DNA from: Calditrichota bacterium
Lineage (GTDB): Bacteria; Zhuqueibacterota; Zhuqueibacteria; Oleimicrobiales; Geothermoviventaceae
Direction: 5' to 3'
Length of the DNA stretch: 28,491 nucleotides
Assembly (NCBI GenBank): GCA_013152765.1
Contig: JAADFT010000534.1
Span: forward strand, 1 to 28,491
Positions 1 to 28,491 of the stretch are shown piece by piece. The number at the start of each line of letters is the position of its first letter. The first letter of the stretch is position 1. The position numbers and the translations under genes are program-made. Under the pieces are notes generated by a model. It had not been told where the DNA came from, did not search any database, and saw only the letters and a list, made by a program, of their open reading frames with translations.

Positions 1-235
1 CCCCGGAATTCATTCCGGGGCGGAGCAGCAAGACCCTCTGTCCCCTTTCCGAGCTGAAGCCCGCTCTCCCTCGCTGTCCGCGAAGGCCCACAGGCAAACG
101 CAGCCGGGGAGATCACTCCCCGGTGATGCACGGCGAGCCTCGGACGCCCGGACGCGCAAAGCGCGTCCCTCCGAGTCCGGGCTCGCGGAAAATCGGGAAC
201 ACCTGCCCGATTGGTCCTTGAGATTCAGGCCAGGA

Positions 236-2086
236 ATGGCTACATTGCCGACCAGCTTGCGGGGCTGGGAAGCTTGCTGCGAGACGTGTGCACCCCGAAT
301 TTGCCGGATTTCCAGCGGACGGAGGAACAGGGCCATTCGCTTCAGCTCCGAACTGAAACCCATTGTTCCTTACATCAGGCGGCACTTGAGGCCGTACCTG
401 GTGGGTTTTGTGGCTACAATCTTCGCCACAGCAGCCCAGTTGGCAAGTCCGTGGATTTTGAAGTACGCTGTTGAGAGCTTCCGTTTTCCGGCGAAGCAGC
501 GCCACCTGCTCGTCTACGCCGGAAGCTTGGTCGCGCTCGCCGCGGTAGCCGGGGTCTTCCGCTACATCATGCGCCAGCAAATCGTTGGCGCCTCTCGTCG
601 AATCGAGTACGAACTGCGCAACGACTACTTCGCCCATCTTCAGCGCCTCAGTCCATCTTTCTACCGCCGTGTGAAGACCGGCGACCTCATGGCCCGAGCC
701 ACAAACGATCTGAACGCAGTCCGCATGATGCTCGGCCCCGGCATCCTTCACTCCAGCAGCACCGTGCTTGTTGCCACAGCCGCGATCGCGCAGATGGTAA
801 GCATCGACCCCGTACTCGCGGGTGTGTCGTTGCTTCCGTTGCCTCTGATGAGCGCCGTTGTGTTCGGCCTGATGAAGAAGATTCGCACCGTCTTCGAGGC
901 CGTGCAGGCTCAGTACTCGCGCATCAGTGAAAAGGTACAGGAAAACCTGGCCGGCATCCGGATTGTCAAAAGCTACGTCAGCGAACAGCGCGAAATCGAG
1001 CTGTTCGAGCAGCACAACAGGGCTTTCATCGCCGAGAACCTGAGGCTGGCCAAAATTCGCGGCTCCCTCGTAGGCACAATCGAAGGGCTGGCCGGCATCG
1101 GCATGTTGTTGATTCTCTGGCTCGGCGGCCGACGTGTGATCAGTGGCGCCATCACCCTCGGCGATTTGGTTGCCTTCATGTCATTCCTGACCATGCTCGC
1201 CTGGCCCATGATCGCCCTGGGCTGGACCATGAACCTGATCCAGCAGGGGCGGGCCAGCCTCACGCGCATCGACCGGATCATGCGCGAGAAACCGGAAATC
1301 GCCGACGGTCCCCAGACGGACCGAAGCATTCGGCATATCCGCGGATCGATTGCGTTTCGCGACGTGGACTTCGGCTACGAACCGGACCATCTCGTGCTGC
1401 GCGACATCCGTTTGGACATCCCGGCAGGCAGAACTGTCGCCATTGTCGGCAAGACGGGCTCAGGAAAAACCTCGCTGCTGAATCTGGTCCCACGGCTCTA
1501 CGACCCGACGTCAGGACAGGTACTGATTGACGGGCGCGACGCTCGGGAAATTCCCCTGCAGGTACTTCGCAGACACATTGGCATGGTCCCCCAGGACACC
1601 TTCCTGTTTTCCGACACGATCCGCGAAAACATTGCCTTTGGCGTGGAGAATCCGGACCCGGAGAAGATCGCCTGGGCGGTAAGAGTGGCGCACCTCGAAG
1701 AGGATCTGGCCAGCTTCCCTGACGGCCTCGACACGATGCTCGGCGAAAGGGGGATCAACCTTTCCGGTGGACAGAAGCAGAGGGTGGCGCTGGCCAGAGC
1801 GATTCTGCGAGAACCGAGCATTCTGCTACTCGACGACGCGCTTTCCGCTGTCGACACGCAGACCGAAGAGCGGATTCTCGCCAACCTGCGCGAGGTCATG
1901 CGCACGCGGACCACAATCATTGTGTCGCACAGGATCAGTGCGGTACGGGACGCCGACCTGATCGTCGTCTTGCGTGACGGCGAAATTGCGGAGCGGGGAA
2001 CCCATCAAGAGCTGCTGGCACTCGGCGGTCTGTACTGGGAACTGTACGAGATGCAAAAGCTGGAGGAGGCACTGGAGGCGATTTGA
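236..2086 (+). CDS. ABC exporter, fused permease/ATPase half-transporter, subunit 1 of a heterodimer (TmrAB/BmrCD/MdlAB-like)
   Basis: N-terminal hydrophobic TMD, Walker A GKTGSGKT, signature LSGGQKQR, degenerate Walker B ILLLDD (D replaces the catalytic E), H-loop VSHR. Start uncertain: TTG 218, ATG 236, or possibly ATT 335. Confidence 0.93.
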   Translation: MATLPTSLRGWEACCETCAPRICRISSGRRNRAIRFSSELKPIVPYIRRHLRPYLVGFVATIFATAAQLASPWILKYAVESFRFPAKQRHLLVYAGSLVALAAVAGVFRYIMRQQIVGASRRIEYELRNDYFAHLQRLSPSFYRRVKTGDLMARATNDLNAVRMMLGPGILHSSSTVLVATAAIAQMVSIDPVLAGVSLLPLPLMSAVVFGLMKKIRTVFEAVQAQYSRISEKVQENLAGIRIVKSYVSEQREIELFEQHNRAFIAENLRLAKIRGSLVGTIEGLAGIGMLLILWLGGRRVISGAITLGDLVAFMSFLTMLAWPMIALGWTMNLIQQGRASLTRIDRIMREKPEIADGPQTDRSIRHIRGSIAFRDVDFGYEPDHLVLRDIRLDIPAGRTVAIVGKTGSGKTSLLNLVPRLYDPTSGQVLIDGRDAREIPLQVLRRHIGMVPQDTFLFSDTIRENIAFGVENPDPEKIAWAVRVAHLEEDLASFPDGLDTMLGERGINLSGGQKQRVALARAILREPSILLLDDALSAVDTQTEERILANLREVMRTRTTIIVSHRISAVRDADLIVVLRDGEIAERGTHQELLALGGLYWELYEMQKLEEALEAI

Positions 2087-2255
2087 CGCACGCAACTGCA
2101 GCAGAGATCCAGCAACGCCCGGTTAGCGGCTGGAAAGCCTTCGGGAGTTTGGTGGCCAACGGCATGCACGCCAACGGACGTTTCTGGCCTGATGCCCCTC
2201 AGACGACCAATCTCTCGCGCACGTGTAGGCGGCAGCGTCGGAGATCCAGCGCATC

Positions 2256-4100
2256 ATGATGCTCGGCGGAGGACATGGGCACGGCCCCGGCGACTTCCGC
2301 GAGGAAGAAACGCTGGGCAAAGTCTACGACGCCCGGCTGATGCGTCGCCTGCTACGCTACCTGGCCCCCTACCGCTGGGTAGCTGTGATCGGTGTGCTCA
2401 TGCTGCTTTTGCTGTCCCTGTTGCAACTGGCAGGTCCTTACCTGGCTAAACTGGCCATCGACCGCTACATCGGACACAGCGATTTCGCAGGTCTCACCCG
2501 CATTAGCCTCGTGTTCGCGGGCATTCTGGCCGCCCAGTTCGTGCTTCGGGTCTCGCAAACCTACCTGGTGCAGTGGATGGGCCAGAATGTGATGCGTGAC
2601 CTCCGGCTCGAGATTTTCACCCACCTGCAGCGACTGCCGCTGTCGTTTTTCGACCGCAACCCCGTCGGCCGCCTCATGACGCGCATCACGACCGACGTCG
2701 AAAACCTGAATGAGTTGCTTTCGTCCGGCGTGGTAGCCATCTTCGGCGACGTCTTCACGCTGGTCGGCATTGTGGTGGTCATGCTGTGGCTCAACTGGCG
2801 CCTGGCCCTGATCACCTTCACCGTTCTGCCCTTTCTGACCGTTGCTACTTTCCTTTTCCGCCGGTTCGTGCGCCAGGCCTACCGGGAGATCCGTCTCCGG
2901 ATCGCCAGAATCAATGCCTACCTGCAGGAAAACATCACCGGGATGGTGATTGTGCAGCTCTTCAACCGGGAGAAGCGCAACTTCGAGCACTTCCGCCGCC
3001 TCAATTACGATTACCTCGAAGCCTACCTGCGTACGATTTTCTACCACGCCGTTTTCTTCCCCATCGTGGAACTGCTCAGCGCTGTGGCTCTCGGTCTGAT
3101 TCTCTGGTACGGCGGTCTCCGGGTCTTTTCGGGCACGCTGACGATCGGCGCTCTGGTGGCTTTTCTCCAGTACGCTCAACGCTTCTTCCGTCCCATCTCC
3201 GACCTGTCCGAAAAGTACAACATCATGCAGTCGGCCATGGCGGCATCGGAGCGCATTTTCAAGCTGCTCGAAGAACCGGAGCAGCCATCCTTCACGCCGC
3301 CAGTGAAGCATCTGGAACACTGCCGTGGCGAGATCGAGTTCCGCAACGTTTGGTTCGCGTACCACGACGAGGACTGGGTTCTCCGAGACATCTCGTTTCA
3401 CGTCAAGCCCGGTGAGCGGGTAGCGTTCGTGGGTGCCACAGGCTCCGGCAAAACCAGCATCATGAGCCTTCTGACACGCCTGTACGAGCCGCAAAAGGGG
3501 CAAATCCTGCTGGACGGCATTGACATCCGCCACATTCCGCTCGACGAGTTGCGCCGGGCTGTTGGCGTGGTGCCGCAGGACGTGTTCCTCTTTTCCGGGA
3601 GCGTGGCCGAAAACATTCGGCTTGGCAACCGCGACATCTCCGAAGACGTGGTTCGACAGGTAGCACAGGCCCTGAACGTCGACCGCTTCGTGGAGAGGCT
3701 CCCGCGAGGGTACGACGAGGAAGTGCGCGAGCGAGGCGGAATCCTGAGTACCGGTCAGCGCCAGCTCCTTGCTTTTGCCCGGGCTCTGGCGTACGATCCC
3801 AAAGTCATCATCCTGGACGAGGCTACTTCTTCGGTGGACACAGAAACCGAGCGCTTAGTGCAGGAAGCGCTCGAAAAGCTGATGGTCGGGCGAACCTGCC
3901 TGATCGTGGCTCACCGGCTTTCGACGGTGCAGACAGCGGACCGAATCATTGTGATCCACAAGGGGAAAATCCGCGAGCAAGGCACCCACCAGGAACTGCT
4001 GGCACTGCGAGGAATCTACTACCGGTTGTACCAGTTGCAGGTTGTCGGTCTGAGACCGAGTCGCGAGCGAGAAACTGCGCAAACAACAGGTGCCAAATGA
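2256..4100 (+). CDS. ABC exporter, fused permease/ATPase half-transporter, subunit 2 of a heterodimer
   Basis: TMD with RLMTRITTDVE, Walker A GATGSGKT, degenerate signature LSTGQRQL, canonical Walker B IILDE, H-loop AHR. Together with subunit 1 this gives one consensus and one degenerate ATP site, the usual arrangement in heterodimeric exporters. Confidence 0.94.
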   Translation: MMLGGGHGHGPGDFREEETLGKVYDARLMRRLLRYLAPYRWVAVIGVLMLLLLSLLQLAGPYLAKLAIDRYIGHSDFAGLTRISLVFAGILAAQFVLRVSQTYLVQWMGQNVMRDLRLEIFTHLQRLPLSFFDRNPVGRLMTRITTDVENLNELLSSGVVAIFGDVFTLVGIVVVMLWLNWRLALITFTVLPFLTVATFLFRRFVRQAYREIRLRIARINAYLQENITGMVIVQLFNREKRNFEHFRRLNYDYLEAYLRTIFYHAVFFPIVELLSAVALGLILWYGGLRVFSGTLTIGALVAFLQYAQRFFRPISDLSEKYNIMQSAMAASERIFKLLEEPEQPSFTPPVKHLEHCRGEIEFRNVWFAYHDEDWVLRDISFHVKPGERVAFVGATGSGKTSIMSLLTRLYEPQKGQILLDGIDIRHIPLDELRRAVGVVPQDVFLFSGSVAENIRLGNRDISEDVVRQVAQALNVDRFVERLPRGYDEEVRERGGILSTGQRQLLAFARALAYDPKVIILDEATSSVDTETERLVQEALEKLMVGRTCLIVAHRLSTVQTADRIIVIHKGKIREQGTHQELLALRGIYYRLYQLQVVGLRPSRERETAQTTGAK

Positions 4101-6418
4101 AGCTTCTCTGCAAGCAAGCGACCTTTGCAGCGCTGGCCGCTCTCACAACCGTTTGCACGGCAGCTGCCCAAACGGCTGGTCCCGCAGAGCCCGTCGAGTA
4201 CGTGAACCCGTTCATCGGTACACAGGGCGGTGGGAACGCCCTGCCTGGTCCGCAGTTGCCCCACGGGATGGTCAAACTTGGCCCCGACACGGTTCCACCC
4301 GCCGGTCGGGCCAACCCCGGTGGCTACGACTACAACGACTCGCTGATCGTGGGCTTCAGTCACCGGCACGTGGACGGTACCGGCGGAGGCGGCTACCAGA
4401 ACGTGCTCGTGATGCCGACCACCGGATCTTTGCAAGTTGCAGAGCTTGAGTACGCCTCGCCGTTTCGCCACACTTCAGAAGTGGCTCGCCCCGGTTACTA
4501 CGCCGTCACCCTGGACCGCTACGGTGTGCGCGTGGAGCTGACCGCCACGCAACACGCCGGACTGCACCGCTACACGTTTGCGCATGCCGACACCGCCCAT
4601 CTCCTGATCGACGCGAGTCACGGGATGTACTTTCGGCGACGCCCGGGTGGCTACCTCTACAAACCCGAGGTGGCGAGTCACTACCCAGCCTACATCCGGT
4701 TTCTGAACGACCACAGCCTGGAGGGCGCTGTCGTTCACCACGACAATTGCGGCAGAAACAAATACAACCCCACAGTTCTCTACTTTTACGTCGAAGTTAG
4801 TCAGCCATCCATTTCGCACGGAACGTGGTGCGGAACAGCGGTTTCGCCCGGCAGCGACCAGGTTTTCGACAAAGACGTGGGCGCTTATTTTGACGTACCC
4901 GTTAAACCTCGTTCCGTCGTTTTGCTCAAAGTCGGCCTCTCTTACATTAGTTCACAGCAGGCCAGAGAGAACGTACAGCGTGAGATTCCGCACTGGGATT
5001 TCGACCGCGCGGCCAATATCGCCAGCAGTCGCTGGAACGCTTTGCTCAGCGTCCGTGTCTCGGGCGGAACACGGGACGACCTGGTGACCTTTTACACCGC
5101 CCTCTACCGCGCGCTTGGCCAGCCTACCAATTTCACCGAAGGCGACCGCTACTACTCAGGATTCGACGGGCTCGTTCACCCGCGCGGTGGCCACGATTTC
5201 TACTCGGACGACTGGTGCATCTGGGACACGTTCCGAACCACACACCCGCTCCAAGCCCTTGTGGAGCCCGAAATCCAGAACGACATCTTGCAGTCTTACG
5301 TTCGCATCTACGAACAGGGCGGCTGGCTTCCCTCCTGTCCCAAGGTGTTTAACTACGCTCCCTGCATGCCCGGGAACCACGTCATCGCCGTGATCGCGGA
5401 CCTGTACGCAAAGGGATTTCGCGATTTTGACGTCCAAACCGCCTACGAGGCCGCCCGCAAGCTGGCAACGAGTCAGAAAGAACCCGCGTACGGCGAAGTA
5501 TACACGCGCTTGGGTACTCCACCCGAATACCGCGAACTCGGCTTTGCTCCCTTCGGTGCGTACTGGGCCAAGCACGAGCGCGATGCTTCGGTCAGTGTGA
5601 CGCTGGACTTTTCCTACAACGACTGGTGCCTGGCCCGCCTGGCGAAGGCGCTGGGCCACGAGAGCGACGCGCGCTTCTTCCGCGAGCAGGCTGGCAACTA
5701 CCGCCACCTGTTCGACTCTGCGACCGGTTTCTTCCGCCCTAAGCGGCGCGACGGCACCTGGGTTGAACCATTCGATCCCCTCTCCCGCACCGCTTTCACG
5801 GAGAGCAACGCCTGGCAGGGGCTGTGGTTTGTTCCTCACGATGTCGCCGGTCTCGTCGAGCTCCTCGGCGGAAGGAATGCTTTTGTCGCCAAACTGGACA
5901 CGTTTTTTGCACGCGGGTTGTACAATCCCGGCAACGAGCCGGACTTCCACGCACCGTTCCTGTACGATTTTGCCGGTGCGCCGTGGAAGACGCAGCAGGT
6001 CGTGAGTGAACTTCGGGAACGCTTTTTCGCCAACGCCCCAAACGGACTCCCCGGTAACGACGACGCCGGGGCCACCTCGGCCTGGTTTGTGTTCGCCGCG
6101 CTGGGGCTTTACCCTGTGTGCCCTGGCGAACCCGTCTACGAGCTCACCACTCCCCTTTTCCCGGAAATCGAACTCCATCTGCAAAACGGTCGCACATTCC
6201 GAATTGTCGCACGCAATCTCTCCACAACCAATCGGTTCATCCAGGGAGCACGGCTTAACGGCCGACCCTGGCCCAACCCATGGATTCGGCACTCGGACCT
6301 GGTTCAAGGCGGAGAGCTTCTTCTGGAAATGGGCGCACAACCCAGCGCGTCCTGGGGAGCATCCCCGCAAAATGCTCCTCCTTCGATGAGTTTCAGCACC
6401 GCCCCGACCCACCGTTGA
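4097..6418 (+). CDS. Secreted glycoside hydrolase family 92 (alpha-mannosidase)
   Basis: Signal peptide ending AAAQ. GH92-type motifs YVNPFIGT, PHGMVKLGPDT, GFSH, WDTFRT, FTESNAWQ, NEPDFH, GNDDAGATSAW. The start overlaps the ABC gene stop (ATGA). Confidence 0.92.
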   Translation: MKLLCKQATFAALAALTTVCTAAAQTAGPAEPVEYVNPFIGTQGGGNALPGPQLPHGMVKLGPDTVPPAGRANPGGYDYNDSLIVGFSHRHVDGTGGGGYQNVLVMPTTGSLQVAELEYASPFRHTSEVARPGYYAVTLDRYGVRVELTATQHAGLHRYTFAHADTAHLLIDASHGMYFRRRPGGYLYKPEVASHYPAYIRFLNDHSLEGAVVHHDNCGRNKYNPTVLYFYVEVSQPSISHGTWCGTAVSPGSDQVFDKDVGAYFDVPVKPRSVVLLKVGLSYISSQQARENVQREIPHWDFDRAANIASSRWNALLSVRVSGGTRDDLVTFYTALYRALGQPTNFTEGDRYYSGFDGLVHPRGGHDFYSDDWCIWDTFRTTHPLQALVEPEIQNDILQSYVRIYEQGGWLPSCPKVFNYAPCMPGNHVIAVIADLYAKGFRDFDVQTAYEAARKLATSQKEPAYGEVYTRLGTPPEYRELGFAPFGAYWAKHERDASVSVTLDFSYNDWCLARLAKALGHESDARFFREQAGNYRHLFDSATGFFRPKRRDGTWVEPFDPLSRTAFTESNAWQGLWFVPHDVAGLVELLGGRNAFVAKLDTFFARGLYNPGNEPDFHAPFLYDFAGAPWKTQQVVSELRERFFANAPNGLPGNDDAGATSAWFVFAALGLYPVCPGEPVYELTTPLFPEIELHLQNGRTFRIVARNLSTTNRFIQGARLNGRPWPNPWIRHSDLVQGGELLLEMGAQPSASWGASPQNAPPSMSFSTAPTHR

Positions 6419-6487
6419 CAGTTTGAGTTGTGAAGTCCCGTCAACTCCGGGAAGATCATTCCACGAAGCACGGGAAGGATTCCAAAA

Positions 6488-7390
6488 ATGAGCATCGAAA
6501 AGCGGACACTCGGAAGGACAGGTCTGGAGGTTACTTTCTTGGGCTTCGGCGCCCTCGAAATTGGCCGCGACTGGGGCATTGGCCCCGAAGGTCCCGAGAG
6601 CAAACCTGACGAGGAACACGCCATCCGAGTCCTGAACCGGGTTCTCGACCTGGGAATCAACCTGATCGACACTGCTCGCGCGTACCACCGTAGCGAAGAG
6701 CGCATCGGCAAAGGGATTGCACACCGACGCCAGGAATTTGTGCTGGCGACAAAGTGCGGGGAACACAGTGCGGAACCGGAAACGTACTACGACTTTTCGT
6801 ACGAGGCAGTCGCAGATTCAATCCGCACAAGCCTGCGTTTGCTGCGCACGGAACAGATCGACATTCTCCAGATCCACTTTGGCCCGAACCCTCGTCCGGT
6901 CCTGGACAAGGGAGAAACCCTGAAGGCCATGCGCGAGGCGCAGGAACAGGGCTGGGTTCGTTTCCTGGGCGCCTCGCCTCCGCATGAGGTTCTGGACGCC
7001 TGCATCGAGTCGGGAGCATTCGATGTCCTGCAGGTACACTACAACCTGCTGGACCGCGAGAGCGAAACGTTGATCCGGAAGGCTCACGACCACGGCATCG
7101 GCATCCTCGTGCGAAGCCCTTTCGCTGGCGGCTACCTCACGCCGAGGGTAAGCCGACTTGACCCAAGGCAGGACCCGCGCGCCCGGCAGGTTCTGCAGCT
7201 TTGTGACCGTCTCAACCTGAGCAAAGACGAGCTTCCGGTTCTGGCACTGGCGTTTCTGTGGCGCAATCCCGCCGTGCACTCGGTTCTTGTCGGCACAAAG
7301 TCGATCGAGCACCTGGAAGCAAATGTACGTGCCCTGGAAAGGTTACCGGAGATGGCGGAAAGGCTGGCCGAACTCGAACGGGAATCGTGA
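6488..7390 (+). CDS. Aldo/keto reductase family oxidoreductase
   Basis: LGRTGLEVTFLGFG N-terminus and IDTARAY, ATKCG, DILQIH motifs, which supply the D-Y-K-H catalytic tetrad. Confidence 0.92.
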   Translation: MSIEKRTLGRTGLEVTFLGFGALEIGRDWGIGPEGPESKPDEEHAIRVLNRVLDLGINLIDTARAYHRSEERIGKGIAHRRQEFVLATKCGEHSAEPETYYDFSYEAVADSIRTSLRLLRTEQIDILQIHFGPNPRPVLDKGETLKAMREAQEQGWVRFLGASPPHEVLDACIESGAFDVLQVHYNLLDRESETLIRKAHDHGIGILVRSPFAGGYLTPRVSRLDPRQDPRARQVLQLCDRLNLSKDELPVLALAFLWRNPAVHSVLVGTKSIEHLEANVRALERLPEMAERLAELERES

Positions 7391-7645
7391 GGGGGAGAAA
7401 GCGAAGAAAACCGCGGGGTCGGATCCTTGAAAGGGAACCTGCCTCGAGGGCAGATTCACTGAAATGCGGGGGACAATTCTTTGCCAGAACCAGTCGGTTT
7501 CCTCTGCACAAGCCCAGCAGGTTTGCCAAGAAAAGACGGGAAAAAACATGTTCGGGCTCAAGTGCGCCGGACACGCTAACGGTGCGCGTACCAGGGAGGC
7601 TTAATTAACCGACGGGAAAACTCTGGATGTCTTGGCGCAGCACGG

Positions 7646-8269
7646 TCACTTGAGGTGACAGGTCAGACACAGGGAGCTTTGGTTGTTTGGCTTCCGCAAC
7701 AGGGCCCCTGTGCCGAGATTGCTGTGTACGTCGTGGCAGGAGGTACACTCCACCTTTCCGTCTACAAGTAGATCGTGGTCAATCGTGCCCCCCAGCCCCG
7801 ACTCCGTTGTCGTCGGATCGGCCAATCCCCCGTCTTTCGCCGCCAGGTTAGCGTCGTACACGAAAGAAACCGGATGATCATCAGTCAGGTCACGCTTCAG
7901 AATTGCCTTGTCGGAAGAAAAAGAGACCGACAGAGCAATCCCACCAACGTTGTCAGTGGCCACGGTTCCGTCGTGACAACTAAGGCAGAGCTTGGAAGGG
8001 CCGTCTGGTTGGCCGACCTCGGCATCCAGAGTAGAACTGGCGTAAGGTGTGAAACCAGCTACGTCCTCGCTTGATCGCAGCGCCGGATTTCCTCGCTTCT
8101 TTCCGGCCATGCCGGCCGTGTGGCACACAGCACAGTTGTTGACGTTGAACCCCGAAGATGTACCAAGGAAATCGTGTGGGTTGTTCAGCCGCTGGGCCCA
8201 AGCTGTCCCCTCGTAACTTCCAAGACTCCAGGCCAAGAACACCACCGCGAGAGCACTCACTCGCCTCAT
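7646..8269 (-). CDS. OmcE-like tetraheme c-type cytochrome, paralog 2 (divergent heme-1 region)
   Basis: Signal peptide, RBS GGAGGAG, 4 CXXCH (CAVCH, CLSCH, CTSCH, CLTCH), motifs PHDF, SKLCLSCHDG, DDHPVSF. Close paralog of 13921-14538. Confidence 0.85.
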   Translation of the reverse strand: MRRVSALAVVFLAWSLGSYEGTAWAQRLNNPHDFLGTSSGFNVNNCAVCHTAGMAGKKRGNPALRSSEDVAGFTPYASSTLDAEVGQPDGPSKLCLSCHDGTVATDNVGGIALSVSFSSDKAILKRDLTDDHPVSFVYDANLAAKDGGLADPTTTESGLGGTIDHDLLVDGKVECTSCHDVHSNLGTGALLRKPNNQSSLCLTCHLK

Positions 8270-8845
8270 GCCGCTCCTCCGAGCGTGAACGCCGTTTGCG
8301 TCTCTCTCACCTCTTCTTCATTCGGCCAACGAAGGCCGAACTTTAGCCGAGACGAGTAAAATTGCCTTCTGAGAGGAACGTCACGAGAGCCTTAGTCCTT
8401 CTGTGCAGCAGGCATGTCGCCGTCGCCAGCCAGACTGCTGGGCCCCCTCGTTTTCAGGAGTCACCCGTTGGAAGGGTCGACCAGCCTTCTCACCTACAGG
8501 TAAAGCCAAAGTGCCACACTTTTCAGTCACGGGTCCCAGTTTCTGGCTACACCCGCAACACGCCCGCGGAGAGCGTCCAGACCTGCTACGCGAATTTCAC
8601 CTGAGTAAAGCCGAGTGCGGGGTAACTTTTTGTCCTGGCAGGATCGAATCCCCGGGACAGCCAGACAACGCGCCCGCCGAACCAAGCTTGATCGAGTGGG
8701 AATCTTCGATTACTTAACGTGGCAGGATTGACGAGTGAAGCGGCTACGCACCAGAATCAACCGAGCCCCTTGTGAACACGAGGCAGCGCTGGGAAAGCTA
8801 CCGACACGCCCCCAGAGCTGATTCAACGGGCTTCTTGCAGATGGG

Positions 8846-9901
8846 TCACCGCTTGTACTGAAGTTTCTGATGGCAACCTGGTGTGCAGGCACCGCCGACG
8901 TCCGTCTGAACAACTTTTAGCGGCATCCTCCAGCGGCCGAACCAAACGAACTGGCGGAGAAGGTGGGGAACATCGGAGGCATGCATGTCGTGGCAGGCCA
9001 CGCAACTTCGACTTTTGTCTGCCATCACGTGGACAAAGTGCAAGTTTCGGTTACTCGCCCGGAATTGAGTCGCGTCCGGGTCGTTCTTGGTCTCCAGCAG
9101 TGCGGAGTCATGGCACCCGAAACAAAGCTCGTAAGACTCTGGCTTCGGCTTCCCGTAAAACCCACCCGGGAAAGCACCCGTCAAAAGATAAGGATACTCC
9201 GAAACGTGAGGAACGTGACACGTCGAGCAGCCCGACATCTCCAGGGCGGGATGGACAAACTGGCTGGTTTTCAAAAGCTTCCCAACGGGCTCCAGCGTTC
9301 TTTCGCCATTCTTTACCGGATCGGTATGGCAACTCAGGCAAAGATCGGGTGGTTCTTTGATTAGCAACTTTTCCAGAGAGCTGTCGTGAGGCCGGTGGCA
9401 CGACGAGCAGGACTTTCCCGAGGTGATCACCCCGTGCACCGAGCCAGAATCCCCTTCTGGTTGCTGGTAGCCATCGTGACACATCGCGCAAAGGTCGGGC
9501 AAAGGCTGAGTCAGCAACCCTCGTACCTCCGAACTGTGTGGATCGTGGCACGTTAAGCATTCGCCATCCTGAGCAGGTGGGTGCACTGAGCCTTCTTCCG
9601 AAATCACCTCGTGACAGGTGAGGCACAGATCACCGCCTTCAGCCAGCAGGCTGAATTCTTTACCCTCCCCTCCAGGGTGCGGAGCGCCCGAACTTTCGTG
9701 GCAACTGCCGCAGTCGTCTCTCGCGACCGGATGCACAAAGCGTTTCGCCAACAAATCCGCGTGGCAGCCCTCCACAGTGCAGCCCACTTCCTGCGCCCGG
9801 GGCTGCGCAAAAAACCCGGTCACACCGTAAAACGCAACGGCAAACAGCGCCATCAGAAGGCGCATCCAGCGTTTTTGCAAATTAGGCATCTTGGTTCTCA
9901 C
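8846..9901 (-). CDS. Periplasmic multiheme c-type cytochrome, 9 CXXCH plus 2 variant motifs (ExtA/ExtG-like conduit component)
   Basis: Signal peptide, repeated doubled-CXXCH units (VHP..C..CH.PH), plus CTVEGCH and CTPGCH. The GTG start overlaps the stop of the upstream beta-barrel gene. The Ext-family label is an inference. Confidence 0.85.
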   Translation of the reverse strand: MRTKMPNLQKRWMRLLMALFAVAFYGVTGFFAQPRAQEVGCTVEGCHADLLAKRFVHPVARDDCGSCHESSGAPHPGGEGKEFSLLAEGGDLCLTCHEVISEEGSVHPPAQDGECLTCHDPHSSEVRGLLTQPLPDLCAMCHDGYQQPEGDSGSVHGVITSGKSCSSCHRPHDSSLEKLLIKEPPDLCLSCHTDPVKNGERTLEPVGKLLKTSQFVHPALEMSGCSTCHVPHVSEYPYLLTGAFPGGFYGKPKPESYELCFGCHDSALLETKNDPDATQFRASNRNLHFVHVMADKSRSCVACHDMHASDVPHLLRQFVWFGRWRMPLKVVQTDVGGACTPGCHQKLQYKR

Positions 9902-11913
9902 TCGAAATGCCGCGCAAGTCGAAAATAGGCACCGTTGTAGTTGATTTGCTCCCCTAAGAAGTTGCGTCGGTAGACCTGAAAGCCTACAACGAATGTCAGG
10001 CGCCGAAAAGCTGTTGCCAGTTCCGTGCGCACGTTAGTCAAATCCAGATCGATCGAACGACCTCGGTTCGAGCGGTACCCGCCTTCCAGGTTGAATTTCA
10101 ACACGCGGGTGATCCGGTAGCTCAGTTGCGCGTTTGTTGAGAAATACCTTTGTCGCTCCTGGTCACGCAGCAGAAAATAGTCGCGGTACCTTGCAGAAAG
10201 GAAAAGCCCCACGCGCGCACTCGTCCCAAGGAGTATTCCCGCCTCATACTGTTCGTAACGGTAAGGGATGATGCTGGACTCGTAGCGGTGCTTTTCGTAG
10301 CCCAGGCGGAGTCCCCAAAACTGCAGGCGCCCGCCGTACATCCTCTCTACCAGGTAGTTCAAGGAAACCACGTTGGGATTGGAGACGCGGTCGTAGTCCT
10401 GATCGTAGTAGTTGTAGTAAAGCTCGACAGCGCGCCGAAACAGGGAAAGGGCTCCACCTACCTTACGGTTCCAGGCTCGGAAACTGTACGAACGCTCTTG
10501 CTCGGCGACGTAGTCCACGTACACTACGCCTCCATTCGGAATCTGGCTACCGGGCAGACGGCGAATTTCTACAAAAACCCCTTGTTCGACGAGAATGTAA
10601 TCCAGATTTTCCTGGTAGACGATCGTACCTGACTCATCCGTGACGCGGATCGTGCTCAGATCGACGTACGGGTTGTCGAGCAGCACTGTACGGTCGTCCC
10701 AGAGTTCGTGCGCCTCATCGACAACGACGAGACGGCCCGGAATACTGGCGTGGCTCTGCCACTGGCGGCGCAACTCGTAGTTGAGTGACAGAATTCCTCC
10801 CGGAATGCGCTTACGGTAGTCTGCCATGAATCCGAGCAATTTTCTCCGATCGTCGACTCCGGGCTGTTTGGACTTTGTGAACCGGTAGTAGACTCTCGTT
10901 CGCAGGCTCATGTAAAGACGGTGTTCGAGCGCAAACTGCGACTGGTCAACAGTCATTCTGTAATCGGGACGATCGTAAGTGACACGCTGGTAGTCCGCTC
11001 GAGCAGCAAAGCGAGCTGGTAGAGCGAGAGTTAGATTCTCGTTCGCCTGCATTCTTCGGAAATCGAACACACCTTTCTGCCGGTAAAACAGCACGTTGGA
11101 GACAAAAGTGCTGGTTCTGGACGAATTCAGGTCAAAACGGTTGCTGATGTTCAGCTCATCGATCGCGTTTTGAATGGAATACAGGCCCGCGTAACTTCGC
11201 GTGTAATCCGTGTACGTGTAGCGCACTCGATTGGCATCGCGCCCCCAAAAAGAGCGATTTGCCTGCGCAGTTAGCGTTTTTCGACGATCAAAAAAGTGGC
11301 GATTCGTTTCGATTTCCAGCTGATCCCAGCGCTCCTTGGAAAATCGCACAGACAGAGGTAGAATTTTCCCCGTGAATCGCACAGAAGCGCCGACGCTCTT
11401 TTTTCGCACTTCAACGTCCGTGATCAGCTCTCTGCGGTTGAAAACGTGGGCACTGTAGCGGTAAAGGCTAAAAGACAACGGCCGCTGCGAGAAAACCGTC
11501 GCGCGCACATCGAATTTCTTGGCCGTCAGCGCTTCCGTTCTGTCTGGTAAAACGACGTAACGATACCTTCTCGAAGCCGGCTGGTAGCCGAAATCGATGT
11601 CAAGAACGAGAAGGTTCGGGTGTACAACGTAGCTTTTTGATCGAACTTTAACGTAGCCGGTCAGGATCGAGGTCTTTGGCCTTTCCGTCGCTCCGGATTT
11701 CAGCACACGTTCTTGAGTGCGGTAGTCTCCATCAATCCCAAGTGTTGTTCTTAGCGTAAGCTGGTTCCAGGGTCCAACCTGGAACATCGTAGGCTGGGCG
11801 TACACAAGCCAGGGCAGCAAGAAAGCAGTGCCGATGACCGTCAGCACCTGTCTTACACAAAACCACGGTGCCGATCGTCGTATTAACCCTTTTTGTACGC
11901 AGCATGCAGTCAT
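9898..11913 (-). CDS. Outer-membrane beta-barrel protein, likely porin of a porin-cytochrome conduit
   Basis: Signal-like N-terminus, alternating amphipathic Y/F/R-rich strands throughout, C-terminal YFRLARHFE, position between two cytochrome genes. Confidence 0.75.
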   Translation of the reverse strand: MTACCVQKGLIRRSAPWFCVRQVLTVIGTAFLLPWLVYAQPTMFQVGPWNQLTLRTTLGIDGDYRTQERVLKSGATERPKTSILTGYVKVRSKSYVVHPNLLVLDIDFGYQPASRRYRYVVLPDRTEALTAKKFDVRATVFSQRPLSFSLYRYSAHVFNRRELITDVEVRKKSVGASVRFTGKILPLSVRFSKERWDQLEIETNRHFFDRRKTLTAQANRSFWGRDANRVRYTYTDYTRSYAGLYSIQNAIDELNISNRFDLNSSRTSTFVSNVLFYRQKGVFDFRRMQANENLTLALPARFAARADYQRVTYDRPDYRMTVDQSQFALEHRLYMSLRTRVYYRFTKSKQPGVDDRRKLLGFMADYRKRIPGGILSLNYELRRQWQSHASIPGRLVVVDEAHELWDDRTVLLDNPYVDLSTIRVTDESGTIVYQENLDYILVEQGVFVEIRRLPGSQIPNGGVVYVDYVAEQERSYSFRAWNRKVGGALSLFRRAVELYYNYYDQDYDRVSNPNVVSLNYLVERMYGGRLQFWGLRLGYEKHRYESSIIPYRYEQYEAGILLGTSARVGLFLSARYRDYFLLRDQERQRYFSTNAQLSYRITRVLKFNLEGGYRSNRGRSIDLDLTNVRTELATAFRRLTFVVGFQVYRRNFLGEQINYNGAYFRLARHFE

Positions 11914-12003
11914 TTCACCACAGCGCCCCAGCTGAGCATTTTGTCACACGAAATTGACGGTAAATGCAGCGTCGAGATTACCTCCCTGCGAAACCCGACA
12001 GAA

Positions 12004-12582
12004 TCATTGCAGAAATGTTCGATCGTCTCCTCCGTGCGGATTGTGGCACTCTGTGCAATCCGCTTCTCCAATGTCACTGTGCACCGGGTTCGCAAACACG
12101 TCGGTTTTCTCGTGGCAAAACAGACAAAGGGCCTGCCCTTTTGCGAACAGCAGGTTCTCGTTCTTGGCCATGTGTGGATTATGGCAAGCGGTGCAGTAGC
12201 CGCCTGCCACAGGCCCGTGAAGAACTTCGAAGCTCTCACGAAAATCATCGTGGCAACCGTAACACAGATCCGGTTGTGGCGCAAGCAAGCGGTTTCCTGC
12301 TTGAATGTCATGACAGGAACCGCAATCTTTGTCCTGGTAAGGAGGATGAAAAACATACTGCGGCCCCATCCGGAGCCGGCGTAGCCTCTCTTCCAGTGCT
12401 GCACGATCAGCCACGGCAGACGTGTCGACTAACGCTACCTCAGAGGGGTTGGGAACTCCGTCGAAGAAAAAGGAAAGGACCTTGTAGCGGGTCATCGGCG
12501 AACAGGCGAAGTGAGCGAGACTGAGCGCAAAAGCGAGACCGACGAGCAGGAATCTTGTGCAACTGTGACGAAAATCGGTCAT
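12004..12582 (-). CDS. Pentaheme c-type cytochrome, probable lipoprotein (ExtC/ExtF-like)
   Basis: Hydrophobic leader ending in an atypical lipobox HFAC (Cys27), YKVLSFFFDGVP motif, 5 CXXCH (CGSCH, CYGCH, CTACH, CLFCH, CTECH). Confidence 0.85.
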   Translation of the reverse strand: MTDFRHSCTRFLLVGLAFALSLAHFACSPMTRYKVLSFFFDGVPNPSEVALVDTSAVADRAALEERLRRLRMGPQYVFHPPYQDKDCGSCHDIQAGNRLLAPQPDLCYGCHDDFRESFEVLHGPVAGGYCTACHNPHMAKNENLLFAKGQALCLFCHEKTDVFANPVHSDIGEADCTECHNPHGGDDRTFLQ

Positions 12583-12696
12583 GAGCTTTCCGTTACCGAG
12601 AAAGATCGCGTACGCTTTCGAAAATCCCCCGGCGTTCCGCTCAACTGATGGTCATCCATCCAGTTTGTACGGCAGTTTCTATTCGGTGATTCAGAT

Positions 12697-13764
12697 TCAG
12701 CGTGGTTCTACAAAACCGTACACGTTTACCTTGTCTGGACCGTACTGGTTTGTCACGAAAATGAGATACTTCAAGCGAAAGCGCTTGTCCACAAATTTCC
12801 GAAAAAGCTCCAGGTTGTCGTAGTCGATTACAACTTTCGCTGGCAACCACATGTAACCAGGGCCCTCGTAAGGCCCACCAAACGGCATCAACAAATGGCC
12901 GTCTCTGTCGAAAATCTGTACATTCTCAAAAGCGGCGTCCACAACGTAAAGGTTGCCGTCACGATCCACAGCAATTCCCTTAGGCCGGGCAAATTGCCCA
13001 AGTCCTCGTCCGTAACTGCCAACCGACCGCACAAATTTCCCATCCCGGGTGTAGATCTTGACTTTGAAATCCCCAATGTCGCTCACGTAAACTCGGTCGC
13101 GAGTCACGTAGAGATTGGTGGGCGAAAACAGCCGCGCCGCCGTGTCCGCGTCGGCTTCTGGAAACGAGTTGAGTAGCTCATGCGTGAAGGCGTGGTAGAC
13201 CCGAACTTTGTGAGACTTGAGATCTGTGACCCAAATCTTGTTGTCCACCACCTGGACGTCAGTGGGTTTCATCTCCGCCGGCCCACCAATGCTGTTGACG
13301 TAGCCAAGCTGATCATCGTAAATCACCACCTGTTGACGTCCGGTGTCCGCCACGTACAAGTAACCCTTTCCGTCTACGTAGCAGTTGATCGGTTTGCGCA
13401 GAAGCCCTAAGCCACGGGGTTTGAAGTACCTAAATGTTTTCCGCTTAAGATCGATGATTTCCAGCCCTGCCACGATCGTGTCGCAGATGTAGACAACACC
13501 GTGCCGGATTGCCAATCCGTATGGCTTGATGATCGGTTTCGGAGCCTGCTTTCCGAGAATGTAGGCCAGGAATCCCGAACGGCGTCCCGTGATGTCGGTA
13601 GATTCACTGAATCGCGCCAGGAACTGAATCCGAGCTGTGTCCGGCGGGGGCGGAAAAACGATGACCTCGTTTCCGGGCGACGTCTGGGCACCTACCCGCG
13701 TGGCTACCATCAACAAAAATCCGAAGATGCCGAGCAACAGTGTAGCGAATCTATTCCGAATCAT
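12697..13764 (-). CDS. Exported NHL-repeat beta-propeller protein
   Basis: Signal peptide, FPPPPDTARIQF N-terminal motif, NHL blades (KPYGLAI, LYVADTG, FARPKGIAVDRDGNLYVVDAAFENVQIFD). Confidence 0.88.
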   Translation of the reverse strand: MIRNRFATLLLGIFGFLLMVATRVGAQTSPGNEVIVFPPPPDTARIQFLARFSESTDITGRRSGFLAYILGKQAPKPIIKPYGLAIRHGVVYICDTIVAGLEIIDLKRKTFRYFKPRGLGLLRKPINCYVDGKGYLYVADTGRQQVVIYDDQLGYVNSIGGPAEMKPTDVQVVDNKIWVTDLKSHKVRVYHAFTHELLNSFPEADADTAARLFSPTNLYVTRDRVYVSDIGDFKVKIYTRDGKFVRSVGSYGRGLGQFARPKGIAVDRDGNLYVVDAAFENVQIFDRDGHLLMPFGGPYEGPGYMWLPAKVVIDYDNLELFRKFVDKRFRLKYLIFVTNQYGPDKVNVYGFVEPR

Positions 13765-13852
13765 CCCGTCGACTCCGAATCCCGTATTTCACAGAAAAAG
13801 ATACCTGACTCTTTTCTCCGCCTGTAATCTTTAGTTGTGCCTTCTCACAACA

Positions 13853-13886
13853 AGAGCTGAGGGGAGGCCCTCCTCCCCTCAGCTCT
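13853..13886 (-). terminator. Perfect 15-bp stem-loop directly downstream of omcE-like paralog 1 (terminator/attenuator or 3' stabiliser)
   Basis: AGAGCTGAGGGGAGG (13853-13867), loop CCCT, CCTCCCCTCAGCTCT (13872-13886). The - strand tail is TGTTGT, which is only weakly U-rich. Confidence 0.7.
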
Positions 13887-13920
13887 GCTTGTTCAACGAA
13901 GCTTTTGTCGGATTGTGGAA

Positions 13921-14538
13921 CTACTTGGCGTGGCACGTCAAGCAAAGAGCGCTGCCACCGTTGCTCTTCACAAGGAGGTTAGCCACACCGCTGCCATTAT
14001 GCACATCGTGGCAGGACGCGCACTGCAGCTTGTGGCCGTACAGCATGTCCTGGTCAATGGTGCCGCCCAAGCCGGAGCTGGTAGTCGTCGGGTCGTACAA
14101 ACCACCATCCGTGCTCGCCAAGGTGGCATCGTAGGTGAACGAAACTGGGTGATCGTTGCTCAGGTCAGTACCAATCAAGTCGTTTCCATGCACGAACACG
14201 TTGCCATTGGTATTACCACCGAAATTGTCTACAGCGACTGTGCCATCGTGGCAGCTCAGACAGAGCTTGGAATTTCCGTCGGGCTGACCGACAGATGCAT
14301 CCAGGCTGGAGCTGCTGTACGGCGTAAAAGTCGCGGAAGTGACCTGATGGTTCCACAAGGGCTCCACGTTGGCTTCAGCATGGTGTGGCGTATGACATAC
14401 GATGCAGATTTCTCCCGAAGGATTCCAGCTCTCTTGGGAGAAATCGTGCGCCGACCCAGCGATGGTCTGACCCTGCGCCACCCCGAAGGCCACACATAAC
14501 ATCAGTACCACCACGGGAACGAACAGTAAACGCTTCAT
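13921..14538 (-). CDS. omcE: OmcE-like tetraheme c-type cytochrome, paralog 1 (candidate nanowire subunit)
   Basis: Signal peptide, strong RBS GGGAGGAG, 4 CXXCH. The motif series AHDFS, ICIVCHTPH, PLWN, FTPYSSSS, LCLSCHDG, IGTDLSNDHPVSF, LQCASCHDVH, GSALCLTCH matches, in order and spacing, Geobacter OmcE as I recall it. Needs alignment to confirm. Confidence 0.85.
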   Translation of the reverse strand: MKRLLFVPVVVLMLCVAFGVAQGQTIAGSAHDFSQESWNPSGEICIVCHTPHHAEANVEPLWNHQVTSATFTPYSSSSLDASVGQPDGNSKLCLSCHDGTVAVDNFGGNTNGNVFVHGNDLIGTDLSNDHPVSFTYDATLASTDGGLYDPTTTSSGLGGTIDQDMLYGHKLQCASCHDVHNGSGVANLLVKSNGGSALCLTCHAK

Positions 14539-14925
14539 CGTTCTCCTCCCTCATATTCGATTGCATTAAACCGCTGGTCTTTCACAGCCTACCCTACTCC
14601 CGCTTTACAAAATCATGGAGGATCTCTGGAGCCCCACGTACGCCAACAGCTGCGGAGAAGACATATCTTTTGGCTACGCCGCATTGGGATGACCCGTCCC
14701 TGTCAATCAGTGCGAAACAAGCTTCCCTCAGATCCACTTACCGGCCATCCCTGGCCCCTGCCGAAAAACTTGGCCTTTCCCAACTTTTAAATTTCTCAAA
14801 CAATGAGCCCCAATTCTCCACCTTCTTGAGGCTCAAATATACGCCAATTACTGGCGTGAAACAAGCCTTTTTTGAAGGATAACTTCTACATCGTTTGCCA
14901 TAGCATTCTCAACGTGATCTCAAAC

Positions 14926-14940
14926 ACAAATATTGTGCCA
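14926..14940 (-). promoter_or_regulatory. Candidate sigma-54 (-24/-12) promoter for the omcE-like operon
   Basis: The - strand reads TGGCACAATATTTGT against the consensus TGGCAC-N5-TTGC (C to T at -12). An IHF-like CATCAATCGGTTG lies at 14990-15002. The same core occurs at 22807. Confidence 0.5.
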
Positions 14941-15048
14941 CTGATACCCGTTACGCACGTCCTATTTCACCTATTCGCAACCTTAGAAACATCAATCGGT
15001 TGCGGTAACGAACTCATCTCCGCAAAAACACCGTTTGCTCCGAATGGC

Positions 15049-16743
15049 TCAATACGACTTAGGGCTGTGTCTCTTCCCGTGACACTCCAGGTAGCACTTA
15101 CCACTGAAATTTCCTGTGTCCACAAATTCCAGTCGCCCAGTACGCGGATCGGGCGATACGACGTTCAGGTCAAAGTTCATCAAATGACTGTGATTTGTCG
15201 CATCCCCCTGACTGCTGCTAATTCCATGTGGATCGTGACACACGTTGCACGGAGTGTTTTCTCGAACAATGTGCTTCTTGTGTACCCTCTTGTAGAAACG
15301 CCCCATGCCGTTGATAACCTGACTCCGATCATGACACCTGTAACACAGTTCGTAGGCCTGGTAGGACTCGCTGGTACCGTCACTGGTAATGTACTGGTAC
15401 TTCATAATGTGCGGGTAGATGGATCCATGTGGTCCCTTGGCTGCTCCCGTCCCATCACTGGCATGGCAGTCCGTGCAGTAGATGATGCTGTTCTCGTTCA
15501 GCGGTGCGATCAGGCTTGGCACATTGGTGTTCCTGCCCGGTGCCTCAATCGGATGGTAAGACGGGTTGCTGGGATCAAACTCCAGTCGGACGTTGTTTTG
15601 TTCAACTTGGCGATGAGTCGGACTGCCCGGTTTGTTTGGACTGTCCGCGTGGCAACGGTAGCAAAGTTGGTACTGGTACTGGATTTCCTGCACCGCCTCT
15701 CCTTGTGAGTCGACACCACGCACACCGAGCAGAGCCCCCGTCACGTCCGGCGCAGAGGCTTCGAGAGCCTTTGCTGCATGAGGATTGTGGCAGTCGGTAC
15801 ATTCAACATGTCGCTTAGTCACAAGGGCGGGTTCAGCTGGATCGTGGATTCCCTGGTAGGAAAAAACATCGTGACGGTAAGTCTTGGCCATCTCGGCCTG
15901 GATGTCCGTTTCGGCAACGTTGCCGTTGTGGCAAACCAGACAGTTTTCCTCTTCTGGTTTCGAATTCAACAGTCTCTCTTCACCCTCGGCGGAATGAGGG
16001 TCATGGCAGTTTTCGCACGCATTTTCCGAGACGGTGCTGTACCCTGTGTGGAACCACGGATCGTTACCCAGACCATTCCACGTTGCCGAAGAAAGCGCAT
16101 GGCTTGCGTTGTCCCATCCCTTTTTCTGGTGACAGTAACGACAGAGTGTGGAATAGCGCTGACTCGCTACCAGGAAATTGCCGTACAGGTCTTTGTGAGG
16201 GTCGTGGCAGGACGTACACTGCAACTGTCCGTCCTCCAGCTGGACCGGTCCCGAGAGAGAAGCCGGATCCGCCAGCTCTCCTTCACTTGCAGCCAGAGTC
16301 GACGAGTAGTAGAATGAAACGGGGTGATCGTCGGCCAGATTCGTCCCGAGATTTGAGCTGCCCGACGGCATCGTGGTTACGCCACCCGCAAAGGTAATGG
16401 GTGACGATCGGCTCAACACATCCCCCAGTGCCAGAGACCCGTCATGGCACGATAGACACAGAATCGAGGAACCCGTAGGCTGTCCGGGTGACGCGAGCAG
16501 GGTCGAACTGCTGTAAAGTTTGTACGTGCTCCCTGGATCTTCTCGATTCCAGAGAGGTGCCCGCCCACTGCTTCGGTGGGGTGTGTGACAGAACACGCAC
16601 ACCTCTGTCTCGCTTTCGGCCTTAATGTCGCCGGGTCCGCTCACAGAAAGATTGTGGGGCGTGTTCAGAATCGATTGTCCGGCCGCGCCAACGGGCAACA
16701 TGAGAAATGCAACCAGAAGTCGTGTACGGTCAATTCTGCGCAT
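15049..16743 (-). CDS. Large exported multiheme cytochrome (11 CXXCH plus CYLECH) with an N-terminal OmcE-like domain
   Basis: Start set at ATG 16743 (RBS GGAG; the track starts at 16764). Signal peptide. The first four hemes carry PHNLS, VCVFCHTPH, PLWNR, LYSSST, LCLSCHDG, LGTNLADDHPVSF, LQCTSCHDPH. Confidence 0.87.
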   Translation of the reverse strand: MRRIDRTRLLVAFLMLPVGAAGQSILNTPHNLSVSGPGDIKAESETEVCVFCHTPHRSSGRAPLWNREDPGSTYKLYSSSTLLASPGQPTGSSILCLSCHDGSLALGDVLSRSSPITFAGGVTTMPSGSSNLGTNLADDHPVSFYYSSTLAASEGELADPASLSGPVQLEDGQLQCTSCHDPHKDLYGNFLVASQRYSTLCRYCHQKKGWDNASHALSSATWNGLGNDPWFHTGYSTVSENACENCHDPHSAEGEERLLNSKPEEENCLVCHNGNVAETDIQAEMAKTYRHDVFSYQGIHDPAEPALVTKRHVECTDCHNPHAAKALEASAPDVTGALLGVRGVDSQGEAVQEIQYQYQLCYRCHADSPNKPGSPTHRQVEQNNVRLEFDPSNPSYHPIEAPGRNTNVPSLIAPLNENSIIYCTDCHASDGTGAAKGPHGSIYPHIMKYQYITSDGTSESYQAYELCYRCHDRSQVINGMGRFYKRVHKKHIVRENTPCNVCHDPHGISSSQGDATNHSHLMNFDLNVVSPDPRTGRLEFVDTGNFSGKCYLECHGKRHSPKSY

Positions 16744-17764
16744 GCGCGCCTCTCCGTAACTCAAATATCTGCACTCGACCGTTGTAAGTGTCGGCTACGT
16801 AGATCCTGTCATTCACATCCACAAAAATCCCCGTCGGCAACCAAAACTCCCGCCTGCCGTGGCCTGGAGACCCGAAACGGTACAGCAACACGCCTTCACG
16901 ATCAAACACTTGAACCGCATTGAAAAGTGCATCGACGAGGTAAATATTTCCGTGGCGATCCACCGAAACGCCCTTGGGCCTCGCAAAATACCCGGAAGCA
17001 TCCCCTGCCTCACCAAAGGACGAGACAACGCTTCCGTCTTCCTGCAGGATTTGCAGCCGGAAGTTCAGAGCATCGACCACATAAGCGAGACCGGTACGGT
17101 CGATCCACAGAAAATTGGGGAAATTGAATTCCCCCAGTTCCTTTCCTCGATGTCCAATTGTTCGCTTTACATGACCGGTACGGTCCAGGACAGCGATCCG
17201 GTGCGCAAGCGTCTCAACAACCCAGATTTCATCAGAGACAGGTGACCACGCAATCCCGGTCGGCCTCTGTAACTTCCGGGACACGGTCAGTTTCCTGGCC
17301 TTTTTCTCGCCCCTCCTCAACGAGAAGACGGCGTTCAGACGGGAATCCGTAAAGTAGAGTGTGCCGTCTCCTGCGACGCATGCAGAAACGAGGGAAGGAA
17401 ACTGGCGGTATTCCTCGCTTCGAACAAGCTGGTACCGCCGTTGAGAACTATCGGTTACCACGACAGCACGAAGCCCCTGATCCAGGATGAACCACGTCGA
17501 ACCATCTGCTACGAAAGCTACTGGCCGTGAGAGGGAAGGGCCTCGCTTACCGGCGATTAGCCTAAGAAGCCGATCACCCAACCTCTGGTGTTGCGCCAGG
17601 AGAGTTTGTTGACTTATTTCGCCAACCCACCGCACGGAGTAGCTTCCATCCTCCGCCACAGCGGGGTGCAGGACGAAAGTAGCCGCCAGCCACACCGCTG
17701 CTGAGCTAACCACTCGCCAGAGGCAGACCGACATACGCTCAGGAATCTCGAGCCGCAACCTCAA
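16730..17764 (-). CDS. Exported NHL-repeat beta-propeller protein
   Basis: Hydrophobic leader, NHL blades (LQRPTGIAW, GEFNFPNFLWID, FARPKGVSVDRHGNIYLVDALFNAVQVFD, FWLPTGIFVDVNDRIYVADTYNGRVQIF). The start codon is uncertain (TTG 17764 or a downstream ATG). Confidence 0.88.
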   Translation of the reverse strand: MRLRLEIPERMSVCLWRVVSSAAVWLAATFVLHPAVAEDGSYSVRWVGEISQQTLLAQHQRLGDRLLRLIAGKRGPSLSRPVAFVADGSTWFILDQGLRAVVVTDSSQRRYQLVRSEEYRQFPSLVSACVAGDGTLYFTDSRLNAVFSLRRGEKKARKLTVSRKLQRPTGIAWSPVSDEIWVVETLAHRIAVLDRTGHVKRTIGHRGKELGEFNFPNFLWIDRTGLAYVVDALNFRLQILQEDGSVVSSFGEAGDASGYFARPKGVSVDRHGNIYLVDALFNAVQVFDREGVLLYRFGSPGHGRREFWLPTGIFVDVNDRIYVADTYNGRVQIFELRRGAHAQN

Positions 17765-18223
17765 CGTGTCCCCTGTTCAGGGATCCGGAGCACTGACACT
17801 CACAGCGCAGGAACTAAAGAGCCTACCTTTTCTTTTATCGACACATCTACGCCAGTCCGTAAGTTTCTCTGCGAATAAGGTAGTGAAAATGAGTCTCGAA
17901 ATCAATGTCGTACTTCGCAAAGTCTCAAACTGAATCGGACTCCTTCGTGGCCCCTACAAGCACCCAGCTACCCCGAGAAACACTGCGCAACAAGTGTTTT
18001 TTGTCAGCGTTTTCCGCCCCTCAAGCTTAAACTTCGCGATTCAGAACTCAGCCAACGAGCATTGCTCGATCTTCTGGGGCACACTTCCTCCCGTACCGGG
18101 TCTGATGCACAACCCGGAACAAGGCCGCAAAAAGTCTGGCACTTGAAGAACTTGGGTCACTTTGTGACGTTTAGGGGTCCACAAGCCCTTTATTTTCTTT
18201 AATGTGCTTTCTGTATTTCTTTC

Positions 18224-18252
18224 TTGACTTTCGTAACAAAAATTAATAAAGT
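18224..18252 (+). promoter_or_regulatory. Candidate sigma-70 promoter for the decaheme/beta-barrel operon
   Basis: TTGACT (18224-18229), 17-bp spacer, TAAAGT (18247-18252), with an AT-rich tract just upstream in an otherwise GC-rich region. Confidence 0.6.
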
Positions 18253-18388
18253 TCACCTGAAGTGAGGATCCGCGGGGGTGGACTCAACACACCCACGGTA
18301 CCGGGTAAAGCAGGCTCTGCGGTACCGGGCTCTACGGGTTTCCAGCCGTACAGACTGTTAACCAACACAACGTGGAGGAGACCAGCGT

Positions 18389-19336
18389 ATGAGGTACAAA
18401 CTCCCATTCTTGCGGAGGGCATGCCTCGCGTTCCTGGTGCTCCTGTTCTTCGCGGTACCAGCAGGTTTCCGCACCGCCGACGCGGCCAAGAAGGCCGAGA
18501 AGGTTGGCGACCAAACCTGCCTGACGTGCCACGAAGACGTCGGGAAATCTTTTGCGCACAGTGTTCACGCGCAAAAGACCACGACGAAGGGGTACACCTG
18601 CGAGGCCTGTCACGGGCCAGGGTCTGTTCACGCAGAAAGCATGGACCCGGCCGACATCTACAACCCGGCGACCGACTACAATCCGGTCGCACCCAACCCA
18701 TGTCTCACCTGTCACAACGGACCGCAGTTCACCTCAGCCACAGCTTCGGCTCACCACGAGCTGGCGGACGGCTGCAGCGACTGCCATCAGGTCCACTCCA
18801 CCGAACCGAAGCTCCTGAAGAAGCAGGGGTCCGAGCTTTGCGTCGACTGCCACAAGGACATCGGCGCCAAGTTCAGCCTCACTTCGCACCACCCGGTGAA
18901 GGAAGGCCTGATGAGCTGCACAAGCTGTCATGCCGTCCACGGTGGCGACAACAAGTTCACGCACACGGACAACAGCCGTGAGCTCTGCATCTCCTGTCAC
19001 ACGGACAAGGCTGGTCCGTTCGTCTTCGAGCACGAACCGGTGAACGAAGACTGTGGCATTTGCCACGACCCGCACGGGACCGTGGCGAACAACCTTCTGA
19101 AGCAAACCGAACCGTTCCTCTGCATGTCGTGCCATCCGGTGCACTTCCACACGGGCATTGCTGGCTACATCGGCGACTTCAAGAACCCGCTCCACCCGGA
19201 GCGCGGTGGCAAGTCGACGCTGGACGGTTTCAAGTCCGGCATGCTCACCAAGTGCACCCAGTGCCACACGCAGATTCACGGTTCGGATTTGCCGTCTGAG
19301 AGTATTTCAAGCCGCGGACGCTCTTTGACCAGATAG
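18389..19336 (+). CDS. Periplasmic decaheme c-type cytochrome, MtrA/DmsE family
   Basis: RBS GGAGGAG, signal peptide, 10 CXXCH with MtrA-type spacing, HHPVKEG, GPFVFEHEPV and C-terminal CTQCHTQIHGS motifs. Confidence 0.93.
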   Translation: MRYKLPFLRRACLAFLVLLFFAVPAGFRTADAAKKAEKVGDQTCLTCHEDVGKSFAHSVHAQKTTTKGYTCEACHGPGSVHAESMDPADIYNPATDYNPVAPNPCLTCHNGPQFTSATASAHHELADGCSDCHQVHSTEPKLLKKQGSELCVDCHKDIGAKFSLTSHHPVKEGLMSCTSCHAVHGGDNKFTHTDNSRELCISCHTDKAGPFVFEHEPVNEDCGICHDPHGTVANNLLKQTEPFLCMSCHPVHFHTGIAGYIGDFKNPLHPERGGKSTLDGFKSGMLTKCTQCHTQIHGSDLPSESISSRGRSLTR

Positions 19337-19350
19337 GAGGGCAGACGACG

Positions 19351-21519
19351 ATGAGAAGCAAACAGAGCATCGCCGTTGCAGTTGCTGCGCTCGTCGCCTC
19401 CCTCGTGCTTCTTGGCACAGGGGCGTTCGCGCAGCAGCCTGCAACGACGTGGCAGGTTTGGGTTGGCAGTCACTACTCCGGCTTGCAGGACTACCGGGAT
19501 AAGGTGGCCGAGTTCGATTGGGCCACCAACTCTCCGGAGTTCGCTGCAAAGCTGTCGCACACGTTCGGGAAGAACGTGCTCGACGTGTCGGGCCTTTACT
19601 ACGACCCGAAGCGGATGGCTCTGAACGCCTCCGCGGGGCTCGGCGGCTGGCTGAAGGCGGACGTTTCGTACCGGTCCTTCTACCGTCGACTCCAGAACGA
19701 CCTGATGGAAAACCTCGTGGTTCGCGAAGCCAAGGATCGCATTGGTTCGGCGCCGGGTGGAAAGATGATCACCCACGACAACCCAACGCCGGCTGCGACG
19801 TTTGGTTACACGCGGCGCGAGATCAACACCAAGCTCGAGGCCCGCATCCCCGGTCTCAAGATGCTGAAATTGCGCCTTGAGCACCGGTCGATCCTGGAGG
19901 ACGGCAACGAGCAACGCCTGGCAGCCATGCACTGCTCGTCGTGCCACGTGGAAGCCATCGACATGAAGGTGGACCGCAAAACGCACGACGTGGCCGCCGG
20001 TGCCGACCTGGATGTTGGGCCAGTGAGCATCTCGTACACGGCGCGAATTCGCCAGTTCCGCGATGACGCCCCAATTTACGAGATGAAGTACGACACGGCG
20101 CAACACCCGATCAACGGAAAGTTCGTGGAGGAGTTCAGCTCACGCGAACTCTTCAGCGGGCAGGTCGCGCCGATCAACAGTCCCCTGCAGGTGGACCAGT
20201 TGTCACACGTCTTCAAGGCCAAGGCTCACCTCGGAGCTGGCGAAGTCGTTGCCAGCGCCGTCACCAGCAACGCGAAGAACAAGGTAAAGAGCCTGAACCT
20301 CAAGACGAACGCCGCCAACGTCCGCCTCACCTACCCGCTTCTGCGGAAGGTGAAGGTGGTGGCGCAGGGTTCGTACGACCGCATCAAGAACGACCCCGTG
20401 TTCATCGACCTGCCACCGTGGCGAGCAGGACGGCCGGGCGGCGGTCAGAACTTCGACTGGTGGCGGTACTCCAGCCTCACCCGAACGGACATGGAAGCTT
20501 CGGCTCAGGTGCTGTACGTGCACAGCCGGGCCGTGCGCTTCTCCTTGCTGGGTGGAGTTGGCCGCATCATTCGAGACGACTACCCGTACCAGGGAGCCAA
20601 GGGCAAGACCACCACGATGAAGTTGCGGCCGGAGTTGCGGCTGAGGCCGGTGCAGGGCCTCACGGCGCGGCTGCGCTACAGCGTGGAGGTCACAGACAAC
20701 CCGTTCGCTCCGTACAACTACTTTTTCGAGCGTTCGGGTCACTCACTCACCCCTCTGCCGGGTAACACGCTGGTCTACTACTTCCAGCGCAGACAGCTTC
20801 GCTACGGGAACATCACCAGCTTGCCCACCCTGGAGCACGCTGTGGATGTGAAGCTGACGTACCGTCAGTCTTCCAGCGTGAAGCTGACGGCTGGAGTGAA
20901 GGCCAGCATTGGCACCAACAAAGACAACAAGGAGCTGAGCTTCAAGCATCGGACTCTCCAGCCGCAGTTCGGCCTCACGTTGAGTCCGAACTCGCACTGG
21001 TCCGTGTTCCTGGACTACTCCCTGATTCTTGAAGACCAGAATGGGCTCCTGTCGGTGCCAATGATGGACGGCTGAGCGGGCCACCTGTTCGGCGCCGGTG
21101 GCGCCGTTAAACACTACGGCTCGCTGTACGGGGAAACCCACTACGTCTCTCTGTCCAACTTCCTGAGCGGCGGTATTCAGTACCAGGGGCAGAAGCTCAG
21201 CGGTGGCCTGACGTTGAGCATCATGCAATCCCGAGCTGGCATGGACCCAATCTACATGCCGGATGCTCCCCACGAGGTGTTGGAATCCATCGAAGCCGCT
21301 CGCTACAACTACTACATGACCCACACTTACTCCGACCTCGGCTACACGTACGTGAATGCCGGCCTGGGCCTGGAGTACAAGCTGAACGACCGCCTGGCCA
21401 TCACAGGCAACCTGGACTACTACTACCTGCGTGATGGTCGCGGGTACGTGTTCGGCAACGAAACGGGGTCATTCTCTGTAATCCGCACCGGCTTCAAACT
21501 GTACGGTTCGGCGAAGTAA
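19351..21519 (+). CDS. Outer-membrane beta-barrel (MtrB position) with one CXXCH and a probable selenocysteine at codon 575; 722 aa
   Basis: ORFs 19351-21075 and 21214-21519 are in the same frame and separated only by TGA 21073-21075. Read-through gives ...PMMDG-U-AGHLFGAGG... and continues in beta-strands to TAA 21517-21519. CSSCH at 19933-19947. A SECIS-like hairpin follows the TGA. The barrel is well supported; Sec decoding is inferred. Confidence 0.8.
21073..21125 (+). promoter_or_regulatory. In-frame UGA plus bacterial SECIS-like stem-loop
   Basis: Upper stem CGGCGCC (21090-21096)/GGCGCCG (21100-21106) with loop GGU starting 21 nt after the UGA. Lower stem AGCGGGCC (21075-21082)/GGCUCGCU (21118-21125). 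Confidence 0.75.
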
Positions 21520-21547
21520 CCCCAAGAGCCTCAACAGAGCCTACGAG

Positions 21548-21585
21548 CAAGGCCCGGCGCACCTGGCGTCGGGCCTTGTATTTTT
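21548..21585 (+). terminator. Rho-independent terminator closing the decaheme/beta-barrel operon
   Basis: CAAGGCCCGGCGC / GCGTCGGGCCTTG stem (one G-U pair), loop ACCTG, followed by TATTTTT. Confidence 0.8.
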
Positions 21586-21939
21586 CCGGCCCTGCTCGCG
21601 CCCGAGCGCAACAACCATCCCCGTCTTGGCTGGCCGTAACCTCTTAGCGAGACAACCAAATTCGTAAAGTCCGCGGGTCCCTGCCGCTTTACGCAAAGAC
21701 CGGAGGGACAAGCTGCCCTGTGTTCTCTTACGTATCTGCCGCTCGAGCAGTTTGTCCGACGCATTCATGGATTGTAGCCGGAACTCCGCATCGTTCGTTT
21801 TCATCAGCAGCAAGTCTCGCTGTCTGGATTTGAAAAATCCCGCGTGTCGCAGCTTCGTCCCGCCCGGCCAGCACGGAAGTGTTTGATCGTCTTGTCTCGA
21901 CGGGTGCGACCTCGTTCCTGCTCCCAAGCGGCTCACAGA

Positions 21940-22374
21940 CTAAAGGTTCCCTCGCGGACCTCCCCGCCTCCCAAAGGCACGCCACATGGGGGCACCGTCG
22001 GCCTCTCTGAAAACCCATTTCTTGCCATTGAGACCAACCTGGCGGGCGATCCAGTACTCTTTACCTTTGTACTCAACCACCTGAACGGCGACGTGGAGCG
22101 TTGCCCCCGGAGTGAGCCGGAGGCCAAGGTTGTCGAGGTAAAACTGAGGTCCAAGCCGGACTTCCACTTCGTCACCCTCCGGGGTGCGGAGAACAACCGC
22201 GACGGTCTCAAAACGTCCGGCCAAGGGTTTCACCTTGATAACCCGAACAATCGTGCCCCCAAGCGTAGTGCGGCGTTTGATTTCAAAGCGGTACCTGTGA
22301 AAACGGGGTTGCGCACCAGCAGTCACAGCAAATGCCAAAAGCAGCAGCACGGCAACAGCGGATTTGCGGAACAT
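21940..22374 (-). CDS. Small exported hypothetical protein, probable OB-fold (MamS/MamX C-terminal-like pattern)
   Basis: Start set at ATG 22374 behind RBS GGAGGT. Signal peptide ending AGAQ. Pattern VRLGPQFYL...WIARQV...FREADGAPMW. The fold assignment is from recall. Confidence 0.65.
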   Translation of the reverse strand: MFRKSAVAVLLLLAFAVTAGAQPRFHRYRFEIKRRTTLGGTIVRVIKVKPLAGRFETVAVVLRTPEGDEVEVRLGPQFYLDNLGLRLTPGATLHVAVQVVEYKGKEYWIARQVGLNGKKWVFREADGAPMWRAFGRRGGPRGNL

Positions 22375-22806
22375 GACAACCACCTCCATCTTTCTTTCCT
22401 TTTCTTCCTTCGTTTGCTTCCGTTGCTTGTTCTTCTCTCCTTCACCGCAGCAGCATGGCTTTTCTTCTGCGCGAAACTGGCCTCAGGCAAGCCTGCCCTG
22501 CCACCCTTCCACTCAAAAGAAGCTCTCGCCAGCGAGTCGACCGTGGTCGCTCCGGGTCATCCACAAAACCTGTGCCAGGGCTGTGCTACGGTGACTTCGC
22601 TTTCGGCGCAAGTGCACTTGAACTAAGATGTTAGAGTCACCTGGCTCTCGGGAGCTGCGCACTGTGGCGTCGACGAAATCGTCGAAACAGACGACCATTT
22701 CGTCGAAAGCAAGTGGCGAGGCTGCTCAGTTTTTCAGAACGAAAATTCAAGCTAACGTTACAAAATTCAAAATGTTAGCCGCACGGGACGGAGCCATTGT
22801 GGAAAC

Positions 22807-22821
22807 TGGCACATCCTTTGT
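22807..22821 (+). promoter_or_regulatory. Candidate sigma-54 (-24/-12) promoter for the beta-barrel/Fe-S operon
   Basis: TGGCACATCCTTTGT. IHF-like ATTCAAAATGTTA at 22765-22777. Direct repeats TCGTCGAAA at 22679 and 22700, at a typical activator-binding distance. Confidence 0.55.
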
Positions 22822-22930
22822 AGGCCAAGAGCGCGCAGCAAGAGCTGGCGGGGTTCTCGGGTCCGCCTTTCTTCAACAAGTTCGTTCGTGGGTCATCGGC
22901 GAGCACACCACTGCTGAAGGGTCTGCTAAA

Positions 22931-24202
22931 GTGAGCAACAACGTTTCACGAATCTGGAAGATCGCAACTGTTTGCCTGGCTTTTGGCGTTGGGACGGCAG
23001 CCGCTGCTCGCGGTGCCGACCTCACCGGGCGGGTTTCCCTGCGCTGGTACCGAATGCTCAACGCCGGGGCGCCAACCGCACAGACCTTCGGCGGGTACGC
23101 GCGTCTCCAGCTGACGGACCTGATGCCCGGCCTGGGATTCAGCCTTTACGTGCGGCAGTACAGGCGCCCTACCAATCCCCTGGCCGGTTCGCCCAGGATT
23201 TACGAGCTCCAGCTTTACGGCACAAAGCTCTTCGGGTTCCTCGACCTCAACGCCGGGCGACTGAACAGTCCCTACCTCGGATCTTTTGGACTTCTGGATG
23301 GGATTGCTGCGACCGCGACGCCCGCAGAACACTTCTTTTTCGGAGCCTTCACCGGCTGGCGCCCGGACTACGTGACACTCAGCTCTGACCGTGCTTTCGG
23401 ACGCCGTGGCGTGTTCATTGGGTCAACCACGCGACACCTGGAATCTCAGATTTCCCTGATCGAGGAATCCCAGGAGAACGTGACACAGCGGCGTTTTGTC
23501 AGTCTGAGGAACAGCTTCGACCTCAAGGAAAAGTTCTTCCTGTACCAGCTCGGCGAAGTTGATTTTCAGTCTGCACTGACGGGTCAGTCGCAAAAACCTT
23601 CTTTGACGTACCTTTCCACGGACTTGCGCTACTGGCCCAACCGGACATTTCGAGCCAGTGTGGGTTACACCTACCGAACAGAATACTTCAACGTCTGGGG
23701 AGATTCTCTGCTTGCAGATTCCGCGTACGCGGCTTCGGTACGGCAGAGTTGGGATACCGGCTTTACTCTCCGGCCCTTCAAACACTGGAGATTGAGCGCC
23801 GGTTACCGTTACGGATTTCGTCGCGAGGACAACGAAACGCAAACGTACTGGTACGTCGGTCTGGCCAACAGCCGTTTCTTCGGCAAATACTGGTACGCGA
23901 ATCTCCGGTACTCGCAAAGTCGAAGCCCTTACAGCGTGAGCCGCAGTCTCTACGCCTCTCTTGATTTTTCGCTGACCCGGCGAGTTCGCCTGACGCTTAC
24001 GGATCTCTGGAACCGCTACGACGGACTTGCCACAAGCTACAGCTACGATTCGCAAGTCCAGGGGTTGAGCCTGAACTTCCTGCTCAGCAGGCGAATCCGC
24101 CTTTACCTGCATGCGGATCGCTACACTGGCCCTTACCAGGACGATCGGATGCTGTACGTAGAGGTGTCGTACCGATTCTTGCGCGACTGGAGGAAGCGAT
24201 GA
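22931..24202 (+). CDS. Probable outer-membrane beta-barrel protein
   Basis: Start set at GTG 22931 (GAAGG upstream, followed by a signal peptide ending AAARGA). Amphipathic aromatic-rich strands, C-terminal YVEVSYRF. The 101 extra upstream codons in the track look non-coding. Confidence 0.7.
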   Translation: MSNNVSRIWKIATVCLAFGVGTAAAARGADLTGRVSLRWYRMLNAGAPTAQTFGGYARLQLTDLMPGLGFSLYVRQYRRPTNPLAGSPRIYELQLYGTKLFGFLDLNAGRLNSPYLGSFGLLDGIAATATPAEHFFFGAFTGWRPDYVTLSSDRAFGRRGVFIGSTTRHLESQISLIEESQENVTQRRFVSLRNSFDLKEKFFLYQLGEVDFQSALTGQSQKPSLTYLSTDLRYWPNRTFRASVGYTYRTEYFNVWGDSLLADSAYAASVRQSWDTGFTLRPFKHWRLSAGYRYGFRREDNETQTYWYVGLANSRFFGKYWYANLRYSQSRSPYSVSRSLYASLDFSLTRRVRLTLTDLWNRYDGLATSYSYDSQVQGLSLNFLLSRRIRLYLHADRYTGPYQDDRMLYVEVSYRFLRDWRKR

Positions 24203-24948
24203 ACACGCACAAGACATTCTTGATCATGGACACACGCCGCTGCCTGGACTGCGGCAACTGTGAGCGCGCCTGCGAGCGTCGACACGGTGAGCCCCGGTTC
24301 GACCGACACGGGTTCGAGGTGGGTTACATCCGCGTGCCGACAACATGCAAAGACTGTGTGGATCCGGAATGCGTGGCGGCATGCCGTTTTCAGGCCATGA
24401 TCAAGACGCGAGATCGCCTCACCCAGCCTACCGAAATGTGCGTGGGTTGCAACCTTTGCGCGCGGAAGTGCCCATTCGGAGCCATCAACATGCTGCCGAG
24501 CCAGGTGGTCCAGGAGAAAATTCTACCCAAGAAACAGGCCAAAACCGAGCGAGGACTCTTCTTCGTCTCACGATGGCTCCAACGGGCCGACAACAATGGC
24601 AAAACCGAAGGTACACCCGCTTTGACCGCCTCGAAAGGCTCCTCTGATACCAGCCCGAAAAAGGCGAAACGGAAACGGGAGGTCTGGAAGTGTGACGCCT
24701 GCGCAGGCTACAAAAAGCGGGCTTGTGTGTACAACTGCCCCACAGGGGCTTTGCGCGAAGTTGCTCTGGATGACCTCGTCAGGGAGCTTCCGAGGGAATG
24801 GGGCCAGATCTTGGTCGAGTACCTCGCGCCCGCCTTCCTGACGCGCGAAGAGAAAGAAGCAATCCGCGAAGGGAAGTTGCGTCTGGTGGTCACCGAGGAC
24901 AAACGGATCGAGCTGGCACCCGTGGAAAAGGTTGCGCTGGTCGCGTAG
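24199..24948 (+). CDS. 4x[4Fe-4S] electron-transfer protein, DmsB/NrfC-like, no signal peptide
   Basis: 16 Cys in four groups: CLDCGNCERAC, CKDCVDPECVAAC, CVGCNLCARKCP, CDAC...ACVYNCP. ATGA overlap with the beta-barrel gene. Confidence 0.88.
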   Translation: MNTHKTFLIMDTRRCLDCGNCERACERRHGEPRFDRHGFEVGYIRVPTTCKDCVDPECVAACRFQAMIKTRDRLTQPTEMCVGCNLCARKCPFGAINMLPSQVVQEKILPKKQAKTERGLFFVSRWLQRADNNGKTEGTPALTASKGSSDTSPKKAKRKREVWKCDACAGYKKRACVYNCPTGALREVALDDLVRELPREWGQILVEYLAPAFLTREEKEAIREGKLRLVVTEDKRIELAPVEKVALVA

Positions 24949-25508
24949 GACGGATTCTTGCAACGCAAACAGGTAACATGACAGCGCAGAGTTGAATTGG
25001 AAGCGAAAAGGCAGGCCGCTTGTCATTCGGCGTACGGGGAGAATCTGAAAGTGGCAAGGGACGGGGAGACACCCACGGGTAAATGTTGCCTTTCTGTCCC
25101 CAGCCATTTTCCCCTTTCTGCTTCCCGAACCGAACCTGCAGATCGCCTCTTTCGCAAGTCCAGTGTGGACCAGCGCTGCGTAGATCTACTCGTGACGTGC
25201 AAACAACCTCGGCGACGGGCCAGAGTTCTGCCTACACTCCCGGGGCGTAATGGATCAGGATCCGGGCAAAGTAGCTTGCGGCTTTAGCAAGCAACCTGTA
25301 CCCGGCCGGGCAGAATCACTGTTTCAGCAAACAGGGAATCCTGGCTAAACCCGAAGAGAGGACTCTTCTCGCGTGGGCGGGTAGCCACGTTTTGTGGGTG
25401 CGTCAGGTCTACTTTCACCCAGCATCGGCCTGGCGTTCGCCAACAGATTTTGCGGACTGAAATGGAGTTGGTGGCAATTTGAACAACGCTTGTTAAGGAG
25501 GGTTGTCC

Positions 25509-26636
25509 ATGCGGTTCAAACAGTTTTCACTCGGACTTCTGCTCACGCTGGTCAGTTGGTCGGTTTCCAGTGCGGCCACCACGCTCAAAGGCGAAGTCAC
25601 TGGCAGACTCACTGCCGCACGAAGTCCCTACCACGTGGTCGACGACCTCATCGTCCCCGCGGGCGACAGTTTGATCATTGGACGCGGCGTTGAGCTGCGT
25701 TTCGACAGCGCCAAAGTTCTCGAAGTCCGCGGCACGTTACGGATTCTTGGCACACAGCGCGCCCCCGTGCTGCTCACCTCAGCGTGGGCTCGTCCCAAAC
25801 CTGGCGCGTGGAAAGGGATTTACTTCACCAACAGCGCCAACGACCGCTCTGTCGTCCAACACGCGATCATTCGCCACGCACTTTTTGGGGTGCGGATCGT
25901 CTCCTGTTCGCCAACTCTTTCGAACACCCGAATCGAAGACGCGGGAGAACACGGCATCTGGCTCAAAACCAGCTGGGCACGTCTTGAAAGCAACCGCATT
26001 CTGCGCAGCAAGGAAGACGGTCTGCAAGCAACGAACTTTCAGGGCCTTTTGCTGAACAACCTGGTTCAGGAAAACGGTGACGACGGCATCGATCTGCGTC
26101 GGTCCACGTGCAAAGTGAAGGGAAATCGTCTCATCGCCAATCACGACGACGGGATCGTTCTGGACAGTTGCGAGGCTGTGGTAGTGCACAACACGCTCGA
26201 ACGCAACGGCGACGACGGCGTGCTGATTCGCGCCGGGCGTCCGGTCGTGGCCTACAACCTTTTCGTCCGCAACCTCTACGGGATCTTCGTTTACGGGCAT
26301 GCGGCTCCGATTCTCCAAAACAACACGCTGGTTCAAGGAACGTACGGTCTGTACGTCCGCGACCACTCCATCGCTCAGGTGATCAACTCCATTTTGTGGG
26401 ACAACGCTACTCAGATCGAAGTCGATTCCCTGAGCACCGCCAATGTGCGCCACAGCGTGGTACAAGGTGGCTACCCGGGGTCTGGCAATTCGAGTCAAGA
26501 TCCCAAGTTCGTCAGTCAAACCGATTTTCACCTGGCGCCCGGTTCCCCCTGCCTCAAGGGAGCAGACCCCTCAGCGCCGTACCACGATCCGGAAGTGAAG
26601 CAGTTGTTCATCGGTGCACTTGGACTGAAACGGTGA
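25509..26636 (+). CDS. Exported right-handed parallel beta-helix repeat protein (pectin-lyase-like fold)
   Basis: ATG 25509 behind RBS AAGGAGG, signal peptide, SPYHVVDDLIVPAG and WKGIYF motifs, roughly 22-24-aa repeats (N.GDDGI/V...N.I..N), C-terminal DPKFV..DFHL.PGSPC. Confidence 0.85.
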   Translation: MRFKQFSLGLLLTLVSWSVSSAATTLKGEVTGRLTAARSPYHVVDDLIVPAGDSLIIGRGVELRFDSAKVLEVRGTLRILGTQRAPVLLTSAWARPKPGAWKGIYFTNSANDRSVVQHAIIRHALFGVRIVSCSPTLSNTRIEDAGEHGIWLKTSWARLESNRILRSKEDGLQATNFQGLLLNNLVQENGDDGIDLRRSTCKVKGNRLIANHDDGIVLDSCEAVVVHNTLERNGDDGVLIRAGRPVVAYNLFVRNLYGIFVYGHAAPILQNNTLVQGTYGLYVRDHSIAQVINSILWDNATQIEVDSLSTANVRHSVVQGGYPGSGNSSQDPKFVSQTDFHLAPGSPCLKGADPSAPYHDPEVKQLFIGALGLKR

Positions 26637-26644
26637 ACGGGGCC

Positions 26645-28491
26645 ATGAAAGGGCAAATCAAAACCACGCTGCTGGCGTGGACTGGGCTCCTGCTGCTGTT
26701 CTACGCCACAACAGGACGAGCCCAGCAGTGGGTCTCGCCGGGGCCCCTTCACAAAGTCCACGCCAAGTACGAAGGCATCACCCACTGTACTCTTTGCCAC
26801 GAGCTCGGCAAACGCGTGACAAACCAGAAGTGTTTGCAGTGCCACGACCGGATCGCGTTGAATATCCAGCAAAACATTGGGTACCACGCGAAAAACGCCG
26901 ACAAACCGTGCACGGAGTGCCACATCGAACACAAAGGGCGTGACTACCCCATCATCGAGCTGGACCGCCAGACCTTCGACCACGCGGAAACCGGCTTCAA
27001 ACTGGAAGGTAAACACAAAGAGCTCGAGTGCGAGGCTTGTCACACCAATCCCCGCAGTTTTCTCGGGCTGAGTCAGCAGTGCGTTCGTTGCCACGACGAT
27101 TTCCACGAAGGAACGCTCGGCCTGAAGTGTCAGGATTGCCACTCGTTCGACAGCTTCCGACCGAGCACGTTCAAACACAAGCCCTCTCAACTACAGGCTC
27201 AAGGAGCGCACAAAGACCTCGCCTGCGAAGCCTGCCACCCGGATCGCGTCTACGCGGGCCTGGACAGCTCATGTGTCGCCTGCCACGAAGATCAGCACAA
27301 GGGCCTTCTCGGCGACCGGTGCGAAAAGTGCCACACCACGGAAGATTTCACCCGAACCCGATTCGACCACAACCGGGACACCAAATTTCACCTGACGCTC
27401 ACCCACGCGACGCTCGACTGTGACGTTTGCCATGCCGGCGACTACGCCGTCGTGCCCGACACCAGTTGCCAGCTCTGCCACGAGGACGAACACAAAGGAC
27501 GTTTCGACGAAAATTGCAACACGTGCCACGAGCCAAACACGTTTGCTTTGACGACATTCACGCACGAGAAGCCTTTCTTCGAACTCCAGGGATTTCACAA
27601 GACACTTGACTGCGAAGCCTGCCACACGCCTGGCGACTTTGCGCCCGTCAGCCAGCGCTGCGAAGACTGCCACGAAGACGAACACAAAAACTGGATGAGC
27701 GTGCAGCGCTGCGACAGCTGCCACACACAGACGGCTTTCCGCCCCAGCACGTTCCGCCACGACTCCACGAAATGGAAACTCGGTGGCAAACACACCGAAC
27801 TGGATTGCCAGGTTTGTCACCTCCCCAACGATTTTCACCAGCAGGGACAGGCGTGCAGCAACTGCCACGAGGACGAACACGGCGGGCAATTGAGCAGCAA
27901 CTGCCAGGAGTGTCACTCATTCAGCGCTTTCAGCCCGAGCACCTTCAAACACAAGAAAGACGACTTCCAGATGCAGGGTAAGCATGCTGAGCTGAAGTGC
28001 GAGAAGTGTCACGCAGACCACCGGTACTCCCTGCTCAAGTCCAACTGTACCAGTTGTCACGAAGACAGCCACCATGGCGACTTAGGGCCGAATTGTCAGG
28101 AGTGCCACAATTTCACCAGCTGGACGGACGTTTTCTACGACCACAACCAGACGAATTTCCCACTGCGCGGCCAGCACCAGCACCTTCGCTGCGAAGAGTG
28201 CCACAAGCAGGGCAAATTCGAGAGCACGCCGACCCGGTGCATGTTCTGCCACCAGGACCCGCACGACAAGACGTTTGGCACGGACTGCGAGTCGTGCCAC
28301 AACGAAGAGGGTTGGGACCTGATCACCTTCGATCACAACACCACTGGTTACGAGCTCCTCGGCCAGCACCAGACGCTGGACTGCGTTGCGTGCCACACAG
28401 AGCTCAAGCCAATTCCCATGCCCAGTTCCTGCTACTCGTGTCACCGGGGTGACTACGAGCACACGACCTCACCCGACCACAAGGCTCTCGG
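26645..28491 (+). CDS. Giant exported multiheme c-type cytochrome built from tandem triheme repeats (3'-truncated by the window end)
   Basis: My translation from ATG 26645 (MKGQIKTTLLAW...) is open for 615 codons to the window end. Signal peptide, SPGPLHKVH, 26 CXXCH. Missing from the ORF track because no stop codon is in the window. Confidence 0.92.
   Translation, partial: MKGQIKTTLLAWTGLLLLFYATTGRAQQWVSPGPLHKVHAKYEGITHCTLCHELGKRVTNQKCLQCHDRIALNIQQNIGYHAKNADKPCTECHIEHKGRDYPIIELDRQTFDHAETGFKLEGKHKELECEACHTNPRSFLGLSQQCVRCHDDFHEGTLGLKCQDCHSFDSFRPSTFKHKPSQLQAQGAHKDLACEACHPDRVYAGLDSSCVACHEDQHKGLLGDRCEKCHTTEDFTRTRFDHNRDTKFHLTLTHATLDCDVCHAGDYAVVPDTSCQLCHEDEHKGRFDENCNTCHEPNTFALTTFTHEKPFFELQGFHKTLDCEACHTPGDFAPVSQRCEDCHEDEHKNWMSVQRCDSCHTQTAFRPSTFRHDSTKWKLGGKHTELDCQVCHLPNDFHQQGQACSNCHEDEHGGQLSSNCQECHSFSAFSPSTFKHKKDDFQMQGKHAELKCEKCHADHRYSLLKSNCTSCHEDSHHGDLGPNCQECHNFTSWTDVFYDHNQTNFPLRGQHQHLRCEECHKQGKFESTPTRCMFCHQDPHDKTFGTDCESCHNEEGWDLITFDHNTTGYELLGQHQTLDCVACHTELKPIPMPSSCYSCHRGDYEHTTSPDHKAL
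26975..28491 (+). repeat. Intragenic tandem repeat, 192-195 bp (64-65 aa), 7 complete units plus 1 partial
   Basis: Units start at 26975, 27170, 27362, 27557, 27752, 27944, 28136 and 28328. Consensus F.H....F.L.G.H..L.CxxCH..CxxCH.D.H.G....CxxCH. Diverged at the DNA level. Confidence 0.9.

What the first reader, a model, noticed from the sequence alone, without database searches (positions are those of the whole stretch)
8108..8134. Second OmcE paralog has lost a conserved distal His (CxxCHTPH becomes CxxCHTAGM): possible wire cap, tip or high-potential variant
Seen: the two tetrahemes are near-identical in their cores (32/38 identical over FTPY...DNxGG; 30/38 over DHPVSF...DxDxL). Right after heme 1, however, paralog 1 has CIVCHTPHHA...PLWN (14380-14406) while paralog 2 has CAVCHTAGMA...PALR. 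The 12-heme protein keeps TPH and PLWN. Established: OmcE hemes are bis-His ligated. Inference: paralog 2 has one His/Met or five-coordinate heme. That could shift its potential, end polymerisation, or create a reactive terminal site, which would make the filament a heteropolymer with a specialised minor subunit.
Basis: partly seen in the sequence, partly recalled or inferred. Interest (0 to 1): 0.68.

Follow-up and report, generated by a model that had tools for sequence, protein, structure and literature searches.

The report
OmcE paralog lacking the subunit-linking histidine
The second OmcE-type tetrahaem cytochrome in this nanowire gene cluster has lost the histidine that such subunits most likely donate to a haem of the neighbouring subunit, so it probably cannot extend a filament on one side and may be a chain-end piece or a stand-alone cytochrome rather than a protein with an odd haem ligand.

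Summary
Paralog 2 (7646-8269, minus) reads CAVCHTAGM where paralog 1 reads CIVCHTPHH, and it also lacks PLWN.

The loss is not drift. Both close orthologues lack the His, and 42 of 244 single-domain homologues lack it. In four lineages a His-less copy is the last gene of the same cluster.

The Met is not conserved. The 22-residue arm after haem 1 is only 18-45% identical among orthologues whose remaining sequence is 84-93% identical. A His/Met haem is therefore unlikely.

Natural tandem arrays of OmcE domains omit this His only in their first domain, and add one tail His after their last domain. This gives exactly one distal His per haem. So the +3 His serves the preceding unit, as I recall for OmcS His16.

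Paralog 2 keeps the three invariant in-chain distal His. Its fourth haem could take His52 from paralog 1, or its own clade-specific His165.

Best reading: a donor-less subunit, either a filament-end cap (favoured) or a closed monomer.

All of this is inference from sequence. No coordinates were available to me.

The parts
7646..8269 (-). Paralog 2 (P0001, 207 aa): OmcE-family tetrahaem cytochrome with a signal peptide and four CxxCH motifs. It lacks the +3 His after haem 1.
   Evidence: Translation. PDB hits 9YUQ (2e-13) and 7TFS (5e-11). Pfam Paired_CXXCH_1. Residues 73-207 are 84-93% identical to orthologues.
8108..8134 (-). The finding itself: CAVCH-TAG-M (residues 46-54). Gly53 stands where the family has the +3 His.
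8054..8119 (-). Vestigial 'donor arm' (residues 51-72: TAGMAGKKRGNPALRSSEDVAG). The His and the PLW motif are lost, no aromatics remain, and the segment is poorly conserved among orthologues.
   Evidence: Arm identity is 18-45% against 84-93% for residues 73-207. Only 33-38% of family-conserved columns are kept in the arm in all three His-less clades.
8174..8176 (-). His32 (PHDF): invariant distal His, inferred to ligate a haem of its own chain.
   Evidence: Invariant in alignment A1. Kept in the first domain of tandem arrays.
7874..7876 (-). His132 (DDHPV): invariant distal His, inferred to ligate a haem of its own chain.
7724..7726 (-). His182 (CTSCH-DV-H): invariant +3 His of haem 3, inferred to ligate haem 1 within the same chain.
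   Evidence: The periodic +3 His on hemes 1, 3 and 5 is shown.
7775..7777 (-). His165 (TIDHDLL), 10 residues before the haem-3 CxxCH. It is clade-specific and is a candidate in-chain plug for the haem that normally receives the neighbour's His.
   Evidence: Present in P0001, P0006 and P0007, and in only 4 of 202 TPH-type homologues. Geometry not testable here.
13921..14538 (-). Paralog 1 (P0002, 205 aa): canonical OmcE-type subunit with all four distal His (H31, H52, H130, H180) and PLWN. Presumed polymerising subunit.
14383..14385 (-). His52 of paralog 1 (CIVCH-TP-H): the inferred donor His that could ligate haem 3 of a preceding unit, including paralog 2.
15049..16764 (-). P0125: N-terminal OmcE-like domain that keeps TPH and PLWN, followed by 8 more haem motifs. 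Haem 5 carries its own +3 His (CENCH-DP-H), so haem 3 can be ligated within the chain. Candidate end piece for the opposite end.
   Evidence: In 118 homologues the +3 His sits on hemes 1, 3 and 5 in 116, and a His lies at +10 after haem 4 in 112.
16730..17764 (-). NHL beta-propeller protein 1 of the cluster.
12697..13764 (-). NHL beta-propeller protein 2 (P0003).
12004..12582 (-). Small lipoprotein pentahaem cytochrome (P0398).
9898..11913 (-). 671-aa protein (P0005) with no Pfam hit. Its position and size match the large outer-membrane beta-barrel of OmcE clusters.
   Evidence: Synteny. Cluster description in PMC13712944.
8846..9901 (-). 351-aa multihaem cytochrome (P0004).
8270..8845 (-). 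576-bp untranslated spacer upstream of paralog 2. A GGAGGAG Shine-Dalgarno sequence lies just before the ATG. No Rfam family matches and no minus-strand sigma-70-like promoter or terminator match lies in the spacer.

Best explanation
Paralog 2 is a functional OmcE-family tetrahaem cytochrome under selection that has lost its 'donor arm'. In this family each di-haem module reads His-a ... CxxCH-x-x-His-b ... CxxCH. His-b of the first module (the TPH His) is not a ligand of the subunit's own haems. It reaches back to a haem of the preceding unit, inferred to be haem 3, and this is the coordination bond that links subunits in OmcE/OmcS-type wires. Paralog 2 keeps the three in-chain distal His (H32, H132, H182) and the conserved haem core, so its own haems can stay bis-His. 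It cannot tie a further subunit onto its haem-1 side. The favoured consequence is that it occupies the haem-1 end of a polar filament built from paralog 1. There its haem 3 would be ligated by His52 of the next paralog-1 subunit, and its haem-1 face would be covered only by a short, hydrophilic, aromatic-free loop, which could serve as an electron entry or exit site. Shown: conserved loss of the His, the relaxed arm, the conserved core, the synteny, and the domain-order rule in tandem arrays. Inferred: the inter-subunit role of the His in this protein, which haem accepts it, and the position in a filament.
For: (1) D. soudanensis OmcE (9YUQ) has exactly 8 His in its mature part for four bis-His haems, so the TPH His is an axial ligand (PMC13712944).
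(2) OmcE and OmcS each have one haem ligated by a His from the adjacent subunit (PMC9473688; PMC6584659).
(3) Tandem arrays. In P0128 (4 domains) D1 has no +3 His while D2-D4 have TPH, SPH and TTH. In P0131, D1 has none and D2 has SPH. In P0126, D1 has none and D2 has SPH. N-terminal HD[FL] is kept in every domain.
(4) His bookkeeping. P0128 has 16 haems and 15 column-conserved distal His plus one tail His. P0131 has 8 haems and 7 plus one tail His.
(5) The three other distal His are invariant, while the +3 His is missing in 42 of 244 homologues.
(6) Three His-less clades keep 88-99% of family-conserved columns outside the arm and only 33-38% within it.
(7) Among paralog-2 orthologues the arm is 18-45% identical and the rest 84-93%. 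For paralog 1 in the same genome pair (P0002/P0049) the figures are 82% and 94%.
(8) The His-less copy is the last gene of the same cluster in four lineages. It sits directly downstream of a P0125-like fusion in two more loci.
(9) The P0125 class has the donor His and can ligate its own haem 3 within the chain. This gives a complementary candidate piece for the other end.
Against: No coordinates of 7TFS or 9YUQ and no usable model were available (AF2 pLDDT 56.6). The inter-subunit role of the TPH His in OmcE is therefore inferred, not read from a structure. That OmcS His16 is the CxxCH+3 His is from my memory. One review says the haem receiving the neighbour's His in OmcE is haem 2 (PMC12203936), which does not fit my haem-3 assignment. 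There are exceptions to the tandem rule: P0127 D2 lacks the His and P0129 D1 has it. One His-less protein (P0143, L034) sits in the major-subunit position. The clade-specific His165 could fill haem 3 within the chain, which would make paralog 2 a closed monomer rather than a cap. Geobacter and Desulfuromonas OmcE clusters are described without a second OmcE gene, so a cap is not required for OmcE filaments in general. Nothing shows that paralog 1 forms filaments in this organism. No RNA data exist for it.
Confidence: 0.45

Rival explanations
1. Closed stand-alone tetrahaem. Paralog 2 neither donates nor accepts an inter-subunit His. His165, ten residues before the haem-3 CxxCH, folds onto the distal face of haem 3. 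The result is a self-contained, all-bis-His, non-polymerising OmcE-like cytochrome, acting as a shuttle or as an adaptor between the porin-cytochrome conduit and the filament.
For: Paralog 2 has exactly 8 His in the mature protein. His165 is shared by all three orthologues and is rare (4 of 202) in TPH-type proteins. Tandem arrays show that an in-chain plug His can replace the missing neighbour's His. The His-x9-CxxCH spacing is the one used for self-ligation in c7/c3 cytochromes (from memory). This clade has also lost W39, W65 and F108 and remodelled residues 108-126, a wider loss of surface features than in the other His-less clades.
Against: Other His-less lineages have no His at 165. Some have only 7 ligand-competent His (P0141, P0143, P0232, P0274), so a plug is not a general property of the class. 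Position 165 lies in a segment that is 84-93% identical anyway, so conservation in three sequences says little. His also occurs at 165 in proteins that keep all four standard ligands. Enrichment of His at 158-174 in His-less proteins is weak (13/42 against 32/202) and not corrected for phylogeny.
Confidence: 0.28
2. The lost His is a ligand of one of paralog 2's own haems. That haem becomes His/Met (Met54) or five-coordinate, giving a high-potential or reactive site.
For: Met54 lies one residue after the lost His. Met within 8 residues of haem 1 is somewhat more frequent in His-less homologues (7/42 against 10/202). If paralog 2 exists as a free monomer and His165 is not a ligand, one haem (inferred haem 3) would indeed be five-coordinate.
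Against: Met54 is absent from both orthologues (TAGT, AAGR), and P0007 has no Met anywhere in the arm. The arm is almost unconstrained. The tandem-array rule places the lost His on the neighbour's haem, not on an own haem. Eight His are available for four haems.
Confidence: 0.1
3. Neutral ligand swap. The TPH His ligates an own-chain haem in this family and His165 has simply taken over its role. Behaviour is otherwise unchanged, and paralog 2 is a redundant or alternative major subunit.
For: Loss of one His coincides with gain of another in the same clade. PMC12203936 names haem 2, an internal haem, as the haem ligated from the neighbour. That leaves room for a different donor than the TPH His.
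Against: This does not explain why the first domains of tandem arrays lack this His with no replacement while later domains keep it. It does not explain the exact His count reached only with the tail His. It does not explain His-less homologues with 7 His, nor why the whole arm including PLW, W39 and F108 decays while the core is kept.
Confidence: 0.12
4. Decaying duplicate. Paralog 2 is drifting towards loss of function.
For: It has a long stem branch in the tree, and it is separated from the operon by a 576-bp spacer.
Against: The ORF is intact with a signal peptide and a Shine-Dalgarno sequence. Residues 73-207 are 93% identical to the orthologue P0006, as high as paralog 1 between the same genomes (94%). 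All CxxCH motifs and three distal His are kept. Synteny is conserved across lineages.
Confidence: 0.03

Closest known systems
OmcE tetrahaem nanowire subunit of Geobacter sulfurreducens (PDB 7TFS) and Desulfuromonas soudanensis DSOUD_2954 (PDB 9YUQ)
   Same: Full-length sequence homology. Four CxxCH motifs. HDx, DHP and CxxCH-DVH distal His. The gene cluster has two beta-propeller proteins, multihaem cytochromes and a large barrel-sized protein, as described for OmcE clusters (PMC13712944).
   Different: Paralog 2 lacks the fourth conserved distal His (CxxCH-TP-H), the PLWN motif and both family Trp residues. It is a second copy at the 3' end of the cluster, a feature not described for Geobacter or Desulfuromonas clusters. 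The organism is a hydrothermal-vent-associated MAG. Its nearest homologues are labelled Calditrichota, KSB1 or Chlorobi, and one MAG 'Cytophagia'. These are phyla not among the five listed for OmcE in PMC13712944.
OmcS hexahaem nanowire subunit (PDB 6EF8/6NEF)
   Same: It has the same alternating di-haem module logic. One haem (haem 5) is ligated by a His from the neighbouring subunit (PMC6584659). From memory, the donor is His16, the +3 His of the first CxxCH, which corresponds to the residue lost here.
   Different: No detectable sequence similarity. Six haems. No donor-less paralog has been described as a filament component.
Single-chain tandem OmcE-domain cytochromes (P0128, P0131, P0126, P0298; uncharacterised metagenomic proteins)
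   Same: Their first domain looks like paralog 2: HD[FL] is kept and the +3 His is absent.
   Different: Their units are covalently linked, and a tail His after the last haem closes the chain. Paralog 2 is a separate polypeptide with no tail; it ends CLTCHLK.
Tip and terminator subunits of chaperone-usher pili (FimH lacks the donor N-terminal extension; PapH cannot accept one). This is an analogy from memory, not homology.
   Same: The logic of a polar polymer held by a donated element. A subunit without the donor element can sit only at one end. A subunit whose acceptor site is filled can sit only at the other end (compare P0125).
   Different: Unrelated fold and chemistry. Here the donated element would be a His-Fe coordination bond, not a beta-strand. 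No assembly data exist.

Membership tests
OmcE-type tetrahaem nanowire cytochrome (7TFS / 9YUQ) | Full-length sequence similarity to solved OmcE subunits | tested here: met
   P0001 against 9YUQ: E 2.1e-13, residues 28-207. Against 7TFS: E 5.2e-11. P0002 scores 2e-25 and 7e-21.
OmcE-type tetrahaem nanowire cytochrome (7TFS / 9YUQ) | Four CxxCH haem-binding motifs in about 200 residues | tested here: met
   CAVCH, CLSCH, CTSCH, CLTCH.
OmcE-type tetrahaem nanowire cytochrome (7TFS / 9YUQ) | Four conserved non-CxxCH histidines that complete bis-His ligation (PMC13712944) | tested here: not met
   Only three of the four are present (H32, H132, H182). The CxxCH+3 His is Gly53. Paralog 1 has all four.
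OmcE-type tetrahaem nanowire cytochrome (7TFS / 9YUQ) | Encoded with a large outer-membrane barrel and a beta-propeller lipoprotein | tested here: met
   NHL propellers at 12697-13764 and 16730-17764. A 671-aa barrel-sized protein at 9898-11913 (no Pfam hit; barrel not shown directly).. The same order is seen in L004, L007, L008 and L036.
OmcE-type tetrahaem nanowire cytochrome (7TFS / 9YUQ) | Polymerises through a His donated to a haem of the adjacent subunit | tested here: not met
   The residue inferred to be the donor is absent, and the surrounding arm is unconstrained. Whether paralog 2 can still accept a His is not testable with these tools.
Pfam PF09699 Paired_CXXCH_1 (doubled CXXCH motif) | Score above the gathering threshold | tested here: met
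   35.1 bits against a cut-off of 20.6, residues 171-205.
   Met54 occurs only in P0001. The orthologues read TAGT and AAGR, and P0007 has no Met in the arm.
All-bis-His closed tetrahaem (monomer) | Eight His placed so that each haem has two axial His within one chain | tested here: inconclusive
   Eight His are present, including clade-specific His165. Its geometry could not be tested: the AF2 model has pLDDT 56.6 and no coordinates were returned.

The most novel reading that the evidence does not exclude
The cluster encodes a polar, capped heteropolymeric cytochrome nanowire with three kinds of OmcE module. Paralog 2 has no donor His but can accept one, so it would sit at the haem-1 end, with an exposed haem 1 as the electron exit or entry site. 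Paralog 1 both donates and accepts, and would form the repeating body. The 12-haem P0125 donates a His, fills its own acceptor site from its haem-5 module, and carries an 8-haem extension, so it would sit at the other end, possibly as the base or anchor to the porin-cytochrome conduit. Two loci (L015, L023) that place only a P0125-like gene and a His-less tetrahaem side by side would then be the minimal closed wire made of the two end pieces alone. This would be the first heteropolymeric cytochrome nanowire and a coordination-bond analogue of tip and terminator subunits in chaperone-usher pili.
Probability: 0.3. Interest if true: 0.85.

Novelty: new variant of a known kind. Interest (0 to 1): 0.62.

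Why it matters
[quoted passage not shown] How their ends are capped, anchored and wired to partners is an open question (PMC7096707; PMC12307469).

A conserved and fairly widespread class of OmcE paralogs lacks the inferred linking His while keeping the haem core. Together with a complementary self-plugged fusion protein in the same cluster, this gives concrete candidates for end subunits.

It also gives a simple sequence rule for predicting which OmcE-like proteins can polymerise: is the donor His present, and is the acceptor haem plugged within the chain? If the rule holds, it would also offer a handle for controlling filament length in engineered nanowires.

If paralog 2 is instead a closed monomer, the case still shows how a polymerising cytochrome can be converted into a soluble one by moving one ligand.

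Tried and rejected
1. AlphaFold2 of P0001 with a 92-sequence alignment gave mean pLDDT 56.6 and pTM 0.50, with all haem-binding segments below 50. No coordinates reach the Python box. I could not measure His165 or Met54 geometry or run a fold search.

2. Literature. The OmcE structure paper (PMC9357133) and the OmcS Cell paper (PMC6720112) are not held. None of the reviews and preprints I read names the donor residue. PMC12203936 names haem 2 as the acceptor while also aligning OmcE with OmcS haems 3-6. Those two statements are inconsistent with each other.

3. His/Met idea: rejected because the Met is not conserved.

4. Test for a general in-chain plug. His at 158-174 occurs in 13/42 His-less against 32/202 TPH-type proteins. 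No C-terminal tail His occurs in any His-less single-domain protein. The result is weak and not corrected for phylogeny.

5. Single or multiple origin of His-less paralogs. Three well-supported clades group together only weakly (SH-aLRT 71) and have long stems, so long-branch attraction is possible. Unresolved.

6. Regulatory features upstream of paralog 2. No Rfam hit in the window. No convincing minus-strand sigma-70 site. Sigma-54 pattern matches are not above chance.

7. Expression. Only DNA runs hold the locus and no RNA run does. I did not lay reads.

8. A search for more tandem arrays with P0128 found only two giant 48-49-haem proteins. They have a related tetrahaem repeat and their first haem also lacks the +3 His. 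This is supportive but distant.

Full report
OBSERVATION

The window is contig C534 of an 86%-complete MAG. On the minus strand, 7646-8269 encodes a 207-aa protein (P0001, 'paralog 2') and 13921-14538 a 205-aa protein (P0002, 'paralog 1').

Window 8108-8134 encodes residues 46-54 of P0001, CAVCHTAGM. The matching stretch of P0002 is CIVCHTPHH. PLWN in P0002 is PALR in P0001. The proteins are 51% identical.

Both are real OmcE homologues. P0002 hits the G. sulfurreducens OmcE filament (7TFS, E 2e-25) and the D. soudanensis OmcE filament (9YUQ, E 7e-21). P0001 hits the same two entries at 5e-11 and 2e-13.

CONTEXT

The minus-strand cluster 17764-7646 reads as follows:
- NHL propeller
- a 571-aa cytochrome with 12 haem motifs whose N-terminal domain is OmcE-like and keeps TPH and PLWN (P0125)
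- paralog 1
- NHL propeller
- lipoprotein pentahaem
- a 671-aa barrel-sized protein
- a 351-aa multihaem cytochrome
- a 576-bp spacer
- paralog 2

[quoted passage not shown] The second tetrahaem is the addition.

IS THE SUBSTITUTION CONSERVED?

Only two proteins are closer to P0001 than P0002 is: P0006 (80% identity) and P0007 (68%).
- Both lack the His (CAVCHTAGT, CSVCHAAGR).
- Neither has the Met.
- Both share a His in TI[DY]HDLL (His165 of P0001), which TPH-type relatives lack.
- P0006 sits in a fully syntenic cluster.

The pattern is wider than this clade:
- Among 244 single-domain homologues, 42 lack the +3 His.
- Among the closest 120 hits they form three well-supported clades with long stems. 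One origin is neither shown nor excluded.
- In four lineages the His-less copy is the last gene of the same cluster, downstream of a TPH-type copy (L004/L009, L007, L008, L036).

So this is not drift. It is a recurrent, conserved class of second paralog.

WHAT DOES THE LOST HIS NORMALLY DO?

D. soudanensis OmcE has exactly eight His in its mature sequence for four bis-His haems. The TPH His must therefore be an axial ligand. OmcE and OmcS each have one haem ligated by a His from the adjacent subunit. I could not read the primary OmcE or OmcS papers, so the donor residue had to be inferred.

Three lines of evidence point to the +3 His.

(a) In alignment A1 the other three distal His (H32, H132, H182) are invariant. 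The +3 His is the only ligand His that the family can lose.

(b) In 118 P0125-like fusion proteins the +3 His is present on haems 1, 3 and 5 and absent on haems 2, 4 and 6 in 116 cases. The family is therefore built of di-haem modules, His-a ... CxxCH-xx-His-b ... CxxCH.

(c) Natural single-chain tandem arrays act as a control experiment.
- P0128 has four OmcE domains. D1 has no His-b; D2-D4 have TPH, SPH and TTH.
- In P0131 and P0126 the first domain also lacks it, and the directly following domain has it.
- The N-terminal HD[FL] His is kept in every domain.
- Counting column-conserved distal His gives 15 for the 16 haems of P0128 and 7 for the 8 haems of P0131. In each protein a single extra His 9 residues after the last CxxCH completes the set. 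P0298 has a matching tail His at +9/+10, but its N-terminus is truncated, so I made no count for it.

The simplest reading is that His-b of unit k ligates a haem of unit k-1. The first unit then needs no His-b, and the last unit needs a substitute. This matches my recollection that the OmcS inter-subunit ligand is His16, the +3 His of its first CxxCH (memory, not checked here).

Exceptions exist: P0127 D2 lacks the His and P0129 D1 has it. One review names haem 2, not haem 3, as the haem that receives the neighbour's His in OmcE. I put the core inference (lost His = inter-subunit donor) at about 0.75.

WHAT HAS CHANGED IN PARALOG 2?

Family-conserved columns (present in at least 85% of 108 TPH-type proteins) are kept at 88-99% in residues 73-108 and 128-205 in all three His-less clades. 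In the arm after haem 1 (residues 50-72) only 33-38% are kept.

Identity by region among orthologues:

| Comparison | Arm 51-72 | Residues 73-207 |
|---|---|---|
| P0001 / P0006 / P0007 (paralog 2, three pairs) | 18-45% | 84-93% |
| P0002 / P0049 (paralog 1, same genome pair as P0001 / P0006) | 82% | 94% |

The arm of paralog 2 is about as poorly conserved as its signal peptide.

Paralog 2 is therefore under strong purifying selection except in the arm, which behaves like a vestigial loop. That also argues against a specific new ligand inside the arm.

The P0001 clade has further lost both family Trp residues (W39, W65) and F108. It has remodelled residues 108-126 and is less acidic than paralog 1 (net charge -5 to -9 against -13 to -19).

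MECHANISM

Paralog 2 keeps everything needed to bind four haems with three in-chain distal His. Under the module rule, the haem that normally receives the neighbour's His is haem 3. That haem can be completed in one of two ways.

- Cap model (favoured, about 0.45 for the full statement). His52 of a following paralog-1 subunit completes haem 3. Paralog 2 sits at the haem-1 end of a polar filament and cannot be extended further. This fits several observations: the conserved acceptor half; the recurrent pairing with a TPH-type gene; His-less homologues with only seven ligand-competent His; and two loci where a His-less tetrahaem lies directly after a P0125-like gene.
- Closed-monomer model (about 0.28). 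Its own clade-specific His165, ten residues before the haem-3 CxxCH, completes haem 3.

P0125 has the donor His, and its haem 3 can be ligated by the +3 His of its own haem 5. It is the natural candidate for the opposite end.

I could not discriminate between the two models. The AF2 model is poor (pLDDT 56.6) and no coordinates are returned. His also occurs at position 165 in 4 of 202 TPH-type proteins.

'His/Met or five-coordinate haem in paralog 2, high-potential variant' is not supported. The Met is not conserved. The lost His is probably not a ligand of paralog 2's own haems. Eight His are available for four haems.

'Ends polymerisation / terminal site / heteropolymer with a minor subunit' is the reading that gains support, by a different route from the one proposed.

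COMPARISON WITH WHAT IS KNOWN

By sequence and context paralog 2 belongs to the OmcE family. It fails one defining feature, the fourth conserved distal His. I therefore file it as a new variant: a donor-less OmcE module.

Published OmcE clusters are described with a single OmcE gene. Published nanowires are homopolymers. Capping and anchoring of the filament ends are stated open questions. The closest functional analogy is the tip/terminator logic of chaperone-usher pili (from memory).

LIMITS

Everything rests on sequence comparison.
- No structure with haems was available.
- No expression data exist.
- There is no evidence that this organism makes filaments.
- The tandem-array argument rests on two or three independent lineages.

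Noticed in passing
window 15049-16764 (-), P0125; homologues P0276-P0394: The 12-haem protein and 118 homologues show a strict alternation: a +3 His after haems 1, 3 and 5 and none after 2, 4 and 6 (116/118). A His lies exactly 10 residues after haem 4 in 112/118. The OmcE domain is thus continued by a third module of the same type, as in OmcS, so its haem 3 can be ligated within the chain. It is a candidate self-plugged end or anchor subunit.
   Followed up: partly
P0128 (1400 aa), P0131 (594 aa), P0126 (965 aa), P0298 (948 aa), metagenomic proteins: These are single-chain tandem arrays of 2-4 complete OmcE-like tetrahaem domains, in effect 'covalent nanowires', followed by non-haem domains. 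The first domain lacks the +3 His, and a tail His follows the last CxxCH at +9/10.
   Followed up: partly
L008:9296-9949 (+): A 5-CxxCH OmcE-like protein (CRPCHTPHH...) lies directly upstream of the His-less paralog in one relative's cluster. It probably belongs to the 5-haem OmcE-like class mentioned in PMC13712944.
   Followed up: no
L034:324-914 (P0143): A His-less OmcE-like tetrahaem with only 7 ligand-competent His sits directly upstream of an NHL propeller gene, which is the position of the major subunit. The contig is only 2.1 kb. This is a possible counter-example to the rule that His-less means minor subunit.
   Followed up: no
L015:9950-12414 and L023:6199-8712: In two loci (record titles: an unclassified 'bacterium' MAG and a Planctomycetota MAG) a P0125-like 11-haem fusion gene is immediately followed by a His-less tetrahaem (CGACHTPP, CAACHTPQ). 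No TPH-type single-domain gene is seen in the fetched stretch. This could be a minimal closed wire made of the two end pieces.
   Followed up: partly
window 14925-14940 (-): TGGCACAATATTTGTG, a sigma-54-like -24/-12 element, lies about 390 nt upstream of paralog 1. Relatives' clusters carry a sigma-54 activator two-component pair just upstream of their OmcE gene (L007, L008). The pattern count in the window is not above chance.
   Followed up: no
window 8270-8845: A 576-bp non-coding spacer separates paralog 2 from the upstream cytochrome gene; the orthologous locus L004 has about 300 bp. No Rfam family matches and no minus-strand sigma-70-like promoter or terminator match lies in the spacer. 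This suggests separate regulation of paralog 2.
   Followed up: partly
literature, PMC12203936: The review says OmcE haems superpose on OmcS haems 3-6, and also that OmcE haem 2 is the one ligated from the neighbouring subunit. OmcS haem 5 would correspond to OmcE haem 3, so the two statements do not agree. This should be checked against 7TFS.
   Followed up: no
whole window; runs X1-X5: The locus is held by DNA runs that include a hydrothermal vent metagenome. The nearest protein homologues are labelled Calditrichota, KSB1 or Chlorobi. The nearest syntenic MAG (L009/L006, CAZXXS010000090.1 of GCA_964644845.1) is labelled 'Cytophagia'. These phyla are outside the five in which PMC13712944 reported OmcE clusters.
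   Followed up: no

What the first reader, a model, noticed from the sequence alone, without database searches (positions are those of the whole stretch)
19351..21519. Probable selenocysteine- and heme-containing outer-membrane porin partnered with an MtrA-type decaheme
Seen: a single in-frame TGA interrupts an otherwise continuous 722-codon barrel. The 46 codons between it and the next annotated ATG are stop-free and strand-like. A GC-rich hairpin with a GGU loop lies 21 nt downstream. The true stop is followed by a terminator, and the barrel carries its own CSSCH. Established: bacterial SECIS elements lie immediately 3' of the UGA with a G early in the apical loop at about this spacing; classical MtrB porins have neither heme nor Sec. 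I recall an annotation family named 'GSU2204 family CXXCH-containing (seleno)protein' next to a decaheme, so the family may be catalogued, but I know of no functional characterisation. Inference: U575 (MMDG-U-AGH) could ligate the barrel heme or form a redox site.
Basis: partly seen in the sequence, partly recalled or inferred. Interest (0 to 1): 0.85.

Follow-up and report, generated by a model that had tools for sequence, protein, structure and literature searches.

The report
Selenocysteine haem porin gene (OmcL family)
The "interrupted" outer-membrane barrel gene is one intact gene whose in-frame UGA almost certainly encodes selenocysteine. The barrel also has its own haem-binding motif and pairs with a ten-haem cytochrome, but this OmcK/OmcL (GSU2203/GSU2204) family is already catalogued as a predicted selenoprotein, although nobody has tested what the selenium or the haem do.

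Summary
Window 19351-21519 (+) is a 722-codon frame with a single TGA at codon 575, an MHCSSCH motif, a hairpin after the TGA and a strong terminator after the true stop.

The TGA is a selenocysteine codon:
- It sits at the same aligned column (AMMDG-U-[AG][GA]H) in 26 homologues from at least five phyla.
- Distant relatives have Cys there.
- The hairpin is kept by compensatory changes, always in codon phase at +23 or +26.
- The genome has selA, selB, selD and tRNA-Sec.
- TGA is otherwise the normal stop in this window.
- Independent vent-metagenome contigs carry the same TGA.

The protein scores above the curated cut-off of NCBIfam NF041027 ("GSU2204 family CXXCH-containing (seleno)protein"). 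The model is a 26-strand barrel whose best structural match is MtrB. The upstream gene is a GSU2203 (OmcK) family decahaem. The two genes are adjacent in every homologous locus with enough upstream sequence.

The family is listed in a 2026 selenoproteome review and is named the "OmcKL conduit" in the ANME-partner literature. This scan has also met it several times on other genomes. The finding is therefore correct but not new. The roles of the selenium and the barrel haem remain open.

The parts
18389..19336 (+). Decahaem c-type cytochrome, OmcK/GSU2203 family (MtrA/DmsE-like). 315 aa, ten CXXCH motifs, a signal peptide and no free Cys in the mature protein.
   Evidence: NF041028 scores 332.6 bits (cut-off 325) and TIGR03508 DmsE family 213.8 bits (cut-off 192.2). 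Sequence. A homologue lies directly upstream of the barrel in every homologous locus with enough upstream DNA.
19351..21519 (+). One gene for a 722-residue OmcL/GSU2204-family outer-membrane barrel (selenoprotein). It starts 14 nt after the decahaem stop codon.
   Evidence: NF041027, 446.8 bits against 350. AF2 model: about 26 strands, pLDDT 78, pTM 0.71. Best PDB match is MtrB, 6r2q_B, E = 1.7e-20, TM 0.66/0.72.
19351..19431 (+). Signal peptide (MRSKQSIAVAVAALVASLVLLGTGAFA | QQP).
   Evidence: Read from the sequence. The model shows helix 2-20 followed by a low-pLDDT linker. The cleavage site is inferred.
19927..19947 (+). MHCSSCH, the c-type haem attachment motif (C195, C198, H199). It lies at the tip of a long hairpin between strands 172-192 and 200-222.
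   Evidence: C195, C198 and H199 are invariant in 34 of 34 aligned relatives, including distant ones without Sec or Cys. Strand positions.
21073..21075 (+). UGA codon 575, read as selenocysteine, in the motif MMDG-U-AGH. It lies in the loop between strands 550-572 and 588-612.
   Evidence: TGA occupies the same column in 26 homologous loci. Cys is found there in L051, P0068, P0111 and P0141. Contigs of three runs show no difference at this place.
21075..21125 (+). SECIS element. The apical hairpin is at 21090-21106 (7-bp GC stem, GGU loop at 21097-21099), enclosed in this copy by a lower stem (21075-21082 with 21118-21125).
   Evidence: Fold. The hairpin is present in all 27 copies at +23 or +26 nt from the U of UGA. 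96.7% of cells are paired, 5 of 6 pairs change on both sides, the loop G is invariant, and 0 of 500 shuffles reach the observed score.
21517..21519 (+). True stop codon (TAA).
21547..21585 (+). Intrinsic terminator (14-pair stem with 10 GC pairs, then a T-run) that ends the two-gene unit.
   Evidence: The hairpin is also visible.

Best explanation
Genes 18389-19336 and 19351-21519 form a two-gene porin-cytochrome conduit of the OmcK/OmcL (GSU2203/GSU2204) family.

Shown:
- The barrel gene is intact.
- UGA575 has every sequence and genomic hallmark of a selenocysteine codon read by SelB through the conserved hairpin 14 nt downstream.
- The protein is a signal-peptide-bearing barrel of about 26 strands that resembles MtrB. 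It carries an invariant CXXCH and one Sec, and it is always paired with an MtrA-like decahaem.

Inferred:
- The decahaem threads into the barrel from the periplasm, as MtrA does in MtrB.
- The cytochrome c maturation system attaches a haem covalently at C195/C198/H199 in the periplasm before the barrel is inserted.
- The haem motif and the Sec each sit at the tip of an unusually long beta-hairpin: strands 7-8 and 21-22, each about 9 residues longer than its neighbours.
- Both hairpins are on the long-loop side of the barrel, which is the cell-surface side by standard outer-membrane protein topology. They lie on roughly opposite walls.
- The barrel haem therefore most likely acts as an eleventh, outermost haem that replaces a separate MtrC-type surface cytochrome.
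- The selenolate sits at or next to this electron exit. It is either the sixth haem ligand or the residue that reacts with the extracellular partner (mineral, sulfur or selenium species, or a partner cell's cytochrome).
For: Frame, motif and TGA.

Family: NF041027 at 446.8 bits against 350, NF041028 at 332.6 against 325.

Sec machinery in the same genome: selB and tRNA-Sec on contig 429, selA (cut by a contig end) on contig 193, and selD with its own TGA on contig 158.

TGA column:
- The TGA column and about 147 conserved codons after it recur in 26 loci from Calditrichia, Ignavibacteria, Zixibacteria, Aminicenantes, KSB1 and the window's own lineage.
- Dozens of database representatives end exactly at residue 574 because gene callers stopped at the TGA.
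- Cys occupies the column in distant full-length relatives.

SECIS covariation.

TGA is the ordinary stop of 12 of 17 ORFs in the window.

Independent contigs keep the TGA.

Fold: 26 strands, with MtrB as the top PDB hit.

The decahaem lies directly upstream in every locus that has the upstream DNA.

Cysteine content: the mature barrel has no Cys beyond the CXXCH, and mature OmcK has none outside its ten CXXCH motifs. A selenenyl-sulfide redox pair within the module is therefore excluded.

Literature:
- The OmcKL conduit is highly expressed in the ANME partner HotSeep-1 (PMC10553843).
- GSU2203 and GSU2204 are induced on haematite and magnetite (PMC4070692).
- The family is listed as a selenoprotein in PMC13188914.
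Against: - No selenium incorporation, haem attachment or electron transfer has been measured for any member of the family.
- The AF2 model is least confident exactly at the two sites (pLDDT below 50 at 195-197 and 582-584). The tools give no coordinates, so the Sec-to-haem distance is unknown.
- Pfam MtrB_PioB does not match this protein even at E = 10, so kinship to MtrB rests on fold alone.
- The complex prediction with the decahaem could not be run.
- More distant CXXCH barrels lack Cys or Sec at this column (K, S or G). The selenium is therefore not needed for the basic barrel-haem function.
Confidence: 0.82

Rival explanations
1. Sec575 is the distal (sixth) axial ligand of the barrel-bound c-type haem. 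This would give a natural His/selenolate haem at the outer end of the conduit. It is a specific version of the main explanation, kept apart because it is unproven.
For: - Across 28 Sec- and Cys-type relatives, the only invariant side chains able to ligate haem iron are H199 and U/C575. H41, H178, H194, H588 and M636 are all lost in the Cys-type clade.
- Both residues sit on the tips of two extra-long hairpins on the same side of the barrel.
- No partner Cys exists for a redox couple.
- His/Cys-ligated c-haems are known in sulfur enzymes such as SoxAX, TsdA and DsrJ (from my own knowledge).
Against: - The two hairpins are 14 strands apart in a 26-strand barrel, so on opposite walls. They would have to bend over the pore to meet.
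- Both tips have low pLDDT and no distance could be computed.
- H252 and H286 are conserved in 76% and 85% of relatives and could be the distal ligand instead.
- Relatives with K, S or G at the column still keep the CXXCH.
Confidence: 0.2
2. Sec575 is a surface-exposed catalytic selenolate that is fed by the haem chain but does not ligate it. It would reduce or bind a chalcogen or metalloid substrate (polysulfide or S0, selenite, tellurite, arsenic species) or a metal at the cell surface.
For: - The Sec lies in a glycine-flanked turn (DG-U-[AG][GA]) at the tip of a protruding hairpin.
- Hosts are vent and sediment anaerobes, and near-identical contigs come from hydrothermal vent metagenomes.
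- Another Geobacter porin-cytochrome cluster with a Sec cytochrome (ExtKL, next to the porin ExtI) is linked to selenite and tellurite reduction (PMC5877670).
Against: - No substrate is known.
- No resolving thiol is present.
- No conserved accessory gene accompanies the cassette.
Confidence: 0.3
3. The TGA is a real stop. The locus would then encode a truncated 574-residue protein plus a separate small ORF, or be a pseudogene.
For: Gene callers annotate it this way. Most database entries end at residue 574, and some C-terminal pieces are filed as separate proteins.
Against: - The 147 codons after the TGA are conserved in frame in 26 loci, with no conserved restart codon.
- A 21-strand fragment cannot close the barrel, and it lacks the C-terminal strands.
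- The conserved hairpin shows covariation.
- Cys-containing full-length relatives exist.
Confidence: 0.03
4. The TGA is a sequencing or assembly error, or the organism reads TGA as an ordinary amino acid (genetic code 4 or 25).
For: The genome is a fragmented metagenome bin (556 contigs, 86% complete).
Against: - Contigs of three runs from two studies carry the same letters.
- Genomes at 93%, 80% and 40% identity keep the TGA.
- 12 of 17 ORFs in the window end in TGA, and reading through two of them runs straight into further stops.
- Six homologues use TGA as the terminal stop of the same gene.
Confidence: 0.01

Closest known systems
OmcL / GSU2204 with OmcK / GSU2203 of Geobacter sulfurreducens (NCBIfam NF041027 and NF041028); the 'OmcKL conduit' of Ca. 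Desulfofervidus (HotSeep-1) and Seep-SRB2 (PMC10553843)
   Same: - The same two families, both above curated cut-offs.
- The same gene order.
- The same CXXCH in the barrel.
- The same Sec position that gives the family its '(seleno)protein' name.
- It is listed as a selenoprotein family in PMC13188914.
   Different: - The host is a vent-associated bin labelled 'uncultured Cytophagia', in a small phylum where only 5 of 167 sampled genomes have the gene.
- Its nearest relatives outside the genus and family are in Calditrichia (44-46% identity).
- The OmcKL paper does not mention the Sec or the barrel haem, and it treats OmcK as the extracellular partner.
MtrA-MtrB of the Shewanella MtrCAB complex (PDB 6R2Q); also MtoAB and PioAB
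   Same: - A barrel of about 26 strands, with MtrB as the best structural match.
- A DmsE/MtrA-type decahaem encoded just upstream.
- Presumably the same arrangement of a cytochrome threaded inside a sheath.
   Different: - No sequence-level match to Pfam MtrB_PioB.
- The barrel has its own haem motif and a Sec.
- No MtrC-type surface cytochrome belongs to the conserved cassette.
Cyc2 fused cytochrome-porins of iron oxidisers
   Same: A single outer-membrane polypeptide that combines a beta-barrel with one c-type haem motif (from my own knowledge).
   Different: - In Cyc2 the haem motif is in an N-terminal domain ahead of a much smaller barrel. Here it is in a loop between strands 7 and 8 of a barrel of about 26 strands.
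- Cyc2 has no decahaem partner and no Sec.
ExtKL (GSU2937-2936) selenocysteine multihaem cytochrome in the ExtHIJKL cluster of Geobacter (PMC5877670; NF040886)
   Same: It is another predicted selenoprotein inside a porin-cytochrome gene cluster of the same kind of organism.
   Different: There the Sec is in a soluble pentahaem cytochrome, not in the barrel, and the proteins are unrelated.

Membership tests
NCBIfam NF041027, GSU2204 (OmcL) family CXXCH-containing (seleno)protein | HMM score above the curated cut-off | tested here: met
   446.8 bits against a cut-off of 350. Residues 15-574 match profile positions 2-580 of 580.
NCBIfam NF041027, GSU2204 (OmcL) family CXXCH-containing (seleno)protein | A single CXXCH inside the barrel | tested here: met
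   MHCSSCH at residues 193-199. C195, C198 and H199 are invariant in 34 of 34 relatives.
NCBIfam NF041027, GSU2204 (OmcL) family CXXCH-containing (seleno)protein | Sec (or Cys) right after the end of the part-1 model, followed by a conserved C-terminal part | tested here: met
   TGA at codon 575, and 147 further codons conserved in 26 loci.
NCBIfam NF041027, GSU2204 (OmcL) family CXXCH-containing (seleno)protein | An adjacent GSU2203 (OmcK) family decahaem | tested here: met
   NF041028 at 332.6 bits against 325. It lies upstream in every locus that has the upstream DNA.
Bacterial selenoprotein (SelB/SECIS-dependent UGA decoding) | An in-frame UGA with conserved coding sequence on both sides, and Cys in some homologues | tested here: met
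   26 homologues have TGA, four have Cys.
Bacterial selenoprotein (SelB/SECIS-dependent UGA decoding) | A hairpin just 3' of the UGA with a G early in the apical loop | tested here: met
   A stem of 5-7 bp with a 5-nt loop [AC]G[GU][UG][GA], starting 23 or 26 nt from the U of UGA in 27 of 27 copies. 96.7% of cells are paired, 5 of 6 pairs covary, and the loop G is invariant. Caveat: the alignment was anchored on the best hairpin of each copy.
Bacterial selenoprotein (SelB/SECIS-dependent UGA decoding) | selA, selB, selC and selD in the genome | tested here: met
   SelB 361 bits, SelA 331 bits (gene cut by a contig end), SelD 376 bits (with its own TGA), tRNA-Sec 69.3 bits next to selB.
Bacterial selenoprotein (SelB/SECIS-dependent UGA decoding) | Selenium actually present in the protein | not testable with these tools
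   Needs 75Se labelling, ICP-MS or peptide mass spectrometry.
MtrB/PioB outer-membrane porin (Pfam PF11854) | Match to the Pfam model | tested here: not met
   No hit even at E = 10. One 47%-identical homologue (P0007) carries a precomputed PF11854 hit.
MtrB/PioB outer-membrane porin (Pfam PF11854) | A 26-strand barrel fold that sheathes an MtrA-type decahaem | tested here: inconclusive
   The fold criterion is met: about 26 strands, and 6r2q_B is the top hit at E = 1.7e-20.
MtrB/PioB outer-membrane porin (Pfam PF11854) | A partner surface decahaem (MtrC/OmcA type) in the module | tested here: not met
   Only the decahaem-barrel pair is conserved across loci. Cytochromes with MtrC-like domains exist elsewhere in the window, but they are not part of the cassette.
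Cyc2-type fused cytochrome-porin | An N-terminal haem domain ahead of a small barrel, with no separate periplasmic cytochrome | tested here: not met
   The CXXCH is at residue 195, between strands 7 and 8 of a barrel of about 26 strands, and a decahaem partner is present. The Cyc2 architecture is recalled from memory.

The most novel reading that the evidence does not exclude
The selenocysteine is the sixth ligand of the barrel's own covalently bound haem. This would be the first natural His/selenolate-ligated haem. It would sit at the cell-surface mouth of a minimal two-protein conduit and do the job of a separate MtrC-type surface cytochrome. The evidence does not exclude this. U/C575 and H199 are the only invariant iron-ligating side chains across the Sec and Cys clades, and both lie on long hairpins on the same face of the barrel.
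Probability: 0.2. Interest if true: 0.8.

Novelty: new member of a known kind. Interest (0 to 1): 0.35.

Why it matters
For annotation, the two "fragments" (574 aa plus a small C-terminal ORF) should be merged into one selenoprotein gene. Most database entries of this family are truncated at the UGA.

For biology, the family is widespread in vent and sediment anaerobes and in ANME partner bacteria. It is the only known outer-membrane barrel predicted to carry both a covalent haem and a selenocysteine, and none of its chemistry has been tested.

Geobacter sulfurreducens has the family's founding member and is genetically tractable, so the question can be addressed directly at the bench.

This window adds a new lineage. 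It also adds comparative evidence: SECIS covariation, Sec/Cys/none subfamilies, and the placement of both sites on two long hairpins. It does not add a new kind of system.

Tried and rejected
- **Rfam scan:** the scan of 20900-21700 at a permissive threshold gave no SECIS family hit, only weak terminator-like sRNA matches. Rfam has no fitting bacterial SECIS model for this element, so the hairpin was tested by comparative covariation instead.
- **Complex prediction:** I did not try again in another form, so there is no verdict on binding.
- **PDB sequence search:** a profile of the family found nothing. Only the fold search links it to MtrB.
- **Pfam MtrB_PioB:** no match at E = 10.
- **Other TGA-ended cytochrome genes in the window:** I checked whether 8846-9901 and 15049-16764 are also read-through selenoproteins. 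They are not, because further stops follow.
- **Literature:** a search for 'OmcL' mostly returned an unrelated acronym. The GOS paper that the 2026 review cites for this family does not mention cytochromes or outer-membrane proteins, so the real source of the classification appears to be the NCBIfam model.
- **UAGH as a motif:** rejected, because H578 is V, I or Q in several homologues.

Full report
**1. Observation**

On the + strand an ORF starts at ATG 19351 and runs 574 codons to a TGA at 21073-21075. The same frame then continues for 147 codons to TAA at 21517-21519. No other stop interrupts it, while the reverse strand in the same interval is riddled with stops.

The product begins with a typical signal peptide and contains MHCSSCH at residues 193-199.

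Fourteen nucleotides after the TGA lies cggcgcc-GGU-ggcgccg (21090-21106), enclosed by a lower stem. The 68-nt stretch folds to -34.8 kcal/mol, z = -2.83 against shuffles.

A 14-pair GC-rich stem and a T-run follow the true stop at 21547-21585.

**2. What it is**

- NCBIfam places the protein in NF041027, "GSU2204 family CXXCH-containing (seleno)protein", at 446.8 bits against a curated cut-off of 350. The model ends exactly at residue 574, the residue before the TGA.
- The upstream gene (18389-19336, ten CXXCH motifs, signal peptide) is NF041028, "GSU2203 family decaheme", at 332.6 bits against 325. It also passes the DmsE/MtrA-type decahaem model.
- Pfam gives only a sub-threshold generic barrel hit, and MtrB_PioB does not match even at E = 10.
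- An AlphaFold2 model built on 25 read-through homologues (pLDDT 78, pTM 0.71) is a barrel of about 26 strands.
- Its best PDB match by a margin of ten orders of magnitude is MtrB of the Shewanella Mtr complex, 6r2q_B (E = 1.7e-20, TM 0.66/0.72).

**3. The TGA is a selenocysteine codon**

(a) The genome holds SelB, with tRNA-Sec (69 bits) next to it on contig 429. It also holds SelA (cut by a contig end) and a SelD that has its own in-frame TGA.

(b) Whole-genome and contig searches found 28 related loci in Calditrichia, Ignavibacteria, Zixibacteria, Aminicenantes, KSB1 and the window's own lineage.
- Twenty-six of them have one in-frame TGA at the same aligned column, in the motif AMMDG-U-[AG][GA]H, followed by about 147-157 conserved codons.
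- One is frameshifted.
- One, at 22% identity, has Cys there.

(c) Of 150 listed cluster representatives from 1.8 billion proteins, dozens end precisely at query residue 574, and others are orphan C-terminal pieces. This is what results when gene callers stop at a Sec codon. Full-length distant relatives have Cys (P0068, P0111, P0141) or, further out, K, S or G at the column.

(d) All 27 copies have a 5-7-bp stem with a 5-nt loop [AC]G[GU][UG][GA], starting 23 or 26 nt from the U of UGA, so always in codon phase.
- 96.7% of cells are paired.
- Five of six pairs change on both sides (GC, CG, AU and UA all occur).
- The second loop base is an invariant G.
- 0 of 500 shuffles reach the observed covariation, and slid registers collapse to 25-71% paired.
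- Caveat: I anchored the alignment on the best hairpin in each copy, which favours pairing. The fixed phase and the conserved loop were not selected for.

(e) TGA is the ordinary stop of 12 of 17 ORFs in the window. Reading through two other TGA-ended cytochrome genes runs straight into further stops. Six homologues end the same gene with TGA. Global recoding is therefore excluded.

(f) Contigs assembled from three public runs in two studies, one labelled hydrothermal vent metagenome, cover 21073-21075 without a difference.

**4. Context**

The decahaem lies directly upstream of the barrel in every related locus that has the upstream DNA (27 loci; two are cut by contig ends). It is better conserved (41-96% identity) than the barrel. 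No other window gene is a conserved neighbour.

Within the window's phylum only 5 of 167 sampled genomes have it. The same-class copies (40% identity) are less similar than the Calditrichia copies (44-46%), which suggests horizontal spread.

**5. How it most likely works**

*Shown.* This is a secreted MtrB-like barrel with an invariant CXXCH and a Sec, always paired with an MtrA-like decahaem.

*Inferred from the MtrAB precedent.* The decahaem inserts into the barrel from the periplasm.

*Inferred from the secondary structure of the model.*
- The CXXCH lies at the tip of the hairpin formed by strands 7-8 (172-192 and 200-222).
- The Sec lies in the loop of the hairpin formed by strands 21-22 (550-572 and 588-612).
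- Both hairpins are about 9 residues longer per strand than their neighbours.
- Both are odd-to-even connections, like all the long loops. By standard outer-membrane protein topology, with both termini periplasmic, they point to the cell surface.
- They are 14 strands apart, which puts them on roughly opposite walls.

*Cysteine content.* The mature barrel has no cysteine besides the CXXCH, and mature OmcK has none outside its haem motifs. A selenenyl-sulfide redox couple within the module is therefore excluded.

*Conserved ligand candidates.* Across the Sec and Cys clades, the only invariant side chains that could ligate iron are H199 and U/C575. H41, H178, H194, H588 and M636 are invariant only in the Sec clade. 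H252 and H286 are conserved in 76% and 85% of relatives.

*Best reading.* The barrel haem is an eleventh, outermost haem that replaces a separate surface cytochrome. The selenolate either ligates it (about 0.2) or is the reactive exit residue next to it (about 0.3).

*Limits.* Neither option can be decided here.

**6. What is known**

- GSU2203 is OmcK and GSU2204 is OmcL. Both are induced in G. sulfurreducens on haematite and magnetite (PMC4070692).
- Homologues form the "OmcKL conduit", which is expressed four-fold above OetABI in the ANME partner HotSeep-1. That paper mentions neither the Sec nor the barrel haem (PMC10553843).
[quoted passage not shown] The GOS paper it cites does not describe the family.
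- I found no biochemical or structural study.
- This scan has reached the same conclusion on at least six other genomes.

**7. Verdict**

The gene is an ordinary member of an already catalogued, uncharacterised family in a new lineage. The chemistry of the haem plus selenium is an open and testable question, but it is not a discovery of this window.

Noticed in passing
window 7646-17764 (- strand): A second cytochrome island: multihaem ORFs of 207, 351, 192, 205 and 571 aa (the last with an MtrC-like domain), two NHL beta-propellers, and a 671-aa barrel-like ORF (9898-11913) with no Pfam or NCBIfam hit. It is probably another porin-cytochrome cluster. The TGA stops of the two genes read through (8846-9901 and 15049-16764) are real stops.
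   Followed up: partly
window 22628-28489 (+ strand): A 524-aa ORF with an outer-membrane-protein-like C-terminus and no family hit. It overlaps a 4Fe-4S protein (24199-24948). A NosD-like beta-helix (25503-26636) and a c7-type multihaem of at least 794 aa (26108-28489) follow, and the last runs off the window.
   Followed up: partly
window 21844-22626 (+): The 260-aa ORF listed here is Arg/Pro/Ser-rich with no family hit and is probably not a gene. The roughly 1.1 kb between the terminator and 22628 has no convincing gene.
   Followed up: no
G000:C158:1704-2630 and G000:C429:437-2506: The genome's SelD has its own in-frame TGA, so it is likely a Sec-containing SelD. tRNA-Sec lies immediately next to selB.
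   Followed up: no
window, all main ORFs: TGA is the stop of 12 of 17 main ORFs. In this organism TGA is therefore both the commonest stop and a Sec codon.
   Followed up: yes
L023-L051 and genomes G001, G004, G009, G147: The cassette is patchy: 5 of 167 genomes of the phylum have it. Its copies in Calditrichia are more similar than those in the same class, which suggests horizontal transfer. Near-identical contigs come from hydrothermal vent metagenomes.
   Followed up: partly
proteins P0101, P0133, P0149, P0114, P0152, P0116: Distant full-length barrels keep the CXXCH but have K, S or G instead of Sec or Cys. The Cys-type clade lacks five residues (H41, H178, H194, H588, M636) that are invariant in the Sec-type clade. 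The Sec/Cys switch therefore comes with a wider remodelling of conserved histidines.
   Followed up: partly
window 2-7390 (+): Unrelated housekeeping genes at the left end: two ABC exporter fusion proteins, a GH92 mannosidase and an aldo/keto reductase.
   Followed up: no

What the first reader, a model, noticed from the sequence alone, without database searches (positions are those of the whole stretch)
26645..28491. Unannotated giant cytochrome: a single-chain heme wire of at least 26 hemes in 64-65-aa triheme repeats
Seen: 3 N-terminal CXXCH, then 7 complete repeats and a partial eighth. Each complete repeat has 3 CXXCH and 3 positionally conserved extra His (F/Y-x-H, the G/T-x-H position, D-x-H), which is exactly enough for bis-His ligation of every heme. 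The frame is still open at the window end. Established: polymers of triheme domains (c7-type, for example Geobacter GSU1996) form elongated heme chains. Inference: a covalently encoded wire whose length is set by repeat number, a second wire design next to the non-covalent OmcE-type one.
Basis: partly seen in the sequence, partly recalled or inferred. Interest (0 to 1): 0.68.

Follow-up and report, generated by a model that had tools for sequence, protein, structure and literature searches.

The report
36-heme periplasmic cytochrome wire (PCC3-type)
The gene is real and encodes an 856-residue, 36-heme cytochrome built from twelve three-heme units, but it belongs to a large family already described from genomes (the periplasmic "wire" of PCC3-type electron conduits), so it is a long but ordinary example.

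Summary
From ATG 26645 the frame encodes a signal peptide, a three-heme N-terminal cap, seven 64-65-aa repeats and part of an eighth. That gives 26 CXXCH motifs, against 0.4 expected by shuffling. Each repeat has three conserved extra His.

The window is a whole contig. A second contig of the same genome overlaps its end by 91 exact bases and completes the gene: 856 aa, 36 CXXCH, 12 units, no C-terminal anchor. Two relatives (91-95% identical) carry the same gene uninterrupted.

The protein passes the c7 triheme models. Its unit profile aligns with all four domains of Geobacter GSU1996, but His replaces the GSU1996 Met ligand.

The next gene downstream encodes the conserved inner-membrane protein of PCC3 clusters (two WX3HX13H motifs plus SGxxG). 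A homologue of the PCC3-position barrel lies upstream. No extracellular cytochrome is present.

The family is very large: 1065 clusters at E<=1e-30, with up to 94 hemes per protein. PCC3 periplasmic cytochromes with 21-27 hemes are already in the literature. This scan has also reached the same verdict on at least eight other genomes.

Verdict: a new member of a known, functionally untested kind. The linear shape could not be verified here.

The parts
26645..28491 (+). 5' 1847 nt (615 codons) of the 36-heme cytochrome gene. The remaining 241 codons and the stop lie on contig C255 (L004:4914-5638, minus strand).
   Evidence: ATG 26645 lies 8 nt after the stop of the upstream beta-helix gene. The 855-aa homologue P0002 is 95% identical to the joined 856-aa protein.
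26645..26722 (+). Sec-type signal peptide (aa 1-26, ending in the residues GRA). No lipobox cysteine.
   Evidence: Read directly from the translation. All 72 Cys of the mature protein lie in CXXCH motifs.
26729..26956 (+). N-terminal triheme cap unit (aa 29-104) with the SPGxL...H...EG motif shared by the first (inner-membrane-protein-proximal) cytochromes of related clusters.
   Evidence: The Pfam Cytochrom_CIII match covers aa 36-99.
26957..28309 (+). Seven regular triheme repeats of 64-65 aa (aa 105-555). Each has 3 CXXCH plus His at F/Y-x-H, G/T-x-H and (E/D)-D-x-H.
   Evidence: Pairwise identity between repeats is 28-52%, so they are old duplications. CXXCH spacing is a regular 16/16/32.
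28310..28491 (+). Start of unit 9, the first of four more divergent C-terminal units of 70-79 aa. It is cut by the contig end.
25503..26636 (+). Secreted NosD-like right-handed beta-helix protein (377 aa). It lies immediately upstream and is conserved next to the cytochrome in L005, L010, L006 and L032.
   Evidence: Pfam PF13229 at E 1.7e-28 and PF05048 at E 2.3e-15. Synteny.
24199..24948 (+). Signal-less poly-[4Fe-4S] ferredoxin-like protein (249 aa), conserved in the same cluster.
22628..24202 (+). Probable outer-membrane beta-barrel. The ORF is 524 aa. Homologues are 424-451 aa, so the true start is probably later.
   Evidence: No Pfam or NCBIfam hit. BLASTP finds the barrels that follow the second cytochrome in PCC3-ordered loci L013, L016 and L014 (E 9e-10, 1e-8, 8e-6). 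It also finds the small barrels next to single cytochromes in L006, L032, L027 and L028.

Best explanation
The gene encodes a soluble, Sec-exported periplasmic c-type cytochrome. The mature protein has 830 residues and about 117 kDa with hemes. It carries 36 hemes, about 23 residues per heme, in twelve c7-related triheme units joined without linkers. All hemes are probably bis-His, so none has an open catalytic site.

It is the counterpart of the 'periplasmic multiheme cytochrome' of PCC3-type porin-cytochrome clusters. Most likely it acts as a covalent heme chain that carries (and buffers) electrons across the periplasm. One end would meet the inner-membrane protein encoded by the next gene, predicted to bind two b-hemes. 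The other end would meet an outer-membrane barrel encoded three genes upstream.

Shown here: the gene structure, the repeat and ligand pattern, family membership, the conserved gene neighbourhood and the variation in unit number.

Inferred: heme occupancy, periplasmic location, linear geometry, the contacts with the membrane proteins, and the direction and substrate of electron flow. The source is a hydrothermal-vent bacterium of the Bacteroidota/FCB type that has many other multiheme cytochromes.
For: Gene and repeats.

c7 relationship:
- PF14522 matches in 8 stretches at E 3e-35.
- TIGR04257 nanowire_3heme scores 47.5 bits against a cut-off of 40.
- The unit profile hits 3OV0 (GSU1996) at E 1.4e-6 with all four domains aligned, and also 3OUQ, 3OUE and 1RWJ.

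Ligands: three conserved extra His per unit. The whole mature protein has 48 extra His for 36 hemes, only 9 Met, and no free Cys.

Export: a signal peptide, no lipobox, and no T9SS or other C-terminal domain.

Partner protein:
- The next gene (L004:3836-4726, minus strand, 297 aa) has two WX3HX13H motifs and SGIIG between them. This is the signature He et al. 2017 give for the PCC3/PCC4 inner-membrane protein.
- Homologues of it lie next to homologues of the cytochrome in L006, L007, L009, L010, L012, L013, L014, L016, L019, L021, L028, L029, L030, L031 and L032.

N-terminal cap: it matches the first cytochrome of two-cytochrome loci, not the second one.

Barrel homology.

Literature: PCC3 periplasmic cytochromes have 21, 24 or 27 hemes, their AlphaFold models are 'long and mostly linear', and they are proposed to span the periplasm. 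GSU1996 is an extended 12-nm, 12-heme chain (title cited).

Our AlphaFold runs: the two-unit fragment gave pLDDT 86 and pTM 0.61. The full-length homologue gave pLDDT 74 and pTM 0.30. That means good local but undefined global geometry, as expected for a non-globular chain.

Habitat: hydrothermal vent metagenomes.
Against: No function has been shown experimentally for any PCC3 component. In Sideroxydans ES-1 both PCC3 clusters went down, not up, on Fe(II).

This cluster lacks the extracellular cytochrome that defines PCC3.

The barrel homology is weak (23-24% identity, E 1e-9 to 8e-6), and the barrel fold itself was not verified.

There are 187 nt between the cytochrome stop and the next gene, so co-transcription is not certain. 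No credible terminator lies in that gap.

Linear geometry was not measured. Foldseek found no cytochrome match for either model.

Some family members sit in unrelated neighbourhoods without the membrane protein, for example the Nitrospira-type locus L008.
Confidence: 0.75

Rival explanations
1. The protein is mainly an electron store (capacitor), not a conduit. The 36 hemes would hold charge in the periplasm when no acceptor or donor is available, as proposed for GSU1996.
For: The capacitor role is the published proposal for GSU1996 and is also raised for PCC3 cytochromes. The high heme density of 23 aa per heme fits storage as well as it fits conduction.
Against: The conserved pairing with a transmembrane redox protein and a barrel suggests a defined path with two ends. 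Storage and conduction do not exclude each other.
Confidence: 0.12
2. The protein is a single-chain replacement for both PCC3 cytochromes. In this lineage the lengthened chain would span the periplasm and also thread the small barrel to reach the cell surface, so no separate extracellular cytochrome is needed.
For: In the loci fetched, first-type cytochromes followed by a second large cytochrome have 20-27 hemes (L007, L030, L014, L013, L016, L011, L015, L017, L018, L020, L022). Those without a second one mostly have 30-44 hemes and a barrel of about 410-450 aa instead of 548-716 aa. These are this locus/L005/L010 with 36, L006 and L032 with 30, L027 and L028 with 41, and L029 and L009 with 44. 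At about 1 nm per heme, as in GSU1996, 36 hemes would exceed a typical periplasm. That last point is inference.
Against: The sample is small and phylogenetically non-independent. There are exceptions: L012 has 23 hemes and L031 has 27, both without an adjacent second cytochrome. Other multiheme cytochromes and another barrel lie elsewhere in the window and could serve as the outer partner. No structural evidence exists.
Confidence: 0.12
3. The protein is a catalytic multiheme enzyme, such as a reductase or oxidase for a soluble substrate.
For: Many large multiheme proteins are enzymes. Weak sub-threshold hits to NrfH and HmcA models were seen.
Against: Every unit carries three conserved distal His, there is no CXXCK or other variant motif, and there is no non-cytochrome domain.
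Confidence: 0.02

Closest known systems
Periplasmic multiheme cytochrome of PCC3 porin-cytochrome clusters (He et al. 2017, PMC5566968; Hoover et al. 2023, PMC9900912; e.g. Sideroxydans lithotrophicus ES-1 Slit_0867-0870)
   Same: Heme counts come in multiples of three, with about 24 aa per heme and the same low-complexity repeats. There is a signal peptide. The gene lies next to the ~300-aa inner-membrane protein with 5 predicted TM helices, SGxxG and two WX3HX13H motifs. A barrel gene is in the cluster. The protein is 30-35% identical to cytochromes sitting in canonical PCC3 gene order (L007, L014, L030).
   Different: It has 36 hemes against the 21-27 reported for Gallionellaceae. There is no extracellular Thr/Ser/Ala/Gly-rich cytochrome in the cluster. 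Gene order differs and the barrel is smaller. Extra conserved neighbours are present: a signal-less 4Fe-4S protein, a NosD-like beta-helix protein and an FGE-sulfatase-like protein. The host is of Bacteroidota/FCB type rather than Proteobacteria.
Geobacter sulfurreducens GSU1996 dodecaheme cytochrome (PDB 3OV0; fragments 3OUQ, 3OUE, 1RWJ) and its relatives GSU0592 and GSU2210
   Same: It is a single polypeptide made of tandem c7-type triheme domains and is periplasmic. The unit profile aligns with each of the four GSU1996 domains. It passes the TIGR04257 'nanowire_3heme' cut-off.
   Different: Sequence similarity is marginal (whole-protein E 0.004). GSU1996 has one His-Met heme per domain. Here the aligned position holds an invariant His, and a further invariant His (F-D-H) has no counterpart in GSU1996. 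Units abut without linkers. There are 12 units against 4.
Triheme cytochrome c7 (PpcA family, Pfam PF14522)
   Same: Three bis-His hemes per unit. By my reading of the motif spacing (an inference), H-x7-CXXCH and H-x3/4-CXXCH-x11/12-CXXCH correspond to the c7 layout once the unit is phased from the D-x-H position. That is the phase in which the Pfam model aligns.
   Different: c7 is a free 70-aa protein with an H-x2-H pair near its N-terminus. Here one distal His comes after the first heme motif instead, and the units are fused in a chain.

Membership tests
c7-type triheme domain polymers (TIGR04257 nanowire_3heme / PF14522; GSU1996 type) | Score above the curated family cut-offs | tested here: met
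   PF14522 scores 120.1 bits against 24.8, in 8 stretches. TIGR04257 scores 47.5 bits against 40.
c7-type triheme domain polymers (TIGR04257 nanowire_3heme / PF14522; GSU1996 type) | Tandem units of about 65-80 aa, each with three CXXCH | tested here: met
   Twelve units of 64-79 aa with 3 CXXCH each.
c7-type triheme domain polymers (TIGR04257 nanowire_3heme / PF14522; GSU1996 type) | Unit-for-unit alignment with the solved GSU1996 domains | tested here: met
   The profile of 72 units hits 3OV0 at E 1.4e-6. Profile positions 2-64 align to residues 21-80, 103-158, 181-238 and 260-316.
c7-type triheme domain polymers (TIGR04257 nanowire_3heme / PF14522; GSU1996 type) | One His-Met heme per domain (the GSU1996 hallmark, PMC10138318) | tested here: not met
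   An invariant His sits where GSU1996 has the Met-containing segment, and there is no conserved Met. The protein has 9 Met in all, and five of the twelve units have none.
c7-type triheme domain polymers (TIGR04257 nanowire_3heme / PF14522; GSU1996 type) | Extended fold with a continuous chain of closely spaced hemes | tested here: inconclusive
   AlphaFold models gave pLDDT 74 / pTM 0.30 for the full length and 86 / 0.61 for two units. No coordinates were returned, and Foldseek found no cytochrome match.
PCC3 porin-cytochrome cluster (He et al. 2017) | Periplasmic multiheme cytochrome with a very low aa-per-heme ratio and internal repeats | tested here: met
   23.1 aa per heme and 12 repeats. 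It is homologous to the first cytochromes of PCC3-ordered loci at 250-345 bits and shares their N-terminal cap motif.
PCC3 porin-cytochrome cluster (He et al. 2017) | Adjacent ~300-aa inner-membrane protein with SGXXG and two WX3HX13H motifs | tested here: met
   The 297-aa product of the next gene has motifs at residues 96 and 266 and SGIIG at 137. It is homologous to the equivalent protein in 15 related loci.
PCC3 porin-cytochrome cluster (He et al. 2017) | Outer-membrane porin gene in the cluster | tested here: inconclusive
   The ORF at 22628-24202 is weakly homologous to the barrels in the PCC3 position of L013, L016 and L014 (E 9e-10 to 8e-6). No family model matches it, and its fold was not predicted.
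PCC3 porin-cytochrome cluster (He et al. 2017) | Second, extracellular cytochrome rich in Thr/Ser/Ala/Gly | tested here: not met
   There is no second cytochrome between the barrel and the FGE-like gene in this locus, L005, L010, L006 or L032. True examples are seen in L007 and L030, where Thr+Ser+Ala+Gly make up 0.48 and 0.51 of residues.
PCC3 porin-cytochrome cluster (He et al. 2017) | Role in extracellular electron transfer | not testable with these tools
   This is untested in the literature as well.

The most novel reading that the evidence does not exclude
In this Bacteroidota/FCB-type vent lineage the PCC3 conduit may have been rebuilt. The separate extracellular cytochrome is gone. The 'periplasmic' chain is lengthened to 30-44 hemes and paired with a smaller barrel. 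On this reading one covalent chain would run from the inner-membrane b-heme protein through the outer membrane to the cell surface. A signal-less poly-ferredoxin would act as the cytoplasmic partner. The conserved NosD-like beta-helix and FGE-like proteins would be new accessory parts.
Probability: 0.15. Interest if true: 0.6.

Novelty: new member of a known kind. Interest (0 to 1): 0.3.

Why it matters
Single-chain heme polymers of this type are among the densest biological redox wires known. [quoted passage not shown]

This example adds three things:
- A long form (36 hemes, with all hemes probably bis-His).
- A host outside the Proteobacteria, from hydrothermal vents.
- A conserved cluster variant without the extracellular cytochrome, which could help define the minimal conduit.

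It does not change the picture of what these proteins are.

Tried and rejected
- **Whole-protein PDB sequence search.** This gave only a marginal hit to 3OUQ (E 0.004). A unit profile was needed to show the relationship.
- **C-terminal anchor or sorting domain.** None found. The C-terminal 270 aa match only cytochrome families, and the protein ends just after its last heme motif.
- **Lipoprotein.** Rejected: there is no Cys in the signal peptide.
- **Frameshift or pseudogene.** Rejected.
- **Recent repeat expansion or assembly artefact.** Rejected. Repeats are only 28-52% identical as protein. At the DNA level the only internal match was 57 nt at 77%.
- **Terminator between the cytochrome and the next gene.** Nothing above chance.
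- **Longer ORF from GTG 26108.** Rejected as the start. It overlaps the beta-helix gene in another frame. The homologues and the signal peptide fix the start at 26645.
- **Second copy in the genome.** None. The genome has 23 ORFs with at least 4 CXXCH, this one is by far the largest, and only one full-length membrane-protein partner is present.
Full report
**1. Observation**

The window is an entire contig (G000:C534, 28,491 bases). The frame from ATG 26645 to the window end translates to 615 residues without a stop. The ATG lies 8 nt after the stop of the upstream gene.

The longer ORF listed from GTG 26108 overlaps that upstream gene in another frame. It is not supported by homologues.

The product begins with a Sec-type signal peptide that has no lipobox cysteine. 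It contains 26 CXXCH motifs. Shuffles that keep the composition give 0.42 on average and never more than 3.

The motifs are spaced 16/16/32 residues apart with a period of 64-65 residues. Cutting the protein into units shows the following:
- An N-terminal triheme cap (aa 29-104).
- Seven regular repeats (aa 105-555), each with three CXXCH and three extra His at F/Y-x-H, G/T-x-H and (E/D)-D-x-H.
- The start of an eighth repeat.

**2. Full length**

Contig C255 of the same genome (locus L004) overlaps the window end by 91 identical bases on its minus strand. No other contig shares that sequence.

The joined ORF is 856 codons with 36 CXXCH in twelve triplets, followed by a stop. The last four units are longer (70-79 aa) and more divergent.

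The join is not an assembly guess, for two reasons:
- Protein P0002 (855 aa) is 95% identical over its whole length and matches 234 of the 241 residues beyond the window. It is encoded by one uninterrupted gene on an independent contig (L005).
- The nearest species representative in the genome collection is a MAG labelled 'uncultured Cytophagia bacterium', 91% identical. It also carries a contiguous 36-heme gene.

The C-terminal part matches only cytochrome families and ends just after its last heme motif. There is therefore no anchor or sorting domain.

The mature protein has these properties:

| Property | Value |
|---|---|
| Length | 830 aa |
| Mass with hemes | about 117 kDa |
| Residues per heme | 23.1 |
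| Extra His (beyond the 36 in CXXCH) | 48 |
| Met | 9 |
| Cys outside CXXCH | 0 |

**3. What the units are**

Pfam Cytochrome_C7 (PF14522) matches in eight stretches (E 3e-35). NCBIfam TIGR04257, the 'nanowire_3heme' c7-type domain, scores 47.5 bits against a cut-off of 40.

A whole-protein search of PDB sequences is barely significant (3OUQ, E 0.004). I therefore built a profile of 72 units from 12 family members, phased as the Pfam model aligns them, from D-x-H to the second following CXXCH.

That profile hits the Geobacter dodecaheme cytochrome GSU1996 (3OV0) at E 1.4e-6, with all four of its domains aligned end to end. It also hits the fragments 3OUQ, 3OUE and 1RWJ.

In those alignments GSU1996 has its Met-containing segment where this family has the invariant G-x-H histidine. 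It has no His where this family has the invariant F-D-H. Published work states that each GSU1996 domain has one His-Met heme (PMC10138318).

So this protein is related to the c7 polymers but is an all-bis-His variant with a different placement of one distal ligand. Which His binds which heme is my inference from the motif spacing.

The repeats are old: 28-52% identical to one another. They are individually orthologous in a 52%-identical relative that also has 12 units. The 30-heme relatives have two fewer units, 10 against 12.

**4. Neighbourhood and system**

The next gene on the joined contig (L004:3836-4726, minus strand) encodes a 297-aa membrane protein. It has two WX3HX13H motifs (residues 96 and 266) and an SGIIG motif in the hydrophobic segment between them.

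This is exactly the signature that He et al. 2017 describe for the conserved inner-membrane protein of their PCC3 and PCC4 clusters. They interpret it as a two-b-heme redox protein related to ferric-reductase and cytochrome b domains (PMC5566968).

Homologues of this protein lie beside homologues of the cytochrome in 15 of the related loci I fetched. Their labels span Acidobacteriota, Saprospiraceae, Flavobacteriaceae, Cyclobacteriaceae, Chromatiales and Rubrivivax.

Several of those loci have the canonical PCC3 order:
- membrane protein;
- a cytochrome with 20-27 hemes;
- a much larger cytochrome rich in Thr/Ser/Ala/Gly (47 to over 58 hemes in L030 and L007, 66 in L014);
- a barrel of 548-716 aa.

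The window's protein shares its N-terminal SPGxL...H...EG cap with the first of these cytochromes, not the second. Its composition also matches the first.

Hoover et al. 2023 report that PCC3 periplasmic cytochromes have 21, 24 or 27 hemes. Their AlphaFold models are 'long and mostly linear', and the chain might span the periplasm (PMC9900912).

The window's cytochrome is therefore a member of this described family.

**5. How this cluster differs**

In this genome, its two close relatives (L005, L010) and two lineages only 43-46% identical (L006, L032), the conserved set is, in order:
- probable barrel (about 450 aa);
- signal-less poly-[4Fe-4S] protein;
- secreted NosD-like beta-helix protein;
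- cytochrome (30 or 36 hemes);
- inner-membrane protein;
- FGE-sulfatase-like protein.

There is no second cytochrome in the set. The barrel is weakly but significantly similar to the barrels at the PCC3 position in L013, L016 and L014 (E 9e-10 to 8e-6). It is also similar to small barrels that directly follow single 41-heme cytochromes in L027 and L028.

Across the loci at hand there is a pattern:

| Locus type | Heme count of the first cytochrome | Examples |
|---|---|---|
| Followed by a second large cytochrome | 20-27 | eleven loci |
| No second cytochrome nearby | mostly 30-44 | 36 here; 30 in L006 and L032; 41 in L027 and L028; 44 in L029 and L009 |
| Exceptions (no second cytochrome, short chain) | 23 and 27 | L012 and L031 |

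This is a small, non-independent sample. I treat it as a lead, not a result.

In L028 a ferredoxin-reductase-type flavoprotein precedes the membrane protein. That fits the idea that the membrane protein receives electrons from a cytoplasmic partner. Here that partner could be the signal-less Fe-S protein. This is inference.

**6. Mechanism**

The most likely mechanism is a periplasmic, covalently encoded chain of 36 low-spin hemes. It would relay and buffer electrons between the two-b-heme membrane protein and the outer-membrane barrel.

Continuity of the chain is supported only indirectly:
- There are 23 residues per heme, with no linkers and no non-heme domains.
- The proximal His of each unit's last heme lies four residues from a distal His of the next unit.
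- The units are homologous to the GSU1996 domains, whose crystal structure is an extended 12-nm chain (title cited).
- Linear AlphaFold models have been published for homologues.

My own AlphaFold runs gave good local confidence: pLDDT 86 and pTM 0.61 for two units, and pLDDT 74 for the full-length homologue. The global pTM was low at 0.30. That is what an elongated chain without fixed long-range contacts gives. No coordinates were available to measure length or heme spacing, and Foldseek found nothing relevant.

The direction of electron flow and the substrate are unknown. The only expression study I found showed PCC3 genes going down on Fe(II) in Sideroxydans (PMC8788666). The sequence occurs in hydrothermal vent metagenomes. 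The genome encodes 22 other ORFs with four or more CXXCH motifs, six of them in this window.

**7. How common it is**

A word-indexed search found 4,707 proteins at E<=1e-10 within the permitted length range. Sources name them 'cytochrome C', 'cytochrome c3 family protein' or 'hypothetical protein', in Chloroflexota, Nitrospirota, Betaproteobacteria, Acidobacteriota and others.

An exhaustive phmmer search of 1.84 billion cluster representatives found 2,819 at E<=1e-10 and 1,065 at E<=1e-30. Among the best 145, the median is 29 CXXCH, 36 have at least 36, and the largest has 94 in 2,321 aa.

Thirty-six hemes is above the range reported for Gallionellaceae but unremarkable for the family.

The scan's own notebook shows at least eight earlier follow-ups on other genomes that reached the same PCC3 assignment for 21-27-heme proteins. 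I reached mine before reading them. No look-alike stretch of this exact protein had been noted.

**8. Verdict**

The interpretation as a c7-type single-chain heme wire is supported by homology, but the geometry is not demonstrated. The claim of a new design is not supported.

It is a new, long member of a known but experimentally untested family. It sits in a cluster variant that lacks the extracellular cytochrome and carries extra conserved genes.

Noticed in passing
window 22628-26636 plus L004:2986-4726 (minus strand): A six-gene set is conserved around the cytochrome in five loci (this one, L005, L010, L006, L032). It comprises a small probable barrel, a signal-less poly-[4Fe-4S] protein, a NosD-like beta-helix protein, the cytochrome, the WX3HX13H membrane protein and an FGE-sulfatase-like protein. 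The beta-helix and FGE-like genes are not mentioned in the passages of the PCC3 papers I read.
   Followed up: partly
window 21940-22389 (-): The 149-aa secreted protein has homologues in L005 and L010 (77-79% identical). The L005 homologue carries the precomputed Pfam label MamS_MamX. The window protein scores weakly against NCBIfam MamS (E 1.8e-5, 24.9 bits, far below the cut-off of 200). The resemblance to a magnetosome-protein domain sits next to an electron-conduit cluster.
   Followed up: no
L004:992-2245 (minus strand; joined coordinates 31884-33140): A DUF2202 protein with a FlgD-Ig / T9SS C-terminal sorting domain lies downstream. L006 and L032 have a BNR-repeat protein with the same T9SS tail inside the cluster. 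T9SS cargo next to the conduit fits a Bacteroidota/FCB-type host.
   Followed up: no
window 7646-19336: Six further multiheme cytochrome genes lie in the window, with 4, 9, 5, 4, 11 and 10 CXXCH. One is a decaheme gene followed by a 574-aa ORF with no family match. They could provide outer partners for the 36-heme protein.
   Followed up: no
L028:7625-9992 and L009:6080-7991: In other lineages the WX3HX13H membrane protein is preceded by a flavoprotein. L028 has a FAD_binding_6/NAD_binding_1/Fer2 protein and L009 has a Pyr_redox_2 protein. In L009 the membrane protein is a short 184-aa form, and the whole module is duplicated in tandem.
   Followed up: no
window end / L004:5638-5728: The assembly broke inside the gene, at unit 9. 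The two contigs share exactly 91 bases, which looks like an assembler k-mer overlap rather than a biological boundary.
   Followed up: yes
L004:4727-4913 (joined 29216-29402): There is a 187-nt gap between the cytochrome stop and the membrane-protein start, against 11 nt in L006 and 9 nt in L032. No promoter-like or terminator-like site above chance was found in the gap.
   Followed up: partly
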